Origin: an uncultured Acidobacteriota bacterium
Lineage (GTDB): Bacteria > Acidobacteriota > UBA6911 > RPQK01 > JAPXNP01
Assembly (NCBI GenBank): GCA_963777605.1
Contig: CAVZRV010000007.1
Coordinates: forward strand, 608,001 to 672,000
DNA: 64,000 nucleotides
Direction of reading: 5' to 3'
How positions within the stretch are numbered: position 1 is the stretch's first letter; each line of letters opens with the position of its first letter. The notes below the pieces were generated by a model. The model did no database searches and was not told the DNA's origin. It saw only the letters and a list, made by a program, of their open reading frames with translations. Shown piece after piece: positions 1 through 64,000 of the stretch. A program made the translations under genes and the position numbers.

Positions 1-1723
1 TTTCCCATTCAATCCCCCGGATCTCTCCCGAAATCAGATTTCGGTAGGAAAGCACATCGGGAGCAACTTCAATTCGCTCGATGTAGCGATCGATCCAGTT
101 TTGAAAGATCGTGACTCCGGCGAAAAACGTCGTCCCACCCCCTTTGATTCCACCTTCAAGGTCAAGTGAGCGCTCCGGGCTGAGGCTTGCGTTTCCGATG
201 ACTTCTCCTCGACCGGTGGTTCCGGAGTAGTAACGCTCGCCGAGGGACGGAAACCGCACACCCGACCCCAGTGATCCCGTGAGTTGCAGCCCGTTCTTGA
301 GTGGAAACAAAATGCCGGCATATCCACTCCCCGCAGTATCGGAAAAAGACGGTGCCGCCCCACCGTTCTCCTGTCTCAGCAGAAGCCAACGCCCCCCCGC
401 CTCCAAAAGCGACGGACCTAACGGGAAACTCCCCGAAAGCTGAAGTCCGAGTTCGTCTTCCAAGGCGTTGTCCAGCGTTCTGAGTTGCGCCGCATCGTTC
501 GAGGCCGTGAGGTCAACCACGCGCTCTGTGGCCGATACCCTGCGCCTGCCAAAGTAGTCGAGGCCGATACGCAGGGACTTTCCTCTCTCAAGAGTGAACT
601 CCTTCGACGACTTCAGCCCAAAATCGGTCGACTCGTTTCGCACCTCCGACTTTCCTTCCGCCTCCAGAGTCTCGGTCAGCAGGTCCTGTGGATGGACGAA
701 CAGATCGAAGGAGAATCCTTTCCCGGTGCTCCCGCTGAAATCGGCGATCAGGTGGCGTTCGCGGGGATACCCGGCAATCCGCTCAGGGTAATCCGAATTG
801 GGCTTTCCTATGTTCTCACCAAAGGCGGGGAGGACAAGAAGATGAAAAGCCCGGTCCCGGGAAACCCAGTCACGCATCAGGGTACCCGACAACTGGCGGT
901 AGTGAGAGTTGATCGTCCCGCCGTCGGGCATCGACGAGTTGTCAGCCCGACGGGCTGCCACTCCGACCGACCAATGCCGGTCGCCCCAACCCGCGGTCGT
1001 GAACCCCTCGTTCCCCTGGCTTCCCCAGCCGGCCTGAAACGAGTCTCCTTGAAATCTCCGAGGCTGCACCTCGACAACTCCCCCGACAGCCCCGGAGCCG
1101 TAGTAACTCGAGGCTGGGCCGCGAATGACATCCATTTCCTCCACCAACAACGGGTCGAGAAAAGAGATTGAGACTCCAGCCCTCCGTTCACTGGTCAGTC
1201 GGACTCCGGAGATTGAGGTCAGAATTCGGTTCCGGGACATACCGCGGATTGAGTAAACCTGGAACTGACCTCCCTGCCCGTTCAGAGCGACACCGGGAAT
1301 CCGGGTCATTTGGTCGGCCAGGCGCCCGTCGGGAAGAACAGTCTCAGACACATCAACTCGACTCACAGCCGCTCCTGCCGGAGCAAATCGTTCGTCCTCG
1401 ACCACAGCGGTGACGACAACTTCGTCAACCGGTTGGGGCAAAGGTTGCAGCGTGATCCGGATCGGATCGGCAGATCTGACCATTACCCTGACTCGCGAAG
1501 GTTGCCCGCCCCCAACCAACAGAACCGCGGGGAAACCGGGGACCTCGATACTGAATTGTCCCCGTTCGTCAGTGTTAACAACACTGTCCGGGACCGACTC
1601 CAACGCAACCGATACTCCTGAAGCCGGGGTCCCGTCTCGTGCGACTACAACTCCCTCGACCTTGAGTGGGGAGGAAGTCGCTGGGGCAAACAGAAATGAG
1701 AGGGCAGCAAAAAGGAAGATCAT
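1..1723 (-). CDS. TonB-dependent receptor (N-terminal part; runs off the window edge)
   Basis: Manual translation of the minus strand from ATG at 1723: signal peptide MIFLFAALSFLFAP, TonB-box-like VDEVVVTA, plug motifs IPGVALNGQGGQFQVYSIRG and MDVIRGPASSYYGSGAVGGVV. Absent from the ORF track, presumably because no stop lies in the window. Confidence 0.88.
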   Translation of the reverse strand, partial: MIFLFAALSFLFAPATSSPLKVEGVVVARDGTPASGVSVALESVPDSVVNTDERGQFSIEVPGFPAVLLVGGGQPSRVRVMVRSADPIRITLQPLPQPVDEVVVTAVVEDERFAPAGAAVSRVDVSETVLPDGRLADQMTRIPGVALNGQGGQFQVYSIRGMSRNRILTSISGVRLTSERRAGVSISFLDPLLVEEMDVIRGPASSYYGSGAVGGVVEVQPRRFQGDSFQAGWGSQGNEGFTTAGWGDRHWSVGVAARRADNSSMPDGGTINSHYRQLSGTLMRDWVSRDRAFHLLVLPAFGENIGKPNSDYPERIAGYPRERHLIADFSGSTGKGFSFDLFVHPQDLLTETLEAEGKSEVRNESTDFGLKSSKEFTLERGKSLRIGLDYFGRRRVSATERVVDLTASNDAAQLRTLDNALEDELGLQLSGSFPLGPSLLEAGGRWLLLRQENGGAAPSFSDTAGSGYAGILFPLKNGLQLTGSLGSGVRFPSLGERYYSGTTGRGEVIGNASLSPERSLDLEGGIKGGGTTFFAGVTIFQNWIDRYIERIEVAPDVLSYRNLISGEIRGIEWE

Positions 1724-1765
1724 AACGTCCGCTTCCCCGGTCAAAGGCAGCACGAAATCAAACCA

Positions 1766-2968
1766 TCAATGCAAACCGACAGCCCCCGGCATCGCACGGA
1801 CTTCGAAATCGACCACGATCGGGTCATGGTCGGAAAGTGGCGCGGTCGAGTCATGGACGTCGGTGATGACCCGGGGAGGAGGATCAGACCGGGGAGTCAG
1901 GCCCCGGGCTGCAAACCAGTCCAGCTTGAATGAGCATCTTCCCCCGTTCTTCTCAAGCGCCCAGTTGATGAACCAGAAACACCAGTTGGGAATCCAGTCC
2001 GCCATTCGGCCGTTGGCAGCAAGGTCGGCCACGTCGTAGTGCAGAGTACATCCCCCGGGTTCATTGAAATCCCGGTAGTCAAACCCTCTCCGTTCCAGTT
2101 CCCTGAACAAGTGACGCTCGAACCAGCGGTCAGGGTAGGGGTAGTGGTCGCGGATCACGTGCCGAACTCCCATCAGAACCCGCCTGCAGTACCCCATGAT
2201 GGAGAAAAAGGCGTTCTGTGAGTTGTAGGTGGACGTGTTCCAGTCTCCACCAAGCAGTGCTGGGAGGTCGGGATGGAACTGTTCCAGGTCATCCAGGATC
2301 AGTCGCATCTGGATCATCCGGTGCTTCTGCGTCGAATGCGCATCCAGATGCGCGCTCACTACCCGAAATGGACCGAGCGGGTGGTCTACCACAGCAACCA
2401 CCGCGCGCTGGCAGCCAAGACGCTTCTCCTTCCCCTTCATCTTGTCTTTACCATTCGGCAGCGCCACGGAATGGGCTTCGCACAGCGGGTATTTCGAGAA
2501 GATTGCATTCCCGTGGAGGCCGAATTCGTTGTGCCCAGGGGCACCCGCTTCCAGGCCGCTGCCTTTCTCCAGGTTGAGGTAAGAGGGCGCAAACGCGAAG
2601 CTCATCCCCAACTCCTCAGCCAGTGCGAGTGGTACGCGCCGATTTTCGCTGCGCGCCATTCCATAGTCGAGTTCGGTCAGGATCAGCACATCGCTCTCAC
2701 GAATTACCGGGTGCTCTCGGATAACCCGCACGATGCCATCGAATTCGATGCCCCTCTCGATATTCCAGCCGGTGGCCCGGACGTGATCGGGGTTTCGGTC
2801 GAGCCCCGCAGGCCGGTTCTCCACGAGGACAGCACCCAGGACCTGTTCGATTTTCGGCTTGAGTTGACGGTAGATCGGGAGACCGACCAATTCCTCAGAC
2901 GAGTTGGCCCGGCTCAATTGTGGCAAGTAGGTCTGGAGTTGATGGTCGAGCAGATTCACGAGTTCCAA
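1766..2968 (-). CDS. Endonuclease/exonuclease/phosphatase (EEP) family protein
   Basis: Motifs GWNIERG, DVLILTELD, HGNAIFS, HLD, GGDWN, LDW and SDHDPI. Confidence 0.88.
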   Translation of the reverse strand: MELVNLLDHQLQTYLPQLSRANSSEELVGLPIYRQLKPKIEQVLGAVLVENRPAGLDRNPDHVRATGWNIERGIEFDGIVRVIREHPVIRESDVLILTELDYGMARSENRRVPLALAEELGMSFAFAPSYLNLEKGSGLEAGAPGHNEFGLHGNAIFSKYPLCEAHSVALPNGKDKMKGKEKRLGCQRAVVAVVDHPLGPFRVVSAHLDAHSTQKHRMIQMRLILDDLEQFHPDLPALLGGDWNTSTYNSQNAFFSIMGYCRRVLMGVRHVIRDHYPYPDRWFERHLFRELERRGFDYRDFNEPGGCTLHYDVADLAANGRMADWIPNWCFWFINWALEKNGGRCSFKLDWFAARGLTPRSDPPPRVITDVHDSTAPLSDHDPIVVDFEVRAMPGAVGLH

Positions 2969-3162
2969 TCAGTTCAAAAGCAAACATCCGACAGAACCGG
3001 CATTGTAAGGGTTGGTCGCAAAATCGTGCAACCGGTGACTCCTCGCGAGGCCGCACATCAGGTTGTCCGCCGCCCACCTTGTTCCTGGTTGAGCGAAAGG
3101 TCCGTCATCAAGCTATAATCGCGCCACCGTTTAATTTTCGCAGAGTCTTCGAGGAGGTCAGC

Positions 3163-3576
3163 ATGAACTGGGGGAGAATCGCCGCAGCCGGAATTGCCGG
3201 TGGAATCTGCCTTAATATCGCCAACTTCATCCAACACGGGCTCATCATGGGAACGACTTACACCAAGTATCCCATTTTCGATGTTGCGCCTGCCAACCCG
3301 TTGATGTTCACAATGACGGACGTCCTGATCGGGTTGACGGCGGCACTCCTGTTTGCAAAGACCAGGAAATCCTGGTCCGACGGTGCCGCCGGCGGTCTCC
3401 TGTTCGGGATCCTGCTGGGCCTGGTTGGCTTCTTCCCAAACTTCTATAACCCGCTGATACTGAATGGCTTCCCCTACCATCTGTCCTGGTGCTGGGGCGG
3501 GATTACAGTAATCGGCTACGCCGTTATGGGAACCGTCCAGGGATTGATCTATCGACTTCCAAAGGATGACCTCTAG
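3163..3576 (+). CDS. Small four-helix membrane protein (DUF1761-like)
   Basis: GAGGAGG RBS before ATG 3163; four hydrophobic segments. Confidence 0.7.
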   Translation: MNWGRIAAAGIAGGICLNIANFIQHGLIMGTTYTKYPIFDVAPANPLMFTMTDVLIGLTAALLFAKTRKSWSDGAAGGLLFGILLGLVGFFPNFYNPLILNGFPYHLSWCWGGITVIGYAVMGTVQGLIYRLPKDDL

Positions 3577-3630
3577 TGGACCGATTGAACCCGAGGGGCC
3601 GGCCTCGCAAGCGGGTACCGCCGCCGGCCT

Positions 3631-4101
3631 TTGGTTTTGAATGGTCTAGTGAACGATTTGTACTCCCTTCTGGGGATTTCCCCTGAAACTGCGCCTTTTT
3701 CACTTTTTTCTTGCCGTCTCCACGCACTTTTGCCCGCACGTTCGTTATTTGTAGATGGGGATAGGGGTTTGGCCCCCGCCGGAGGCTTTGCCCGGGGGCT
3801 TGGTGCGCCCGCTGGCGGATTGGCCCGGAGAGACGGGTCAGATTTGGCTCCGCGGGCGATTTCGATCTCGTTTGAGGATGGCCACCTCTTGGTGACCGGA
3901 GAACGAAAAGTGGACATGTCGGAGAAAGATCGCGTACACGTCACCGAGCGACCACGCGGCAGCTTCGAACGATCCTTCCAGCTGCCTGCATCCGTTGACG
4001 CCGCCAAGATCAAGGCCCGCCTGTCAAATGGCGTCCTGGAAGTGCGGGTGCCCAAGCGCGAGGAATCGCGTGAACGGCAAATCGCGATCAAGGTGGAGTG
4101 A
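3631..4101 (+). CDS. Hsp20/alpha-crystallin small heat-shock protein (N-terminal part garbled)
   Basis: C-terminal half is canonical (ERPRGSFERSFQLP, ARLSNGVLEVRVPK, terminal IAIK). The upstream part is not recognisable and the start is uncertain. Confidence 0.75.
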   Translation: MVLNGLVNDLYSLLGISPETAPFSLFSCRLHALLPARSLFVDGDRGLAPAGGFARGLGAPAGGLARRDGSDLAPRAISISFEDGHLLVTGERKVDMSEKDRVHVTERPRGSFERSFQLPASVDAAKIKARLSNGVLEVRVPKREESRERQIAIKVE

Positions 4102-4109
4102 ATTCCGGT

Positions 4110-4136
4110 CGGGGGAGACGTTAAACGCCTCCCCCG
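4110..4136. terminator. GC-rich hairpin between convergent genes
   Basis: CGGGGGAGACGTT-A-AACGCCTCCCCCG inverted repeat between the hsp20 stop (4101) and the NTF2-gene stop (4145); no clear U-tract. Confidence 0.5.
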
Positions 4137-4144
4137 CCGACTCC

Positions 4145-4657
4145 TTACTCGGATCCGGAACTCACTACGATGTTCCAGATCTCGGACGCGATGCGCCAGT
4201 GTCCGTCTGAACTCTTCTCGACAACCCTCATCAGATTGCCACTTTCAGTCCGGACTTGACCATCCGATCCCGAACTGAAGGCGAGGACATAATTTCCCCG
4301 CTCAACACCAAAGTCGCCATCGGCCCGGACCTCCCGGGTGCGGTAACTGAAGGAGAATTGATCTCCCGCAGTGACCCGCCGAAGGTACGCATCCAGTTGG
4401 GCCGAATCTTCGATGGGTTCCTCTCCCGGAGGCATCACCACGGGCTTTTCACCGTAGAACTCGGCAATGGCAGCAACGTCCCGTTGCGTCCAGGCCATCG
4501 CCCACCCCTTGGTCAAAGCGCGGATGGCATCTTCGGCCGGGTTCGACTTGGGGGCCTCCATCTGCTGAGTCCCGGTCTCTGCTATGGAGCAATAGGCCGT
4601 CAGTGCCGGCACGAAAAGACAAAACACGAACCAGTGAATTCGCAATCTGTGCATCAT
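4145..4657 (-). CDS. Exported NTF2/SnoaL-like (DUF4440) protein
   Basis: Signal-like N-terminus, then AIRALTKGWAMAW..DVAAIAEFY..VVMPPG and DGHWRIASEIWN. Confidence 0.8.
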   Translation of the reverse strand: MMHRLRIHWFVFCLFVPALTAYCSIAETGTQQMEAPKSNPAEDAIRALTKGWAMAWTQRDVAAIAEFYGEKPVVMPPGEEPIEDSAQLDAYLRRVTAGDQFSFSYRTREVRADGDFGVERGNYVLAFSSGSDGQVRTESGNLMRVVEKSSDGHWRIASEIWNIVVSSGSE

Positions 4658-4751
4658 TGCTCGCCTTGATATTCCAGATCGGTACCGTTTGTCAAAGCGC
4701 ATCAGGCCCGCGGACTCAATTGACGGAATCGCAGTCTATACTGGTTCCGGC

Positions 4752-5877
4752 ATGGCATCGAACTCCAGGTCGCCGCTGATCACCCTATCGGAAGACTACG
4801 CTCGCAGACGGTTTTCGAGCGATTCGACCGGGCACGACTGGTTTCATATCGACCGGGTAAGGAGGACGGCTCTCGCCATTGCTCGCGTCGAGGCCGGAAA
4901 CGCCGACGCGATGCTGGTGGAAATTGCCGCGCTTCTCCACGAGGTCGGGGACTGGAAGCTGATGCCTGGCGGAGACAACGCTCTGTGGGAAAGACTCCGG
5001 TCTGCTGGAGCCAGAGAACCGCTGATTTCCGCAATCCAGAAAATCATCGGCGAAATCAGCTTCAAGGGTGCCGGTGTCGACACCCGCCCGTTGACAGCCG
5101 AGGGCAAGATCGTCCAGGATGCGGATCGCCTGGACGCACTGGGAGCCATTGGGCTCGCTCGCGCTTTCGCCTACGGCGGGAAAAAGGGCCAGCCGATCCA
5201 TGACCCCGATGTAGAGCCTTGCCGGCACGACAGCTTCGAAGCCTACCGCAACCACATCCGGAACAACCATCAATCACTTTTACGAGAAGCTGCTTCTCCT
5301 TCGAGACTTGATGAACACCAGGGAGGGCCGTCGTCGTGCGCTGATCCGTCACCGCTTCATGGAGGATTTCCTGGCGCGTTTCCACCGCGAGTGGGAAGGC
5401 CTGGATACCACGACTGCTTCAGTTCGGATCCTCTCGGGTGGTCAGACCGGGGTGGATCGTGCGGCCCTCGATACAGCCCTCGACCTGGGCCTCCCCGCCG
5501 GCGGCTGGTGTCCTCAAGGGAGATGGGCTGAAGATGGCCCGCTCGATTCCCGCTATCCCCTTCAGGAGACTCCGTCGCCGGATCCGGCAGAACGGACGGA
5601 ATGGAACGTGCGCGACTCTGACGGCACGCTGATCCTGTTCCGCGAACGCACTTTCGGTGGGACCGCGCTCGCTGCCGAACTGGCAGAGAAACTCCATCGG
5701 CCATGTCTCATGGTGGACTTCCAGGGGAATGCGGACGTCGAACCGGCGCTGGACTGGCTGAGCAAGAATCGCATCGGCACCCTGAACGTTGCCGGACCGA
5801 GGGCCAGTGAAGACCCTTTCATCTACGAACAGGCCAGGATTTACCTCGGGCGACTGCTGTGCAAGTCGGCGACTTGA
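4752..5877 (+). CDS. HD-domain phosphohydrolase (YedJ/YpgQ-like) fused to a circularly permuted YpsA/SLOG ('Mo carrier') domain; one frameshift near 5250
   Basis: Frame 1 has [30 protein letters not shown]. The next frame has [24 protein letters not shown] and runs without a stop into [35 protein letters not shown] and LNVAGPRAS. Confidence 0.8.
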
Positions 5878-5936
5878 GGAAACCCTTCGGCGTTCGGACT
5901 CGCGTCGGAGCAAGGAATCTGTGCTAGCATCTCTCG

Positions 5937-6636
5937 ATGCCGCGAACAGTGGGAGTGCTAGGCGGGATGGGACCATTGGCCGGCGCGGTGTTCGCCCAGT
6001 ACCTGGTGGAACTTGCCCCTGCCGCGACGGATCAGGAACACATCCCGGTTGTGCTGATCAACGATCCCAATATTCCCGATCGAACCGCCTACATCCTGGG
6101 GGCGTCCACCCGTTCACCGCTGCCCCACCTGATCGATCACGCCCGCAAGCTTGAACAACTGGGAGCAGAACTGATCGCGATCCCGTGCAACACCGCTCAC
6201 GTGTTCTGGTCCGAGGTTGCTCGTTCCGTCTCGATTCCCGTACTGAACATCATTGACGAAACGGCACGGCGAATCGAATCGGAAGAGGGCAGCCGACGGA
6301 TCGGGCTACTGGCCACAAAAGGCACCGTCAAGGCTGGCCTTTACCAGAAGTGGTCTGGAGGCCGCAGAGTGCGAACTGGTCCTTCCCTCCGACGAGTTAC
6401 AGCATCGAGTACAGGCGATTATCGGGGCAGTCAAAGCAAACCGGGATCGCGGCGTTCTTGAACAGAGGTTCCGGGAAGCCATTGCGGAGATCCGCACTGC
6501 TGGGGCGGACCGGGTCATTCTCGGCTGTACCGAACTCAGCCTCATCCGCCAGGACGGTGGTTCGAGTCAAGTCCTGGACTCGATGAAGATCCTTGCCGAA
6601 GCGACTGTTGAGCAGGCCTTCCGCGACTGCCGCTGA
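5937..6636 (+). CDS. Aspartate/glutamate racemase family protein; frameshift near 6350
   Basis: GVLGGMGPLA and IPCNTAH in one frame; ILGCTELS in the second frame. Confidence 0.88.
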
Positions 6637-6734
6637 CCTCCTGCCTGCATCGAAATCGGACATCGTGTAGGGATTGGCGCAAGAATTCCTTGCACCTGTT
6701 CCGGTCCAAAGGCGGAGTTAGCGGGAATCTCCGT

Positions 6735-6751
6735 TTGGCCCCAATCTTGCG
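6735..6751 (+). promoter_or_regulatory. Possible sigma54 (-24/-12) promoter
   Basis: TTGGCCCCAATCTTGCG has GG-N10-GC spacing and lies ~28 nt before ATG 6779 with an AAGGAG RBS. Motif match only. Confidence 0.35.
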
Positions 6752-6778
6752 GTCGGACACGGTGAAGGAGAAAAGTGC

Positions 6779-7450
6779 ATGTCATTTACCAATGCTGCAA
6801 AACATCAACGAATCCAGGAAAGTCTTCTGGCCCCCCTGGAATCGAAGGTTCTGAAACTCTTCGCGCGCATCATGCCGGGCTGGGTCAACTCCGATCACCT
6901 GACGACTCTCGGGCTCCTCGGAATGCTCCTGGCAGCCCTGTTCTATTACCTGAGTCAATGGAACTCTGCCTATCTGTACCTGGTCAACCTGGCAATCTTC
7001 GTGAACTGGTTTGGCGACAGCCTGGATGGGACCCTGGCACGACATCGAAATCGTCAGCGCCCCCGCTACGGTTATTACGTGGACCACATCCTCGACAGTT
7101 TCGGAGCACTGGCGCTCGTGGTCGGGCTATCTCTCTCCGGGTTGATGAGCGAGCGGTTGGCCGCTGCGTTCCTGGTGGTCTACCTGTTGCTCAATATCCA
7201 CATCTACCTCGCCACAACTGCCACTGGAAGGTTCAAAATTTCCTTCGGGCTGGTTGGGCCAACGGAACTCAGGATCGGTCTGATGATCGGCAACCTCTTC
7301 CTGTTGAGTAGGCCGACGGTCGGCCTCTTCGGACAGCGCTATCTGCTTTTCGACGTCGGCGGAGTTCTGGGCATCGTCGTTCTGGCCGGTATTCTGCTCT
7401 TCTCAACGATTCGCGTAACCAGGGAGTTGTACTGCCTTGAGCGCCTCTAG
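6779..7450 (+). CDS. CDP-alcohol phosphatidyltransferase family protein
   Basis: Signature DSLDGTLAR...GYYVDHILD; multiple transmembrane helices. Confidence 0.92.
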   Translation: MSFTNAAKHQRIQESLLAPLESKVLKLFARIMPGWVNSDHLTTLGLLGMLLAALFYYLSQWNSAYLYLVNLAIFVNWFGDSLDGTLARHRNRQRPRYGYYVDHILDSFGALALVVGLSLSGLMSERLAAAFLVVYLLLNIHIYLATTATGRFKISFGLVGPTELRIGLMIGNLFLLSRPTVGLFGQRYLLFDVGGVLGIVVLAGILLFSTIRVTRELYCLERL

Positions 7451-7856
7451 TGTCCTGACCCGGTTTGTTCGATTCAATTCGGTGGGGCTGATCGGGTTCG
7501 GGATTCACATGGGAGTCCTCGGAACGTTGTTCCATCTGATTGGGACGAGTTACCTGACCGCCACTATCGTGGCCGTTGAAGCTGCCGTTCTCCACAATTT
7601 CATGTGGCACCAGCACTGGACCTGGAAGGAACGTCCGTGCCAATCAACTGGAGAACGTTGGAGCCGGTTGCTCCGGTTTCAGGCGTCAAACGGTCTGGTT
7701 TCACTGGTTGGGAACACTCTCTCGATGACTGCGCTGGTGGGTGTCCTGCACATGCCGGTGATGGCGGCAGCTTTCCTGTCAGTCCTTTTCTGCAGCGTGA
7801 TCAACTTCCTCTTCAGCGACCAGTGGGTCTTCCGGGTATCCGGAAAGAAAGCTTGA
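7437..7856 (+). CDS. GtrA family membrane protein
   Basis: RFVRFNSVG, HNFMWH..WTW and INFLFSDQWVF; overlaps the upstream gene. Confidence 0.88.
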   Translation: MSASSVLTRFVRFNSVGLIGFGIHMGVLGTLFHLIGTSYLTATIVAVEAAVLHNFMWHQHWTWKERPCQSTGERWSRLLRFQASNGLVSLVGNTLSMTALVGVLHMPVMAAAFLSVLFCSVINFLFSDQWVFRVSGKKA

Positions 7857-7881
7857 GCAGGCCGGGGGAAACCGCGCTTGT

Positions 7882-8607
7882 CTACTGAGCACGGGCCAGG
7901 ACAACGGTAACGTTGTCGTAGCCCCCGGCCTCCAGTGCTCCCTCGACGAGCATCGCCGGCAACTGATCCCATTCGCCACGGGAAAGGAAGCCGGCGATCT
8001 CGTTATCCGACAGGCAGTCGCTGAGGCCGTCCGTACACAAGAGAAAGATGTCACCGGGCTCGATTGCGATCTTGAAGATGTCGCAATTGACGTAGGTTGC
8101 CAGGCCCAGTGAACGCTCTATCAGGTTCTTCTGCGGGTGCATCCGGAGTTGATCTTTGCTGATGGACCCTTCCTTGAACAGGCGAAACACCGGAGAGTGG
8201 TCCTCGGTCAACTGGGTCAGCGTCCCCGCCCGAAACCGATAGATGCGGCTGTCCCCAATATGAGCGATCCAGGCCACGTTCTGATCGGACCAGGGCATCC
8301 ATATCGAACTGAGGGTGGTTCCCATCCCCATTCGCTCAGGGTGAAGTTGCTGGTCGCGGAGAATCTTCCGGTTGGCTTCTTCGATGGCATCGAGAAGGAC
8401 CTTGGCGGCATCCTGAGGGCTCCCGTGGATGCGGTCGCGAAGTGCCTCCACAGCTAGATTACTGGCTACTTCGCCAGCGGCATGTCCTCCCAGGCCGTCG
8501 CAAACCGCACAAAGACAGTCCTCGGGACGGACCAGGTACGCATCCTCATTGTTGGCGCGCACCAAACCCCGGTCTGACAGCGCCATACAACAGATCTCAT
8601 TCGGCAT
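7882..8607 (-). CDS. PP2C-family Ser/Thr protein phosphatase (Stp1/PrpC-like)
   Basis: GLVRANNED, CDGLGGHAAGEVAS, MGTT, HIGDSR, LLCTDGL and GGYDNVT. Confidence 0.95.
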   Translation of the reverse strand: MPNEICCMALSDRGLVRANNEDAYLVRPEDCLCAVCDGLGGHAAGEVASNLAVEALRDRIHGSPQDAAKVLLDAIEEANRKILRDQQLHPERMGMGTTLSSIWMPWSDQNVAWIAHIGDSRIYRFRAGTLTQLTEDHSPVFRLFKEGSISKDQLRMHPQKNLIERSLGLATYVNCDIFKIAIEPGDIFLLCTDGLSDCLSDNEIAGFLSRGEWDQLPAMLVEGALEAGGYDNVTVVLARAQ

Positions 8608-8618
8608 AGCCGCGCCTT

Positions 8619-8810
8619 TCAATCGAATCCGTTCAACATTCGGATACTGCACTTGATCATTGCGTACCCAATCAGGAAAAGCAGCAGCCACGCCCCGAGC
8701 TTCTTCCAGACTGGATAAGTCAGCTGAGTGCCACAATAGGGACAGTAGACCGATCGTTCGATGAGAATGTACTCACACTGCGGGCATTTTTCCAATCGGC
8801 TCTCGGTCAC
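8619..8810 (-). CDS. Small zinc-ribbon membrane protein
   Basis: CPQC-x10-CPYCG followed by one transmembrane helix; 11 bp upstream of the phosphatase. Confidence 0.65.
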   Translation of the reverse strand: MTESRLEKCPQCEYILIERSVYCPYCGTQLTYPVWKKLGAWLLLFLIGYAMIKCSIRMLNGFD

Positions 8811-8926
8811 GGCCTGAATCCCCTGGATATCGAGCTAATCTCCCTGAATCGCCTCCGCAGGCCCGCGCTTCCCACCTCAGGTCTCGGAACTAGGTAAAGA
8901 TTAAACCAAAAGTGGATTGCATTCAC

Positions 8927-9340
8927 CTAATTCCCACGCAGAACGATCACTTCCACCGGGACAACACCGTCGGCAATCATCTTCAATTGCTGGGCAGCCT
9001 TGTAGGAGAGGTCGATGATCCTTCCTTTTCGAAGCGTCTCGATGGGAATGCGGTCGTTGATCCGGACCTTGACCTGGCGGCCATTCTTCTTGTTGATCAC
9101 TCGAACCCAGGTACCAAAGGGGAGACTGAAGTGGGCTGCGGTCAACTTGTTCCGGTCGAAGCGCTCGCCGCTGGCCGTGATCTTCCCGTGATACCCGTCT
9201 CCCCGCCCATACCAGGTCGCGAGCCCCTCCTGACGGCTTTCCACCTCGCTGCCCCCCGGCGGGGGCAACACCCGAGGCTTTTTCCCGCAGCCGGCCGCAA
9301 CCAGAAGAAGGAAAAGCAGCGTCAGGACCCGGACTCTCAC
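8927..9340 (-). CDS. rlpA: Septal ring lytic transglycosylase RlpA family lipoprotein
   Basis: Lipobox VAAGC; GLATWYG, TASGERF, TAAH.SLPFGT, VRINDR and IIDLSY.AA. Confidence 0.9.
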   Translation of the reverse strand: MRVRVLTLLFLLLVAAGCGKKPRVLPPPGGSEVESRQEGLATWYGRGDGYHGKITASGERFDRNKLTAAHFSLPFGTWVRVINKKNGRQVKVRINDRIPIETLRKGRIIDLSYKAAQQLKMIADGVVPVEVIVLRGN

Positions 9341-9382
9341 AAACCTGTTTCTATCAGCAAGGGCTGTTATTATCGTTTCATC

Positions 9383-10178
9383 ATGGCCGGCCCACTGGTT
9401 ACCTTCAGCAGCGACTTCGGCACGCGGGAACATTACGTCGGGGCAGTCAAGGGAGTACTGCTTTCGACGAACCCGGACGTCCGAATTGTCGATCTGTGCC
9501 ACGATATTCCTTCTCACGACGTCCTTGCCGGTGCTTTTTCCGTTGCCGGAAGCTGCCCGCTGTTTCCCTCGGGGACCATCCACCTGGTAGTGGTAGACCC
9601 GGGCGTGGGTTCAAACCGGAGAGCCCTGGTCGCTTCTACGGAACGGCACCACTACGTCGCGCCGGACAACGGCGTTCTCTCCCTCCTTCTCGAGAGAGAC
9701 AGTGTCAAGGGTTGTATCAATCGAATCGGAACACTATTTCCGGCATCCGGTTTCTTCGACTTTCCATGCCCGTGACATTTTCGCTCCAGTGGCAGCCTGG
9801 CTCTCGAAAGGTATTGACATCTCCAAGTTCGGACCGGTTATCACCGAATACAAGCGCCTCAGCCTGCCCGCTGTCCAGAAGTTGGAGGCGGGCGGCCTCC
9901 AAGGCCTCGTCCTCCATATCGACAAGTTCGGGAATATCATCACCAGCTTTCGCATCGACCAGTTGCCGAACCTTTTGGAGACGGGCCGTTCAAGCCGAAT
10001 TGAGGTTGGAGGCCATGTGATCGAAGGCCTTGTGCCGTGTTACGAAGATGGGCCCGAAGGGAAGCCGTTCCTGATTGCCGGATCCAGTGGCTATCTCGAA
10101 ATCGCAGCTCCGAAACAGAGCGCCGGTCGTCTTCTCAACCTTCGACGAGGAAACCGTCTCGTACTGTTCAACGACTGA
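9383..10178 (+). CDS. SAM hydroxide adenosyltransferase / chlorinase-fluorinase family (DUF62); frameshift near 9710
   Basis: SDFG, VVDPGVGS and APDNG in one frame; STFHARDIFAP, IDKFGN and GSSGYLEIA in the next. Confidence 0.9.
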
Positions 10179-10260
10179 TAGCCTGGACGCCCGGCAGTTC
10201 CCGAGCAATCAACGAGCCGCCACCCGGGCGTGAATTGGAATTTTCGAGAAGACCAAGCTT

Positions 10261-11775
10261 ATGGCCCCCAGGAATGAGGCAAATCGGAAGCTCCTGAAAG
10301 AAGAAAAGCTGGCGGGAATCCTGCGTGCCTGCCAGCGAATGAGCGGAGAACTGGAACTCGGCTCCCTCCTCAGCACCGTCACCGAGGAAGCTGCCCAGCT
10401 GCTCACTGCCGATCGGGCCTCGATCTTCCTGCTTGACGAGGAGAACTGCGAACTGTGGTCGCGGGTGGCTCTCGGCACCAACGAGGAACTGCGGTTCGAT
10501 GCCCGGCTGGGGATCGCCGGGGAAGTCGCGATGAATGGTGCCACCGTCATCGTGGACGATGTCTACCAGGATCCCCGCTTCAACCCGGCCATCGATGCCC
10601 GTCTCGGCTATCGGACCCGAAACATTGTGGCCGTTCCCCTGCGAAACCGGTCCGGAACGATCATCGGCGTTTTTGAGGCACTCAATCGAAAGAGCGGGAA
10701 CTTCAAGGACGAAGACGCGCATATCCTCGAAGAGTTGGGCAACCACGCCGCCCAGGCAGCCGAGAACGCACTGCTGTTTGAGCGCCTCGAACGGGACCGG
10801 AACGAGCTGGCGAACCGGCATAGACACCTGTTGAAAGAGGTTCAGGAACGCTACTCGACTCAGGCAATTGTAGGAACGAGCCGACCTATCCAGCAGCTTG
10901 TCCGCCTGATCGAAGAAATCTCGGACAGCCCGATCGACGTACTGATCACCGGGGAGAGCGGAACCGGGAAAGAATTGGTGGCCAGGGCAATCCACTTCTC
11001 GAGTGAGCGGGCGCCCGGACCCTTCGTAGCCCTAAACTGTTCCACCCTGCCGGAGAATCTGGTCGAATCGGAACTGTTTGGAATTGAGAAAGGGGTCGCT
11101 ACCGGGGTTGACAAGAGAGCCGGCCGGTTTGAGGCTGCTCACGGAGGCACCCTGTTCCTGGACGAAATTGCCGACCTCAGCTTTTCTGCGCAGGCGAAAA
11201 TCCTGCGAGCGCTGCAAGAACGGCAGGTTGAACGGGTTGGAGGAAGAACACCCGTGACGGTCGATGTTCGCATCCTCGCAGCCACGAACAAAGACCTGGA
11301 GCAGGAGATTTCCAAGGGGCACTTTCGCGACGACCTCTTCTATCGTCTCAATGTGGTTCACATTCGGACCCCGGCCTTGAGAGAAATCAAGGAAGATATT
11401 CCGCTCCTGGCGTCGACCTTCCTCCTTCGCTTCGGAGAATCCTTGAAGCGCCCCGCCCGGAACTTCAGCCAGGACGCCCTGGCCACCCTGACCCGATACG
11501 ACTGGCCTGGCAACGTTCGTGAACTCGAAAACGAAATGAAGCGCATCGCCGCCACGATCCGTCACGAGACAGCCCAGGTCTCTGACCTGTCTCCTGCACT
11601 CCGCCATGGGGAGCAGTCCGGACAAAGTCTGCGTGACGCGGTTGAAACCCTCGAGCGCGATCTGATCCGGTCGGCACTTAAAGCGACCGGGGGAAATCGT
11701 GTGCGAGCATCGGAAGCCCTGGGACTGAGCCGGCAGGGCCTCCTGAAGAAGATGCAGCGGTACGGGATTTCTTGA
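10261..11775 (+). CDS. GAF-domain sigma54-dependent enhancer-binding protein (Fis-type HTH)
   Basis: N-terminal GAF; Walker A GESGTGKE, GVATGV (GAFTGA variant), LFLDEI, WPGNVREL; C-terminal HTH. Confidence 0.95.
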   Translation: MAPRNEANRKLLKEEKLAGILRACQRMSGELELGSLLSTVTEEAAQLLTADRASIFLLDEENCELWSRVALGTNEELRFDARLGIAGEVAMNGATVIVDDVYQDPRFNPAIDARLGYRTRNIVAVPLRNRSGTIIGVFEALNRKSGNFKDEDAHILEELGNHAAQAAENALLFERLERDRNELANRHRHLLKEVQERYSTQAIVGTSRPIQQLVRLIEEISDSPIDVLITGESGTGKELVARAIHFSSERAPGPFVALNCSTLPENLVESELFGIEKGVATGVDKRAGRFEAAHGGTLFLDEIADLSFSAQAKILRALQERQVERVGGRTPVTVDVRILAATNKDLEQEISKGHFRDDLFYRLNVVHIRTPALREIKEDIPLLASTFLLRFGESLKRPARNFSQDALATLTRYDWPGNVRELENEMKRIAATIRHETAQVSDLSPALRHGEQSGQSLRDAVETLERDLIRSALKATGGNRVRASEALGLSRQGLLKKMQRYGIS

Positions 11776-11840
11776 GCGCGGAGATGCGGGCCGACTCGCT
11801 CCGGAGCGGAATCCGCCGGCCCGGAGCGACCGGATGCAGG

Positions 11841-12164
11841 TCAGTCATTTTGTGAAAAGTCGCCATCACGGGCGATCGATTCACCCCGAATACGGCAAAT
11901 TGTGGGCCTGATTCCGTGCAGGAAACTTCCCTCTTCAACCTGAACGACCAGGGTCGCAACCTGCTTTTCCAGTTCTTCGATTTGTTCCAATTCCTGATCC
12001 AGGACGCATCCGGCGTTGCGCAGCCCTCTTGCCTGCTCGCAAATCAGGGCAACCGTAGACCGGAGCATACTCAAGCCTCCCTTCAACAGTCGCACCTGAT
12101 GCTCCACTTCACCCAGCCCCGGCATCCGGCCGCTGCCCTCGGGCGATGACTGGTATGCCTTCAT
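11841..12164 (-). CDS. Hypothetical small coiled-coil protein
   Basis: GAGGAGG RBS before ATG; heptad-like LDQELEQIEELEKQVATL; no recognised family. Confidence 0.55.
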   Translation of the reverse strand: MKAYQSSPEGSGRMPGLGEVEHQVRLLKGGLSMLRSTVALICEQARGLRNAGCVLDQELEQIEELEKQVATLVVQVEEGSFLHGIRPTICRIRGESIARDGDFSQND

Positions 12165-12220
12165 TGAATTACGCCTCCTCTAGATTTCGCCACGTTGGAA
12201 ACCTTCATTGCGTTTCTAAT

Positions 12221-12238
12221 ACGCACGCCCTGTGCCGA
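12221..12238 (-). promoter_or_regulatory. Candidate sigma54 promoter for the 107-aa orphan
   Basis: Minus strand TCGGCACAGGGCGTGCGT has GG-N10-GC spacing, ~58 nt above ATG 12164, next to a sigma54 activator gene. Confidence 0.5.
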
Positions 12239-12648
12239 AAATGGACAGCCGCTGGAGCACCGTCTCCGATTTCCATTCAAAGCACTTCATTCTGAGTTAC
12301 TTAGAAGAAATCGCCTCGAGCAGTTGCTCGACGGGCACGAACGAGATGCCCGACAACAAAGTAGACGGCAAAACCACCGCCGCATTCCCCGACTACTCAG
12401 GACAAAATCAATTAACTTGCTTTTCATCAACATGATACGAGTATCCTGGCGGGACGCGGCGCAATGTGAATCAAGTTGACAGTCCCGCAACAGCAATAAG
12501 GATTCCGCCGGGCCTCACGGTTGCATGAATTACCGACGCTGTGGAAGTCACCAACCACCGCTCGAAAGGTGCCGGCAAACGAAACTCGGGACGGGGTAAC
12601 TTCGTCCGGCTATCGGCAGTGTCTCCGCCGTCGGGATTGCCCGTTTCG

Positions 12649-14456
12649 TCAGACAGCCTGGAAGGGCCAGATGACCGGGATGAGAAGGCTGGAAAGGATC
12701 CAGAATGACAAGTTCAGTGGCCAGCCGAACCGCACGTAATCCATGAAGCGATACCCGCCGGGTCCGAAGACCATCATGTTGGTCTGGTAACCCATCGGCG
12801 TCATGAACCCGGCCGAAGCGGCAAAGCAGATCGCAATCAGGAATGGACGCGAATCGACCGAGAGGGTCGTGGCAGAGGCTGAGCGCCACCGGTGTGAGAA
12901 TGATGGCGGCGGCATTGTTCGAGATCATCTGGGTCATCAGTGAAGTGATCAGGTAGACCAGCGAAAGACCCGCAAAAGCATGCCACTCGACCGGGAGACT
13001 CCGCACCAGTGACAGGATCCCGTAGGCGATGAAATCCGCCGTCCCGGTTTTCACCATCGCCTCTCCGACCGGGACGAAACGCCGCGATCAGGAACACCAC
13101 CGACCACTCCACCGACCGGTATGCTTCGTGGGTTGCGAGCACCCCCAGAATCAGGAGCAGGATCGCCCCGAGAACGGCGCCTCCCAGAATTTCAAGGAGT
13201 CCGGTGACGGCGAAAACAACAATCGCGGGAACAGACGCCAGCGGCAGCCACCAGAACCGTTCCCGATTCAGCGAAATCTCCAGTTCCGAAACGACCTGGA
13301 TATCCTCGGATTGGCGGAGTTCGCTCAGGCGCTGGGCGTTCGTCATGACGAGCAGGCAGTCGGACGCCCTGAGCGCGATGTCGGCCAGCCTCGCGTAGAG
13401 GGTCTCACCATGCCTTCGAACGGCCAGCACCAAGGCTCCGAACTGGTAGCCGAAGTCACTCTCCTTGAGAGTCTTCCCGATCAACTTGCTGTTGAAGGGA
13501 ACGAGTGCTTCCAGCACAGTCTGCCCGTGTCCCGCCAGGACCTGTTCGTCGACTTCGCACTCCCGGCAAGAGGGTCGCCCGTTGTTCATTCCGAAAGCGG
13601 AGCACATCTTCCAGGGTGCCCTCGATGATCAGGATGTCGCCCTGGTGAATCGGCACGAAGGCGAGTTCTTCGGCAATTCGGCGTTCTCCCCTGAGAATGG
13701 CCAGAACAGAGACCCCGTATCGTTCGCGGATCCGGATATCCCGGCAACTTCGGTCAATCAGCCGCGAGTCCGCGGGGACCTCGACCTCGGTCAAGTAGGA
13801 AGAGAGATTGTAAGCCGACGTCAGCGACGTTCCGGTCACCCGATCGGGCAGACTTCCGCTTGCCGAGCAGCATGGAATAGGTCAGCGCCGATGGCGAGAA
13901 AAATAATGGCAAGCGGCGACAGCTCGAACATCCGCAAGGGAACCTGGCCCGCCTCTCGGCAGTGAACTCACGAGAAGATTGGTCGAAGTTCCGATCACGG
14001 TCAACATGCCGCCCAGAATGGCAATGTAGGAGAGGGGCAGAAGGACCTTGCTCGGACTGAGTTGGAACCTGCGACAGAGACTCAGCGCCAGGGGAATGAA
14101 AATGACCACGACGGCCGTATTGTTCAGAAACCCCGAGAGCACGCGCGGTCACCAGAAGGAAGACCGTGACGCCGATCCACTTGAACGGTCCAACCCGGCT
14201 GGAGAGCCAGAAGGCGCCGTACTCGAGGACCCCGGTCTTGACCAGCGCACGACTCAGCACAAACAGGGCCCCGACTGTCAACGACCGCCTTGTTGCTCAA
14301 GCCCCGATTCGCGTGGCTCGGAGTCCACGAAACCCAACACCGAGGAGGAGTCCCAGCATGCCCATGGCCGTGACCTCGATCGGAAACAACTCCATCGCGA
14401 AGGCGGCAAGCGCCAAGCACAATGAGGAGAAGCATCAGGACGATTTCCAGGGTCAT
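12649..14456 (-). pseudogene. SLC13/CitMHS-type permease with TrkA-C domains, broken by many frameshifts (probably sequencing error)
   Basis: Fragments in alternating frames: SGFLNNTAVV, LGGMLTVIGTSTNLLV, TrkA-C segments, ISNNAAA and [24 protein letters not shown]. Confidence 0.85.
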
Positions 14457-14537
14457 CGCTGGCTAGACATTATCAGATTCTCACCAGCATGAGGACACCT
14501 CTTGTTGTATGGACTTACGAGGTAAGGAGGACTTCCG

Positions 14538-14759
14538 ATGAAGGTTTCACAGTGGACAACGATCGGGACGGCGCTGTTTGGACTCCAGCTTTCACTGCTC
14601 AGCTCCCAAGTAATCGGGGCTGCAGACGGAAACATGGAGACCGGTTCCGAGATCCGCACGCGCGCCGGACCCGAGGAGGCATTTCGGATCGTCCTCAAAG
14701 TACTGACCGGGCCACTGCACCGCCTCGGCAACTTGATCGACACCGGCCGGCCGGACTGA
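14538..14759 (+). CDS. Hypothetical small, possibly exported protein or gene remnant
   Basis: AAGGAGG RBS and a signal-peptide-like N-terminus; no recognised domain. Confidence 0.4.
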   Translation: MKVSQWTTIGTALFGLQLSLLSSQVIGAADGNMETGSEIRTRAGPEEAFRIVLKVLTGPLHRLGNLIDTGRPD

Positions 14760-14787
14760 ACCAAGGGTTACAGAGGTCGCGCCCGGG

Positions 14788-15561
14788 TCACTGCTTTTGC
14801 AGGAACTGGAAGGCTTCCCGAAGGGTATCGACAACGAAGTCGGGGGCCGGATCGGTACCATGCGTCCGGCGTTCTTCCTGGCTCTGGTTGATCAGCCCGG
14901 CGACGGCGCAGCCCGCCAGCTTCGCCCCGAGCAGATCGGTCTCGTACTTGTTGCCGATATATGCCGTCTGTTCCGGAGTTGAGTCGAGCGCCGCCAGAGC
15001 GATGTGGAAGAGCCGGGGGTCGGGTTTGCGGAAGCCGTAGTCGGATGAAATCACCCTGGCATCAAAGAAGTCCTCAATCCTCAGGGTCCGCAATTCCGGA
15101 CAGGCGTACAGTCGCTGGGCGTCGGTCACCAGCCCGATCCGGTAGTTTTTCCGAAAATCAGTGAGGGTCCAGAACGTGTCGGGAAACAGTCCAAAACGCT
15201 CGCGACTCAGCGAGCGATAAAGCTGCGTCGTCACCATGGCCATGTACCGATCGGCGGTCCTTCCCTGCTCCCGCAGGACATGTTCGAACGCGCACGCTAC
15301 GTCCACTTCAGGGAAACGTTCGCGGCTGCGGGCGAACTGCTGGTGCAGTTCGCTGAAGTAGAGCTCCTTCAAAATACGTGGAGACACGAAGATACGGCGG
15401 TATTCGAGAAATCGACTCAGAGTCTCGAAGATGTCGTCCCGCTGTTCGTTGGTGTGAATGTCGATGAGAGTGCCGTAAACGTCAAAAAGAACCGTCGTTA
15501 TTGGTGCCATGATCTGTTTTCCCCGTGGTTTTTCCGACTTCGATTCATTGACCTTTTTCAC
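14788..15561 (-). CDS. HAD-superfamily hydrolase
   Basis: Motif I FDVYGTLID, VTDA, RKPDPRLF, YIGNKYETDLLGA. Confidence 0.9.
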   Translation of the reverse strand: MKKVNESKSEKPRGKQIMAPITTVLFDVYGTLIDIHTNEQRDDIFETLSRFLEYRRIFVSPRILKELYFSELHQQFARSRERFPEVDVACAFEHVLREQGRTADRYMAMVTTQLYRSLSRERFGLFPDTFWTLTDFRKNYRIGLVTDAQRLYACPELRTLRIEDFFDARVISSDYGFRKPDPRLFHIALAALDSTPEQTAYIGNKYETDLLGAKLAGCAVAGLINQSQEERRTHGTDPAPDFVVDTLREAFQFLQKQ

Positions 15562-15564
15562 CTC

Positions 15565-16587
15565 TCACCTTTGCAGACAACGGCCCGCTTCCTCCACAAG
15601 CCAGTTGCGGTGCCCCCGGGGAAGCCACGGATTTCGGGCAATTCGCAGTTCTCCCAGCGCCATGTAAAAGCGTGACCGAAACGCAAGCCAGTCGAAATGG
15701 GACTCGGTCAACGACGAGTACTTCGCGTACGAGTGGAGGAAGTGAGAGATAAACGGCTCAGCGGCCTCCGAGCAGAGGATGCGGAGAGCAAAATGGTGCT
15801 TGAGCTCGGCCACCAGGAGCCCGACGTCATAGACCGGGTCCTCAATGTGCATCCGCTCCAGGTCGATTGCAGTGACTCCCCGCTGGTCATCGAATATGAA
15901 ATTGGTGGGTGTCGCATCCCCGTGGACCAGACTTGTGTAGCCGTCCCACATGGAGCGAAGTGATTCCCATTTGTCACAAAGGTGGAGAAGGTTCGAAAGC
16001 GTTTGGTGCGAAAGGTCTCCAGTCTGGTCGAGACCGCGGATGATCGTTCGGAGCTCATTGCAGGTTCGAGACACCCGTGGCGGTTTCGACAAAACGGACA
16101 ATTGGTGCAGTCGGGCAAAGAAGCCAGCCAAGAGATCCAGGCGCTCGTTTAGAGGGTCACCCTCGCCCTCGTGGGCGGCACGACTGATGTAATAGTCGAG
16201 ATTCAATCCCGGAACGTACTCTTCGACCAGGAGGCTGCCCAAGTCGCCCCGGACTCCAATAGGACGCACCACGCGAAACGGTGGGGAGCGCAACCCCAGA
16301 AGTCTCGTTCTGCGGAGGCAGAACCACTCGTAGGCCATGATGTGACGCGCTTCTTCAGGAGGCAGCAACGGGCGTGCCGAGAAGAATTTGCAGACAACCC
16401 TACTCCCGGAGGTGACTTCAACGCAGATGAAAACGCCGTGGGCGGATTCAACCTCCTCGAACTCGAAAATCGGATCGGTCGCCGGCGACCACAGGTTCAA
16501 ACGCGAGAGATAAGCGTATAGCGGATGTCCTCGATCGATTCCATCCAATCCGCCGGGCGGAGACAAGATCGCCGATTCATCAGCCAT
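15565..16587 (-). CDS. APH/choline-kinase-like phosphotransferase
   Basis: VCKFF, HGDATPTNF, IDLE and DPVYDVG. Confidence 0.88.
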   Translation of the reverse strand: MADESAILSPPGGLDGIDRGHPLYAYLSRLNLWSPATDPIFEFEEVESAHGVFICVEVTSGSRVVCKFFSARPLLPPEEARHIMAYEWFCLRRTRLLGLRSPPFRVVRPIGVRGDLGSLLVEEYVPGLNLDYYISRAAHEGEGDPLNERLDLLAGFFARLHQLSVLSKPPRVSRTCNELRTIIRGLDQTGDLSHQTLSNLLHLCDKWESLRSMWDGYTSLVHGDATPTNFIFDDQRGVTAIDLERMHIEDPVYDVGLLVAELKHHFALRILCSEAAEPFISHFLHSYAKYSSLTESHFDWLAFRSRFYMALGELRIARNPWLPRGHRNWLVEEAGRCLQR

Positions 16588-16886
16588 AGCAGGGACTCCG
16601 GACAGGACACCGGCTGTTTGGAACAGGAAAAGCGTGCCAGAAGGAGATTGCAGATTTGAGCTGGCCACCTGAAACGGTCTCGCCTCAACTCCAGCCGGCT
16701 TGCAACTTTAACTAAGAGTCATCATATGGAATCCGCCGTGCCGAGTCAACGAAGGTCACGGCCCCTGCGAGGCCACCCCGCCGTCGGCTGCCTACTTCGT
16801 CAGTTGGGCCGTTTCCGTGTACACTCGTGTCTTGTTGCGCCAATCGACTGGTGAAAAAGGACGGCTGCTACCAAGAGGTACTGAAC

Positions 16887-18575
16887 ATGGCCGAAAATGA
16901 GAACGGAAATTCAAAAGACTTCATCAGAACCATCATCGACGAGGACAATCGAACCGGTAAACACAACGGCCGCGTCCACACCCGCTTCCCCCCGGAACCG
17001 AACGGCTACCTCCACATCGGACACGCCAAGTCGATTTGCCTCAACTTTGGGATCGCGCGTGACTACAGTGGGCTCTGCAACCTGAGATTTGATGACACCA
17101 ATCCGTCCAAGGAGGATGTCGAATACGTTGAATCGATCATCGAGGATGTCCACTGGCTTGGGTTCGACTGGGACGAACGCCAGTTCTTCGCGTCCGATTA
17201 CTTCGATGCTTTCTACACCCATGCCGTGAGCTTGATCAAGAAGGGACGCGCTTACGTGGACAGCCTCAGCGCGGATGAGATCCGTGCTTATCGAGGTACC
17301 CTGACGGAGCCCGGCAAGAACAGCCCCTACCGGGAGCGGCCGGTCGAGGAGAACCTCGAACTGTTTGAACGGATGCGCAAAGGGGAGTTCCCGGAGGGAG
17401 CCCACGTTCTGAGGGCAAAGATCGACATGGCCTCCCCGAATATCAACATGCGGGATCCCACGATCTACCGGATCAAGTACTTCAAGCATCATCGAACCGG
17501 CGACAAGTGGTGCATCTATCCGATGTACGACTACGCTCATTGCATTTCAGATTCCATTGAGGGCATTACCCACTCGATCTGCACGCTCGAGTTTGAGGAC
17601 CACCGGCCACTTTACGACTGGTTCCTCGATGAGCTCGAACTCTTTCACCCTCAACAGATCGAGTTCGCACGGCTCAACTTGAGCTACACCGTCCTCAGCA
17701 AGCGGAAGCTCCTGGAACTGGTCCGGGAAGGACACGTCTCGGGTTGGGACGACCCTCGCATGCCGACGATCTCGGGACTGAGGCGCCGCGGATATCCCCC
17801 CGAGTCGATCCGGAGGTTCTGCGACCGGGTCGGCGTCGCCAAGCGGGATAGCATCATCGACGTTGCGCTCCTCGAACACACCATTCGAGAAGACCTCAAC
17901 AAGACCGCTCCCCGGGTCATGGCGGTGCTTAATCCTCTCAAGGTGGTCATCGTCAACTACCCGGAGGATCAGGTCGAGGAACTCGAGGCCATCAACAACC
18001 CGGAAGATCCCGGAGCGGGCACGCGCAAGGCCCCATTTTCCCGGGTTCTCTACATCGAACAGGACGATTTCCAGGAGGATCCACCCAAGAAATACTACCG
18101 CCTGGCACCAGGCCGAGAGGTGCGACTGCGCTACGCGTACTTCGTCACCTGCGTAGGAGTCGTGAAGGACCCCGAGACTGGAGAAGTGGTCGAGGTCCAG
18201 TGCACCTACGACCCGGCAACCCGAGGAGGAGATGCCCCGGACGGTCGCAGGGTGAAGGGGACGATCCACTGGGTTTCGGCACAGCACGCGGTAGCGGCCG
18301 AGGTACGCCTCTACGATCGACTCTTTACGCAGCCTAACCCGACCGAGGGGCAGGCGGATTACAAGGACTCTCTGAATCCCGACTCGTTGACCGTTCTCAG
18401 TGACTGCAAGCTCGAACCGGGCTTGGCGGAGGCCGACCCGGACGTTCGCTACCAGTTCGAACGGCTTGGTTACTTCGTCCTGGATTCAAAAGTGGATCCG
18501 TCCCGACAGCCCGTGTTCAACCGGGTCGTCTCCTTGCGCGACAGCTGGGCAAAGATCGCAGCCCGGAACAGTTGA
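16887..18575 (+). CDS. glnS: Glutamine--tRNA ligase
   Basis: [39 protein letters not shown] and YQFERLGYF. Confidence 0.97.
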
Positions 18576-18786
18576 ACAGGAACTTCCATTTGGATGAACT
18601 GGAAAGCCTGGAAAACCTGGGCAACTGGGCTTTGGCGAGTTGTTCAGTCCGCGGGAGAAGCGCGAGTTCAAAAGGATGGCTCTGCACCGAGAGCCGGGGA
18701 TAAGGCGAAGCCGCGCCCCCGGGCGCTTCGGGACCGGTTCCTCTCTCTGAATGATCTGCGCCGGAGCGGGGAGACCGGACGGCTTT

Positions 18787-19503
18787 CTAATCGTTGAAGA
18801 AGCGGATCGCCCGTTCCAGGTCTTCCGCCGTGTCTACCCCGATCGTGTCGAACGGGGTTTCGGGCACGACGATCGGAATGCCGTTTTCAAGGAACCGGAG
18901 CTGTTCCAGGCGCTCCGCTCTTTCCAGCCGGCCCTGGGGAAGAGCATGGAAGCGTTCCAATGCTTCCCGGCGATATCCGTACAGCCCCATGTGCTTATAG
19001 ACTTCCCGATGAGGAGAAGCTTGCCGGTAGTACGGGATCGCCAACCGGGAAAAGTAGATCGCCAGGTCGTTTGCACCGGTGACTACCTTTACCACGTTGA
19101 CGTTCTCGGCTTCCTCGGGATCCAGCAAGACTCTCAGGGTGGAAACCGGAGCAATTCCCTGCTTCAAGGCTGAAACCAGCGACTCCAGGTGCTCGGGGCG
19201 GACCGTGGGCTCGTCTCCCTGGATGTTGATGTAGAATTCGCCCGAAGTTCGGCCGACTACCTCGATGAGGCGATCCGTTCCTGAGTTGTGAAGGCCGGTC
19301 CTGAGGCAGGGGATGGCACGCCGTTCGCAAAATTCGACGATAAGATCGTCTTCGGTCGCCACCAGTAATTCATCGAGGCAGGCCCGACTGGCGGCCTCGT
19401 AGACTCTCTCCAGAAGAGGCTTTCCAGCCACGTCGCGGAGGACTTTTCCGGGAAGTCTTTCCGACTCGTACCGGGCGGGGATCACGCCGATTGTCTGTGC
19501 CAC
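18787..19503 (-). CDS. kdsB: 3-deoxy-manno-octulosonate cytidylyltransferase
   Basis: IPARYESERLPGK, SGTDR, NIQGDEP, LEQLRFLE and GVDT.EDL. Confidence 0.96.
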   Translation of the reverse strand: MAQTIGVIPARYESERLPGKVLRDVAGKPLLERVYEAASRACLDELLVATEDDLIVEFCERRAIPCLRTGLHNSGTDRLIEVVGRTSGEFYINIQGDEPTVRPEHLESLVSALKQGIAPVSTLRVLLDPEEAENVNVVKVVTGANDLAIYFSRLAIPYYRQASPHREVYKHMGLYGYRREALERFHALPQGRLERAERLEQLRFLENGIPIVVPETPFDTIGVDTAEDLERAIRFFND

Positions 19504-19591
19504 AGTCTCCCCTTCTTAGGCGCACTCACAAACCGTCAAACCACTGCTGCAGGCTTGAACCTTGATTCGACAGGTCCTTCACAAGTGAGGT

Positions 19592-20017
19592 TCAATGACC
19601 TCCGGAAACTCGCGCAGAACCCTTGAACGGGGGTGGACCCAGCTTCAACTTCCTGGTCCGGTTGTCGGGCACCAGCGTCACCGTCTTCTGGGATCCCTCC
19701 AGCGAGGCCTTTACGACGCAAGGACGAATCTTCCCGGTTTCCGTCTCCACGATCCAGGCGACATTGCCGGCGTACTTCAACTCCAGAGAGTCGCCGGCCT
19801 TCACATCTCCAAAAAAGGCCGCCGCCTTGGTCGCATCGCTGACTTGGCCTTTCAGGACCACAAAGTCCTCGTCAGGCGCCGGGACCTTTTCGAGTTTGAT
19901 GCCGAGATCGTCGGCCCAACCTGGAAGCCAACCGTTTCCTCCCGGCTGGGCGAATATGGTGGTGAAGAGCAAGGCGACTACGAGCAACCAGAGAGACCCA
20001 TAATTTCCAGACTTCAT
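19592..20017 (-). CDS. Hypothetical exported protein
   Basis: Signal peptide ending TIFA-Q and a beta-rich soluble body; no recognised family. Confidence 0.55.
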   Translation of the reverse strand: MKSGNYGSLWLLVVALLFTTIFAQPGGNGWLPGWADDLGIKLEKVPAPDEDFVVLKGQVSDATKAAAFFGDVKAGDSLELKYAGNVAWIVETETGKIRPCVVKASLEGSQKTVTLVPDNRTRKLKLGPPPFKGSARVSGGH

Positions 20018-20277
20018 ACCAGCCCAGTATATCAGCGCCCCCTTCCCGGCGGCACAACCATGGAGCATTGCTGAGGACGGGCTCATGCCGGTTTGGGCCG
20101 GGCGAGCTTTCCAGCCACTGGTGCCATGGGAGAGTCGATTTCCGGCGAGACGGCAAATCGAGGGGGAAATGCCGTAAAAGGAACCACGAATGTCGACTTT
20201 GGAAACTGTTTGCGGCCCCCGAGCATATTCATAAGATCCGCCATGAAGTGAACCGAAATTCGAGGAGAACAACCCCT

Positions 20278-21024
20278 ATGAGAAGCACATTCATCTCGGC
20301 AATTCTGTTGGCAGTAACTTTGGGAATGAGCGGCCTGTACGCGCAAACCAGTGCGCCCGCGCAGCCGGACAAGGACTGGGGCGGTACGTTCGGAGCCGGT
20401 TTCTCACTTACGGGTGGCAACACCGACACAGCCAACTTCAACCTCTCATTCAACGGGACCTACGATCCGAAAACGCGCAATGTCATCAAGGCCAACGGTC
20501 TCTATCTTCGCTCCGACAAGGACAACGAAATAACTGCGGATCGACTGCGGCTGGGAGTCCGGGATGAGTACACATTATCCGACAGGGTCTTCGCCTTTGG
20601 TGACACTACTTACCTTCGCGACCCCTTCAAGGAAATCTCCTATCTGTTGAACCCGTACGGAGGCTTAGGCTACCAATTGCTCTCGACCGAAAAAGTCTCC
20701 TTGGCCGTAGACGGCGGAGCAGGGGTCGTGTGGGAAAAAAATCCCGGCTTCGAGACCAACACGAGCGGCACCTTGAATGCGGGCCAGAATTTGTCCGTCA
20801 AACTGTCGGAAGGAGCGGAAATCACCCAGCAGTTGAACGGCCTCTGGAAGACCGACAATTTCGAAGATGCGCTCTATCACTTCGCCGTCGGCGTTGCGAC
20901 CCAATTGACGAAACGCACGGAACTGAAAGTCGAGTTCGTAGACGACTTCAAGAACCTGACCCCCGGGCCTGAAGTGAAAAAGAACGACACGGCCTTCCTG
21001 ACCAGCTTTCTGTTCAAATTCTGA
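20278..21024 (+). CDS. DUF481/YdiY-family outer-membrane beta-barrel
   Basis: Signal peptide, GFSLTGGNTDT, alternating beta strands, C-terminal Phe. Confidence 0.88.
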   Translation: MRSTFISAILLAVTLGMSGLYAQTSAPAQPDKDWGGTFGAGFSLTGGNTDTANFNLSFNGTYDPKTRNVIKANGLYLRSDKDNEITADRLRLGVRDEYTLSDRVFAFGDTTYLRDPFKEISYLLNPYGGLGYQLLSTEKVSLAVDGGAGVVWEKNPGFETNTSGTLNAGQNLSVKLSEGAEITQQLNGLWKTDNFEDALYHFAVGVATQLTKRTELKVEFVDDFKNLTPGPEVKKNDTAFLTSFLFKF

Positions 21025-21057
21025 AGCTCAGCGACTGAGGGACGGCGGGACAGGAGG

Positions 21058-22038
21058 CTAGGCCTCTTCCGACGACCGGTCGCGACGACGTTTGAAGATC
21101 CAGGAAACGCCGATGCTGATGGTGTAGAGGAACACCATCGGGCCGCTCCAGAGAAAGAGATTGAACGGGTCCGTGGTAGGTGAAACAACAGCGGCGATAA
21201 TAGTGATGATCAGGAATGCGTAGCGGAAGTTCTTCCAGAGGAACCCCGGAGTCACGAACCCGAACATCGACAGGAAGGCAACGAGGACCGGCAACTGAAA
21301 GATGACTCCCATCCCGATGATGATCAGCAGTGCGAAGTCGAAAAAGTCGATCGCTGAGATCATCGGTTGGAACTCCTTGCCGAACTCGACGAGCAGGAAG
21401 TTCAAAGCCGGCGGGAGGACGACGTAGTATGCAAAGCTTCCGCCAAGCAGAAACAAAACCGTCGTACTCATCAGAAAGGGGAGCGCAAAACGCTTTTCCT
21501 TTCGATACAAACCCGGTGCGATAAACATCCAGACTTGGGACAGGATGATCGGCGCAGCCAGGAATATAGCGGCGGTGAACGAGACCTTCAGGTAGATGGT
21601 GAAGGGCTCAGTCGGCTTGATGACGACCAACTTATCGACGACACCCTTGATGGGGGCTGACAGGAACGCGAAGATCTGTTCACGGAAAATCCAGCCCAAC
21701 ACGAAGGTCACCAGGATCGAGGCCACCGAGTAAAGAATGCGTCGCCTCAACTCGTCGAGGTGCTCGAGGAAGGTCATCCGGCCACCCAGGTCCCGGTCGC
21801 CCAAATCAGAGAACAAGCCGTCCTCGTCTTCGTCCTCATCCTGTTCCTTCTTTTTGGGCTTCGGAGAGTCCGGAGAAGGTTCTTCTGGAGACGACTGGGC
21901 TACCGTCTTCGGTTCGACGACGTCGGGTTGATCGGGTTCCTGCTCTTCAGCTTGCTGGGACTCCGGAGAGTTCTCCTCCGGGGTGTCCGGTGCATCACCG
22001 TCTGCAGAATGATTCTGGGGCTTATCGGAGTCCGTCAT
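21058..22038 (-). CDS. tatC: Twin-arginine translocase subunit TatC
   Basis: MTFLEHLDELRRR, FIAPGLYRKEKR, FQLP and SPTTDP. Confidence 0.97.
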   Translation of the reverse strand: MTDSDKPQNHSADGDAPDTPEENSPESQQAEEQEPDQPDVVEPKTVAQSSPEEPSPDSPKPKKKEQDEDEDEDGLFSDLGDRDLGGRMTFLEHLDELRRRILYSVASILVTFVLGWIFREQIFAFLSAPIKGVVDKLVVIKPTEPFTIYLKVSFTAAIFLAAPIILSQVWMFIAPGLYRKEKRFALPFLMSTTVLFLLGGSFAYYVVLPPALNFLLVEFGKEFQPMISAIDFFDFALLIIIGMGVIFQLPVLVAFLSMFGFVTPGFLWKNFRYAFLIITIIAAVVSPTTDPFNLFLWSGPMVFLYTISIGVSWIFKRRRDRSSEEA

Positions 22039-22062
22039 TGAGCAAAGGCGGCCGAGGCGGGG

Positions 22063-22278
22063 TCAGGGCTTCATATCTTCCTGAATCTTACGGAGTTCGT
22101 CCTCTTCAGTCCGAACTTCCTCTTCCCATGTCTTCTTCAGTTCGTTCGTGGCCCGCTTGAATTCGGCCAGGCTCTTACCGAGAGACTTGCCCAACTCGGG
22201 GAGCTTTCTCGGACCGAACACGAGAAGAGCGATCACAAAAATGACAACAAGCTCGGGGAAACCAAGATTCCATCCCAT
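22063..22278 (-). CDS. tatA: Twin-arginine translocase subunit TatA/E
   Basis: [33 protein letters not shown]. Confidence 0.95.
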
Positions 22279-22421
22279 AGCGATTCCGTGCAAAGCCAGT
22301 GTAAGTTACGCTCATTGCCCAAGTCAACCAAGGCGGCCCAACGAGCAACTGCCGCCCCGGATTCCATCAAGTCAAATGCTATACTAACAGGAGTCGTCAG
22401 GCTTCAGAGGAATTGGTATCA

Positions 22422-24089
22422 ATGAAAATTAGACTTGGAACCGTGTTGGTGTTCACAATCGCCGCTGCCGCACTTCTCGGCGGGTTTCTGGGACAGCGCG
22501 TCAATGCTGAGCCTCCGCTCGAGGACGGCACCGAACAGATTCTCCAGAATTTCACCTCGGTGTTCGCATCTATCGAGCAGAATTACGCGGGCAATGTGAA
22601 ACCGGACGACTTGGTCCAGAACGCGGTTCAGGGCATGTTGAGGACGCTTGATCCACACAGCTCGTTCTTTTCGACCGCCGACTTCGACCGGCTCCAGGAG
22701 GAGCAGAAAGGCAAGTACTACGGTCTCGGAATCACCATCCGTCCCGAGTCTCCGGGAAGCGGCCGCGTTGTTGTGGTTGAACCACCCGCACCGGGTTCAC
22801 CTGCTTACCGGGCCGGTCTTCGGGCCGGCGACGTGATTGCAGAAATCGAAGGAAAGCCGATCGACGATTGGGATCTCAACACCGAAGTAATCCCCAACCT
22901 GAAGGGCCCCCAGGGCACCACCGTAAACATCACGGTGGAACGCCCGGGCGAGGACGAGGCGCTCCAGTTCACGGTCGAGCGGGACGAAATTCCGATGTAC
23001 ACGATCAAGTACGCGTTCCGGATTCGGCCCCAGGTTGGGTATATCCGGATTGCCCGCTTCGCGGAAACCACCGGCCGGGAGCTCGACAACGCTCTGGATG
23101 CCCTTGATGAATCGACCCTTTCGGGCCTGATCCTCGATCTGCGTGACGATCCGGGAGGGGCTCTGAGCCAGGCACTGGCAGTGTCGGATCGTTTCCTGGA
23201 CGCAGGACAACTGATCGTCTCGACCCGGTCCCGAAACGGGAAAGAAAGCCGGGATTACAAGGCCAAACGCAATCAGCGCTACCACTATCCGATGGTAGTG
23301 CTGATCAACCAGAACAGCGCCAGCGCCAGTGAAATCGTTTCCGGTGCCTTGCAGGACCACGACCGGGCCCTCATTCTCGGCGAAACGAGTTTCGGGAAAG
23401 CCCTCGTGCAGACCATTTTCCCGCTGCAGGGGAACCGGGCCCTGGCGTTGACTACCGGGCGCTACTACACGCCGAGCGACCGCTTGATCCAGCGGGACTA
23501 TTCGGTCGGATTCTGGGAGTACTACAACCATCGCCAGTCGGATCAGGACGTCAAGCACTCCTCCGACGAGAAGGCCTATTTCACGGATGGTGGTCGAATC
23601 GTCTACGGTGGTGGCGGCATCTCACCGGACGAGAAAGTTGATCTCGACCGCATTCCCCTGACAACCCGGAAGATTCAGCGCAAGAACCTGTTCCGGAAGT
23701 ACGCCTCCAAGGTCTACTCGGGTGAGATAAAGAGCGATCTCCTGGAAGGAATGCCGTCGGATATCGACAGCCAGGATGACGAAGATGTCGTCAACGCAAT
23801 CGCCGCTCTTCAGATCGGCGAAAGGGCGCTTGCAGATTTTCGAAACTACGCCAAGAAAGCGGAACTGGACTTCACCGACGACGAGTGGAGCGAGGCCCAA
23901 CGGGTTACCGCCAACTTCCTGAAACAGGAACTACTCCTCCTGGTTGTAGGGGATGAAGCCAGCTACCGGGTTGCACTCGAACTGGACAATCAGGTGCAGA
24001 CCGGAATCGAACGACTGCCGCAGGTGACGTCACTTCTTCAGAAATCGATTGCCGAAGCCCGCTCCAACAGCAGCAGTCAGAGGGATTAG
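22422..24089 (+). CDS. S41 carboxy-terminal processing protease (CtpA/Prc-like)
   Basis: LDPHS, PDZ domain, LDLRDDPGG, SASASEI, SFGKALVQ and YYTPS. Confidence 0.95.
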   Translation: MKIRLGTVLVFTIAAAALLGGFLGQRVNAEPPLEDGTEQILQNFTSVFASIEQNYAGNVKPDDLVQNAVQGMLRTLDPHSSFFSTADFDRLQEEQKGKYYGLGITIRPESPGSGRVVVVEPPAPGSPAYRAGLRAGDVIAEIEGKPIDDWDLNTEVIPNLKGPQGTTVNITVERPGEDEALQFTVERDEIPMYTIKYAFRIRPQVGYIRIARFAETTGRELDNALDALDESTLSGLILDLRDDPGGALSQALAVSDRFLDAGQLIVSTRSRNGKESRDYKAKRNQRYHYPMVVLINQNSASASEIVSGALQDHDRALILGETSFGKALVQTIFPLQGNRALALTTGRYYTPSDRLIQRDYSVGFWEYYNHRQSDQDVKHSSDEKAYFTDGGRIVYGGGGISPDEKVDLDRIPLTTRKIQRKNLFRKYASKVYSGEIKSDLLEGMPSDIDSQDDEDVVNAIAALQIGERALADFRNYAKKAELDFTDDEWSEAQRVTANFLKQELLLLVVGDEASYRVALELDNQVQTGIERLPQVTSLLQKSIAEARSNSSSQRD

Positions 24090-24113
24090 GGCAACTCACT
24101 CCACCGGGACACT

Positions 24114-25043
24114 ATGAAATTCTGCACGTTTATTCGGGAGGGGCAGACGTGCCCCGGCTTTGAGTTGCAGGGACGATGGATCGTCGGACTCAGGGAAGCC
24201 GGCCTGGCGTTGGTGGAGTCGGGGAGGGTCCCCAAAGATGCGCGTTCCATCATCGAATTGCCCGACCTGAAGAGCTGGCTTTCGCAGGGAACCGAAGCAT
24301 TCGAGATCGCGAGCCTGATTCACGACCTGGTCTCCGAGAAGTTTCCCGGCGTCTACCCCCGAAACCGGACTCGCCTGATCGCTCCACTTCCCGACCCGGG
24401 CAAGATCATTGCCGTCGGCCTTAACTACCGGAAGCATGCGGAAGAGCAGAATACTCCGCTCCCTACGTCACCCCTGATTTTTGCGAAGTTCCCGAGTGCC
24501 GTCATCGGACCGGACGAACCGATCAAGCTTCCGGCCATCAGCCGGCAGGTGGACGTGGAGGCCGAGTTGTGTGCAGTCGTGACCCGACGTTCCAGGAACG
24601 TCACCGCACAAACGGCCGCCTCTTCACTGGCCTATTGTGTCGGCAACGATGTCAGCGCCCGGGACCTCCAGTATTCCGACCGTCAATGGGTCCGAGGCAA
24701 ATCCTGTGACACATTCGCCCCCCTGGGTCCGTGGATCGTCACTGCGGATGAAGTCGGTGATCCCCACTCGCTCGCGATTGAGCTGAAGGTGGACGACGAA
24801 ATCCGGCAGAGCGCGAATACCTCGGACATGATTTTCACCTGTTTCGACCTGGTGGAGTATCTGTCCCGTTGCATCACGCTCGAACCTGGTGATGTGATCT
24901 TCACCGGGACACCTTCCGGGGTTGGAGTCTTCCGGGAACCGCCCCTGTTCCTGGAACCCGGGCAACTGGTTACGGTCACCATCGAAAAGCTGGGGACCCT
25001 GACCAACCCGGTCGTGACCGATACTATTTCCGTTCCCAGATGA
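24114..25043 (+). CDS. Fumarylacetoacetate hydrolase family protein
   Basis: VGLNYRKH, DVEAEL, NDVSARD, GKSCDTF and GTPSGVG. Confidence 0.95.
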   Translation: MKFCTFIREGQTCPGFELQGRWIVGLREAGLALVESGRVPKDARSIIELPDLKSWLSQGTEAFEIASLIHDLVSEKFPGVYPRNRTRLIAPLPDPGKIIAVGLNYRKHAEEQNTPLPTSPLIFAKFPSAVIGPDEPIKLPAISRQVDVEAELCAVVTRRSRNVTAQTAASSLAYCVGNDVSARDLQYSDRQWVRGKSCDTFAPLGPWIVTADEVGDPHSLAIELKVDDEIRQSANTSDMIFTCFDLVEYLSRCITLEPGDVIFTGTPSGVGVFREPPLFLEPGQLVTVTIEKLGTLTNPVVTDTISVPR

Positions 25044-25968
25044 AGGCGTGAAAGGTCTTGAGGATCTCGAAGCCTTTTCGCAGGTAGAGGCGAAACGCCC
25101 GGTCGTTCCCTTCCGAGACAGAAAGGGTAACCCGCGCCAGCCCCTTTTCCCGGCATTGCGCCAGATAGGTGTCGATCAAGGCCGAGCCAAGGCCCCGTCC
25201 CTGACAGTCTCTCCGGATAGAAATCTGGGGGATCATCGCGGTCTCCGGTGCGATTCGGGTTCCCAGGAGAACCCCGCAAACCTTGCCCTTTGCATCAACC
25301 GCAACCAGCGTGTCCTCGCCGAAGAACCGTCCACAGGCCGGGTTTTCGATCAGGTTTCGAACGAATCTCAGGCAGCCCTGGCGGGTCTGGTAGTCCCAGC
25401 AAATCGTTGAATCGAAAGACCCCCGGTAACTGTCGTAGATCACTTCGGATGCCGGCCCGATGAACTTGTCCTGCCAGTGCGTGAGCTGCCACGCCGGCTT
25501 TCCCATCCCCAAATTCCCGACAGCGGGAACCAGGGCACTGCCCAAATCGCAAACCAGGAAGTGACGGCGAAGAGCGCCGAAACTACAGGCCGCAAACAAG
25601 GATCGAAACTGGTAGTTGAACTCGAACAACTGCGTCTCCACCCGTTCAACACCGGGAACTCCGATGATCGTCTCCGCTGCGCGCTGAAGAAGAATCCCGT
25701 ACGGGTCCGGTCCCGCTTTCCGGTCGAGAACGTACAGGCCTCCGATGAATGAGACAGGGCGGTCCACGACGTAATAGGAATACCCAATCACTTCGTCTCC
25801 CGACTGCAGGACGTATCCCGGCAACGCCTTGGCCAGGATAAAGCCCTTGATCACGTTCAGCGTGGACCGGTAGTCCCAGAAAACCGAGTCTGTCCAGTGG
25901 CGGACCTCCTCTTCGAAGAGAGGGTTGAGCTTCTCAAGTGGACAGTCACGGAGAGGGATGATCTGCAT
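25024..25968 (-). CDS. Tandem GNAT acetyltransferase
   Basis: C-terminal QGRGLGSALI and N..A..LY..GF motifs; a second degenerate GNAT N-terminally. Confidence 0.88.
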   Translation of the reverse strand: MQIIPLRDCPLEKLNPLFEEEVRHWTDSVFWDYRSTLNVIKGFILAKALPGYVLQSGDEVIGYSYYVVDRPVSFIGGLYVLDRKAGPDPYGILLQRAAETIIGVPGVERVETQLFEFNYQFRSLFAACSFGALRRHFLVCDLGSALVPAVGNLGMGKPAWQLTHWQDKFIGPASEVIYDSYRGSFDSTICWDYQTRQGCLRFVRNLIENPACGRFFGEDTLVAVDAKGKVCGVLLGTRIAPETAMIPQISIRRDCQGRGLGSALIDTYLAQCREKGLARVTLSVSEGNDRAFRLYLRKGFEILKTFHAFIWERK

Positions 25969-26106
25969 TTCCGGCCATTATTGCACTCCGAATCAGAGCC
26001 GTCACCCGGAAGCTTATCTCCGACCGCACGGAAGCCAGAAACTCCCCAATTGCAAATGCCTGCAAGTTTGCCAGGTCAGAAGGCGGAGATCTATAATCTA
26101 AAAGTA

Positions 26107-27054
26107 ATGAACATAAGGATTCATCCCCGCAACCTGGATCTTCTCAAGACGCAAGAAAACCTGATCGATCGCCATTGCGCGAAAATACGCAAGATGCTGA
26201 CGAGCTTTTCACCCGACACCATGGATTTGGACATCAGCCTGGAGAAGCTTCCGCGTGGAAGCCAGTACCAGACTGCCCTGGTGTTGGCTCTCCCTCAACG
26301 CACGATCAAGGTCGAGGAACTCGAGCATAACCCAACAACCAGCCTGGTCCGCGCCTTTGCCGAATTGCGTCGCCGGGTCAAGAGGTTCAAGAGCCAACTG
26401 AACCGGGAACGGCTCTGGCACAAGCAACCTCCGACGACCGAATCGGTTCCGCTAACCCGATGGGAAATCGAGGCGGAGGCCAATGAACACCTGGAAAAAC
26501 TCGAGAACTACGTGCGACGCGAAATTTACTACCAGGTGATTCAGGGCCAGCTTCCTCCCGGGATGATCGAACCTCAGGCCATCGTCGATGACGTCTTCCT
26601 TTTCATCACAAGCCGGCCCGAAGCCAAGCCTACCAGCCTCACCGTCGAACAGTGGATGATTCAGACTGCTCGCGCAATCCTGGGCCAGCGGATGGAAGAG
26701 ATCGAAGACCACCGGGACGAACTCCACGTGGAGGAGAGCGCATCCGAAAAGAGCGACTGGGAAGACGAGGATCTGAATTTCTACCAGCCCGATGAATCGC
26801 TGTCGATGGGGGACCTTTTCGAAAACGACAACGTCTCCAACCCGGAAGAGATTCTCGAGCGCGAAGAGGCGGAAGAGGAACTTCACCGATCGGTCGCAGC
26901 CCTTCCCCTGAACGTTCGTGAATCGTTCATCCTTTTTGCATTGGAAGGATTCACTTCTGACGAGGTCTCCATGATGACGGGCAGGAAGGCACAGGAGATT
27001 CTCGATGAAGTCGAGCAGGCACGGGAAATCCTCAAGAAAAACTTCACTTCATGA
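26107..27054 (+). CDS. HPF/RaiA-like domain fused to a degenerate ECF sigma70 region 2/4
   Basis: N-terminus MNIRIHPRNLDL...SLVRAFAELRRRVKRFK fits the HPF pattern; C-terminus LPLNVRESFILFALEGFTSDEVS fits sigma region 4. Confidence 0.72.
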   Translation: MNIRIHPRNLDLLKTQENLIDRHCAKIRKMLTSFSPDTMDLDISLEKLPRGSQYQTALVLALPQRTIKVEELEHNPTTSLVRAFAELRRRVKRFKSQLNRERLWHKQPPTTESVPLTRWEIEAEANEHLEKLENYVRREIYYQVIQGQLPPGMIEPQAIVDDVFLFITSRPEAKPTSLTVEQWMIQTARAILGQRMEEIEDHRDELHVEESASEKSDWEDEDLNFYQPDESLSMGDLFENDNVSNPEEILEREEAEEELHRSVAALPLNVRESFILFALEGFTSDEVSMMTGRKAQEILDEVEQAREILKKNFTS

Positions 27055-28238
27055 GATTTGCAGACCGACTTCAGGGAATCCAGGCATCCCTCACCATGAA
27101 GGTTATGCTGGAGGCCCAGGCGCTGCGGGCACAGGGGATCGATGTCATTGACCTCGGGCCCGGACAGCCGGACTTTCCAAGCCCGGCGGCGGCGAAAGAG
27201 GCGGGCAAGGGCGCCATCGATTCCAACTTCACCCGTTACACGCCGAGCGCCGGAATTGACGAATTGAGAGAGGCGATTGCCTTGAGGTTCAACCGGCGTT
27301 GGGGGACTTCCTACTCGATCGAAAACGTGCTCGTGTCGTCGGGAGCGAAACACTCGATTTTCAACGTCTGCATGGCCATTGTCGATGCGGGTTGCGAGGT
27401 CCTGATTCCCTCACCCTATTGGGTCACCTTCCCCGAAGTCGTCCGTATCTGCGGGGGAAACCCGGTCGAGGTCAGGACGGACGAAAAGGATCATTTCGTC
27501 CTCAACCCTCGGTCTCTCGAATCCGCCACTACCAGTAAGACCAGCAGCCTGATCATCAACTCCCCCAACAACCCGACCGGCGCGGTAATTCCGGGTAACC
27601 GGCTGGGAGAAATCGCTGAGTGGGCCCGCAAAAGAAATGTCTTCGTACTCTCTGACGAGACCTACGAGCAGTTTGTCTATGACGGTGCCAACCACGTCTC
27701 CGTTGCCTCGATGTTTGGCCCGGAGGAGGACAACTACGCTGTCGTCGGGTCGTTTTCCAAGTCCTACTCCATGACCGGCTGGCGCATCGGGTACTGCGTG
27801 GGGCCCTCGAACCTCATCGAAAAGATGAATGAACTGCAAAGCCATCAGACTGGCAACCCGGTCTCCATCTCGCAAAAAGCCGCTCTTGCCGCACTGAATG
27901 ACGACCCTTCAGGCCTTGACGCGGTGCGCCGCGAATATGGCTGGAGGCGAAAGTACGTACTCGATCGGTTGGCCGGAATCCCGGGTCTGGAATGTGCGCC
28001 ACCTGGAGGCGCATTCTATGTCTTCCCCCGGGTGAGGGATGCATTGGAGGCAGCCGGGTGTTCGAACTCGATCGAGTTTTCGCAATTCTTGCTTCGGGAT
28101 GCGCGGGTTGCTACGGTTCCCGGGTCGGCCTTCGGTTACGAGGGCCACGTTCGCATCTCCTATGCCGCTTCCCGTGCCCAACTCGCGGAGGGATTCGATC
28201 GGGTCGAGCGGTCGATTCGAAAGGCGTCCAGTCGTTAG
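27051..28238 (+). CDS. aspC: PLP-dependent class I aminotransferase (aspartate aminotransferase-like)
   Basis: GQPDF, NSPNNPTG, SDETY, SFSKSYSMTGWRIG and PGSAFG. Confidence 0.93.
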   Translation: MRFADRLQGIQASLTMKVMLEAQALRAQGIDVIDLGPGQPDFPSPAAAKEAGKGAIDSNFTRYTPSAGIDELREAIALRFNRRWGTSYSIENVLVSSGAKHSIFNVCMAIVDAGCEVLIPSPYWVTFPEVVRICGGNPVEVRTDEKDHFVLNPRSLESATTSKTSSLIINSPNNPTGAVIPGNRLGEIAEWARKRNVFVLSDETYEQFVYDGANHVSVASMFGPEEDNYAVVGSFSKSYSMTGWRIGYCVGPSNLIEKMNELQSHQTGNPVSISQKAALAALNDDPSGLDAVRREYGWRRKYVLDRLAGIPGLECAPPGGAFYVFPRVRDALEAAGCSNSIEFSQFLLRDARVATVPGSAFGYEGHVRISYAASRAQLAEGFDRVERSIRKASSR

Positions 28239-28245
28239 GTCGGCG

Positions 28246-29004
28246 ATGGGTTCTCTCTCCAACATCTCGATCGTGCTGGTTCGACCCTCCGTGCCCGGGA
28301 ATATCGGCTCGGTAGCGCGGGCGATGAAGAACATGGGCCTGTCCCGCCTGAAGCTGGTGTCACCCGCCGATCCTCTGGGTCCGGAATCCCGCATGATGGC
28401 CGTCAGCGCATTCGACGTCGTCGAGCGGTCAACGATCTACGATTCGGTTGAAGATGCGCTGGCCGAAGAGCAGGTTGTGGCGGGCACAACCTCGTTCCGC
28501 GGACGAAAGGAGCGCACGCGGATCGAGGCTCCGCGCGGTATCGCCGGCAGGCTCCTGGAAGCCGCCAAATCCCAACGGGTGGCGGTTCTGTTCGGCCCGG
28601 AACGGTCGGGTCTGAACGAGGCCGAACTGGCCCTCTGCCAGCATCTCCTGTCCATTCCCGCGGCTCCCGAGTTTCCTACCCTCAACCTCGCCCAGGCCGT
28701 TCTTATTGTTTGCTACGAGTTCTACACACGCGCGCAGGACGCCGCGTCCGAGGCCGGTATCCCCTCGCTGGCCGCCCAGGAAGAGTTGTCCGGCATGTAC
28801 GACCACCTGGAACGCACCCTGGTCAACATCGGGTTCCTGAGCACGAGCAACCCCGGCCACATTATGCGGTCGATCCGGCGAATTCTCTCCAAGTCCGAGA
28901 TGACCTCACGTGATGTGAGGATCCTCAGGGGCATCGCCAGGCAGATGGACTGGTATATCGAACAGGGCCGAAAGCTTGCCCCGGAACGAGTGCGCAAGCC
29001 TTGA
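28246..29004 (+). CDS. trmJ: TrmJ/LasT SPOUT RNA methyltransferase
   Basis: PGNIGSVARAMKNMG, FGPERSGL and TLNLAQAV. Confidence 0.92.
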   Translation: MGSLSNISIVLVRPSVPGNIGSVARAMKNMGLSRLKLVSPADPLGPESRMMAVSAFDVVERSTIYDSVEDALAEEQVVAGTTSFRGRKERTRIEAPRGIAGRLLEAAKSQRVAVLFGPERSGLNEAELALCQHLLSIPAAPEFPTLNLAQAVLIVCYEFYTRAQDAASEAGIPSLAAQEELSGMYDHLERTLVNIGFLSTSNPGHIMRSIRRILSKSEMTSRDVRILRGIARQMDWYIEQGRKLAPERVRKP

Positions 29005-29061
29005 TGGCCTGTCCCACGTCGAAACCAGATACGGTGCGCGCCGCCCCGAAACCCAAAGCGC

Positions 29062-30270
29062 CTATTGCCTGAGAATGAGCGCTGCGTTGTTTCCATCGCA
29101 ACTGAAGCCGGTTACCAGAACGTAGTCACCTGCGAGCCGTTGTGACTCCGCCGACAACTTGAGGTCCTCCGGCACTTCTTCGACCCCGGCTGTCGGGGGA
29201 AGTTCTCCACTCTCCAGCGCGCAGACTGCAACCGTGGCTGCGATCGCCGAGGATACTCCCAGCGCTTCGCCGCCGACCGCCTTGGGACAGGCAACGGGGA
29301 TTCCGGCAAGTCCGGACCCAAAGACCGCACGCAGCGCTTTCAGCTCCATTTCGTCCCCGGCCCTGCTGCCGCTGGCCCCGGAGACAATACCACCGATCTC
29401 CTCAGGTCCAATCCCGGCATCAACCAGTGCGCCTTGCATTGCTCTTACTGCCCCATCGGGCCGGGACGAGAACCGGGAGACAGAATGAGCGTCCTGGGCA
29501 TTGCCAAATCCGACCAGTCTGGCCAGCACGGGGGCGCTGCGCTCGGCCGCGTCCTCGGCTCGCTCGAGAACCAGCAATGCCGAACCTTCGCCCAGCACAA
29601 CGCCATCCCGAGTTGCCGAGAATGGCTTCACCCGACCGGTCTCGCTGAGCCACCCGTTCTTCCGAAAGCCGAGATAGGACTCCTCGGCAATCTCCTCTAC
29701 TCCGCCGGCGAGAAGCATCGATGCCCGTCCGAATCGCAGAGCATCGGAAGCATACTGGAGGGCAAGCAGGCCCGAGGCCAGTCCCGCCGAAATGGTCGAG
29801 TTGATGCCTCGAAGCTTGTGCCGGATAGCCGCCTGACCGGCGGGGGAGTTGATTACAGTGTTGGTAAACGCCATCGGGTTGACATACTTGACGCCATCCT
29901 CGAGGCCGCTCCAGTCGAAGGAAGCGATGCTGTGGACGCTTCCAAAGATGGTCCCACAGACGAGCCCTTCCTCCGGCTTTCCTTCACCGTCGTCGCTCAC
30001 CTCGCGGCCTACCGAAGAAAGCGCCAGCTGGGCAGCCACCGCCAGGAGGCGGGCGCTGCGGTCCAGTACCCTGATCCCCTTGGGGCCAAGCCAGGTCTGA
30101 GGTTTGAAATCCTGCACCTCGAAAACGGCGGGGCCGGTTTCCCCAATTTCGATTACGGAACTCGGCTTCACCTCGGGAACGGCTCTAAAAAGGGTCTTCC
30201 TGAATTCCTCCAGACCGGCCCCAAGTGGAGTAATCAAACCTGCTCCGGTAACAACAATCTCACTCGTCAT
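29062..30270 (-). CDS. Catalytically inactive beta-ketoacyl synthase (chain-length-factor-like)
   Basis: KS fold, but the Cys position reads SAGLASG and the His motifs read SGASGS and GGEA. Confidence 0.85.
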   Translation of the reverse strand: MTSEIVVTGAGLITPLGAGLEEFRKTLFRAVPEVKPSSVIEIGETGPAVFEVQDFKPQTWLGPKGIRVLDRSARLLAVAAQLALSSVGREVSDDGEGKPEEGLVCGTIFGSVHSIASFDWSGLEDGVKYVNPMAFTNTVINSPAGQAAIRHKLRGINSTISAGLASGLLALQYASDALRFGRASMLLAGGVEEIAEESYLGFRKNGWLSETGRVKPFSATRDGVVLGEGSALLVLERAEDAAERSAPVLARLVGFGNAQDAHSVSRFSSRPDGAVRAMQGALVDAGIGPEEIGGIVSGASGSRAGDEMELKALRAVFGSGLAGIPVACPKAVGGEALGVSSAIAATVAVCALESGELPPTAGVEEVPEDLKLSAESQRLAGDYVLVTGFSCDGNNAALILRQ

Positions 30271-30272
30271 CG

Positions 30273-31490
30273 TCAACGATCCCATCTCGCCAGGCAAAGG
30301 CTCGCGTTGTTCCCACCAAAGGCGTAAGCGTTGTTCAACACGATTTGAGGGTTGGTCTCCCGAGCCGTGTTGGGGACACAGTCGAGGTCGCACTCCGGGT
30401 CGGGCTCTTCGAAATTGATGGTGGGTGGAATTACCCCGGCTTGGAGAGCCAGCGCGCAGCCTGCCGCCTCGATTGCGCTGGCGGCCCCCATCGTGTGGCC
30501 CGTCATCGACTTGATCGAGCTCATGGGAAGCCGATCAGCCAGCGATTCAAACAGTCGGCGAGCCGCAATTGATTCTATCCGGTCGTTCGTCGGAGTCCCG
30601 GTGCCGTGCGCGCAAATATAGTCCACCTGGTCAAGGTTGACCCCGCTTTCCCGGAGGGCTCCCGACATCGCCCGCATCGCCCCATCCCCTTCCGGATGGG
30701 CGGCAGTCATGTGGTGGGCATCGCAACTGAGTCCGTATCCGAGAATTTCAGCATAGACGGTTGCTCCCCGCTTCAGGGCAGCGTCAAGCGGTTCCAGGAC
30801 AAGGATTGCAGCACCTTCCCCGGGAACCATCCCCTTACGATTCCGATCGAAGGGCTGGCACCGCTCGGGAGCAATGGCACCAAGGCGGGAGAAGCCCATG
30901 TAGGTAATCCGCGAGAACGCGTCCGCTCCACCCGCCAGCATGAGGTCGGCTCGTCCCAGCCTGAGCAGGTCGGTGGCGTTGCCGATTGCATAGTTTCCGG
31001 CCGCACAGGCAGTTGGAATCATTACACAGGGCCCGCGGACGCCAAATTCAATGGCCAGGTTGTCCGGGATCACGTGACAAGGGTACTTGGGGAAGATGTC
31101 GGCCGGAATCGCGTCGAACCCACCCGCGTTCCGGGCATCGTTGTACTGCTCCACGAACAACGGTTCTCCGGAAGTGGTGCCCATCGAGACGCCCACCCGG
31201 TAAGGATCGAAGCGTTCCAGTTCGATGCCGGCATCGGCGACAGCCATGTAAGCAGCCGCTACGGCCATCTGGGATGCCCTCCCGAGTTTGGCCGGATCCT
31301 GCCTTCGGACGTGCGCTGCCGGATCGAAATCCTTCACCTCCGCTCCCAGGTTTCCCGGAAAATCGGACGTGTCAAAGGACTGTACCGGCGCGATTCCACT
31401 CTTTCCGGAAGTGACAGCCTCCCAGAATACCTTCCTGCCGGAACCAACCGGAGTCACCAGTCCGATCCCGGTAATCGCGATTCTCTTCAT
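30273..31490 (-). CDS. Beta-ketoacyl-ACP synthase (FabF-like / type II KS)
   Basis: Intact triad: PTACAAG, AHGTGT, KSMTGHT; C-terminal NAYAFGGNNA. Confidence 0.95.
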   Translation of the reverse strand: MKRIAITGIGLVTPVGSGRKVFWEAVTSGKSGIAPVQSFDTSDFPGNLGAEVKDFDPAAHVRRQDPAKLGRASQMAVAAAYMAVADAGIELERFDPYRVGVSMGTTSGEPLFVEQYNDARNAGGFDAIPADIFPKYPCHVIPDNLAIEFGVRGPCVMIPTACAAGNYAIGNATDLLRLGRADLMLAGGADAFSRITYMGFSRLGAIAPERCQPFDRNRKGMVPGEGAAILVLEPLDAALKRGATVYAEILGYGLSCDAHHMTAAHPEGDGAMRAMSGALRESGVNLDQVDYICAHGTGTPTNDRIESIAARRLFESLADRLPMSSIKSMTGHTMGAASAIEAAGCALALQAGVIPPTINFEEPDPECDLDCVPNTARETNPQIVLNNAYAFGGNNASLCLARWDR

Positions 31491-31548
31491 ATTGCTCCCG
31501 CCTTTCGTCGCGACACTGGAACTCTTGGCCAACCACTCTCCGTCGGCC

Positions 31549-31809
31549 TTATGCCGCTGCCGACAAGTGCTTCATCACGACTTCAACGGCCTGGTCGACA
31601 TTCTTAATCTCACGGAATTCGTCTTCAGGAATGTCGATCTTGTACTCCTTGTCGAGGGCGACCATCAACTCGATCGCCATCAAGGAATCGACTCCAAGCT
31701 CATCCATGAAATCGGCGGTATCACTGATTTCCGAAGGTTCAACTTCGGTCAGTTCGGCCACCCTGTTTCGTACTTCTTCCCGGACCTTTTCAGCTGTGAT
31801 GTCAGACAT
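31549..31809 (-). CDS. Acyl carrier protein
   Basis: Acidic 86 aa with LGVDSL phosphopantetheine site; GAGGAGG RBS. Confidence 0.95.
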   Translation of the reverse strand: MSDITAEKVREEVRNRVAELTEVEPSEISDTADFMDELGVDSLMAIELMVALDKEYKIDIPEDEFREIKNVDQAVEVVMKHLSAAA

Positions 31810-31859
31810 TTACCCTCCTCATGAAGACTCACTTCAAAACTTCGATTTCAAAACAAGTG

Positions 31860-34800
31860 TTATTCCGAATGCGCGACTCCCGGAGCATCCGGACTACGTT
31901 CCTCGGTCAGAGACCGAATGAAGCGCAGGCCAGGCCGTGTGTTGTACTCCTCCCGGTACTGCCGGTGAGCAGGAGTATCGGGATAGGACTCCGTCGCGGG
32001 ATACGGATAGGCGGACATCCCGTGAAACGGGAGCGGTTCCACCGTTTGGGAGTAGGCCGTGTTCAAGTCTCCGTCCTTGGCCCACCCATCGACAAACAGA
32101 AGGAAGTCCCGGGTATACCCTTCGGGAACCGGCCCCAGGCGCTCGTCCGTGAACGTCAAGCGAATCTCGTCGCCCGACCCCATGATCAAAAACTGATCAT
32201 CGATCCCTCCCAGTAGCGCCGCCACGTCGCCGTACCGTGTGTAGAAACCCTTCGCCGGATTCCACATGGAAAGAGGCATCCACTTCGAGTAGTCGAACAC
32301 CTCGGGCTGCCTTCTTTGCGGGTGGATCACAGGGGTCGAGAAACCGCGATAGGACAGGTCTGCCTGGGCCAGTGAGAGGACAACAGGTTGAACCTTTGGA
32401 ACGGCCACGTCACGGCTCATGAAGATCTCGTCCCAGTAAACTGAGAGGCTGGTTACGATTCGCACTTTCCGGGAGGCCGAGAGGAACTTCCCGGTCAGGT
32501 CAACGACGATCGTCTTCGGCTTGCCTGCGGGAACGCCCATATCCTCGACTGCGGTCACCCACCGCCCGGAAGGATCCTGAACCTGGAGCTGAGGCATGAT
32601 CAGTTGCGCCGTCCGGTCCTGAGCCAGGCGACGGATGGTGCTTCCGTCCGCCCAGTCTACCCAGCCGTTCAGCACGAGAATCGCCGGTTCTCCAATTGAT
32701 CGTGCGGATCCGAAATCGAGCTCCACGAAGTGCTTTTCAGCGACCCCGAGGAAGTCCCGCTCAAATGCATCCGGATAAGTCCTGTCCAGTTTGCGGACGC
32801 GGTCCCTGACATCATTTCCACGATCGTCGAATGCCGCCACGGGGTACTGGCGATCCCGCACTCCATAAAGACGGAACTTGGGAAACGGCGGGGACTTGAA
32901 CTTGTCACTGGTGAAGATGGATTCACCAGCAGGATGGTCTACGGCCAGGAGTTGCACCTTGTCGATGTAACCCACCTCCCGCAGTTCCTCGGTGATCCGG
33001 ACCTCGTAGTGTCCATCGCCATTCTTCGCCATTGCTCCGGCCGGGATCTGGACATACTCATCATGGTCTACGGGAAAGAATACTCCCTCCCCGGCTGCGG
33101 CTCCCAGCGGCGCGACTCCGAGAACGTCGGTAATGAACTGGAACTTCTTCCCATTCCAGGTGAATACCATGGGGCATGAGCCCGAAAGTCGCTGTTTCTC
33201 CTTGTAGACGATGGCCCGATTGACGTCCTGCTCCGGCTCATTCTGGATCAACCCGTTCGGCCAGGTTATGCGAACGGTATCGATCTTGGAGTGGGTACCG
33301 AGCCCGACGTGAATCGGCCGGCCGTCGTAGATCCGCTTCTGGTACAAAGACCCCGCCTTGATCTCGACCTCGGCCGACGGTGCCTCGCGGAGGTTTCGGA
33401 CCCCCTCGAGGCCAATCACGTTCCAGTTGCCTTCCGCACCCCTTCCTTTCAGACAGGACACCGCTCCGTCCTGCCCCAGCACAACGAGGTCGATCTTACC
33501 GTCCTGGTCGAGGTCCCCCGCGTCGATTGCAACGGCTCCGGCCAACGCCGGAACCTCGACACCCGGACCAAACTCACCCCTGCCCTGGTTCGGGAATACC
33601 TTTCCGGCGAAAGCAAGATCGGAGAATCCACGATTCGCCATGTCCGCAGGCGTCGCGCGACCTGTCGATTCGATCACTGCGCCTGCCGAGAACGAGCCTT
33701 CTCGATTGATGATCAGCTGGACGCCTCCGGGCGTATGAGCCAGGAGATCGGTCCACCCGTCGTTGTCCACATCGAAGGCCCGGAGTTCCGATACCTCCTT
33801 TGGCAGAGCCTCGATTTCTTTCGGCTCGTAGCTGCCCGCGAGCATGTCACGGTACAGGACAGCCGGATGATTCACGTACGCGAAGACGAGGTCCGTCCCG
33901 TTGGTGTCCTTGATCAAGTCTACTGAAGCCGCCGCCGAGACATCTCCATCGACAAAGGGAAATTCAGTCGTGGAGTCGACAAATCCCGATTTCCCGCTGT
34001 TGCGCAACAGCGCGTGTCCCTTGCCAAGGAGGAAGAGATCCAGGTCAGAGTCATGATCCAGGTCGTGCCAGAGAGAGAAGTCGTACTGACCGTCATTCGC
34101 GGACTCCTGCTGCGCGATAAATCCGGAAGCATCTCTCTTGAGAAGGACCACACGGCGATCGGTAACCACGCTCAAATCGAAGAGGCCGTCGTTGTCGAAA
34201 TCGGCGGCAGTGACACTGCGAATAGTCTCCCCGGCATCTGCGTCGAACGCGATTACGGGATCTCCTCCAGGCGAAGAGGGCACCATCCGGACCTGCCGGT
34301 CCGTCCAGGCAATGGTCTCGGTCGTGCCGTCCGCTTGACGGTCTCCCACGACAATTCCCTCAGGAGTGCCTTCCAGTTTCCCACCCATGACTTCAGAGTC
34401 GAACGACAACGCCGACTGGAACTTGGCGGCACTCAGGGTCGGCGCCGCAACCGGGTCTACCACGTCCAGGATCTCGGAAAAAAAACTCCAGTCGAGATCT
34501 TCCGGGATCGCAGCTCCGGACTGTCGTCGCTTATTTTCGTTGAACTTCGCGAGCGCCCGATCAGCTTCGGCCTCCCGACCGGCGGCCTTGTAGGCGTTAA
34601 AGAGCTGAAAGTAGGGACCGGCAAGGCTTGGCCCGAGGCGAGCTGCTTCCTCGAACTGCTTCAGCGAGCCCGACGCATCGCCGGTCAGCTTGAGGACCAC
34701 TCCCAGATTGTAGTGAGAGATCGGCTCGTCGGGAACCAATTGGACCATCTTCTCGAATTGTTCCCGAGCCTTGTCATATTGGGCGGCCTTTTTGAAGATG

Positions 34801-35126
34801 ATGCCCAGGTTGAACCAGGTGTGGGGAATCTGGGGAGCGTCCTTCTGCACCGCTTCCAGTTCCGCAATCCCCTCATCGGTCTTTCCAGCCCGCAGGAGGG
34901 CCAGACCATAATTGATTCGTTCTCTCGGAGAATCCGGCGCAAGCTCAAGAGCCTTCTTGAACATGTCGACGGCCTGGTACTGGGTCGTCGGGTTCTCATA
35001 GAACGCCTTGCCCAGGTTTCGGTACTGCCAAAGTTCATCGCTCTCAGAACTGTTCGCCCGGTTGAAGGCCACACTGCCGACCAGAATCAGCAGAGCGGCC
35101 AACAAACCTATTCTCTTAATGGTCAT
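31860..35126 (-). CDS. Exported TPR + FG-GAP + ASPIC/UnbV multidomain protein with a large C-terminal domain
   Basis: Signal peptide, TPRs (HTWFNLG, HYNLG), DxDxDG repeats, HVGLG..IDTVRITWPNG, then SCPMVFTWNG. Confidence 0.88.
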   Translation of the reverse strand: MTIKRIGLLAALLILVGSVAFNRANSSESDELWQYRNLGKAFYENPTTQYQAVDMFKKALELAPDSPRERINYGLALLRAGKTDEGIAELEAVQKDAPQIPHTWFNLGIIFKKAAQYDKAREQFEKMVQLVPDEPISHYNLGVVLKLTGDASGSLKQFEEAARLGPSLAGPYFQLFNAYKAAGREAEADRALAKFNENKRRQSGAAIPEDLDWSFFSEILDVVDPVAAPTLSAAKFQSALSFDSEVMGGKLEGTPEGIVVGDRQADGTTETIAWTDRQVRMVPSSPGGDPVIAFDADAGETIRSVTAADFDNDGLFDLSVVTDRRVVLLKRDASGFIAQQESANDGQYDFSLWHDLDHDSDLDLFLLGKGHALLRNSGKSGFVDSTTEFPFVDGDVSAAASVDLIKDTNGTDLVFAYVNHPAVLYRDMLAGSYEPKEIEALPKEVSELRAFDVDNDGWTDLLAHTPGGVQLIINREGSFSAGAVIESTGRATPADMANRGFSDLAFAGKVFPNQGRGEFGPGVEVPALAGAVAIDAGDLDQDGKIDLVVLGQDGAVSCLKGRGAEGNWNVIGLEGVRNLREAPSAEVEIKAGSLYQKRIYDGRPIHVGLGTHSKIDTVRITWPNGLIQNEPEQDVNRAIVYKEKQRLSGSCPMVFTWNGKKFQFITDVLGVAPLGAAAGEGVFFPVDHDEYVQIPAGAMAKNGDGHYEVRITEELREVGYIDKVQLLAVDHPAGESIFTSDKFKSPPFPKFRLYGVRDRQYPVAAFDDRGNDVRDRVRKLDRTYPDAFERDFLGVAEKHFVELDFGSARSIGEPAILVLNGWVDWADGSTIRRLAQDRTAQLIMPQLQVQDPSGRWVTAVEDMGVPAGKPKTIVVDLTGKFLSASRKVRIVTSLSVYWDEIFMSRDVAVPKVQPVVLSLAQADLSYRGFSTPVIHPQRRQPEVFDYSKWMPLSMWNPAKGFYTRYGDVAALLGGIDDQFLIMGSGDEIRLTFTDERLGPVPEGYTRDFLLFVDGWAKDGDLNTAYSQTVEPLPFHGMSAYPYPATESYPDTPAHRQYREEYNTRPGLRFIRSLTEERSPDAPGVAHSE

Positions 35127-35150
35127 GGTTGTTTTCCCAAGTAATTGGGC

Positions 35151-36890
35151 CTACTTGGAGGCTTTGCCCGCAGGCCCCGATACGATGCCCTTGCCTTCTT
35201 CCACTACCGACAGCTGGTTCAGGGGCGGGGAAATCGTTTCCACAGCGCCACTGGGCCAGCGGATTTCAAGCTGGTCAACCTGATTAACGGTGCCCATGCC
35301 AAAGTGCACCCGAAAACTGCTGGCCGCTGAGTAGCCGTTTCCGCCGACCACTTCGCGAATCTGGGACTGGCCGCCGGACTTCAAGGTGACCCGGGCACCG
35401 ACAGCGTCCCGGCTCGAGCGGGTTCCCTGGAGCTGGAGCGTAATCCAGTTCCCTGGGTTCGAGGTCTGGTTCCGGTAAAGAAGCGCCGGTTGATCCGCAT
35501 TGGTCTGGTAAATGTCGAGCAGTCCGTCACCGTTGAAGTCCGCAATAGCGACTCCACGTCCGTCCAGGTCGTTGTCGACCCCGGCTTCACCGGAAACTTC
35601 CTTGAAGACATGCAACTGGCCCAGGTTCTGAAAGAGCTTGCTCTTCTGGTACCCGCTCCAGCTCATGTTCTTGATTTCGGGCCAGCTGGAAAGGTCGCTG
35701 AAATCGACCCCGGGGGTGATGATCATCTCTACGAGCACCGGGATGTAGTTGTCGTCGCTGGCCGACCGCAGCCCGTTGACGGCAAAGAGATCCTGCCAGC
35801 CGTCATTGTCGAAGTCTGCAAATTTGGCACCCCATCCCCACAACGTGTCGCACGTCCCGGTCTCCCGCGAAAGATCGGTAAACGTTTCGTTGCCGTTGTT
35901 GTGCCAGAGCATGTTGCATTCTTTCATGTACTCGTCGGTAATGTTGGTGACGTACACATCCAGGAAACCGTCGTTGTCGTAATCGGCAACGTCGGCGTTC
36001 ATGCCCTTCTTGGTGTCGAAACCGATCCCCGACTCGGTCGCATCGCGAAAGCTCCCGTCGCCGTTGTTGAAATAGAGCTGGTCGGTCCCATAGTCGCTGG
36101 CCACGTAAAGATCCTGCAGCCCGTCATTATTGAAGTCGCCGTGCCCAACGTCGAGTGTCCAACCATGATAAATGTCCAACCCGGCTTTCGACGTGGCATC
36201 TTCAAAGTGCCCCTTCCCGAGGTTTCGCCACAGGCCGACGCCTCCCCCGTTCTTGGCATTGTCGAGGTCCTTCGGGAGTACCTGGGTGGTCTTCAGGTCC
36301 AACAGGTTGTATGGCCCGAAATAGTTTCCGAAGATGACGTCGAGCAGCCCGTCGTTGTCGTAGTCAACCACCGTCACCGAGAGCGTGTTGGCGAACTTGT
36401 CGATGCCGCAGCCGGCCGATACATCCTTGAAGGTACCATCACCCTGGTTGTGATACAGCAGCGGCGTCCCGAAACGGGCGACCAGGAGGTCCTTCCAACC
36501 GTCGTTGTCATAGTCGAAAAAGATCGCGTCAGCGACTACGGTGTCGGGGGCGTTCCCTCCGCCCACGCCTGCCTTTTCGGTCTGGTCGGAAAAGGTGAAG
36601 TTCCCTTCGTTCCGATAGAGACGGCTGCTCGTCCCTTCGTCGGAGTTGGTGACAAAGAGGTCTTCGAGACCGTCATTGTCATAGTCTCCAACCGCGGATG
36701 AGGCCCCACCCGCCGTAAACATGCCGAGTACGTCCGAGTGCGGACCCTTGAACTTTCGAGTCTTATGCAAGTGCCTGACACCGGCCTGCTCGCCGATCTC
36801 TGCAAACCGGATCCCCTTCTCGGAGCTGTCATTGGCAGCCGCCAGGCCTGTCCCAGTCAAAAGAATCATCAATGCGATTGCGGTTCTCAT
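35151..36890 (-). CDS. CRTAC1-family FG-GAP/ASPIC-UnbV protein
   Basis: Signal peptide, repeated DYDNDG motifs, RDAVGARV and HFGMG..EIRWPSG. Confidence 0.92.
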   Translation of the reverse strand: MRTAIALMILLTGTGLAAANDSSEKGIRFAEIGEQAGVRHLHKTRKFKGPHSDVLGMFTAGGASSAVGDYDNDGLEDLFVTNSDEGTSSRLYRNEGNFTFSDQTEKAGVGGGNAPDTVVADAIFFDYDNDGWKDLLVARFGTPLLYHNQGDGTFKDVSAGCGIDKFANTLSVTVVDYDNDGLLDVIFGNYFGPYNLLDLKTTQVLPKDLDNAKNGGGVGLWRNLGKGHFEDATSKAGLDIYHGWTLDVGHGDFNNDGLQDLYVASDYGTDQLYFNNGDGSFRDATESGIGFDTKKGMNADVADYDNDGFLDVYVTNITDEYMKECNMLWHNNGNETFTDLSRETGTCDTLWGWGAKFADFDNDGWQDLFAVNGLRSASDDNYIPVLVEMIITPGVDFSDLSSWPEIKNMSWSGYQKSKLFQNLGQLHVFKEVSGEAGVDNDLDGRGVAIADFNGDGLLDIYQTNADQPALLYRNQTSNPGNWITLQLQGTRSSRDAVGARVTLKSGGQSQIREVVGGNGYSAASSFRVHFGMGTVNQVDQLEIRWPSGAVETISPPLNQLSVVEEGKGIVSGPAGKASK

Positions 36891-36895
36891 TAGTC

Positions 36896-37627
36896 TCACC
36901 ACACTTCTGAAAGGTTGGTGCTCACGCGCACGTTCGGGTCATAGGCGACCTTCACGATCGACATCAGTTCATCATCCGAGGCCGCAAGCCGCTTCTGCAG
37001 GTCCGGGCTGCCCGGGAACTCCGCAAGACCTTTTTGCCACGCCTCGCGCGCTTTGGCGGGTTCTTCATTCTTGAAGTAGCCATCCCCAAGCGAGACCCAG
37101 GCCCGCACGTGATAGGGTTGCTTGCCCAGGCTGTTGCCCAGTTTGATGGCAGCTTCCAGATCATCGATTCCAAGCTGCGTCCGGTTGAAGATCTTGGGCC
37201 AGAAAAGGTAGCTGTTTCCTCGCGTATACAGACCGATCCAGGTCGGTTTGATCTCGACCGACTTCGTGAAGTAGGAGAGGGCCGTGTTGGCGTTGATCAC
37301 CTGCGTGATTGCCCCGGCATCGGGAATTTTGTCGACGTAAGCGAACCCGAAGTTTAAGTAGGCATTGGATGCCTCCGGGTGATCCGCTACGAGTTTCTCG
37401 AAGAATGCGATGCAGCGGTCATAAGCCTTCACCTTGATGATGGCCTGACGATATTCGCTGCCGTACTTCAGGTTGTCAGGATCGGCAGTGAGTGCAGCCT
37501 CGAAATGATCGAGCGCTGACTCCACGTTGCCCGACGCAACCGCCTCGGTCGCCTCACGAAAATCCTGCTCGGCGTCGGCGGCCGGAGCAAACATCAACAA
37601 CGCCAGTAACACGTTGAGTTTCAGCAT
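36896..37627 (-). CDS. Exported TPR protein
   Basis: Signal peptide ending PAADA; TPR-like helices (AYLNFGFAY, AWVSLGDGY). Confidence 0.85.
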   Translation of the reverse strand: MLKLNVLLALLMFAPAADAEQDFREATEAVASGNVESALDHFEAALTADPDNLKYGSEYRQAIIKVKAYDRCIAFFEKLVADHPEASNAYLNFGFAYVDKIPDAGAITQVINANTALSYFTKSVEIKPTWIGLYTRGNSYLFWPKIFNRTQLGIDDLEAAIKLGNSLGKQPYHVRAWVSLGDGYFKNEEPAKAREAWQKGLAEFPGSPDLQKRLAASDDELMSIVKVAYDPNVRVSTNLSEVW

Positions 37628-37647
37628 AGTTCGTTACCTCTTATAAG

Positions 37648-37669
37648 GGGCACCGTCTCAACGGCGCCC
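37648..37669 (-). other. Intra-operon RNA hairpin
   Basis: Minus strand GGGCGCCGU-UGAG-ACGGUGCCC, a 9-bp stem just upstream of the TPR gene RBS. Confidence 0.45.
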
Positions 37670-37679
37670 ACCCTGTACT

Positions 37680-39407
37680 TCAGTGGTGTTCCCACGTCAT
37701 CGGTTCGATTGCCCCGCCCTCGGTGACCGTGTACACCCGGTCTGCGGCAACACCCTCGAACGCCTGCACGGTCCCCGATGGCCATCGCACTTCCACTTTG
37801 TCGATCTTCGATTGGTCCGCGAGGCCGAAATGGACCCGCAAGGTGCTTTGTGAGGCGAAGCCATTTCCCCCGTTGACAAAGCTGAGCTGGGTGCGTCCGC
37901 CGGACGTGATGCGCACCTGGGCTCCGACGGCATCGCGGTTCGAAAGGGTGCCTTTCAGTTTGAACTGAACCCAGTTGGTCTTTTCGTTCTGCGGGACCTC
38001 ATTGCGGAACAGCTCCGGTGTTGAATTCGCGTTGGCCACAAATAAATCCAGACGCCCGTCGTTGTCCAGGTCGGCGACCGCGATGCCGCGGCCATCCTTA
38101 AGGGAGTCGAGGCCAAATGTCGGAGCCTGGTCCGTGAAAAGCCCCCCGTGCTGATTGTGGAAAAGCCGGCTGCGCTGGTATCCACTCAGGGTCTTGTTTC
38201 CCATCGGTGGCCAGCTTCTCGCATCGGCCAGATCGATTCCCGGCTGGACGATCACCTGAAAGATGTCCAGGACATAGTTCTCCTTGCCGGCCGATACCCA
38301 CCCGTTGACCACGTAGAGATCTCGCCAACCATCGTGATCGTAGTCGAAAAATTTGCCGGCCCATCCCCAACCCGTGTCGTAGGTGTCGGTCTCTCTCGAG
38401 ACATCCGAAAAAGTCAGGTTCCCATTGTTGCGCCAGAGGAAGTTCCCTTCCCTCATGTATTCGTCAGTGATGTTGGTGACATAGATGTCGAGGAACCCGT
38501 CGTTGTCGTAGTCGCCCCAATCGACATTCATCCCTTTCTTGGTGTCGATGCCGACCGCCTTTTCCGTGATATCCGCGAAGTGCCCGTCGCCCAGGTTCTC
38601 GAAAAAGCGATCCGTGCCGAAATCACAGGCGATGTAAAGATCATCATCTCCATCGTTGTCAGCATCGGCATGGCCAAGGTCGAGGGTCCAACCGCTTAAT
38701 TTGAATCCGATCTCGGCCGACACTTCGTTGAAGGTCTTGTCGCCATTGTTGCGATAGACGAGCAGGCCGCCACCGTTGTTGGCAGTCTCGAAGCTCTCGG
38801 GAAAGAAGCGGGGCGTGTCCGGGTTGAAGACATTGACATCTCGAAAGTAGCCGCCGACGAAAAGATCGAGGTCGCCGTCCCGGTCATAGTCGAAGACGAT
38901 CCCGGTGATGCTGTTCATGTACTGCGTCAGGCCGGCCTTTTCAGTCACATCGGCAAAGGTTCCATTGCCCTGGTTCTCGTACAGGATCTCGGTACCAAAC
39001 CGAATCACCAGAAGGTCGGAATCCCCGTCATTGTCATAGTCGAACCAGAGCGCATCGGCACACGCGTTCGCCTTGTCATTTCCGCCGGCAACGCCGGCCT
39101 GCTCGGCAACATCGGTGAAGGTGAAGTCTCCGTTATTGCGATAGAGATGATTCTTGCCGTCCAGCTTCGAGTCGGTCACGTAAAGGTCTTCGTAGCCGTC
39201 GTTATTGAAATCACCCACCGCCACTGCTGCCCCGAGCGCCGTGTAGCCCTCCATGATGTGCGCGTACTGGTTGTCGAACGAACGATTGGTATGCGGATAG
39301 GCCACCCCTGCCGGACCGGAAACCTCTTTGAACCAGTCCGGTCCGGGTTCATCCGAAACCGGGGCCAACAGTGCCAAAATCGCGGTAAGAATCGCCAACG
39401 GTATCAT
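37680..39407 (-). CDS. CRTAC1-family FG-GAP/ASPIC-UnbV protein
   Basis: Signal peptide, DYDNDG repeats, NRDAVGAQV and HFGL..EVRWPSG; ATGA overlap with the upstream gene. Confidence 0.92.
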   Translation of the reverse strand: MIPLAILTAILALLAPVSDEPGPDWFKEVSGPAGVAYPHTNRSFDNQYAHIMEGYTALGAAVAVGDFNNDGYEDLYVTDSKLDGKNHLYRNNGDFTFTDVAEQAGVAGGNDKANACADALWFDYDNDGDSDLLVIRFGTEILYENQGNGTFADVTEKAGLTQYMNSITGIVFDYDRDGDLDLFVGGYFRDVNVFNPDTPRFFPESFETANNGGGLLVYRNNGDKTFNEVSAEIGFKLSGWTLDLGHADADNDGDDDLYIACDFGTDRFFENLGDGHFADITEKAVGIDTKKGMNVDWGDYDNDGFLDIYVTNITDEYMREGNFLWRNNGNLTFSDVSRETDTYDTGWGWAGKFFDYDHDGWRDLYVVNGWVSAGKENYVLDIFQVIVQPGIDLADARSWPPMGNKTLSGYQRSRLFHNQHGGLFTDQAPTFGLDSLKDGRGIAVADLDNDGRLDLFVANANSTPELFRNEVPQNEKTNWVQFKLKGTLSNRDAVGAQVRITSGGRTQLSFVNGGNGFASQSTLRVHFGLADQSKIDKVEVRWPSGTVQAFEGVAADRVYTVTEGGAIEPMTWEHH

Positions 39408-41740
39408 TTCTCTTCCACCTCGAACCGTTTCGTCTCGAGATTGTCGACGCCCTCGGTGACCACGACAATCTGGTTTGCCTCTACTCCCGTGAACCGCTGA
39501 ACAGTTCCCGTCGCAGGCCACAGAATCTTCAACTCGTCCACAGTTTCCGCATCTCCGATTCCGAAATGCTGCCGGAGGGAGCTTTGAGAACCGTAACCGT
39601 CACCAAGAACGACTTCGGTCGTCTGCAGACGGCTCCCGTTGGTGACCGTGACACGGGCACCAACGGCATCCCGATTCGACTTTGTTCCAACCAGCTCAAC
39701 TTCCAACCAGTTCCGATTCTTGCCGACTTCGTTCTTGAGCAGGGCGTGGCGGTCCGTCGAAGCGGAAACTGCGATGTCCATCACGCCGCGGTTCCAGAAG
39801 TCCGCAACCGCAACGCCGCGGCTGTTGGTCAGCAGATCGTCACCGGCCGGCCGGCCGATCTCCACGAAAGTCCCGTCTCCGTTGTTCCTCAGCATTCGGT
39901 TGCGCTCCCATCCGTGCCATGAGATCTGACCGAAGTGATTGGGATCGAAGAAGATTCCGGTCTTGTAGTCAGCCTGTCGACTGACCACGTTGTTGAGAAA
40001 ATCGAGCTCGATCTCGGTTCCCGGATCGTTGTAGACCCAGCCGTTGGCGGCGTAGATGTCCTTCCAGCCATCGTTGTCGTAGTCGTACATTCCGGCGCCC
40101 CAGAACCAGCCAGGCGGATTGGCTGAGGCGTCCCAGCTGACATCCTCGAAAGTACCGTCACCCTTGTTCTGCAGCAGCGTGTTGCCCGAGGCCATCTGCT
40201 TAAACACCCCGACGAACCCAAAGCCGGACTGACGGAAGATCTCCCAGTAGAGAGGCATGTCGCTCAGCCAGACGCCTTGGGCGAAGGAATTGTACATGTA
40301 GCGGCGAATTGTGGGCGCCTCGGCAAACCAGGCATGATCGGAACGGATATTGGTGACGTAGATGTCCAATTTCCCGTCATTGTTGTAGTCACCCATGGTC
40401 GCGTTCATGCCCGCGCCATAGGCCAGCGTATTGGACTCGACGGTGACGTCCGTAAAGGTCCCGTTTCCGTTATTGCGGTAAAGGGTGTTGCGCCCGAAAT
40501 CGTTAACAGCGTAAAGATCCGGCCACCCATCGTCGTTGTAGTCGCCGAACACGGTGCCGAGACAAAGCCCGACCTCGCCAACGCCCGCTTCCTTGGTTAC
40601 GTTCGAAAAGGTCCCGTCGCCATTGTTGCGATAGAGCTGGTTGGGCTCGCCGTTCCTGGCATAGAAGGTGGTCGGGATGTCCAGGCGCGGATCCAGGTAT
40701 CGTCCGACGTAAAGGTCGATATAGCCGTCGTTGTTGTAGTCGGCCCAGGACGCGACTGTCGTACAACAGTCTTCCCCGATTCCCGTCTGAGCCGTCACGT
40801 CGGTGAACGTCCCGTCGCCGTTGTTGCGGAAGAGCTGATTCGGCTTGAACGTCCGACTGATAAAAGCGTCCTTGTCGCCGTCGTTGTCGTAATCAGCAAA
40901 GACGCCAACGCTGACACCGTCCAACCCGGCAAGACCGGAGGACTCGGTCACATCGTCGAAAGTGCCGTCCTTGCGGTTTCGGAAAAGGCGCGACTCCACG
41001 CCGTCGGGGATGAAAAGATCGTAGTAGTCGTCGTTGTCGTAATCTACCGCCGCAATTCCTCCGGGACCGTAGATGATCATCGCGAACTTGAGATCACGGT
41101 TCAGGAATCCCGGAAAGAACTGGTTCTCGAAGTCAACGCCGGCCTCTTTCGCGATGTTGACAAACTGTCGCTCGTCGGAAATCAGGCGACCTCCCTCGAC
41201 CAGCTCGGCGCCGATAATTTTCAGCGGGTCGCCCGGGAGGAATCGCATTCGGAAATTGGCCCGATCCACTCCGGAAAGGACGGCTCCCCTCGGGGTACCC
41301 AGGACTTCAAAGCGGACCGTTGCCGTCCACTCCTTCGACGACTTCCACTCTTCCAGGCGGTTAACGAAAAACCGAACCTCTTCGATGTTCTCAAAATTCT
41401 TGAAGTAGTCAACCCATTCGGAGACCGCGCCTCGCTGATCGGCATTGTCGCCGGATGGAGCGAAGCGATACTCACGAATGCCGTCCTTCTCCCTGAACAA
41501 GTCGAGCCGGTCCAGGCCCAACACCTTGCCCTGGTAGGAGACATCAAAATGACTCCCGAAGCCGTCGATGTCTCCGGCTTCAATCTGCTTGGAAATTCCA
41601 CCAAGAAAGAGGCTGATCTTTTTGCCCGTGTCAAAGAACTGCAAAGAATCGCTGTTGATTTTGTGAACAATAAAACCACCAGCCACTATGAGAACAACTA
41701 AGGCAACCGCGATCAGGGTGATACGGCGCGTTTTCGACAT
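39404..41740 (-). CDS. Membrane-anchored CRTAC1-family ASPIC/UnbV protein with an extra N-terminal domain
   Basis: N-terminal TM helix, ~170-aa extra domain, DYNNDG repeats, NRDAVGARV and HFGIG..ILWP. Confidence 0.9.
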   Translation of the reverse strand: MSKTRRITLIAVALVVLIVAGGFIVHKINSDSLQFFDTGKKISLFLGGISKQIEAGDIDGFGSHFDVSYQGKVLGLDRLDLFREKDGIREYRFAPSGDNADQRGAVSEWVDYFKNFENIEEVRFFVNRLEEWKSSKEWTATVRFEVLGTPRGAVLSGVDRANFRMRFLPGDPLKIIGAELVEGGRLISDERQFVNIAKEAGVDFENQFFPGFLNRDLKFAMIIYGPGGIAAVDYDNDDYYDLFIPDGVESRLFRNRKDGTFDDVTESSGLAGLDGVSVGVFADYDNDGDKDAFISRTFKPNQLFRNNGDGTFTDVTAQTGIGEDCCTTVASWADYNNDGYIDLYVGRYLDPRLDIPTTFYARNGEPNQLYRNNGDGTFSNVTKEAGVGEVGLCLGTVFGDYNDDGWPDLYAVNDFGRNTLYRNNGNGTFTDVTVESNTLAYGAGMNATMGDYNNDGKLDIYVTNIRSDHAWFAEAPTIRRYMYNSFAQGVWLSDMPLYWEIFRQSGFGFVGVFKQMASGNTLLQNKGDGTFEDVSWDASANPPGWFWGAGMYDYDNDGWKDIYAANGWVYNDPGTEIELDFLNNVVSRQADYKTGIFFDPNHFGQISWHGWERNRMLRNNGDGTFVEIGRPAGDDLLTNSRGVAVADFWNRGVMDIAVSASTDRHALLKNEVGKNRNWLEVELVGTKSNRDAVGARVTVTNGSRLQTTEVVLGDGYGSQSSLRQHFGIGDAETVDELKILWPATGTVQRFTGVEANQIVVVTEGVDNLETKRFEVEEK

Positions 41741-42059
41741 CCCAGACCTCCCTACAGAGCCCGCTACATGGTTCGGCGAAGCGCTACAGGTTTCGAACAA
41801 GTTAACAACGGATCTAAACACAAAGAGCAATAATGAGGATGGATTTTATTTTACTTTCATACTCCGAATCAAGTACCCGGGCCGATATCTTCAGACGTGT
41901 AATCTGGCTCGGACCGGGCCTTCCCAACCGGGGCAACGCCTCGATCTGTCGTAACCGGCTGCAGACACAAAGAATCCCCATGTGCACCGCTCCCACGCAA
42001 AGGCGAGTCTCTGCGGGAAACTCAGATTGGGTAACGCTTTCGAGAAACTGAAGATTCCT

Positions 42060-43487
42060 CTACCGGGACGGCCAGAACACCGCATGGAAACCCGGATGAG
42101 TCTTCTGCTCGAGCGGGAGGCGAACGACTGGGCCCTTTCCCAGTTCGAATGCAGGTACCAGAAGAAACGAGACTCGATCCGCTTGGGAATCATACTCCTG
42201 AATGATGATCATTCCTTCAGTTTCGTTTCCTGTTTTTCCAACGAAAACCGGCTCACCTCCGAAATAGCAGCCGGGAAGCGCCTTGTAAATCTCATCCACA
42301 GCGCCGGAAGCCCAGTCCCCGCGAACCAGTTGGTCGAAGAACTTCCGCCCGGGCGACCCGGCATCGGAAATCCCAAGCATCCAGAAGTTGTCATACTCGC
42401 CGCCCACTTGCGAGGGAATCACCGAGGGGAAGTCGGGAGAACGGTCGTAGGTCATTTCCCACCGCGCAACCAGTTCGCCCGTCGAAAGATCGATCACGTA
42501 TCGAACCGGGCGGCCGCGATCGATGTTCTGGTAGAACTCGGGCACCGGCTGGTACTCGGGATAGACGGGCCGTCGGTACTCGACAATGTCCAGGTAGAAG
42601 CGGTCGCCGGCCTCGAAAGCATTGATCAGGTGCAGGCAATGTCCGCCTTCCAGGTCAATCTTAATCGAATCACGGTCCCGTCCGATCCGGGGAACGATCA
42701 ATATGTAACTTCCCTTTTCCGGCCGCCACTCGAGCGCTTCCATGACCGAGGCGCCTTCGTTCCAAAACCGGCCGAAGTCCAGCTCGAGAGGACTGAGGAA
42801 GAAGGCCGCGTAGTTGGCCGTGATGGCAAAGTCATGATTGGTGTGAGGCGCCTCGACCGGGAATCTCCTGCGGCCAAGCAGCACTCCGTCAGGACTGAAC
42901 TCGTAGAGATACAAAACCGGGTGAGTCGTCGAGAAGCTGATCCCGAAGTTGAGCATGTTGCCGCTCGCGGGATCAAACTTCGCGTGTGCAGCAAACGGGC
43001 TGACGTCGTTCAACCGGCCCCCGAAATCAAACTCGGCACGCGTCTCGAGGCTCTCCGGATCGAGTTCATACGGAATCGACTGCTCGGCGAACGCGAGCAG
43101 TCGATCGCCCAGGGGATAGATGCTCACATTGACCGGGGGCTCGAGCATGACTTTCCGGCGAAGGACGTCGCCCTCAAACCCCGTGCCGAAGGTCCGATAA
43201 ATCGCTTTTCCGGCGGCTTCCTCCTCCCGGAGTTTCCGCGTCTTGACATATCGGCTGGTGAAGTGGACGCCACTCGAATCGAACCGCAGGGCGCGTACCA
43301 TCCCGTCTCCGTCGAGCCAATGGCGGTACTTCACTCCGCCACGCTGGAATCGAGCCGGCCCGTTTACGTAGTAGGTACCGCGCAGCCAGGTGGGGATTTG
43401 GCCCCCTTCCGGAACAATAGATTGCGCCGCTTCAGCCTCCTCAAACAGGATCCATGACTCGATGCCGGGGGCAAAGTCCGTCGTCAT
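42060..43487 (-). CDS. Carotenoid oxygenase (RPE65/lignostilbene dioxygenase) family protein
   Basis: GTYYVNGP and HWLDGDGM; four candidate Fe-ligand His (FAAHAK, NHDF, CLHLINA, GFHA); GEPVFV. Confidence 0.93.
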   Translation of the reverse strand: MTTDFAPGIESWILFEEAEAAQSIVPEGGQIPTWLRGTYYVNGPARFQRGGVKYRHWLDGDGMVRALRFDSSGVHFTSRYVKTRKLREEEAAGKAIYRTFGTGFEGDVLRRKVMLEPPVNVSIYPLGDRLLAFAEQSIPYELDPESLETRAEFDFGGRLNDVSPFAAHAKFDPASGNMLNFGISFSTTHPVLYLYEFSPDGVLLGRRRFPVEAPHTNHDFAITANYAAFFLSPLELDFGRFWNEGASVMEALEWRPEKGSYILIVPRIGRDRDSIKIDLEGGHCLHLINAFEAGDRFYLDIVEYRRPVYPEYQPVPEFYQNIDRGRPVRYVIDLSTGELVARWEMTYDRSPDFPSVIPSQVGGEYDNFWMLGISDAGSPGRKFFDQLVRGDWASGAVDEIYKALPGCYFGGEPVFVGKTGNETEGMIIIQEYDSQADRVSFLLVPAFELGKGPVVRLPLEQKTHPGFHAVFWPSR

Positions 43488-43644
43488 CACCTTAATGTCC
43501 TTTCCTGGGAAAAACGAAGATGCATATTTATATTCATAATCACCCCCTGGATTCAACAAATTCCGCAAGGTTCGACCGGCTCACCTTTACAGATGAGCGC
43601 TTCAACCGTTTCACAATTCGGGCGGAAGGGGACAGAATGGTTGC

Positions 43645-44040
43645 ATGAAGACTGAATTGGGCATCTCGACGCAGCGACGCATCCAACTGAAGAGCATCAC
43701 TCGACAAGTCCAGGAAGAAGTTGACAAGACGGGCATTCAGAACGGGGTCTGCGTGGTCTTCAATCCGCACACTACAGGAGGGCTTGTGATCAATGAGAAT
43801 GCCGACCCGGATGTCGCCACGGACCTCGAACGGGCGTTCGAGGAAATGGTTCCGTCGGTCCCGTTTCGACACGCAGAGGGCAACTCTCCAGCGCACTTGC
43901 TGTCTTGCGTTGCCGGGCATTCACTGCAGATTGTCGTCGAAGGGGGCCAGCTTCAACTGGGAACGTGGCAGGGCGTCTACTTCTGCGAATTCGACGGTCC
44001 CCGCCACCGCAAAGTCTGGATCAAAGTGCTCGCCGACTGA
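43645..44040 (+). CDS. yjbQ: YjbQ/UPF0047 family protein
   Basis: HTTGGLVINENADPDV, HAEGNSPAH and LGTWQGVYFCEFDGPR. Confidence 0.93.
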   Translation: MKTELGISTQRRIQLKSITRQVQEEVDKTGIQNGVCVVFNPHTTGGLVINENADPDVATDLERAFEEMVPSVPFRHAEGNSPAHLLSCVAGHSLQIVVEGGQLQLGTWQGVYFCEFDGPRHRKVWIKVLAD

Positions 44041-44043
44041 GGC

Positions 44044-45045
44044 TCAGTCGTGCTGAAATGCCGCATCGAACGCCAAACCCGAGGGTTTGAAATCCATCCT
44101 TTTGACGAACGCGGCTGCTTCGGTTGCTCCGTGCTCCCGGTCCATGTTGGCATCTTCCCACTCGACTGACAGCGGGCCGTCATAGCCGATTTCGTTGAGA
44201 GTACGGATGATCTCCTCGAACTGTATCTTGCCCCGCCCCAGGGAACGGAAATCCCAGAACCGGTCGGGGTGTCCGAAATCCATGTGACCTCCAAACACGC
44301 CGGCGCGGGTGGGGCGATCGGACCAATAGACATCCTTCATGTGCGTGTGGAATATCCGATCCCTGAAAGTTCTCAAAAACGCGATATAGTCGACTCCCTG
44401 GTAGCCGAAATGACTCGGATCGTAGTTGAACCCGAACGCCGGATGATTCTCGACCGCCGCCAGTGCCCGTTCCGCGGAGGAGATGTCGAAGGCAATTTCG
44501 GTGGGGTGCACTTCCAGTCCAAACTTGATCCCAAACTTGTTGAAGACTTCCAGGATGGGGAGAAACCTGCGGCCAAAATCGGCGAAGCCCTCCCGGATCT
44601 TCTGAGGGGACACGGGGGGGAAGGAATAGAGGTAGGGCCAGATAGAGCTCCCGGTGAAACCATTGACTATTGAGACTCCGAAGGCAGCGGCAGCCTCCGC
44701 CGTTCGCATCAACTCCTCGGCGGCTCGACTCCTCACCCCTTCCGGGTCGCCGTCGCCCCAGACATGTTCAGGAACGATCGCCTGGTGGCGCTCGTCGATC
44801 TGATCGCAAACCGCCTGTCCCACCAGGTGGTTGCTGAGGGCAAAGCACTTCAGTCCGTGCTCGTTGAGGACTTCCCACTTTCGATGACAATAGTCGGGAT
44901 CTTTCAGTGCTTTCGAGACTTCAAAATGGTCTCCCCAGCAGGCCAGTTCCACTCCGTCATATCCGAAGGCTTTGGCTTTCTCGCAGATGGTCTCGAATTT
45001 CAAGTCGGCCCACTGTCCCGTAAAGAGCGTTACCGGTCTGGACAT
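44044..45045 (-). CDS. Sugar phosphate isomerase/epimerase (xylose-isomerase-like TIM barrel)
   Basis: [28 protein letters not shown] and SVEWED. Confidence 0.92.
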
Positions 45046-45101
45046 TCCTTCCTCCTTTGACTTCCTGCAGAGGCATCTTCCCCGAGAGGAGCCTCTCCCC
45101 A

Positions 45102-45911
45102 CTACATCATCAATTGTTCGAACAGCTCGTCCGGCTCGTAGCGAAGCCCAATGTAAAACAACCCGAACTCCGCGAACCGGGCGCTCGCTTCGTCGTACCG
45201 CATCTCGTAAAGCAGTTTCTTGAAGAAATAAGGGTCATCGGCAAAAAGGGTGACGCCCCACTCCCAGTCATCGAGGCCGATCGAACCGGTCACCAGCTGC
45301 CGCACGGTAGCGTGAAACCGCCGACCGGTGATGGCGTGCCCGGCCATGAATTCCTTCCGGGCATCGAAATCGAGGAGGTACCAGTTCTCCCGGTCTCCCC
45401 GCTGCTTGTTCATGGGGTAGAAGCAGAAAACCCGGTGATCGGGCAGCTTTGGGTAGAGGCGATCATTAATGTAGACCTGCATGCGCGCCTTGAAGTCGCC
45501 CATCTTCTGCTGATAGAGGGCAGAGTCCGGCTCGAGACCTTCCTTCTCGCGCAAGGTCCGATCGTAGTCCTTGTCCTGGGACATGTATTCGGAAATTTCG
45601 CTGACCGAGATGAACGAATCAACCCGCCGGAGCACTCCCGCTCCCAGAGCCGAAGCCAGTTCGTACTCGGTCCGGTTGAGATGCCTGAGATCGGGATCCA
45701 CCAGCATCACCGCAAGATCGGCCTTGAGGCCCCAGATCGAGTAGACGTTGGCCTGGCAATTCTGACCGGCGCGAAACGAATCGATCAACTCGCGGAACTT
45801 CGCCTTTCGCTCGCCTTGTTCCTCGCTGCCGAGCGAGTCCCAAAGCAAGCGGTCAACTTCAAAAAACAGGTGAGATACAAACCATCCTTCGTGAGCATTT
45901 ATGGGATCCAT
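45102..45911 (-). CDS. hemQ: Coproheme decarboxylase / chlorite dismutase family protein
   Basis: [20 protein letters not shown] and [15 protein letters not shown]; [16 protein letters not shown]. Confidence 0.88.
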
Positions 45912-45995
45912 ATTAGGGCTACTATAGGCCAGGAGCCCAGGGCAAGGCAAAGTCCCCGGGCTCAGAAGAACCGGGAAAAAGGGTATGATGTTTTC

Positions 45996-47051
45996 ATGAA
46001 TTTTCGCTGGTCATTGCTCTTTCTGGCGATGGGTCTGTTCCAGTTGACGGTCTGTGCTGCTGAGAAGGAAAAGCCTGCCGCCACGGCGCGCGGAATCGAA
46101 ATTGACTGGGATGCCCTCAACCTTGCCGTGCAGCCCGATCTGGAAAAGCTCGAACTCGAACGGCTTCGATTCGATGCCGAGTTGAAGAAGAAAAGGCAGG
46201 ACCTGATCGAAGGCAAGTTGAAGGAACTCATGGGACAGAAGGTTCTGGAAGCGGAAGCGGCCGCACAGAACACCACCACCGCCGAACTCGCCAAGAAGGC
46301 GGGCGAGGATGTGGAAGCCCCGACGGCGGAAGAGATCGACCGGGTCTACGAGGCTAATAAGGACCGGTTCAAACAGCCTCGAGAGGAGATCCTGCCCAGA
46401 ATTGAAACATTCCTTCGACAGCAGAAATCCCGACAGGCTTTTGTGGCCTACATGCAGAAGCTCACGGAAGAGTACGGGGCCAAGTACAACATTGAGCCGC
46501 TTCGGTTTGAGATCGCGACTGAGGGATTCCCGACCATTGGCGACGACTCGGCGCCCGTGACGATCGTCGAATTCTCTGATTTCCAATGCCCCTACTGCGC
46601 CCAAGTTGGACCAACCCTCAAGAAAATCACCGAAGACTACAGTGGCAAGGTCAGACTTATCTTCAGGCAGTTCCCTCTCACCAATATCCACAAGCAAGCC
46701 GAGACCGCGGCCGAGGCCAGCCTCTGTGCTGCCGATCAGGGCAAGTTCTGGGAAATGCACGACGCCATGTTCGCCGACCAGAAGAGCCTCACCGAAGACC
46801 TGCTCAAGGAGAAAGCGACCGAACTCGGGCTCGATGATGAGGCGTTCAACAGCTGCATGGACTCCAAGAACCACCTCAAGGCAATCGAAGCCGATGTTCG
46901 AGCCGGAGTTGAAGTAGGGGTCACCGGCACACCCGCGTTCTTCATCAACGGCCGACCGCTGAGCGGAGCCCAGACCTACGAGAAGATCGCCGAGGTCATC
47001 GACGAGGAACTGACCACTACCGCGGCCGGTCAGCAAGCCCAGGTCCACTGA
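45996..47051 (+). CDS. Exported DsbA-family thioredoxin-fold protein with a SurA-like N-domain
   Basis: Signal peptide, EFSDFQCPYC and GVTGTPAFFING. Confidence 0.92.
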   Translation: MNFRWSLLFLAMGLFQLTVCAAEKEKPAATARGIEIDWDALNLAVQPDLEKLELERLRFDAELKKKRQDLIEGKLKELMGQKVLEAEAAAQNTTTAELAKKAGEDVEAPTAEEIDRVYEANKDRFKQPREEILPRIETFLRQQKSRQAFVAYMQKLTEEYGAKYNIEPLRFEIATEGFPTIGDDSAPVTIVEFSDFQCPYCAQVGPTLKKITEDYSGKVRLIFRQFPLTNIHKQAETAAEASLCAADQGKFWEMHDAMFADQKSLTEDLLKEKATELGLDDEAFNSCMDSKNHLKAIEADVRAGVEVGVTGTPAFFINGRPLSGAQTYEKIAEVIDEELTTTAAGQQAQVH

Positions 47052-47057
47052 GCCCTT

Positions 47058-48524
47058 CTAGGGCTGCCGTTCGAGGAACTGGGCGGATTCCCGGCGGATG
47101 ATCTCCCAGGCCTTGACGATGTGAGCCCGCGTCGTCTTGATGTTCCCGATGGCGAGACGAATGGTGAACTTCCCCCGCAAGCGCGTGTGCGAAACGAAAA
47201 TCTCCCCGTCCCGGTTGATTGCCTCGATGAGGGATTCGTTGAAACGGTCGATCGCCTCGGGCGACTGGCGCTCGAGGGCTCGGGGAACGGCCCGGAAACA
47301 GACCGTGCTGAAGGGAACCGGCGCCAGTCGCTCGAAGTCCGGGTCTTCGTCAATCCACTCGGCCAGCTCCTTTGCCCAGGAAACGTGTTCCCGGATTCTG
47401 GCCGCAATCCCCTCCACTCCAAAGTAACGAATGACCATCCACAATTTAAGGGCTCGAAATCGGCGTCCCAGCTGGATCCCATAGTCCATGAAATTGGTGG
47501 CCGCTTCACTACTCTTCAGGTATTCCGGAACCAGGGAGAATGCCTCTCTCAAAACTTCGGGTCGCCGGCAAAAGAAGACGCTGCAGTCGATCGGCGTGAA
47601 AAGCCACTTGTGGGGATTCACCACGATCGAATCCGCATCCTCACAGCCACGCAAGACCCACCTCAACTCCGGGACCACGGCGGCCGGACCGCCATATGCT
47701 CCATCGACGTGGAGCCACAATCCAAAGCGCCGGCAGATCGGGGCGATCTTGTCAACGGGATCCACACTCGTGGTGGATGTCGTCCCCACCGTCGCGGTCA
47801 CGCAGAAAGGCAGCCATCCGTCCCTGAGATCTTCTTCAATTGCGGACTCCAGAAGATCCGGCCGCATCCGAAATTCGTCATCGACGCCAACCTTCCGGAC
47901 TCCCTCCAGGCCGATTCCGAGTGCCAGGGCCGCCTTTTCCACTGACGAGTGCGCCTGCTCCGAGGCGTATGCCCTGAGCCGCGTCTGCATCCCGCAGAGA
48001 CCTTTCTTTCTGGAATCCCAGCTTTCAATCGCCTGGCGCGCTGCCGCCAGCGCATGAAACGTTGAGATCGACGCGGTGTCGTAAATGATTCCCCAGAACT
48101 GCTCCGGCAGTCCCAGCATCTGCCTGAGCCAGTCCAGAACAGCTTCCTCCAGTTCGGTGGCCGCCGGCGAGGTCCTCCAGAGCATGCCGTTGACGTTGAG
48201 GGCCGCGCTGATCAACTCCCCGAGGATTCCCGGGCCGGAACCGGAGATCGAAAAATAGGCGTGGAAGGAAGGATGATTCCAGTGCGTGATGCCGGGCAGG
48301 ATTACCCGTTCCACGTCGTCCAGAATCCGGTCCATCGGCTCCGCCTCGGCTGGAGGAGCACCAGGAATCTTCTGCCGGATGTCCCCTGGATTGCAACGGG
48401 ACAGCACCGGGTAGCGCTCCATTCCGCTGAGGTAGTCCGCGACCCAATCGATGATCTGATGGCCCGAACGCCGAAACTCCTCGGCACTCATGTCCCCGAG
48501 CCTGGTTCCTTGCTGTTGGCTCAT
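47058..48524 (-). CDS. PLP-dependent aromatic-L-amino-acid decarboxylase family protein
   Basis: PGITHWNHP, SPAATELE, AHSSVEKA, HVDGAYG and NPHKW. Confidence 0.93.
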   Translation of the reverse strand: MSQQQGTRLGDMSAEEFRRSGHQIIDWVADYLSGMERYPVLSRCNPGDIRQKIPGAPPAEAEPMDRILDDVERVILPGITHWNHPSFHAYFSISGSGPGILGELISAALNVNGMLWRTSPAATELEEAVLDWLRQMLGLPEQFWGIIYDTASISTFHALAAARQAIESWDSRKKGLCGMQTRLRAYASEQAHSSVEKAALALGIGLEGVRKVGVDDEFRMRPDLLESAIEEDLRDGWLPFCVTATVGTTSTTSVDPVDKIAPICRRFGLWLHVDGAYGGPAAVVPELRWVLRGCEDADSIVVNPHKWLFTPIDCSVFFCRRPEVLREAFSLVPEYLKSSEAATNFMDYGIQLGRRFRALKLWMVIRYFGVEGIAARIREHVSWAKELAEWIDEDPDFERLAPVPFSTVCFRAVPRALERQSPEAIDRFNESLIEAINRDGEIFVSHTRLRGKFTIRLAIGNIKTTRAHIVKAWEIIRRESAQFLERQP

Positions 48525-48558
48525 CGCAGCTCCGCTCCCCGGTTGATCAAACCCCGCT

Positions 48559-49041
48559 TCAGCCAACAAGGCTCTCGTAACCGAGCATTTTGCGCAGATA
48601 GCCCATTTGGCCAATGTGGTAGCTCTCGTGGTAAACAAAAAACGCCAGGGCCCCGCGGACCGACTTGTCCTCGACCGGAAAGGTGTGCGGCGACCTGGCA
48701 TACAGCAACGATGGTTCCACCTGGCTCAACTGCTCCTGAAGTCGCTTGCTCACCTCGTCCCACACCGAAAGGATTTCACTGATTGCCGGATAGGACGACG
48801 GCTCCTTGATCGCGGCGCCTTTCGCAAAATTGTCGGACCAGGGAAAATCAAAGTCTCTCCCGGCGAGCTTCAGCATGCGGGCACGCGAAAGTGTGAGGTG
48901 GCCGGCAATCCAAAGCATCGAACTGGAGTCGGGGCCGCCCCTCCGGTTGAGCTCTTCAAGGCTGAGACCGCTCACGGCGTCCTTCATAAGATGATCGCCT
49001 ACCTGTAAATGATTGGACACTATGCTCAGGACTGGATCCAT
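48559..49041 (-). CDS. DinB family protein
   Basis: SMLWIAGHL and HESYHIGQ metal-binding motif. Confidence 0.88.
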   Translation of the reverse strand: MDPVLSIVSNHLQVGDHLMKDAVSGLSLEELNRRGGPDSSSMLWIAGHLTLSRARMLKLAGRDFDFPWSDNFAKGAAIKEPSSYPAISEILSVWDEVSKRLQEQLSQVEPSLLYARSPHTFPVEDKSVRGALAFFVYHESYHIGQMGYLRKMLGYESLVG

Positions 49042-49230
49042 CGTAGTTCTCCCGGAAGTTCCGCGTTTCCAAACGCCTACACTCTATCAGCGATGGTCCC
49101 GGACACTCAAACCGGCCTGCTGCCTTCTCCGGCGGCTTGCCCGGGGATTGCCCCTCCTGTAAGATTGAACCGCTAACATATTGATAACACACAAGAAACA
49201 TGCTCACTCAGAAAGATCGGGGACACTGCA

Positions 49231-50175
49231 ATGAAGGTGAATGCTGCCGTCGACGTTGGGGGTCACAATATCCGTTGCTGGATTGCTGATGAGTCGGGAA
49301 CAGTTCTTTCGAAACACACCGAAGCTACTGCCCGAGAAGCGGCATCTGCCGAGGAGAATCTCGCCACTGTGACTCAAATTGTCACGAGCCTCGGGCAATC
49401 GATTCCGGGGAGTGAACTGAGGTGTGTTTCCCTGGGAATCCCCGGGGTCGTCGACACGGACACGGGCGTTGTCGTGCTGGTTCCCAACGTCCCCCACTGG
49501 TCCGGCTTGAACATCCGGGAAATCCTCCAGGATCGTTTCAACACTCCCGTTCTTCTGGACAATGACGTCAACCTGGCAGCACAGGGAGAGTACTGGAAGG
49601 GAGCGGCCGAGGGCTGCCGCAATTTCCTGTTCATTGCCCTGGGAACCGGGATCGGAGGTGGGGTCTTCGTGGACGGCAAACCCTATCACGGGACTCACTT
49701 CTCCGCCGGCGAAATCGGCTACCTCGCCCTGGCACCCGGACAGCCCGATCGACGCATTGGAGACCTGGGCTGGTTCGAATCCGTGGCTTCGGGCATGGCA
49801 GTTGACATCGCAGGGACCCGGTCGGCCGAGGTCCAACCGGACTCCCGCCTCGGCCGGCTGGCCGCTGAAGGAACTGAAATCAAGTCGATTCAGGTATTTG
49901 AAGCTGCTCGCGAAGGCGACGCCGAGGCTCTTCGGATCGTGGATGATGTCAGTGAGTACATCGCGCTCGCGGTCGTCAACGCGACTGCCCTGCTTGATCC
50001 CGAAATCATCGTCTTTGGCGGAGGCATGGGCAAACAAGGCGACTTCCTCCTGGATCGGGTGCGCACCGAGGCAGAGCGCTACGGGCTTCCGGTCCCGCCT
50101 CTGCGGGTCAGCCAACTCGGCGAGCAGTCGCAACTCTACGGGGCGCTGCACGCGGCGCTCACGTTGAACCGGTGA
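49231..50175 (+). CDS. ROK-family sugar kinase
   Basis: DVGG, DNDVNLAA, GTGIGGG and AGEIGY; no N-terminal HTH. Confidence 0.92.
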   Translation: MKVNAAVDVGGHNIRCWIADESGTVLSKHTEATAREAASAEENLATVTQIVTSLGQSIPGSELRCVSLGIPGVVDTDTGVVVLVPNVPHWSGLNIREILQDRFNTPVLLDNDVNLAAQGEYWKGAAEGCRNFLFIALGTGIGGGVFVDGKPYHGTHFSAGEIGYLALAPGQPDRRIGDLGWFESVASGMAVDIAGTRSAEVQPDSRLGRLAAEGTEIKSIQVFEAAREGDAEALRIVDDVSEYIALAVVNATALLDPEIIVFGGGMGKQGDFLLDRVRTEAERYGLPVPPLRVSQLGEQSQLYGALHAALTLNR

Positions 50176-50270
50176 ACCCCGGGATGACCTGCCCGTGCCT
50201 GGCGAACGATTGGATGCGATAATCTACTAGGTCAGATGTGGAATGCACCCACCCCGGAAGAGGTCCAATC

Positions 50271-52883
50271 ATGATGCGGCGACAGCCCCAACCATTCGCA
50301 AACCGTTTTCGAACCACTCCAGCCAGGTTGATCCTCGGGCTGATCATTCTGATCGGGAGCGTGGTTCCGACATTTTCTCAGCTTCCGCCCCTGGACGAAG
50401 ACCAGGGAGTCAATGGGTTCGGACTGTCGCTCCGCAAGCTGGGCAGCGTCGGATCGGTTCTCGTCATCACGGCTCACCCCGATGACGAAAACAACGCGTT
50501 GCTGGCCCTCCTCAGCCGGGGAAAGGGATATCGCGTCGGATTGCTCACCCTGACTCGTGGAGACGGTGGCCAGAATGAAATCGGTCCTGAGCTCTTCGAG
50601 GCTTTGGGCGTGCTGAGGAGCGAGGAACTTGCTGCCGTTCACCGGTACGACGGCGTCCAGCAGTTCTTTTCCCGGGCATTTGAGTTTGGCTATTCGTTCA
50701 GTGTCGAGGAAACATTCGAGAAGTGGGGACGGGAGGAAATTCTCCGCGACATTGTCCGAGTCATCCGGATGTTCCGCCCCGACGTCATCATCACGATGAA
50801 TCCAACCGGGACCGGTGGCGGCCAGCATCACCAGGCTTCGGCCCAGCTGGCCAGTGAAGCATTCATGATCGCCGACGATTCGAGCCGGTTTCCCGAACAG
50901 CTCGCCGAGGGCCTCCGACCCTGGCGTCCATTGCGACTGTTCCAGAGTGCCGGACCGGGAATGGGCAGCGGCGGCTCAGGCCGCGACGTGGACATTCCGC
51001 TGGATGAATACGACCCTCTGCTGGGCGAGACTTACGCCCAGTTCGGGGCGCGGGCGCGGGGTAATCACCGATCCCAGGGCATGATGGCCCTTCCCGAACC
51101 GGGTCCGATGTCGGCCGGCCTGGCGCTGGCCAACAGTACCGTCGAGTCAAGCCACCTGCAACACAGCGTGTTCGACCAGATCGACACAGGACTCGAACGA
51201 CTCTCGGTCTACGACCCCCACGTGGAATCATCGGTGACGTTGCTCGAGGGATACATCAACTGGGCCCAGGAGGCTTACACCCGGTCCGACTACACGTCGG
51301 CCCTGCGGGCCGTCATGGCCGGAATCGAATCGCTGGGAAAGATGAAGGACGAGACGTCGAATCCCGAAGCGGCGTTCCTGATTGCCCGGGAGATGGAAGA
51401 CTTTCAGAATGCCGCCGAGAAAGGAACATTTTCGTACTCCGACGCTCTTCTCACTTCCTCGAAGGACGGCATCCTGGTACGGGACGAGTCGGCGAAAGTC
51501 AGGTTGAGGTACTACAGCCACGCCGACGCTCCGGTCGAAGTCACCGGAGTCGAACTGGTGACGCCCGGCGGGTGGCTGAGTTCCCTGGACCGGTCTGCCG
51601 ATCACTCCTGGACATTTTCCATAAAGGTCGGTCCGAAAGCGGCCTACAGCCAGCCCTACTGGTTTCGAGACAACCCGAACATCGACCGGTTTTCGGTCAG
51701 AACCGGCTTCACGGGAATCGAGCCTTACGCTCCCCCTCCGGTCACCGCGATTGTTCACTACCGGGTGTTCGGAATCGATGCCACTCTCAAAAAACCCGTC
51801 CAGTACCGCTGGTATGCCGCCGAATACGGAGGAGAACGACGTCACTCCATCATCGTGGCGCCCAAACTCTCGGTCCACCTGACTCCGTCTATTTCGATCG
51901 TTCGCCTGGATCAGGCAACTCCCCGGGAGTTCGAAGTCTCGATCAAGAACATGTCACCGGGACCGATGTCCGCCGAAGTCCGTCTTCAGGGAGCCGGGGG
52001 CTGGTCTGTCTCTCCCGCCGTGACCACGGTATCCTTCTCCAACGAGGACGACGTCCAGAACTGCAAGTTCACGCTGACCCCGCCGCGCCGGCTTGTCGCC
52101 GGGAAGGAGGCCGTCAAGGCGGTAGCATCCGCTGAAGGGGTCGATTACAACAGCGGCATCGAAGAGATCGCGTATTCCCACATCCAGCCCAGAATCATGC
52201 TCCCGCCGGCCGACACTCTCGTCGAAGCCATCAACGTGACGATTCCCGCCAATCTGAAGGTCGGATACGTCATGGGGGTGGGAGATGACGTCGGGACCGC
52301 GACCGAACAACTCGGGGCGTCGGTCACCTACCTGACCGCGGACGACCTGGCTTCAGGCGACCTGAGCCAGTACGACGTAATCGTGACCGGCGTTCGCGCC
52401 TACCTCGCCCGGGAGGACCTGGTAGCCAACAACCAACGCCTGCTCGAATACGTCCGCGAGGGTGGCCACCTGGTAGTCCAGTACAACAAGTATGAGTTCC
52501 TGCGAAAGCAGTTCGCCCCTTACCCGTTGACGATCAATCGCCCGCACGACCGCGTGACCGTGGAAGAGTCTCCCGTCAAGATCCTCGTTCCCGACCATCC
52601 GCTCCTCAACTACCCGAATCGGATTACCGAGGCGGACTGGCAGGGCTGGGTCCAGGAACGGGGGCTCTACTTTCTGGGCTCCTGGGATGAAAAGTACATA
52701 CCGCTGCTTGAATTGCGGGATCCGTGGCCCTACAACAACGAGCCCAAGCGGGGCGCGCTGGTCGTCGCCCAGTATGGAAAAGGCACGTATATCTATACGG
52801 GACTGGCCTTTTTCAGGCAGTTGCCTGCGGGGGTGCCGGGGGCTTACCGGCTTTGGGCCAACCTGATATCGCTGGGACACTGA
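50271..52883 (+). CDS. Exported PIG-L/LmbE-family deacetylase with Ig-like and C-terminal GATase-like domains
   Basis: AHPDDE, TRGDGGQN, RSEE and GQHHQAS; C-terminal FFRQLPAGVPGAYRLWAN. Confidence 0.9.
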   Translation: MMRRQPQPFANRFRTTPARLILGLIILIGSVVPTFSQLPPLDEDQGVNGFGLSLRKLGSVGSVLVITAHPDDENNALLALLSRGKGYRVGLLTLTRGDGGQNEIGPELFEALGVLRSEELAAVHRYDGVQQFFSRAFEFGYSFSVEETFEKWGREEILRDIVRVIRMFRPDVIITMNPTGTGGGQHHQASAQLASEAFMIADDSSRFPEQLAEGLRPWRPLRLFQSAGPGMGSGGSGRDVDIPLDEYDPLLGETYAQFGARARGNHRSQGMMALPEPGPMSAGLALANSTVESSHLQHSVFDQIDTGLERLSVYDPHVESSVTLLEGYINWAQEAYTRSDYTSALRAVMAGIESLGKMKDETSNPEAAFLIAREMEDFQNAAEKGTFSYSDALLTSSKDGILVRDESAKVRLRYYSHADAPVEVTGVELVTPGGWLSSLDRSADHSWTFSIKVGPKAAYSQPYWFRDNPNIDRFSVRTGFTGIEPYAPPPVTAIVHYRVFGIDATLKKPVQYRWYAAEYGGERRHSIIVAPKLSVHLTPSISIVRLDQATPREFEVSIKNMSPGPMSAEVRLQGAGGWSVSPAVTTVSFSNEDDVQNCKFTLTPPRRLVAGKEAVKAVASAEGVDYNSGIEEIAYSHIQPRIMLPPADTLVEAINVTIPANLKVGYVMGVGDDVGTATEQLGASVTYLTADDLASGDLSQYDVIVTGVRAYLAREDLVANNQRLLEYVREGGHLVVQYNKYEFLRKQFAPYPLTINRPHDRVTVEESPVKILVPDHPLLNYPNRITEADWQGWVQERGLYFLGSWDEKYIPLLELRDPWPYNNEPKRGALVVAQYGKGTYIYTGLAFFRQLPAGVPGAYRLWANLISLGH

Positions 52884-52997
52884 CCGGTCTCAGCCGCGAT
52901 TACTTCGTCCGGGACGGGGACATCGTCGCGTTCCTCTTCTCGGGCTGAACGTGGCAAGCGAGCGTGCGTGCAATCGTGCGTGCAATAATGAGTGCCA

Positions 52998-54236
52998 ATG
53001 TCGAGCGCTTCCACCGCTTCCAAGCCTTCCCTTCTCGGGCGAACGTTCCAGGCGTTCCGCTATCGGGACTTCCGGCTGTTGTGGTTCGGCGCGTTCACAT
53101 CGACAACCGGGACCTGGATGCAGATCGTGGCCCAGTCCTGGGTCGTCCTGCAACTGACCGGCTCGGCATTCTACCTTGGGCTGGTCAGCTTCCTGGGCCA
53201 GCTTCCAGTGATCCTCTTCACCCTGGTCGGAGGCGTATTCGCTGACCGGGTCGACCGCCGCAAGCTACTCCTGATCTCGCAATACATCCAGATGAGCGTG
53301 GCCGTCGTCCTTACGATTCTGATTTACTTCGAGCGGGTAGAGATCTGGCACTTCCTGGTTCTGGTTTTCATAGCGGGCAGTGGCCAGTCATTCGGTGGCC
53401 CAGCCTACCAGGCGCTCATACCGACCCTCGTCAAGCGGGAGGATGTCCCGAACGCGGTGGCCCTGAACTCGATTCAGTTCAACCTGGCCCGCGTTGTGGG
53501 CCCGGTTCTCGCCGGCGCTGCCTTTGCGGCACTGGGCGCTGCCGTCTGTTTCGGGCTGAACGCACTTTCATTCCTGGCGGTTGTGATCGCCCTGCAGCTG
53601 ATTCGAACCTCGTTTGTCCCGACCCGAACCGGTGAGTCGGTCATGGCCCAGATCAAGAGTGGTTTCGTCTATATTCGCGAGCAAGGCTCGCTCTGGCAGT
53701 TGACGATCCTCGGGTTCGTGAGCACGTTCTGCGGCGTCCCCCTGCTCACGCTTCTGCCTGTCTTCGCCAAGGACGTCTACGGTCTCGGGGCAACGGGCTA
53801 TTCCTACATGATGGCCATATCAGGAGCCGGAGCCATCACCGGGGCCCTGGCCTATGCAGCACTCTCCAGGACCTCCCGTCAGGGCCTCTTCGCCCTCTGG
53901 GTGCAGATCGTTTTCGCCGTCTTCCTGACGCTGTTTGCACTGTCAACGAACCTGGTCCTGAGCTGCATGATCCTGTTTGTGACCGGGGCATGCCTGATCA
54001 GCCTGTTCGCATCCATCACTTCGCTCGTTCAGTTGGCCATCTCAGAGGAAATGCGGGGACGGATCATGAGTATCTTCATGCTCGCATTTCGCGGCGGGAT
54101 GCCCCTCGGTGACCTCAGTGCCGGCTTTCTGGCGTCGCGGTTCTCACCCCAACTGGCCCTCATGGTCCTGTCGGGCGTCCTGGTCCTCGCTGCAAGCAGC
54201 TTTTTGCTCTCCCGGAGCGGCGTCAAGGCGCTCTGA
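52998..54236 (+). CDS. MFS transporter (MFS_3/EntS-like)
   Basis: About 12 TM helices, GGVFADRVDRRK and NLARVVGP. Confidence 0.92.
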   Translation: MSSASTASKPSLLGRTFQAFRYRDFRLLWFGAFTSTTGTWMQIVAQSWVVLQLTGSAFYLGLVSFLGQLPVILFTLVGGVFADRVDRRKLLLISQYIQMSVAVVLTILIYFERVEIWHFLVLVFIAGSGQSFGGPAYQALIPTLVKREDVPNAVALNSIQFNLARVVGPVLAGAAFAALGAAVCFGLNALSFLAVVIALQLIRTSFVPTRTGESVMAQIKSGFVYIREQGSLWQLTILGFVSTFCGVPLLTLLPVFAKDVYGLGATGYSYMMAISGAGAITGALAYAALSRTSRQGLFALWVQIVFAVFLTLFALSTNLVLSCMILFVTGACLISLFASITSLVQLAISEEMRGRIMSIFMLAFRGGMPLGDLSAGFLASRFSPQLALMVLSGVLVLAASSFLLSRSGVKAL

Positions 54237-54351
54237 CCGCCGACAGCAAACTTCCCGCCCTGGCTTGACTCCGGGGTTCCGATTTGGCAAGGCCGGGGCA
54301 ATTCGGTTATCTTTAGAACGAATCTAAATTACAGGAGTTCTGGAGGAAGAA

Positions 54352-55902
<1,551 letters not shown>

Positions 55903-55925
55903 ATCCATACGGGACTTGAAAATCT

Positions 55926-57332
55926 ATGGGCAGGACCTTATTTGAAAAGATCTGGGATAGTCATGTCGTCGTTCAGGAATCCGGGAAACCGGCGGTCCTC
56001 TACATCGACACTCACCTGGTACATGAAGTCACATCACCTCAGGCCTTTGAGGGACTTCGCCTGAGCGGCCGCAAGATTCGCCGGCCGGACCTCACTTTCG
56101 CGACCGTCGATCACAACGTTCCGACGACCGACCGGAGCCTCCCGATTCTCGATGAGATCTCGCTTCGTCAGATCAACACGCTGGAAGCGAACTGTCGGGA
56201 ATTCGGGGTGCAGCTTTTTGGTCTGGACGACCCCCGGCAGGGAATCGTCCACGTCATCGGCCCCGAGCAGGGCATCACGCAACCCGGGATGACGATCGTC
56301 TGCGGTGACAGTCACACCTCGACCCATGGTGCTTTTGGCGCGCTCGCATTCGGGATCGGGACCAGCGAAGTCGAGCACGTTCTGGCCACGCAGTGCCTGC
56401 TCCAATCCAAGCCGAAGACATTCAGGATCTTAGTGGATGGAAAGCTGCCGCATGGCGTCACGGCCAAGGATGTGATCCTCTACATCATCCGGACCATCGG
56501 AACCGATGGTGCTACCGGATATGTAGTTGAGTACGCCGGCGACACGATCCGTGACCTCACGATCGAGGAGCGCATGACCGTCTGCAACATGTCGATTGAG
56601 GCGGGCGCCCGGGCCGGGATGGTGGCGCCTGACGATAAGACGTTCGAATACCTGGAAGGGAGGCCATTCTCCCCCAAGGGAACCCAGTTTCAGGAAGCGG
56701 TTGCCTACTGGAACACCCTACCCTCCGACCCTGAAGCCTCTTTCGACCGGGAACTTCGCCTGCAGGTCGGTGAACTGGCCCCTCAGGTCAGCTGGGGAAC
56801 CAGCCCCGGCATGGTCACCGACGTTACCGGTACGGTCCCCGATCCCGGTTCGTACTCCGACCCCAATCAGCAACGGGCTGCGGAACAGGCCCTCCGTTAC
56901 ATGGGCCTCTCAGCCGGCCAGCCGATCGAGGAAATCCTGGTAGACCGGGTGTTCATCGGCTCCTGCACGAATGCGCGGATCTCGGACCTAAGGGCCGCTG
57001 CCCGTGTCGTTCAGGGGCGCAAAGTGGCTTCCTCGGTCTCCGCCATGGTGGTTCCCGGCTCTCAGTTGGTGAAGCAGCAGGCGGAACGCGAGAGTCTCGA
57101 TCAGATTTTCAAAGCGGCTGGTTTCGACTGGAGGGAGTCGGGTTGCAGCATGTGCCTCGGAATGAACCCCGACATCCTGAGCCCGGGTGAGCGCTCGGCC
57201 TCGACGTCGAACCGCAATTTCGAGGGACGCCAGGGCAAGGGCGGACGCACCCATCTGGTCAGCCCGGAGATGGCTGCCGGAGCTGCCATTGCGGGTCATT
57301 TTGTCGATATTCGAACCTGGGACTTTTCTTAA
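55926..57332 (+). CDS. leuC: 3-isopropylmalate dehydratase large subunit
   Basis: [29 protein letters not shown] and [12 protein letters not shown]. Confidence 0.98.
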
Positions 57333-57407
57333 GCGAACGGGCCCCGGTGAACTAGAACGACTCGTTCTTCGGCAAAGAATCGCAGAACGCGTCATCGAGG
57401 TGTAAAG

Positions 57408-58004
57408 ATGGAGCCATTCAAACGATTGACCGGCGTAGTCGCTGCTCTGGACAGGGTTAACGTTGATACCGATCAGATCATCCCCAAACAGTTTCTGAAG
57501 CGGATTGAACGTACCGGCTTCGGCCAGTTTCTGTTCTTCGACTGGCGGTTTCTCGAGGACGGATCCCCAAATCCTGCCTTCGAACTGAACCGGCCCGAAT
57601 TTCAAGGTGCCAGAATACTGCTGGGCGGGGCCAATTTTGGTTGTGGGTCCTCCCGGGAACATGCCCCGTGGGCACTTCTGGACGCGGGATTTCGCGTCAT
57701 CATTGCGCCGTCTTTCGCCGACATCTTTTACAACAACTGTTTCAAGAATGGGATGCTCCCGATTCGCCTCTCCGCCAACGACGTGGCCCGATTGTTCGAG
57801 ACGGTCAAAGCCAGTCCCGGTTGCAAGTTGACGATCGATCTGGAGGCGCAGAAGATCGAAGAACCGTCCGGCACCTCAATCCCGTTCGAAGTCGATCCGT
57901 TTCGTCGGGAGGCGCTGCTGAACGGCCTTGATGAAATCGGGCTCACGCTTCAATACGATTCGGCCATTCAGGAGTTCGAGTCTCGGCACAGGATCTTCCG
58001 GTAA
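57408..58004 (+). CDS. leuD: 3-isopropylmalate dehydratase small subunit
   Basis: [13 protein letters not shown] and [15 protein letters not shown]. Confidence 0.98.
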
Positions 58005-58007
58005 CTC

Positions 58008-58688
58008 ATGCTTCATCCCTGGAACCTGGCTCCGAAAGAGGCGGTCGCGCTTCAGCGCACGCTCCGCCAGTTGATCCGGTTCGACGACGATGGTGCACCC
58101 GTCTCGCGAATCGCCGGAGTTGACGTTTCGTATCGGAAGCGAACCAAGAGCTCGATTGCAGCGGTCTGTGTTCTCTCGTATCCCGATTTGGCCATTGTGG
58201 AGACCCAGTCAGCCTGGGTTGAGACACCTTTTCCCTACGTGCCCGGGCTGCTGAGCTTCCGTGAGATTCCGCCCATTTTGAAAGCATTGGAGGGACTCAC
58301 GGCCCCTCCTGATCTGATTTTCGTGGATGGACACGGCCAGGCCCATCCGCGCCGCATGGGGATCGCTTCCCACCTCGGACTCTGGCTGAAGCAACCGACC
58401 ATCGGCGTGGGAAAATCCAGGCTCTGCGGCACGTTTGAGGAGCCCGGGACGGAACGAGGCTGCACCACCGACCTATTTCACCAGGGCGAGGTGATCGGCA
58501 AGGTCGTCCGCACTCGAACCGGCGTCAAGCCGGTCTTTGTTTCGGTAGGGTATGGGATTTCGCTGGCGCGATCAGTCGAGCTGGTGCTGGAAACCGCCCC
58601 GCTATTTCGCTTGCCCGAGCCGATCCGACAGGCCGACCACCTTGCCGCCGACGTGAAGAAAGGGAGTCGGGGAGCGGGACCAGCTTAG
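58008..58688 (+). CDS. nfi: Endonuclease V
   Basis: IAGVDVS, FPYVPGLLSFRE, VDGHG.AHPRR.GIASH and LPEPIR.AD. Confidence 0.96.
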   Translation: MLHPWNLAPKEAVALQRTLRQLIRFDDDGAPVSRIAGVDVSYRKRTKSSIAAVCVLSYPDLAIVETQSAWVETPFPYVPGLLSFREIPPILKALEGLTAPPDLIFVDGHGQAHPRRMGIASHLGLWLKQPTIGVGKSRLCGTFEEPGTERGCTTDLFHQGEVIGKVVRTRTGVKPVFVSVGYGISLARSVELVLETAPLFRLPEPIRQADHLAADVKKGSRGAGPA

Positions 58689-58792
58689 GGGGAGCGGAAT
58701 TGCGGCGGACTGATTCAGGACCAATCCGAAAATCAAGAACACCGGATTGAGAATGTGGACGGTTGCCTGGTCCCGGCTGCACCCTCCCCATT

Positions 58793-59081
58793 TGGAGTGC
58801 TGGAAGCGACGGCTTCCGCTTTTGCGGATCTCCGGCCGCCTGCGGTCCTTATCAGGAAGCGAGAGCTTCCGTTGCCACCGTTCCTGCTTGCATTTCGCAC
58901 TTCGGTTTGGCGACTCGACCTCGGCATTCGCATTCGCGGTTCGGGCTTCCGGCGTTCCTGGTCACAGGCGGAGCCGAACGGTTGGAGTGCTTGCCCGCCC
59001 GGCGTCGGCTTGGGGGAAGCTCTCGCTTCCCCTGGCGACATTCCGGGCGTTCAAAGCGGAACCTTTCGATTCCGCACTCCA
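58793..59081. repeat. Nested inverted REP/REPIN-like palindromic element
   Basis: Outer pair TGGAGTGCTGGAAGCGACGGCTTCCGCTTT (58793) and AAAGCGGAACCTTTCGATTCCGCACTCCA (59053-59081). Inner perfect 16-nt pair GGAAGCGAGAGCTTCC (58855) and GGAAGCTCTCGCTTCC (59015). Confidence 0.72.
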
Positions 59082-59098
59082 CATCCAACCGGGGCCGA

Positions 59099-59572
59099 TT
59101 ACTCGACCGTAAAATCAGCCACCGCGTGCATCGAACCCCACGCCATCGAGAAGGCGCCGTTATTGCCGCCGGCCGGCTTCAGATCGATCGTGAACGTCTC
59201 GACGCTGGCCGGAGCGGGCTTGCTGGAAAGAGGAACTTCCGTTGTTTGCCCGTCCTTGCTGAGTACCAGGTGAAACTTGTCTTCTCCAACCCTCTTGGCT
59301 GTAAGTTCGTAGGTCCCGGGTGTGATGACGGTGCTACCAAACTTCAAGGTACCCGCGGTGTTAAGAGTAGTTGCCGCATTCATTCCCATTCGCCAGCTTC
59401 CACCGACCGGGAGCTTGGCGAGCATGTCCCGGCCATCCAACGAGGGCCGTCCATAGTCGATCGAGACGGTCTTCCCGCTGATTGTCGTTTCAGCGCTACC
59501 GCGCTGGGCAAAAAGAGATCCAAAGCAGCCCACCATGAGCACAAACAGTCCTGCCAGTGCAGTTCTTTTCAT
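59099..59572 (-). CDS. DUF2911 family exported protein
   Basis: Signal peptide, IDYGRPSLDGR, WRMGMNAAT and PGTYEL. Confidence 0.88.
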   Translation of the reverse strand: MKRTALAGLFVLMVGCFGSLFAQRGSAETTISGKTVSIDYGRPSLDGRDMLAKLPVGGSWRMGMNAATTLNTAGTLKFGSTVITPGTYELTAKRVGEDKFHLVLSKDGQTTEVPLSSKPAPASVETFTIDLKPAGGNNGAFSMAWGSMHAVADFTVE

Positions 59573-59714
59573 TCGTTTTTTACTCCTCAGGTTGATTGAT
59601 CCGTGCTGAGTCACACAGGAATTGATGGCTACAGTTTACACGAAAGCACGATTTGACTCGGGACGCGAAAGCGTAAACTGGAAGCCGACCGGGGAATTCC
59701 GCTAAGCTCTTTCT

Positions 59715-61002
59715 GTGGAAAAGCTCGAACAGAAGCATCAGGAAATCTTTCGACGCCCCCAGGAACTAATCTATCGCAGCTGCTATGCCCCGGCCAATCT
59801 GCGTGAGATGCTTGCCTCCGCCGAGGGGCGTTCCCGGATCCGCAGGCTGCCTCCGGCCCAGCTCTATTTTTCGATCAAGGAACTGGACGACGACGAGGTC
59901 ACGGCCCTCCTCCCCCACATCACCGAGGAACAGTGGACCACGGTGCTCGACCTCGACCTCTGGAGAGCGCGACCGGGTGATGGTGGATGGATTTCTGGCC
60001 TGGGAACGTCACCTGCTCGGAGCCGAAGACCCGGTTGCCCGGAAGATCGTGCGCGCGACCGACCCGAATCTCTGGGAGTTGGCGATTCTTCGGGAGCTCG
60101 AGATCTATGCTCGGACGGAGGAGGATGAGTTCGAGGGTGAACCTGAAGAACGGGAACCTTTCATCACTCCGGACGGCTGCTTTCTGATCGGACTTCCCAG
60201 AAACAGCGAACGTGCGCAGTTGATCCGTCTGCTGCTCATGAAGCTCTACCAGTTGGATGCCGAAACAGCGGCGATGTTGATCGCAGAGGCACGCTTTCGC
60301 ACCCCAAGTGACGTCGAGGAGGAGGCCTACGAGAACCGGCGGCGGCGCGTTGAAGATCTCGGTTTTCAGGACTACTTCACGGCGATCGAGATCTACAGCC
60401 CGCTTGGGCTGACCGACCGCCTGCCTGAAAAGAGCTGGAAGTCTTTCGATCAGGAGACCGGCAGCCTCCCGGCCTCGCTCTCGGCACTGGAATCGGAGGG
60501 GCCGCTCCTCCTCTTTCAGGCCCTGTCCGGGATTCCAGAATCGGGCACGACCGAACACCTCGTCGAAGAAGTTTTCTTTGTGTGCAACAAGTTGCTGTCG
60601 GCTGACCAAATCTCCCCGGAAAAGCCCAGGCGGGTGAAGCATGGAATTCGTAAGGCACTGTCCGGTGTCAACCTCGGCTTGAGCGTGTGGTCCGACTCGA
60701 ACCTTCAAAAGGCCGTGTCGGGACTCGAACGGCACCACTTGGTTTCATTCTTTCAGCTCGGTTTCGGCCAGTTGTTGGAACTGAAGAGACAGGCCCAGGA
60801 ACTGGCGGGACGGCCGGGACTGGACCCGGGAAGCTATCTCGAGTCCGCCCTGGAAGGTTTTCTCCGGAAATTTCCGGTTCTCACCGAACAGCGTGAGGGA
60901 CGCATTCGGCGCCGCTTCGTCGACAGCCAGGAAGACCTGCGCTGGGCGTACCAGTTGCTGGAAGAGATCCGCCGAGTGTCAGATCAGGACATAGCGCAGT
61001 AG
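59715..61002 (+). CDS. DUF6178-like helical protein; frameshift near 59965
   Basis: LYFSIKE..EQWTTVLDLDLW in one frame; EEEAYENRRRRVEDLGF and FFQLGF in the next. Confidence 0.7.
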
Positions 61003-61114
61003 GAAGAAGACTGATCATCAGGCCGATTCCCACGGCAATCGCATAGCGTGGCGGGCAGGGAATTGATGATGGCTTCCCGGAGGCCAAACAGCGATAGTAG
61101 AATCGTGGTTGACC

Positions 61115-62182
61115 ATGCGCCTTCAAACCGTCTCTCTCCTGCTGGCCATCCTTCTGCTGCTGGCTGTCGGTGTTCTTCTGTTTACCCTCGTCCGCGATGC
61201 CGGCGAGTTCAAGGAGCTTTCATTTCACTCGCCGGGCTCCTGCCGCCCGGTGCTCGGCATTCAGAGTTCAGAGGACATTGCCGTCAATCCAGACACCGGA
61301 ATCGCCTACATTTCCAGTTCCGACCGGCGAGTACCTCTCGGTGCTTCCCCGGCGCCCGGGGCGATCTTTGGCTACGACCTTAGAAAGATTCCATCGGCCC
61401 CGGAGAACCTGACCCCGTCCCTCCCCTTCGAGTTCAATCCCCACGGTATTGGACTGCTGCGAAGCTCAGCTGGAGCCCGGTTGTTCGTGGTGAACCACCG
61501 TTCCAACCAGGACACTGTCGAGCTGTTTTCAGTCGATGAGACTTCGGTTCTGACCTACCTCGAGACTTTGTCATCCGCTGATCTCGTCAATGCCAATGAC
61601 GTGGTTCCGGTGGGCGATCGTTCATGCTTCGTCACGGTTGACCACGGATCAGTGACTCCGTTCTGGAGGACCGTTGAGGAGACTTTTCGCCAACCCTGGT
61701 CGGGCGTCTATCTCCTTGGTCCGGAGGGTGCTTCGAAGTCCGCCGGCTCCCTCAGAATGGCCAATGGGATCAATCTCAGTCCCGACGGCACACGTCTATA
61801 CGTCGCCGCCACCCTCGGCTTCGCCGTTGAGGTCTACGAAAGGGATACCGAAACCAATGCTCTTCATCACCTCGGGTCGATCGCTACCGGAACCGGGGTG
61901 GACAACATTTCGGTTGAGCCGAATGGAGACTTGATTGTCGGCGCCCACCCGAAGCTTCTGACCTTTCTGGAATACGCCGACAATCCCCGGACTCTTTCCC
62001 CTTCGCAGGTGCTCCGCATCGTGAATCCTTCCGACCCCGGTTCTGCCGAAGTAGAGGAGATCTTTCTCGGCGACGGCCGCTACCTTTCCGGTTCTTCGGT
62101 TGGTGTGGTCTGGAACCATGATCTCCTGATCGGGTCGGTTTTTGACCAGCGTTTTCTGATCTGCGGCCTGACGCCTCGGTGA
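61115..62182 (+). CDS. Paraoxonase/arylesterase (six-bladed beta-propeller lactonase) family protein
   Basis: N-terminal anchor, SEDI, FNPHGI, VVNH, ANDV, ANGI, VDNI and SPSQVLRI. Confidence 0.88.
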   Translation: MRLQTVSLLLAILLLLAVGVLLFTLVRDAGEFKELSFHSPGSCRPVLGIQSSEDIAVNPDTGIAYISSSDRRVPLGASPAPGAIFGYDLRKIPSAPENLTPSLPFEFNPHGIGLLRSSAGARLFVVNHRSNQDTVELFSVDETSVLTYLETLSSADLVNANDVVPVGDRSCFVTVDHGSVTPFWRTVEETFRQPWSGVYLLGPEGASKSAGSLRMANGINLSPDGTRLYVAATLGFAVEVYERDTETNALHHLGSIATGTGVDNISVEPNGDLIVGAHPKLLTFLEYADNPRTLSPSQVLRIVNPSDPGSAEVEEIFLGDGRYLSGSSVGVVWNHDLLIGSVFDQRFLICGLTPR

Positions 62183-62245
62183 CCGGCTGCAAGTCTGCTC
62201 TTTCGGCACAGCCTTACGATAAACGATAGAATAGACTTCGATTCA

Positions 62246-63202
62246 ATGGACGACAGCATAGCGGAACAGCTCCAGGTCTTTGCCGACTATATTCACAACA
62301 ACAACTTGCGGATGACTCATCAGCGCGAGCTGATCGTGGAGACCTTCCTCACCAGTGACGGGCACCTCAGCACCGATGAACTCTATGATCTTGTCCGCCA
62401 GCGCGACTCCCGAATTGGGTACGCCACAGTTTTCCGGACGTTGAAGGCGCTGACGGACTGCGGCCTGGCGAGGGAGACCGACCTGGATGACGGCCGGACC
62501 CGATTCGAGCACACCTACCGCCGACCCCAACACCATCACATCGTTTGCGTTCAGTGCAACCGTACGATCGAGTTTTACAGCCCGGAACTGGAGCGTCTGC
62601 AGGAACGAATCGTCGCCCAGTACGATTTCGAAGCGGTTCGCAATCGCTTTCAGATTTTCGGGATTTGCCGGTCGTGTCAAAGCCAGCAGGATTCTGCGCG
62701 AGAGATGGTCGATGCCGATCTGGTCTTCGCCCGCGATGCGTTGCGGATTGCGCTGGAGACGGAACGTCGGGGAGTTCATTTCTACCAGACGGCTTCCAGC
62801 ATCGTTTCACATGCGTCGACCCGCAAGACGTTCCAGGAAATGCTCCAAGACGAAAAGAAGCATCTCGCACGGCTCGAGGGCGAATGGAAGCGTCTGATAG
62901 GAGATAACAAAAAGGTCCTGGACGCCCCCGTGTTTCTCCATTTTGATTTCGAGGCCCTCAAAAAGATCTTTCCCTCCCGCGAAGAGATCGCCGAGCGGCT
63001 TCGACCTGAAATGACCGAGGAGGATGCCCTGCGGCTCGCCATGTCTATGGAGCGCGACGCCGCGGACTTCTTCAACAGCTACGCCGAACGATTCAACGAC
63101 ACCAACGGGCGTGACGTGTTCCTCAAGTTTGCTGCAGAAGAGGAGGACCACTTCAACATTATCAGCCGTGCGCTGGAGTCCGCCCTCCAAGACCACGGCT
63201 AA
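62246..63202 (+). CDS. Fur-family regulator fused to a rubrerythrin/ferritin-like di-iron domain
   Basis: Fur motifs ATVFRTL, HHHIVCVQC and GICRSC; C-terminal ALETE..FY, DEKKH, AMSME..FF and EEEDH. Confidence 0.88.
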   Translation: MDDSIAEQLQVFADYIHNNNLRMTHQRELIVETFLTSDGHLSTDELYDLVRQRDSRIGYATVFRTLKALTDCGLARETDLDDGRTRFEHTYRRPQHHHIVCVQCNRTIEFYSPELERLQERIVAQYDFEAVRNRFQIFGICRSCQSQQDSAREMVDADLVFARDALRIALETERRGVHFYQTASSIVSHASTRKTFQEMLQDEKKHLARLEGEWKRLIGDNKKVLDAPVFLHFDFEALKKIFPSREEIAERLRPEMTEEDALRLAMSMERDAADFFNSYAERFNDTNGRDVFLKFAAEEEDHFNIISRALESALQDHG

Positions 63203-63434
63203 ACAGTACGACAAGTGCCCCGCTTGCCGCATGAACCGGGCTCCCAACACGGCACGCCGAGATACCCAGGTCCGGGGTAACGAAGGGCCCCGGCTTTCCT
63301 CGTCCGGCGCCGATCATCCTGTCCGGCCCCATTCCGCGTTGCGCAGACCCGGTGTGGTCTGCCTCTGAGTTGGGTGGGGAACGTTCGTTCCGGTGCCGTA
63401 CCCACGAGGCAACCTGGAAGGTTATCCTGCGGTT

Positions 63435-64000
63435 TTACAGGTTCAGGGGATAGCTCGTCAGCTTTTCGATTCCGGTTGCGGTGACCCGGTAGACTTCTTC
63501 GAGGCGGATACCGGCGGCCAGCTCCTCACCGTAGAGTCCCGGCTCAACGGTGAACACGTCTCCTTCTTCGAACATCTGGTTCCAGTGCGGGTTCAAGCTG
63601 GGACGCTCGTGAGGCGAGAGCCCGATGCCGTGCCCGAGGTGATGGAAAAAGGATTCTGGGCGGACCCTATCGAGGCGCTCCTTCACTTTCTGATAGAGCC
63701 TTCGGCAGGAATAGCCGGGAACCACTTCCCCTTCCACGAACCGGAGAGTCTCGACGAGGCACTCCCAGGCCTCATCCTGAAGCCGGGTTGTTTCCGCAAC
63801 CTTGAACGTTCGACAGGAATCCGCGTTGTAGCCCCCCACCCGGACACCGAGATCCAGGATGAACAACTCCCCGCCCTGGGTCGCACGAAGCCTCGGCGGT
63901 CCTCCGGGCGACGCGCACTGGAAGTCATTGCCGAGGGCCGGAAGCTTCTCTCCTGCCGCCACTACCGCGGTCTTGTAGAGTTCCGCATATAGCTCCAGTT
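63435..64000 (-). CDS. M24 Xaa-Pro peptidase (C-terminal part; begins beyond the window)
   Basis: DLG, YNADSCRT, HHLGHGIGL..HE, TVEPGLY and GIRLEE. Confidence 0.9.
   Translation of the reverse strand, partial: LELYAELYKTAVVAAGEKLPALGNDFQCASPGGPPRLRATQGGELFILDLGVRVGGYNADSCRTFKVAETTRLQDEAWECLVETLRFVEGEVVPGYSCRRLYQKVKERLDRVRPESFFHHLGHGIGLSPHERPSLNPHWNQMFEEGDVFTVEPGLYGEELAAGIRLEEVYRVTATGIEKLTSYPLNL

Follow-up and report, generated by a model that had tools for sequence, protein, structure and literature searches.

A candidate lipid-like pathway joining a ketosynthase pair with ASPIC proteins and a carotenoid-type oxygenase in an acidobacterium

In type II PKS minimal sets, such as those of actinorhodin (KS/CLF, 1tqy) and of the highly reducing ishigamide system (Iga11/Iga12, 6kxd), adjacent genes encode an active ketosynthase (KS) and an inactive homologue which shapes the tunnel of the heterodimer, together with a discrete ACP. 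Enediyne cassettes contain UnbV_ASPIC domains, found there in UnbV (E4). To our knowledge neither UnbV nor any bacterial ASPIC protein has an assigned function; literature searches listed only a paper on a paralogue family of Solibacter and none that contains the word UnbV.

The anammox Cluster I, a putative ladderane cluster (Kuenenia kuste3603-3608), comprises amxACP, amxFabZ, amxFabF2, amxFabFmut, a phytoene-desaturase-like protein and a B12 radical SAM protein. The available part of a preprint (bioRxiv 10.64898/2026.05.19.726425) describes amxFabF2/amxFabFmut as a KS/chain-length-factor-like heterodimer which decarboxylates malonyl-ACP, starting a chain, and which prefers short C6-C8 chains over C16 in crosslinking; in its mass-spectrometry assay the anammox enzyme gave acetoacetyl-ACP only. 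The PDB entries 9s5h/9s5i probably represent this heterodimer. The identification is based on residue identities and numbering, the available preprint text carrying no PDB code, and Val/Asn/Glu of 9s5h chain C matches Kuste3606 (Rattray 2009 Table 2).

The gene block at 29062-43487

The window analysed here is a stretch of 64,000 nucleotides. As the initial annotation had stated, it contains at 29062-43487 nine intact, frameshift-free genes of one orientation on the minus strand, which open frames and Pfam domains confirm, in the order CCO, ASPIC, ASPIC, TPR, ASPIC, TPR-ASPIC, ACP, KS, dead KS.

42060..43487, minus strand: CCO, carotenoid-cleavage-type oxygenase (RPE65 family; Pfam RPE65, E 3.8e-99), no signal peptide
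41741..42059, minus strand: spacer between CCO and ASPIC1, 319 bp, with a single weak sigma-70-like site at 41872-41843
39404..41740, minus strand: ASPIC1, membrane-anchored, 778 aa (Pfam FG-GAP_3 and UnbV_ASPIC)
37680..39407, minus strand: ASPIC2, predicted exported, its start overlapping the ASPIC1 stop (Pfam FG-GAP_3 and UnbV_ASPIC)
36896..37627, minus strand: TPR protein, predicted exported, 243 aa (Pfam TPR families)
35151..36902, minus strand: ASPIC3, predicted exported (Pfam FG-GAP_3 and UnbV_ASPIC; start GTG 36902 or ATG 36890)
31860..35126, minus strand: TPR-ASPIC, predicted exported, 1088 aa (Pfam N-terminal TPRs, FG-GAP_3 and a partial UnbV_ASPIC)
31549..31809, minus strand: ACP, discrete, 86 aa (Pfam PP-binding, E 1.3e-15; DSL phosphopantetheine site seen in the translation)
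30273..31490, minus strand: KS, active FabF-like ketosynthase, Cys162/His295/His332 (Pfam)
29062..30270, minus strand: dead KS, catalytically dead partner by sequence (Leu/Gly/Glu replacing Cys/His/His in alignments)

From ASPIC1 through to the dead KS, the gaps between the eight genes do not exceed 58 bp. The tight coupling proposed earlier can be read directly in the sequence, where an ATGA overlap at 39407-39404 joins the ASPIC1 stop and the ASPIC2 start, and a gap of 2 bp separates the KS stop (30275-30273) from the dead-KS ATG (30270-30268). The oxygenase, which had been placed ~320 bp upstream of the remaining genes, ends 319 bp before the ASPIC1 ATG (41740). A promoter scan of the region returned 4 sites against 4.3 expected by chance, so that the sigma-70-like site in this spacer is not evidence. 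The run begins at CCO, since a YjbQ gene (131 aa, 43645-44040, plus strand) points away from it, and unrelated housekeeping-type genes flank the block on both sides. Neither a dehydratase, a FabD-type acyltransferase or a thioesterase, whose absence we count against our preferred explanation, nor any tailoring enzyme besides CCO was found within the window.

The N-terminus of ASPIC1, MSKTRRITLIAVALVVLIVAGGFIV, resembles a signal anchor as judged by eye without a predictor, and a region of ~250 aa at this end of the protein lies outside the Pfam domains. Read in the same way, the N-termini of ASPIC2 (MIPLAILTAILALLAPVSDE) and of the TPR protein (MLKLNVLLALLMFAPAADAEQ) resemble signal peptides and that of ASPIC3 is signal-peptide-like. 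ASPIC3 is 47-49% identical to ASPIC2-type orthologues, thus ASPIC2 and ASPIC3 are paralogues. The C-terminal region of TPR-ASPIC (~450 aa) carries no annotation, and an Atlas search with the C-terminal part matched only uncharacterised acidobacterial clusters. The block proteins share with UnbV (E4) of the enediyne cassette and with the ASPIC/CRTAC1 FG-GAP family the succession of FG-GAP repeats and a UnbV_ASPIC domain as well as predicted export, and with UnbV also the linkage in the genome to a chain-building enzyme that works on a carrier protein; unlike the enediyne cassette, the window, to which this comparison was confined, holds no iterative type I enediyne PKS.

The single match to PF03055 (RPE65) in the whole genome is CCO. 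Like the Synechocystis apocarotenoid oxygenase (ACO, 2biw) and the lignostilbene dioxygenases, it has a full-length RPE65 domain and four His-containing motifs, three of which align (AAHAKFDP, NHDFAIT, LHLINAFE) and the fourth of which, GFHAVF, lies in the tail. However, ACO, its best solved relative, scores only 181 bits, and CCO reaches none of the NCBIfam equivalog cut-offs, scoring 167 bits where lignostilbene dioxygenase requires 800. In contrast to carotenoid, apocarotenoid and stilbene cleavage oxygenases, its genomic partners are the KS pair and a halogenase-like protein rather than carotenoid or lignin genes.

The ketosynthase pair and its anammox relatives

The initial assignment of an active KS, a dead KS and a discrete ACP holds, as the KS keeps the Cys/His/His motifs TACAAG, AHGTGT and KSMTGH, the partner has Leu/Gly/Glu at these positions and the ACP has a PP-binding domain, under all NCBIfam ACP cut-offs. 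The KS scores 430.6 bits on TIGR03150 FabF, under the cut-off of 493.75. Its best PDB match is 9s5h_B with 496 bits, followed by a FabF (336), ishigamide Iga11 (6kxd, 323) and the actinorhodin KS (278), and the best match of the dead KS is 9s5h_C with 245 bits; by our own count the identities are ~62% and ~40%, respectively. All 12 dead-KS homologues aligned have Glu in place of the second His, as does 9s5h_C. In the tree, 53 partnered KSs, including that of the block and four from anammox-lineage loci, form one clade, and 54 dead partners, again with those of the block and of anammox-lineage loci, form another (SH-like support 100 in both cases), while 24 lone FabF-like rows fall outside the two clades. 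Homology places the KS and dead KS of the block in the same family as anammox amxFabF2/amxFabFmut.

The resemblance to type II PKS minimal sets is therefore one of arrangement, with adjacent genes, a discrete ACP and the heterodimer logic in common, whereas the KS is less similar to theirs than to 9s5h_B, the partner has Leu and not Gln at the cysteine position, and the window has no cyclase, aromatase or dedicated KR or DH. The view of the pair as a usual KS/CLF, taken initially, has to be abandoned on these grounds and by its anammox clade. Nor does the pair belong to the aromatic or polyene type II PKSs; trees and PDB searches group it with the 9s5h pair.

With Cluster I the block has in common the adjacent active KS, triad-less partner and discrete ACP, the Glu of both partners, and the clades in which KS and partner each fall with anammox-lineage sequences. 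The pair of L058-L060, loci of the anammox lineage, is also followed by a CrtI-like flavoprotein sharing 35-37% identity with its acidobacterial counterpart. Nevertheless the two loci of the acidobacterium have no FabZ and no B12 radical SAM gene, and the acidobacterial clusters instead carry HMGR-like, acyltransferase, halogenase-like, CCO and ASPIC genes, none of which was found by tblastn in the anammox-lineage loci. The first two triad positions of the partner are Leu/Gly here and Val/Asn in anammox. The ACP is not especially amxACP-like, its score of 38.8 bits to 9s5i_E comparing with 50 bits for a mitochondrial ACP, a point which we count against our preferred explanation, and the host, an uncultured soil acidobacterium of aerobic type, shows nothing pointing to ladderanes.

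Recurrence of the block and a second locus

All nine genes are kept in order in four related genomes (G002, G010, G014 and G005) with differing flanks, and a fifth, G001, keeps eight and has its CCO in the same orientation 14.5 kb downstream; the contig of G006 is too short to judge completeness. Block protein identities across the related genomes are 50-86%, and TPR orthologues (58-70% identity) occupy the matching position in five of them. Co-location of the KS/dead-KS/ACP, ASPIC/TPR and oxygenase genes in other genomes, on which the initial annotation had staked its proposal, is thus what we found. Its remark that no characterised cluster has such a layout agrees with our literature search, which found none described.

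The same genome has a second locus ~205-218 kb from the block on the same contig, with HMGR-like, FabG-like, CrtI-like, TetR, acyltransferase and ABC1 genes at C7:425149-432688 and a halogenase-like gene at C7:419062-420753, whose flavoprotein product has both the GxGxxG and WxWxIP motifs. The HMGR-like gene has no surrounding mevalonate pathway. In this genome (96.7% complete) HMG-CoA synthase was not found, no mevalonate kinase scored over the cut-off, and DXR is present; the gene is thus not a mevalonate-pathway one. In other Acidobacteriota the tailoring-enzyme genes stand in one run with the KS pair.

We compared 55 loci having a dead partner with 25 having a lone FabF-like gene, taking one genome per species and a reach of 10 kb. 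Near the pair there is an HMGR-like gene in 29 loci, a halogenase-like flavin gene in 25, CCO in 22, any ASPIC-family gene in 15 and an acyltransferase in 14, against none in each case among the lone-FabF loci; CrtI-like genes count 29 of 55 against 1 of 25. Contig ends truncate many of the loci, and 33 of the 55 have no CCO and 40 no ASPIC within 10 kb, so that in most lineages the KS trio works without ASPIC neighbours. TPR-ASPIC orthologues (47-61% identity) adjoin the pair in 8 of the 55, including one Holophagales and one Thermoanaerobaculia. One locus (L052) carries on one strand TPR-ASPIC, cytochrome/TPR, ASPIC, ACP, KS, dead KS, HMGR, SDR, CrtI-like, TetR, acyltransferase and CCO genes, and a Poribacteria locus (L068), also on one strand, FabA-like, ACP, KS, dead KS, HMGR, CrtI-like, two ASPIC and acyltransferase genes.

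Proposed pathway and alternatives

We propose, with about even confidence, that the nine genes function together as a single locus within a more extensive conserved and undescribed pathway, in which a small acyl chain is assembled and tailored on a dedicated carrier protein. The KS pair and the adjacent ACP would use malonyl units to produce an acyl- or beta-ketoacyl-ACP of short or medium length, with housekeeping FabD and FabZ serving alongside, and a FabG-like reductase of the second locus may reduce the keto group. The chain could then be tailored by the enzymes encoded ~205-218 kb away: the orphan HMG-CoA-reductase-like enzyme probably reduces the thioester, giving an alcohol or an aldehyde, and the CrtI-like flavin desaturase, the halogenase-like flavoprotein and the acyltransferase would act as further tailoring enzymes. 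CCO may cleave a C=C bond in the product or a precursor. Outside the cytoplasm, the four ASPIC propellers and the TPR protein might bind, carry or modify the exported product, or act on the receiving envelope. The product is in our view most likely a modified envelope lipid or lipid-derived small molecule; the polyene product and the periplasmic "complex" handling it, as suggested initially, are inference. The recurrence across bacteria of this linkage between a chain-building set, exported propellers and CCO points to an undescribed lipid-like pathway.

The most serious competitor, which we regard as rather unlikely, is that the ASPIC and TPR genes are an ordinary envelope or adhesion module sharing a transcript by accident with a self-contained lipid cassette, the trio, so that only the trio-CCO link is functional. 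PF07593, a large paralogous family with 25 matches in the genome, often in small clusters, fits this, as do the 40 pair loci without a nearby ASPIC gene. Further observations in its favour count against our own reading: the ASPIC proteins are predicted to be exported and the synthase to be cytoplasmic; in five genomes (G241, G292, G204, G387 and G142) the trio stands amid unrelated genes over the stretches examined, G241 having a 43%-identical ASPIC1-like frame ~3 kb past the end of its stretch; no adjacent KS pair was seen for the ASPIC1 orthologue of G407 (66% identity); and in G204 the ASPIC1 orthologue and the pair are on different contigs. An accident is argued against by ASPIC genes near 15 of 55 pairs and none of the 25 controls, and by the kind of neighbour: Holophagales, Thermoanaerobaculia, Multivoradales and relatives have specific orthologues (47-77% identity) there and not random paralogues at ~30-37%. 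In Poribacteria the two ASPIC genes sit between the CrtI-like and acyltransferase genes, and of the 11 among 401 phylum genomes with ASPIC1 orthologues of at least 62% identity, 10 have a KS/dead-KS pair, although pairs occur in only 14 of the 401 (E 1e-70 or better).

A type II PKS making a conjugated polyene, which the oxygenase cleaves and UnbV-type proteins process as in the enediyne cassette, seems improbable to us. The KS/dead-KS/ACP layout, Iga11 among the top PDB matches, the CrtI-like desaturase and C=C-cleaving oxygenase of the wider cluster and the UnbV_ASPIC domains of enediyne cassettes are all compatible with it, but 9s5h_B, and even a FabF, match the KS better than Iga11 and the actinorhodin KS do, the partner has the Leu described above, and the window offers neither a dedicated dehydratase and ketoreductase nor an enediyne-type PKS. 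The short-chain preference and acetoacetyl-ACP product reported for the related anammox enzyme, in the preprint text available, argue in the same direction. We consider it very improbable that the trio is a second housekeeping set for fatty-acid elongation, in which a FabF paralogue is accompanied by its decayed copy, without dedicated product and with irrelevant neighbours, although the KS, at 414 bits, clears the cut-off of 387 for the NCBIfam "beta-ketoacyl-ACP synthase II" subfamily and CCO is the sole tailoring enzyme in the window. The genome has a further FabF-like gene on a different contig (G000:C29:104608-105825), the pair stands in clades apart from the lone FabF-like genes, and its neighbours in the tally are strongly non-random; the dead partner is moreover well conserved, with a mean column identity of 76% over six orthologues and the invariant Glu.

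The nine-gene block and its conservation

Nine long open frames lie on the minus strand between positions 29062 and 43487 of the window, and Pfam gave them a domain content identical to that listed in the initial annotation. From upstream to downstream they are as follows:

within 29062-43487, minus strand: RPE65-type oxygenase (CCO)
39404-41740, minus strand: FG-GAP/UnbV_ASPIC protein (ASPIC1)
37680-39407, minus strand: FG-GAP/UnbV_ASPIC protein (ASPIC2)
within 29062-43487, minus strand: TPR protein, 243 aa
35151-36902, minus strand: FG-GAP/UnbV_ASPIC protein (ASPIC3)
within 29062-43487, minus strand: TPR/FG-GAP/partial-ASPIC protein, 1088 aa (TPR-ASPIC)
within 29062-43487, minus strand: ACP, 86 aa
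within 29062-43487, minus strand: ketosynthase-fold protein, active (KS)
within 29062-43487, minus strand: ketosynthase-fold protein, triad-less partner (dead KS)

The ATGA overlap and the 2-bp gap between the ketosynthase genes, both claimed from the first reading, are real, and intergenic gaps are 58 bp or less throughout from ASPIC1 to the dead KS. The oxygenase, which had been placed about 320 bp from the other genes, is found 319 bp upstream of ASPIC1. The CCO and a YjbQ gene point away from each other, and the flanks of the block carry unrelated housekeeping types (SpoU methylase, aminotransferase, xylose-isomerase-fold and chlorite-dismutase-fold proteins). A scan of the locus for promoters and terminators returned site counts at or below chance. 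The CCO is a full-length RPE65 protein, covering Pfam profile positions 17-468 of 469, and it represents the only RPE65-family gene found in the source genome (G000; 6.7 Mb, 53 contigs, 96.7% complete). Three of its His motifs align to ACO and a fourth, GFHAVF, is located in the tail; we take the four motif histidines to be iron ligands. Next to the block, a plus-strand ORF of 664 aa (45057-47051) overlaps the minus-strand chlorite-dismutase-fold gene (minus frames 45102-45950 and 46011-47048). Its DsbA/thioredoxin match is confined to the last ~160 residues; the true DsbA-like gene probably starts much further in, the long ORF being an artefact.

The dead KS has orthologues (55-70% identity) in 6 of the 15 further genomes searched from the same family and in none of the 25 genomes from other families of the same order; G018 gave a lone FabF-level match in this search and counts as a row without match in the phylum-wide tallies of the KS pair and of ASPIC1, and no positive finding depends on it. 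The window locus and its named relatives all belong to uncultured Acidobacteriota. In four relatives (G002, G010, G014 and G005) the block is complete and its gene order unchanged, and the ACP and ketosynthase genes, the ASPIC genes and the CCO thus recur together, a co-location that the initial annotation had set as a test of its proposal. G001 retains eight genes, ASPIC1 through the dead KS, with its CCO 14.5 kb downstream and unrelated genes between, and in G006 the contig end is too close to the block for a comparison of gene order. Of the flank genes, those for the chlorite-dismutase-fold and xylose-isomerase proteins are shared with G002 alone; G010 and G014 have a convergent ASPIC gene after the dead KS, and only in G014 was a cytochrome/TPR gene seen beyond this convergent gene. 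The flanks differ between genomes and therefore the block is kept as a unit. The convergent cytochrome/TPR and ASPIC pair of G014 is absent from the window.

The ketosynthase pair and its wider family

Aligned to chain B of PDB entry 9s5h, the active KS shows an intact triad (Cys162/His295/His332; motifs TACAAG, AHGTGT and KSMTGH), and the downstream KS carries Leu/Gly/Glu at the three positions, where chain C of the same entry has Val/Asn/Glu. A reading of the dead KS as a Cys-to-Ser variant (NSTIS) was discarded, as the alignment puts Leu at the cysteine and Gly/Glu at the histidines. The dead KS is conserved, with a mean column identity of 76% over six orthologues; all 12 homologues compared have Glu at the second His position, and none retains the cysteine.

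The initial annotation had seen in this pair the layout of a type II PKS. As an aromatic type II PKS minimal set the pair does not qualify, since the partner has Leu and not Gln at the cysteine position, and the active KS scores 496 bits against 9s5h chain B versus 336 for Thermus FabF, 323 for ishigamide Iga11 and 278 for the actinorhodin KS. The best match of the dead KS is 9s5h chain C (245 bits), so that the best PDB relatives of both proteins are, by a wide margin, two chains of a single entry, whose companion 9s5i includes an ACP chain. These bit scores stand in for type II PKS and aryl-polyene sequences in a FastTree analysis of 131 KS-fold rows from the loci of the wider family, in which support values are local and the outgroup is limited to sequences drawn in by the dead-KS profile. 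In this tree all partnered active KSs form one clade (n=53, SH-like support 100), with four members from anammox-lineage loci, and all dead partners form another (n=54, SH-like support 100), while 24 lone FabF-like sequences fall outside both. Both subunits of the window pair therefore group with the anammox sequences, apart from FabF, as members of the amxFabF2/amxFabFmut type.

Crystal structures of the amxFabF2/amxFabFmut heterodimer, alone and with C8-ACP, are described in a preprint by the Barends group (2026; 10.64898/2026.05.19.726425); the complex acts like a KS/chain-length-factor pair, decarboxylates malonyl-amxACP and, in crosslinking assays, prefers C6-C8 over C16. The preprint text carries no PDB code and a literature look-up of the 9s5h code gave no relevant paper; we infer that 9s5h is this heterodimer because the Val/Asn/Glu of chain C matches Val163/Asn298/Glu333 of Kuste3606 as listed in Table 2 of Rattray 2009 (PMC2649909), and because the numbering Cys165/His298 agrees with chain B once shifted by five. 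The resemblance supports a role for the window pair as a putative heterodimeric, self-priming ketosynthase working on a private ACP and making a short or medium chain.

A profile of 12 dead partners was run against a one-genome-per-species collection, yielding 80 loci, which were scored by tblastn with the window proteins and proteins from richer loci. The 55 loci with a dead partner were compared with 25 having a lone FabF-like gene, which serve as a rough control.

Table. Genes within ~10 kb in pair loci and in lone-FabF loci. Counts are lower bounds because many loci end at contig ends, and no P value is given because related species are not independent.
Gene; pair loci; lone-FabF loci
CCO; 22/55; 0/25
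HMG-CoA-reductase-like (HMGR-like); 29/55; 0/25
CrtI-like flavoprotein; 29/55; 1/25
Halogenase-like flavoprotein; 25/55; 0/25
PlsC-type acyltransferase; 14/55; 0/25
Any ASPIC-family gene; 15/55; 0/25
TPR-ASPIC orthologue (47-61% identity); 8/55; 0/25

Ten of the 55 pair loci have none of the CCO, HMGR-like, halogenase-like or CrtI-like genes, two of these being window relatives cut at 10 kb. Genes in these loci were called with GC3 weighting, as greedy longest-ORF calling gave spurious frames at high GC. Representative loci annotated by Pfam are single-strand gene runs:

L052, Acidobacteriota: TPR-ASPIC, cytochrome-TPR, ASPIC, ACP, KS, dead KS, HMGR, SDR, CrtI-like, TetR, acyltransferase, CCO
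L074 (Thermoanaerobaculia) and L063 (Holophagales): runs akin to L052
L072, L079, L087, L091, L093 and L117, mostly Thermoanaerobaculia: compact form with KS, dead KS, halogenase-like, CCO; an upstream ACP gene is confirmed in L072 and L091
L068, Poribacteria: FabA-like, ACP, KS, dead KS, HMGR, CrtI-like, ASPIC, ASPIC, acyltransferase
L059 (7845-14159), Kuenenia hertensis: ACP, FabZ, KS, dead KS, CrtI-like, B12 radical SAM, the classical Cluster I

A further Thermoanaerobaculia locus (L098, 1041-12465) holds two KS/dead-KS cassettes in tandem, the first followed by HMGR-like, halogenase-like and CCO genes and the second by HMGR-like, CrtI-like, acyltransferase and ABC1 genes. In L059 the active KS precedes the dead KS; section 12 of the preprint puts amxFabFmut just upstream of amxFabF2 (10.64898/2026.05.19.726425).

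A second locus and the comparison with known systems

The window spans G000:C7:608001-672000. A search of G000 with L052 and L072 proteins returned single strong orthologues of the tailoring genes on the same contig as the block, outside the window and ~205-218 kb from its cluster:

G000:C7:419062-432688, minus strand: second locus (L129, L130)
C7:425149-432688: from upstream to downstream, HMGR-like, FabG-like, CrtI-like, TetR, acyltransferase and ABC1 kinase genes
L129:6796-8535, minus strand: the PlsC-type acyltransferase, 579 aa
C7:419062-420753, minus strand: halogenase-like gene

Identities to the query orthologues are 62% for the HMGR-like, 60% for the CrtI-like and 49% for both the acyltransferase and the halogenase-like protein, and ~4.4 kb of ArsA-like and unknown ORFs separate the ABC1 kinase from the halogenase-like gene. 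The tailoring genes are on the same contig and far from the synthase, so in the window lineage the otherwise contiguous cluster has been split in two, the CCO and the ASPIC block staying with the synthase.

A role of the HMGR-like protein in the mevalonate pathway appears unlikely, because its TIGR00533 score (321 bits) is under the NCBIfam equivalog cut-off of 441.8, DXR is present, and G000, at its stated completeness, yielded no match to HMG-CoA synthase (PF08540) and no mevalonate kinase above cut-off. The motifs GxGxxG and WxWxIP define the flavin-dependent halogenase family; the halogenase-like protein has both (GAGLAG and WFWVIP), as do 4/4 homologues checked, and it scores weakly against the family models (CmlS, 52.8 bits; cut-off 900). 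Judged from these motifs, it is likely to halogenate. The N-terminal ~200 aa of the acyltransferase give weak matches to NAD-dependent reductase/epimerase models (residues 78-287); such a reductase-acyltransferase fusion presumably resembles the C-terminal half of the myxobacterial ether-lipid enzyme ElbD.

The closest known system is the anammox Cluster I, whose own role is putative. The two share the type of KS pair and a CrtI-like gene, here ~205 kb away; however, FabZ and the B12 radical SAM are found neither in the window nor in the second locus, and the acidobacterial system adds a quite different tailoring set. On gene content, the window locus is thus not a member of the anammox Cluster I type. 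The preprint abstract presents Cluster I as unique to ladderane producers (10.64898/2026.05.19.726425), and Sharrar 2020 notes antiSMASH 'ladderane' calls outside anammox bacteria. The enediyne PKS cassette pairs an UnbV-type protein with an iterative type I PKS (PKSE) and its thioesterase; the window has UnbV_ASPIC domains but neither of these two enzymes, and its locus does not qualify as such a cassette. Pairs of the window type are common across Acidobacteriota and also occur in Poribacteria and other phyla, with a different set of enzymes around them, a range that bears on the reading of the anammox Cluster I genes. Our literature search, including that on 'ladderane' clusters in Acidobacteria, found no paper on the window layout, in agreement with the initial claim of no characterised counterpart, and none on an ASPIC link. 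Nor did it turn up a description of a KS/CLF-like pair with its private ACP combined with an acyltransferase, an orphan homologue of HMG-CoA reductase, a halogenase-like flavoprotein, a CrtI-like desaturase and an oxygenase that cleaves C=C bonds.

Proposed pathway and the ASPIC proteins

We consider it very probable that the nine genes are a genuine functional unit tied to a wider cluster. The overall pathway scheme has about an even chance of being right, and any single chemical step is considerably less secure. In this scheme, suggested by the recurring gene set, a FabG-like enzyme would carry out the keto-reduction, the orphan HMGR homologue a four-electron thioester reduction, the CrtI-like enzyme a desaturation and the CCO an oxidative C=C cleavage, together with a halogenation step and a transfer by the acyltransferase; outside the cytoplasm, the exported ASPIC/TPR proteins would come into contact with this product or with the receiving envelope. 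More tentatively, in a reading that is rather unlikely as a whole, the ladderane-type pair and its private ACP may build a short chain which undergoes HMGR-type reductive release, desaturation, halogenation and cutting by the CCO, and the ASPIC and TPR proteins, as the extracytoplasmic arm of a widespread and hitherto undescribed pathway, may then bind or process the resulting lipid or signal. If true, bacterial ASPIC/CRTAC1 proteins would gain their first functional context, the role of UnbV in enediyne biosynthesis would be hinted at, and the anammox 'ladderane' KS pair would be an offshoot of a far broader lipid-tailoring system.

In soil Acidobacteria and Planctomycetes, ASPIC/UnbV proteins rank with the most abundant exported proteins of unknown function, and the recurrent association of specific orthologues with a biosynthetic cassette represents a testable lead on their role. 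Read by eye, the N-termini of the five ASPIC/TPR proteins look like signal peptides or a signal anchor, and those of the CCO, ACP and KSs are not signal-peptide-like. Orthologues of ASPIC1 with at least 62% identity occur in 11 of the 401 genomes sampled across the phylum, 10 of which also have the KS/dead-KS pair. Six genomes of family f1 hold both in one block. In G026 the orthologue and the pair share a strand, the orthologue being ~8 kb upstream; G204 and G035 carry the two on separate contigs, and the assembly of G391 is fragmented, with a dead KS 54% identical and 376 bp of contig upstream of the ACP. G407 has an ASPIC1 orthologue and only lone KS matches, which argues against a strict dependence. 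Two KS pairs are followed by a more remote ASPIC1-like gene (43% identity), 3 kb downstream in G241 and 12.5 kb downstream in G045. With the unannotated regions of TPR-ASPIC and ASPIC1 as queries, the ESM Atlas gave matches to uncharacterised ASPIC/FG-GAP clusters only.

Each of the two 43% identical frames (G241:C9:27126-29531 and G045:C2:66778-69048) contains one in-frame TGA. Three distant loci (L052, L074 and L063) have an extra ASPIC gene and a large protein with C-terminal TPRs between TPR-ASPIC and the ACP (L052:1194-4067, L074:3705-6719, L063:3892-5742; on the opposite strand in L047); this protein shows a weak Cytochrome_C554 match, not seen in the L052 copy, and the pair corresponds to the convergent one of G014. 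Genome-wide, G000 has 25 UnbV_ASPIC matches, often paired or in small clusters, such as C27:383085/384818, C8:189926/191611 and C31:142732/148938, and one match, at C50:44037-44237, bears an in-frame TGA.
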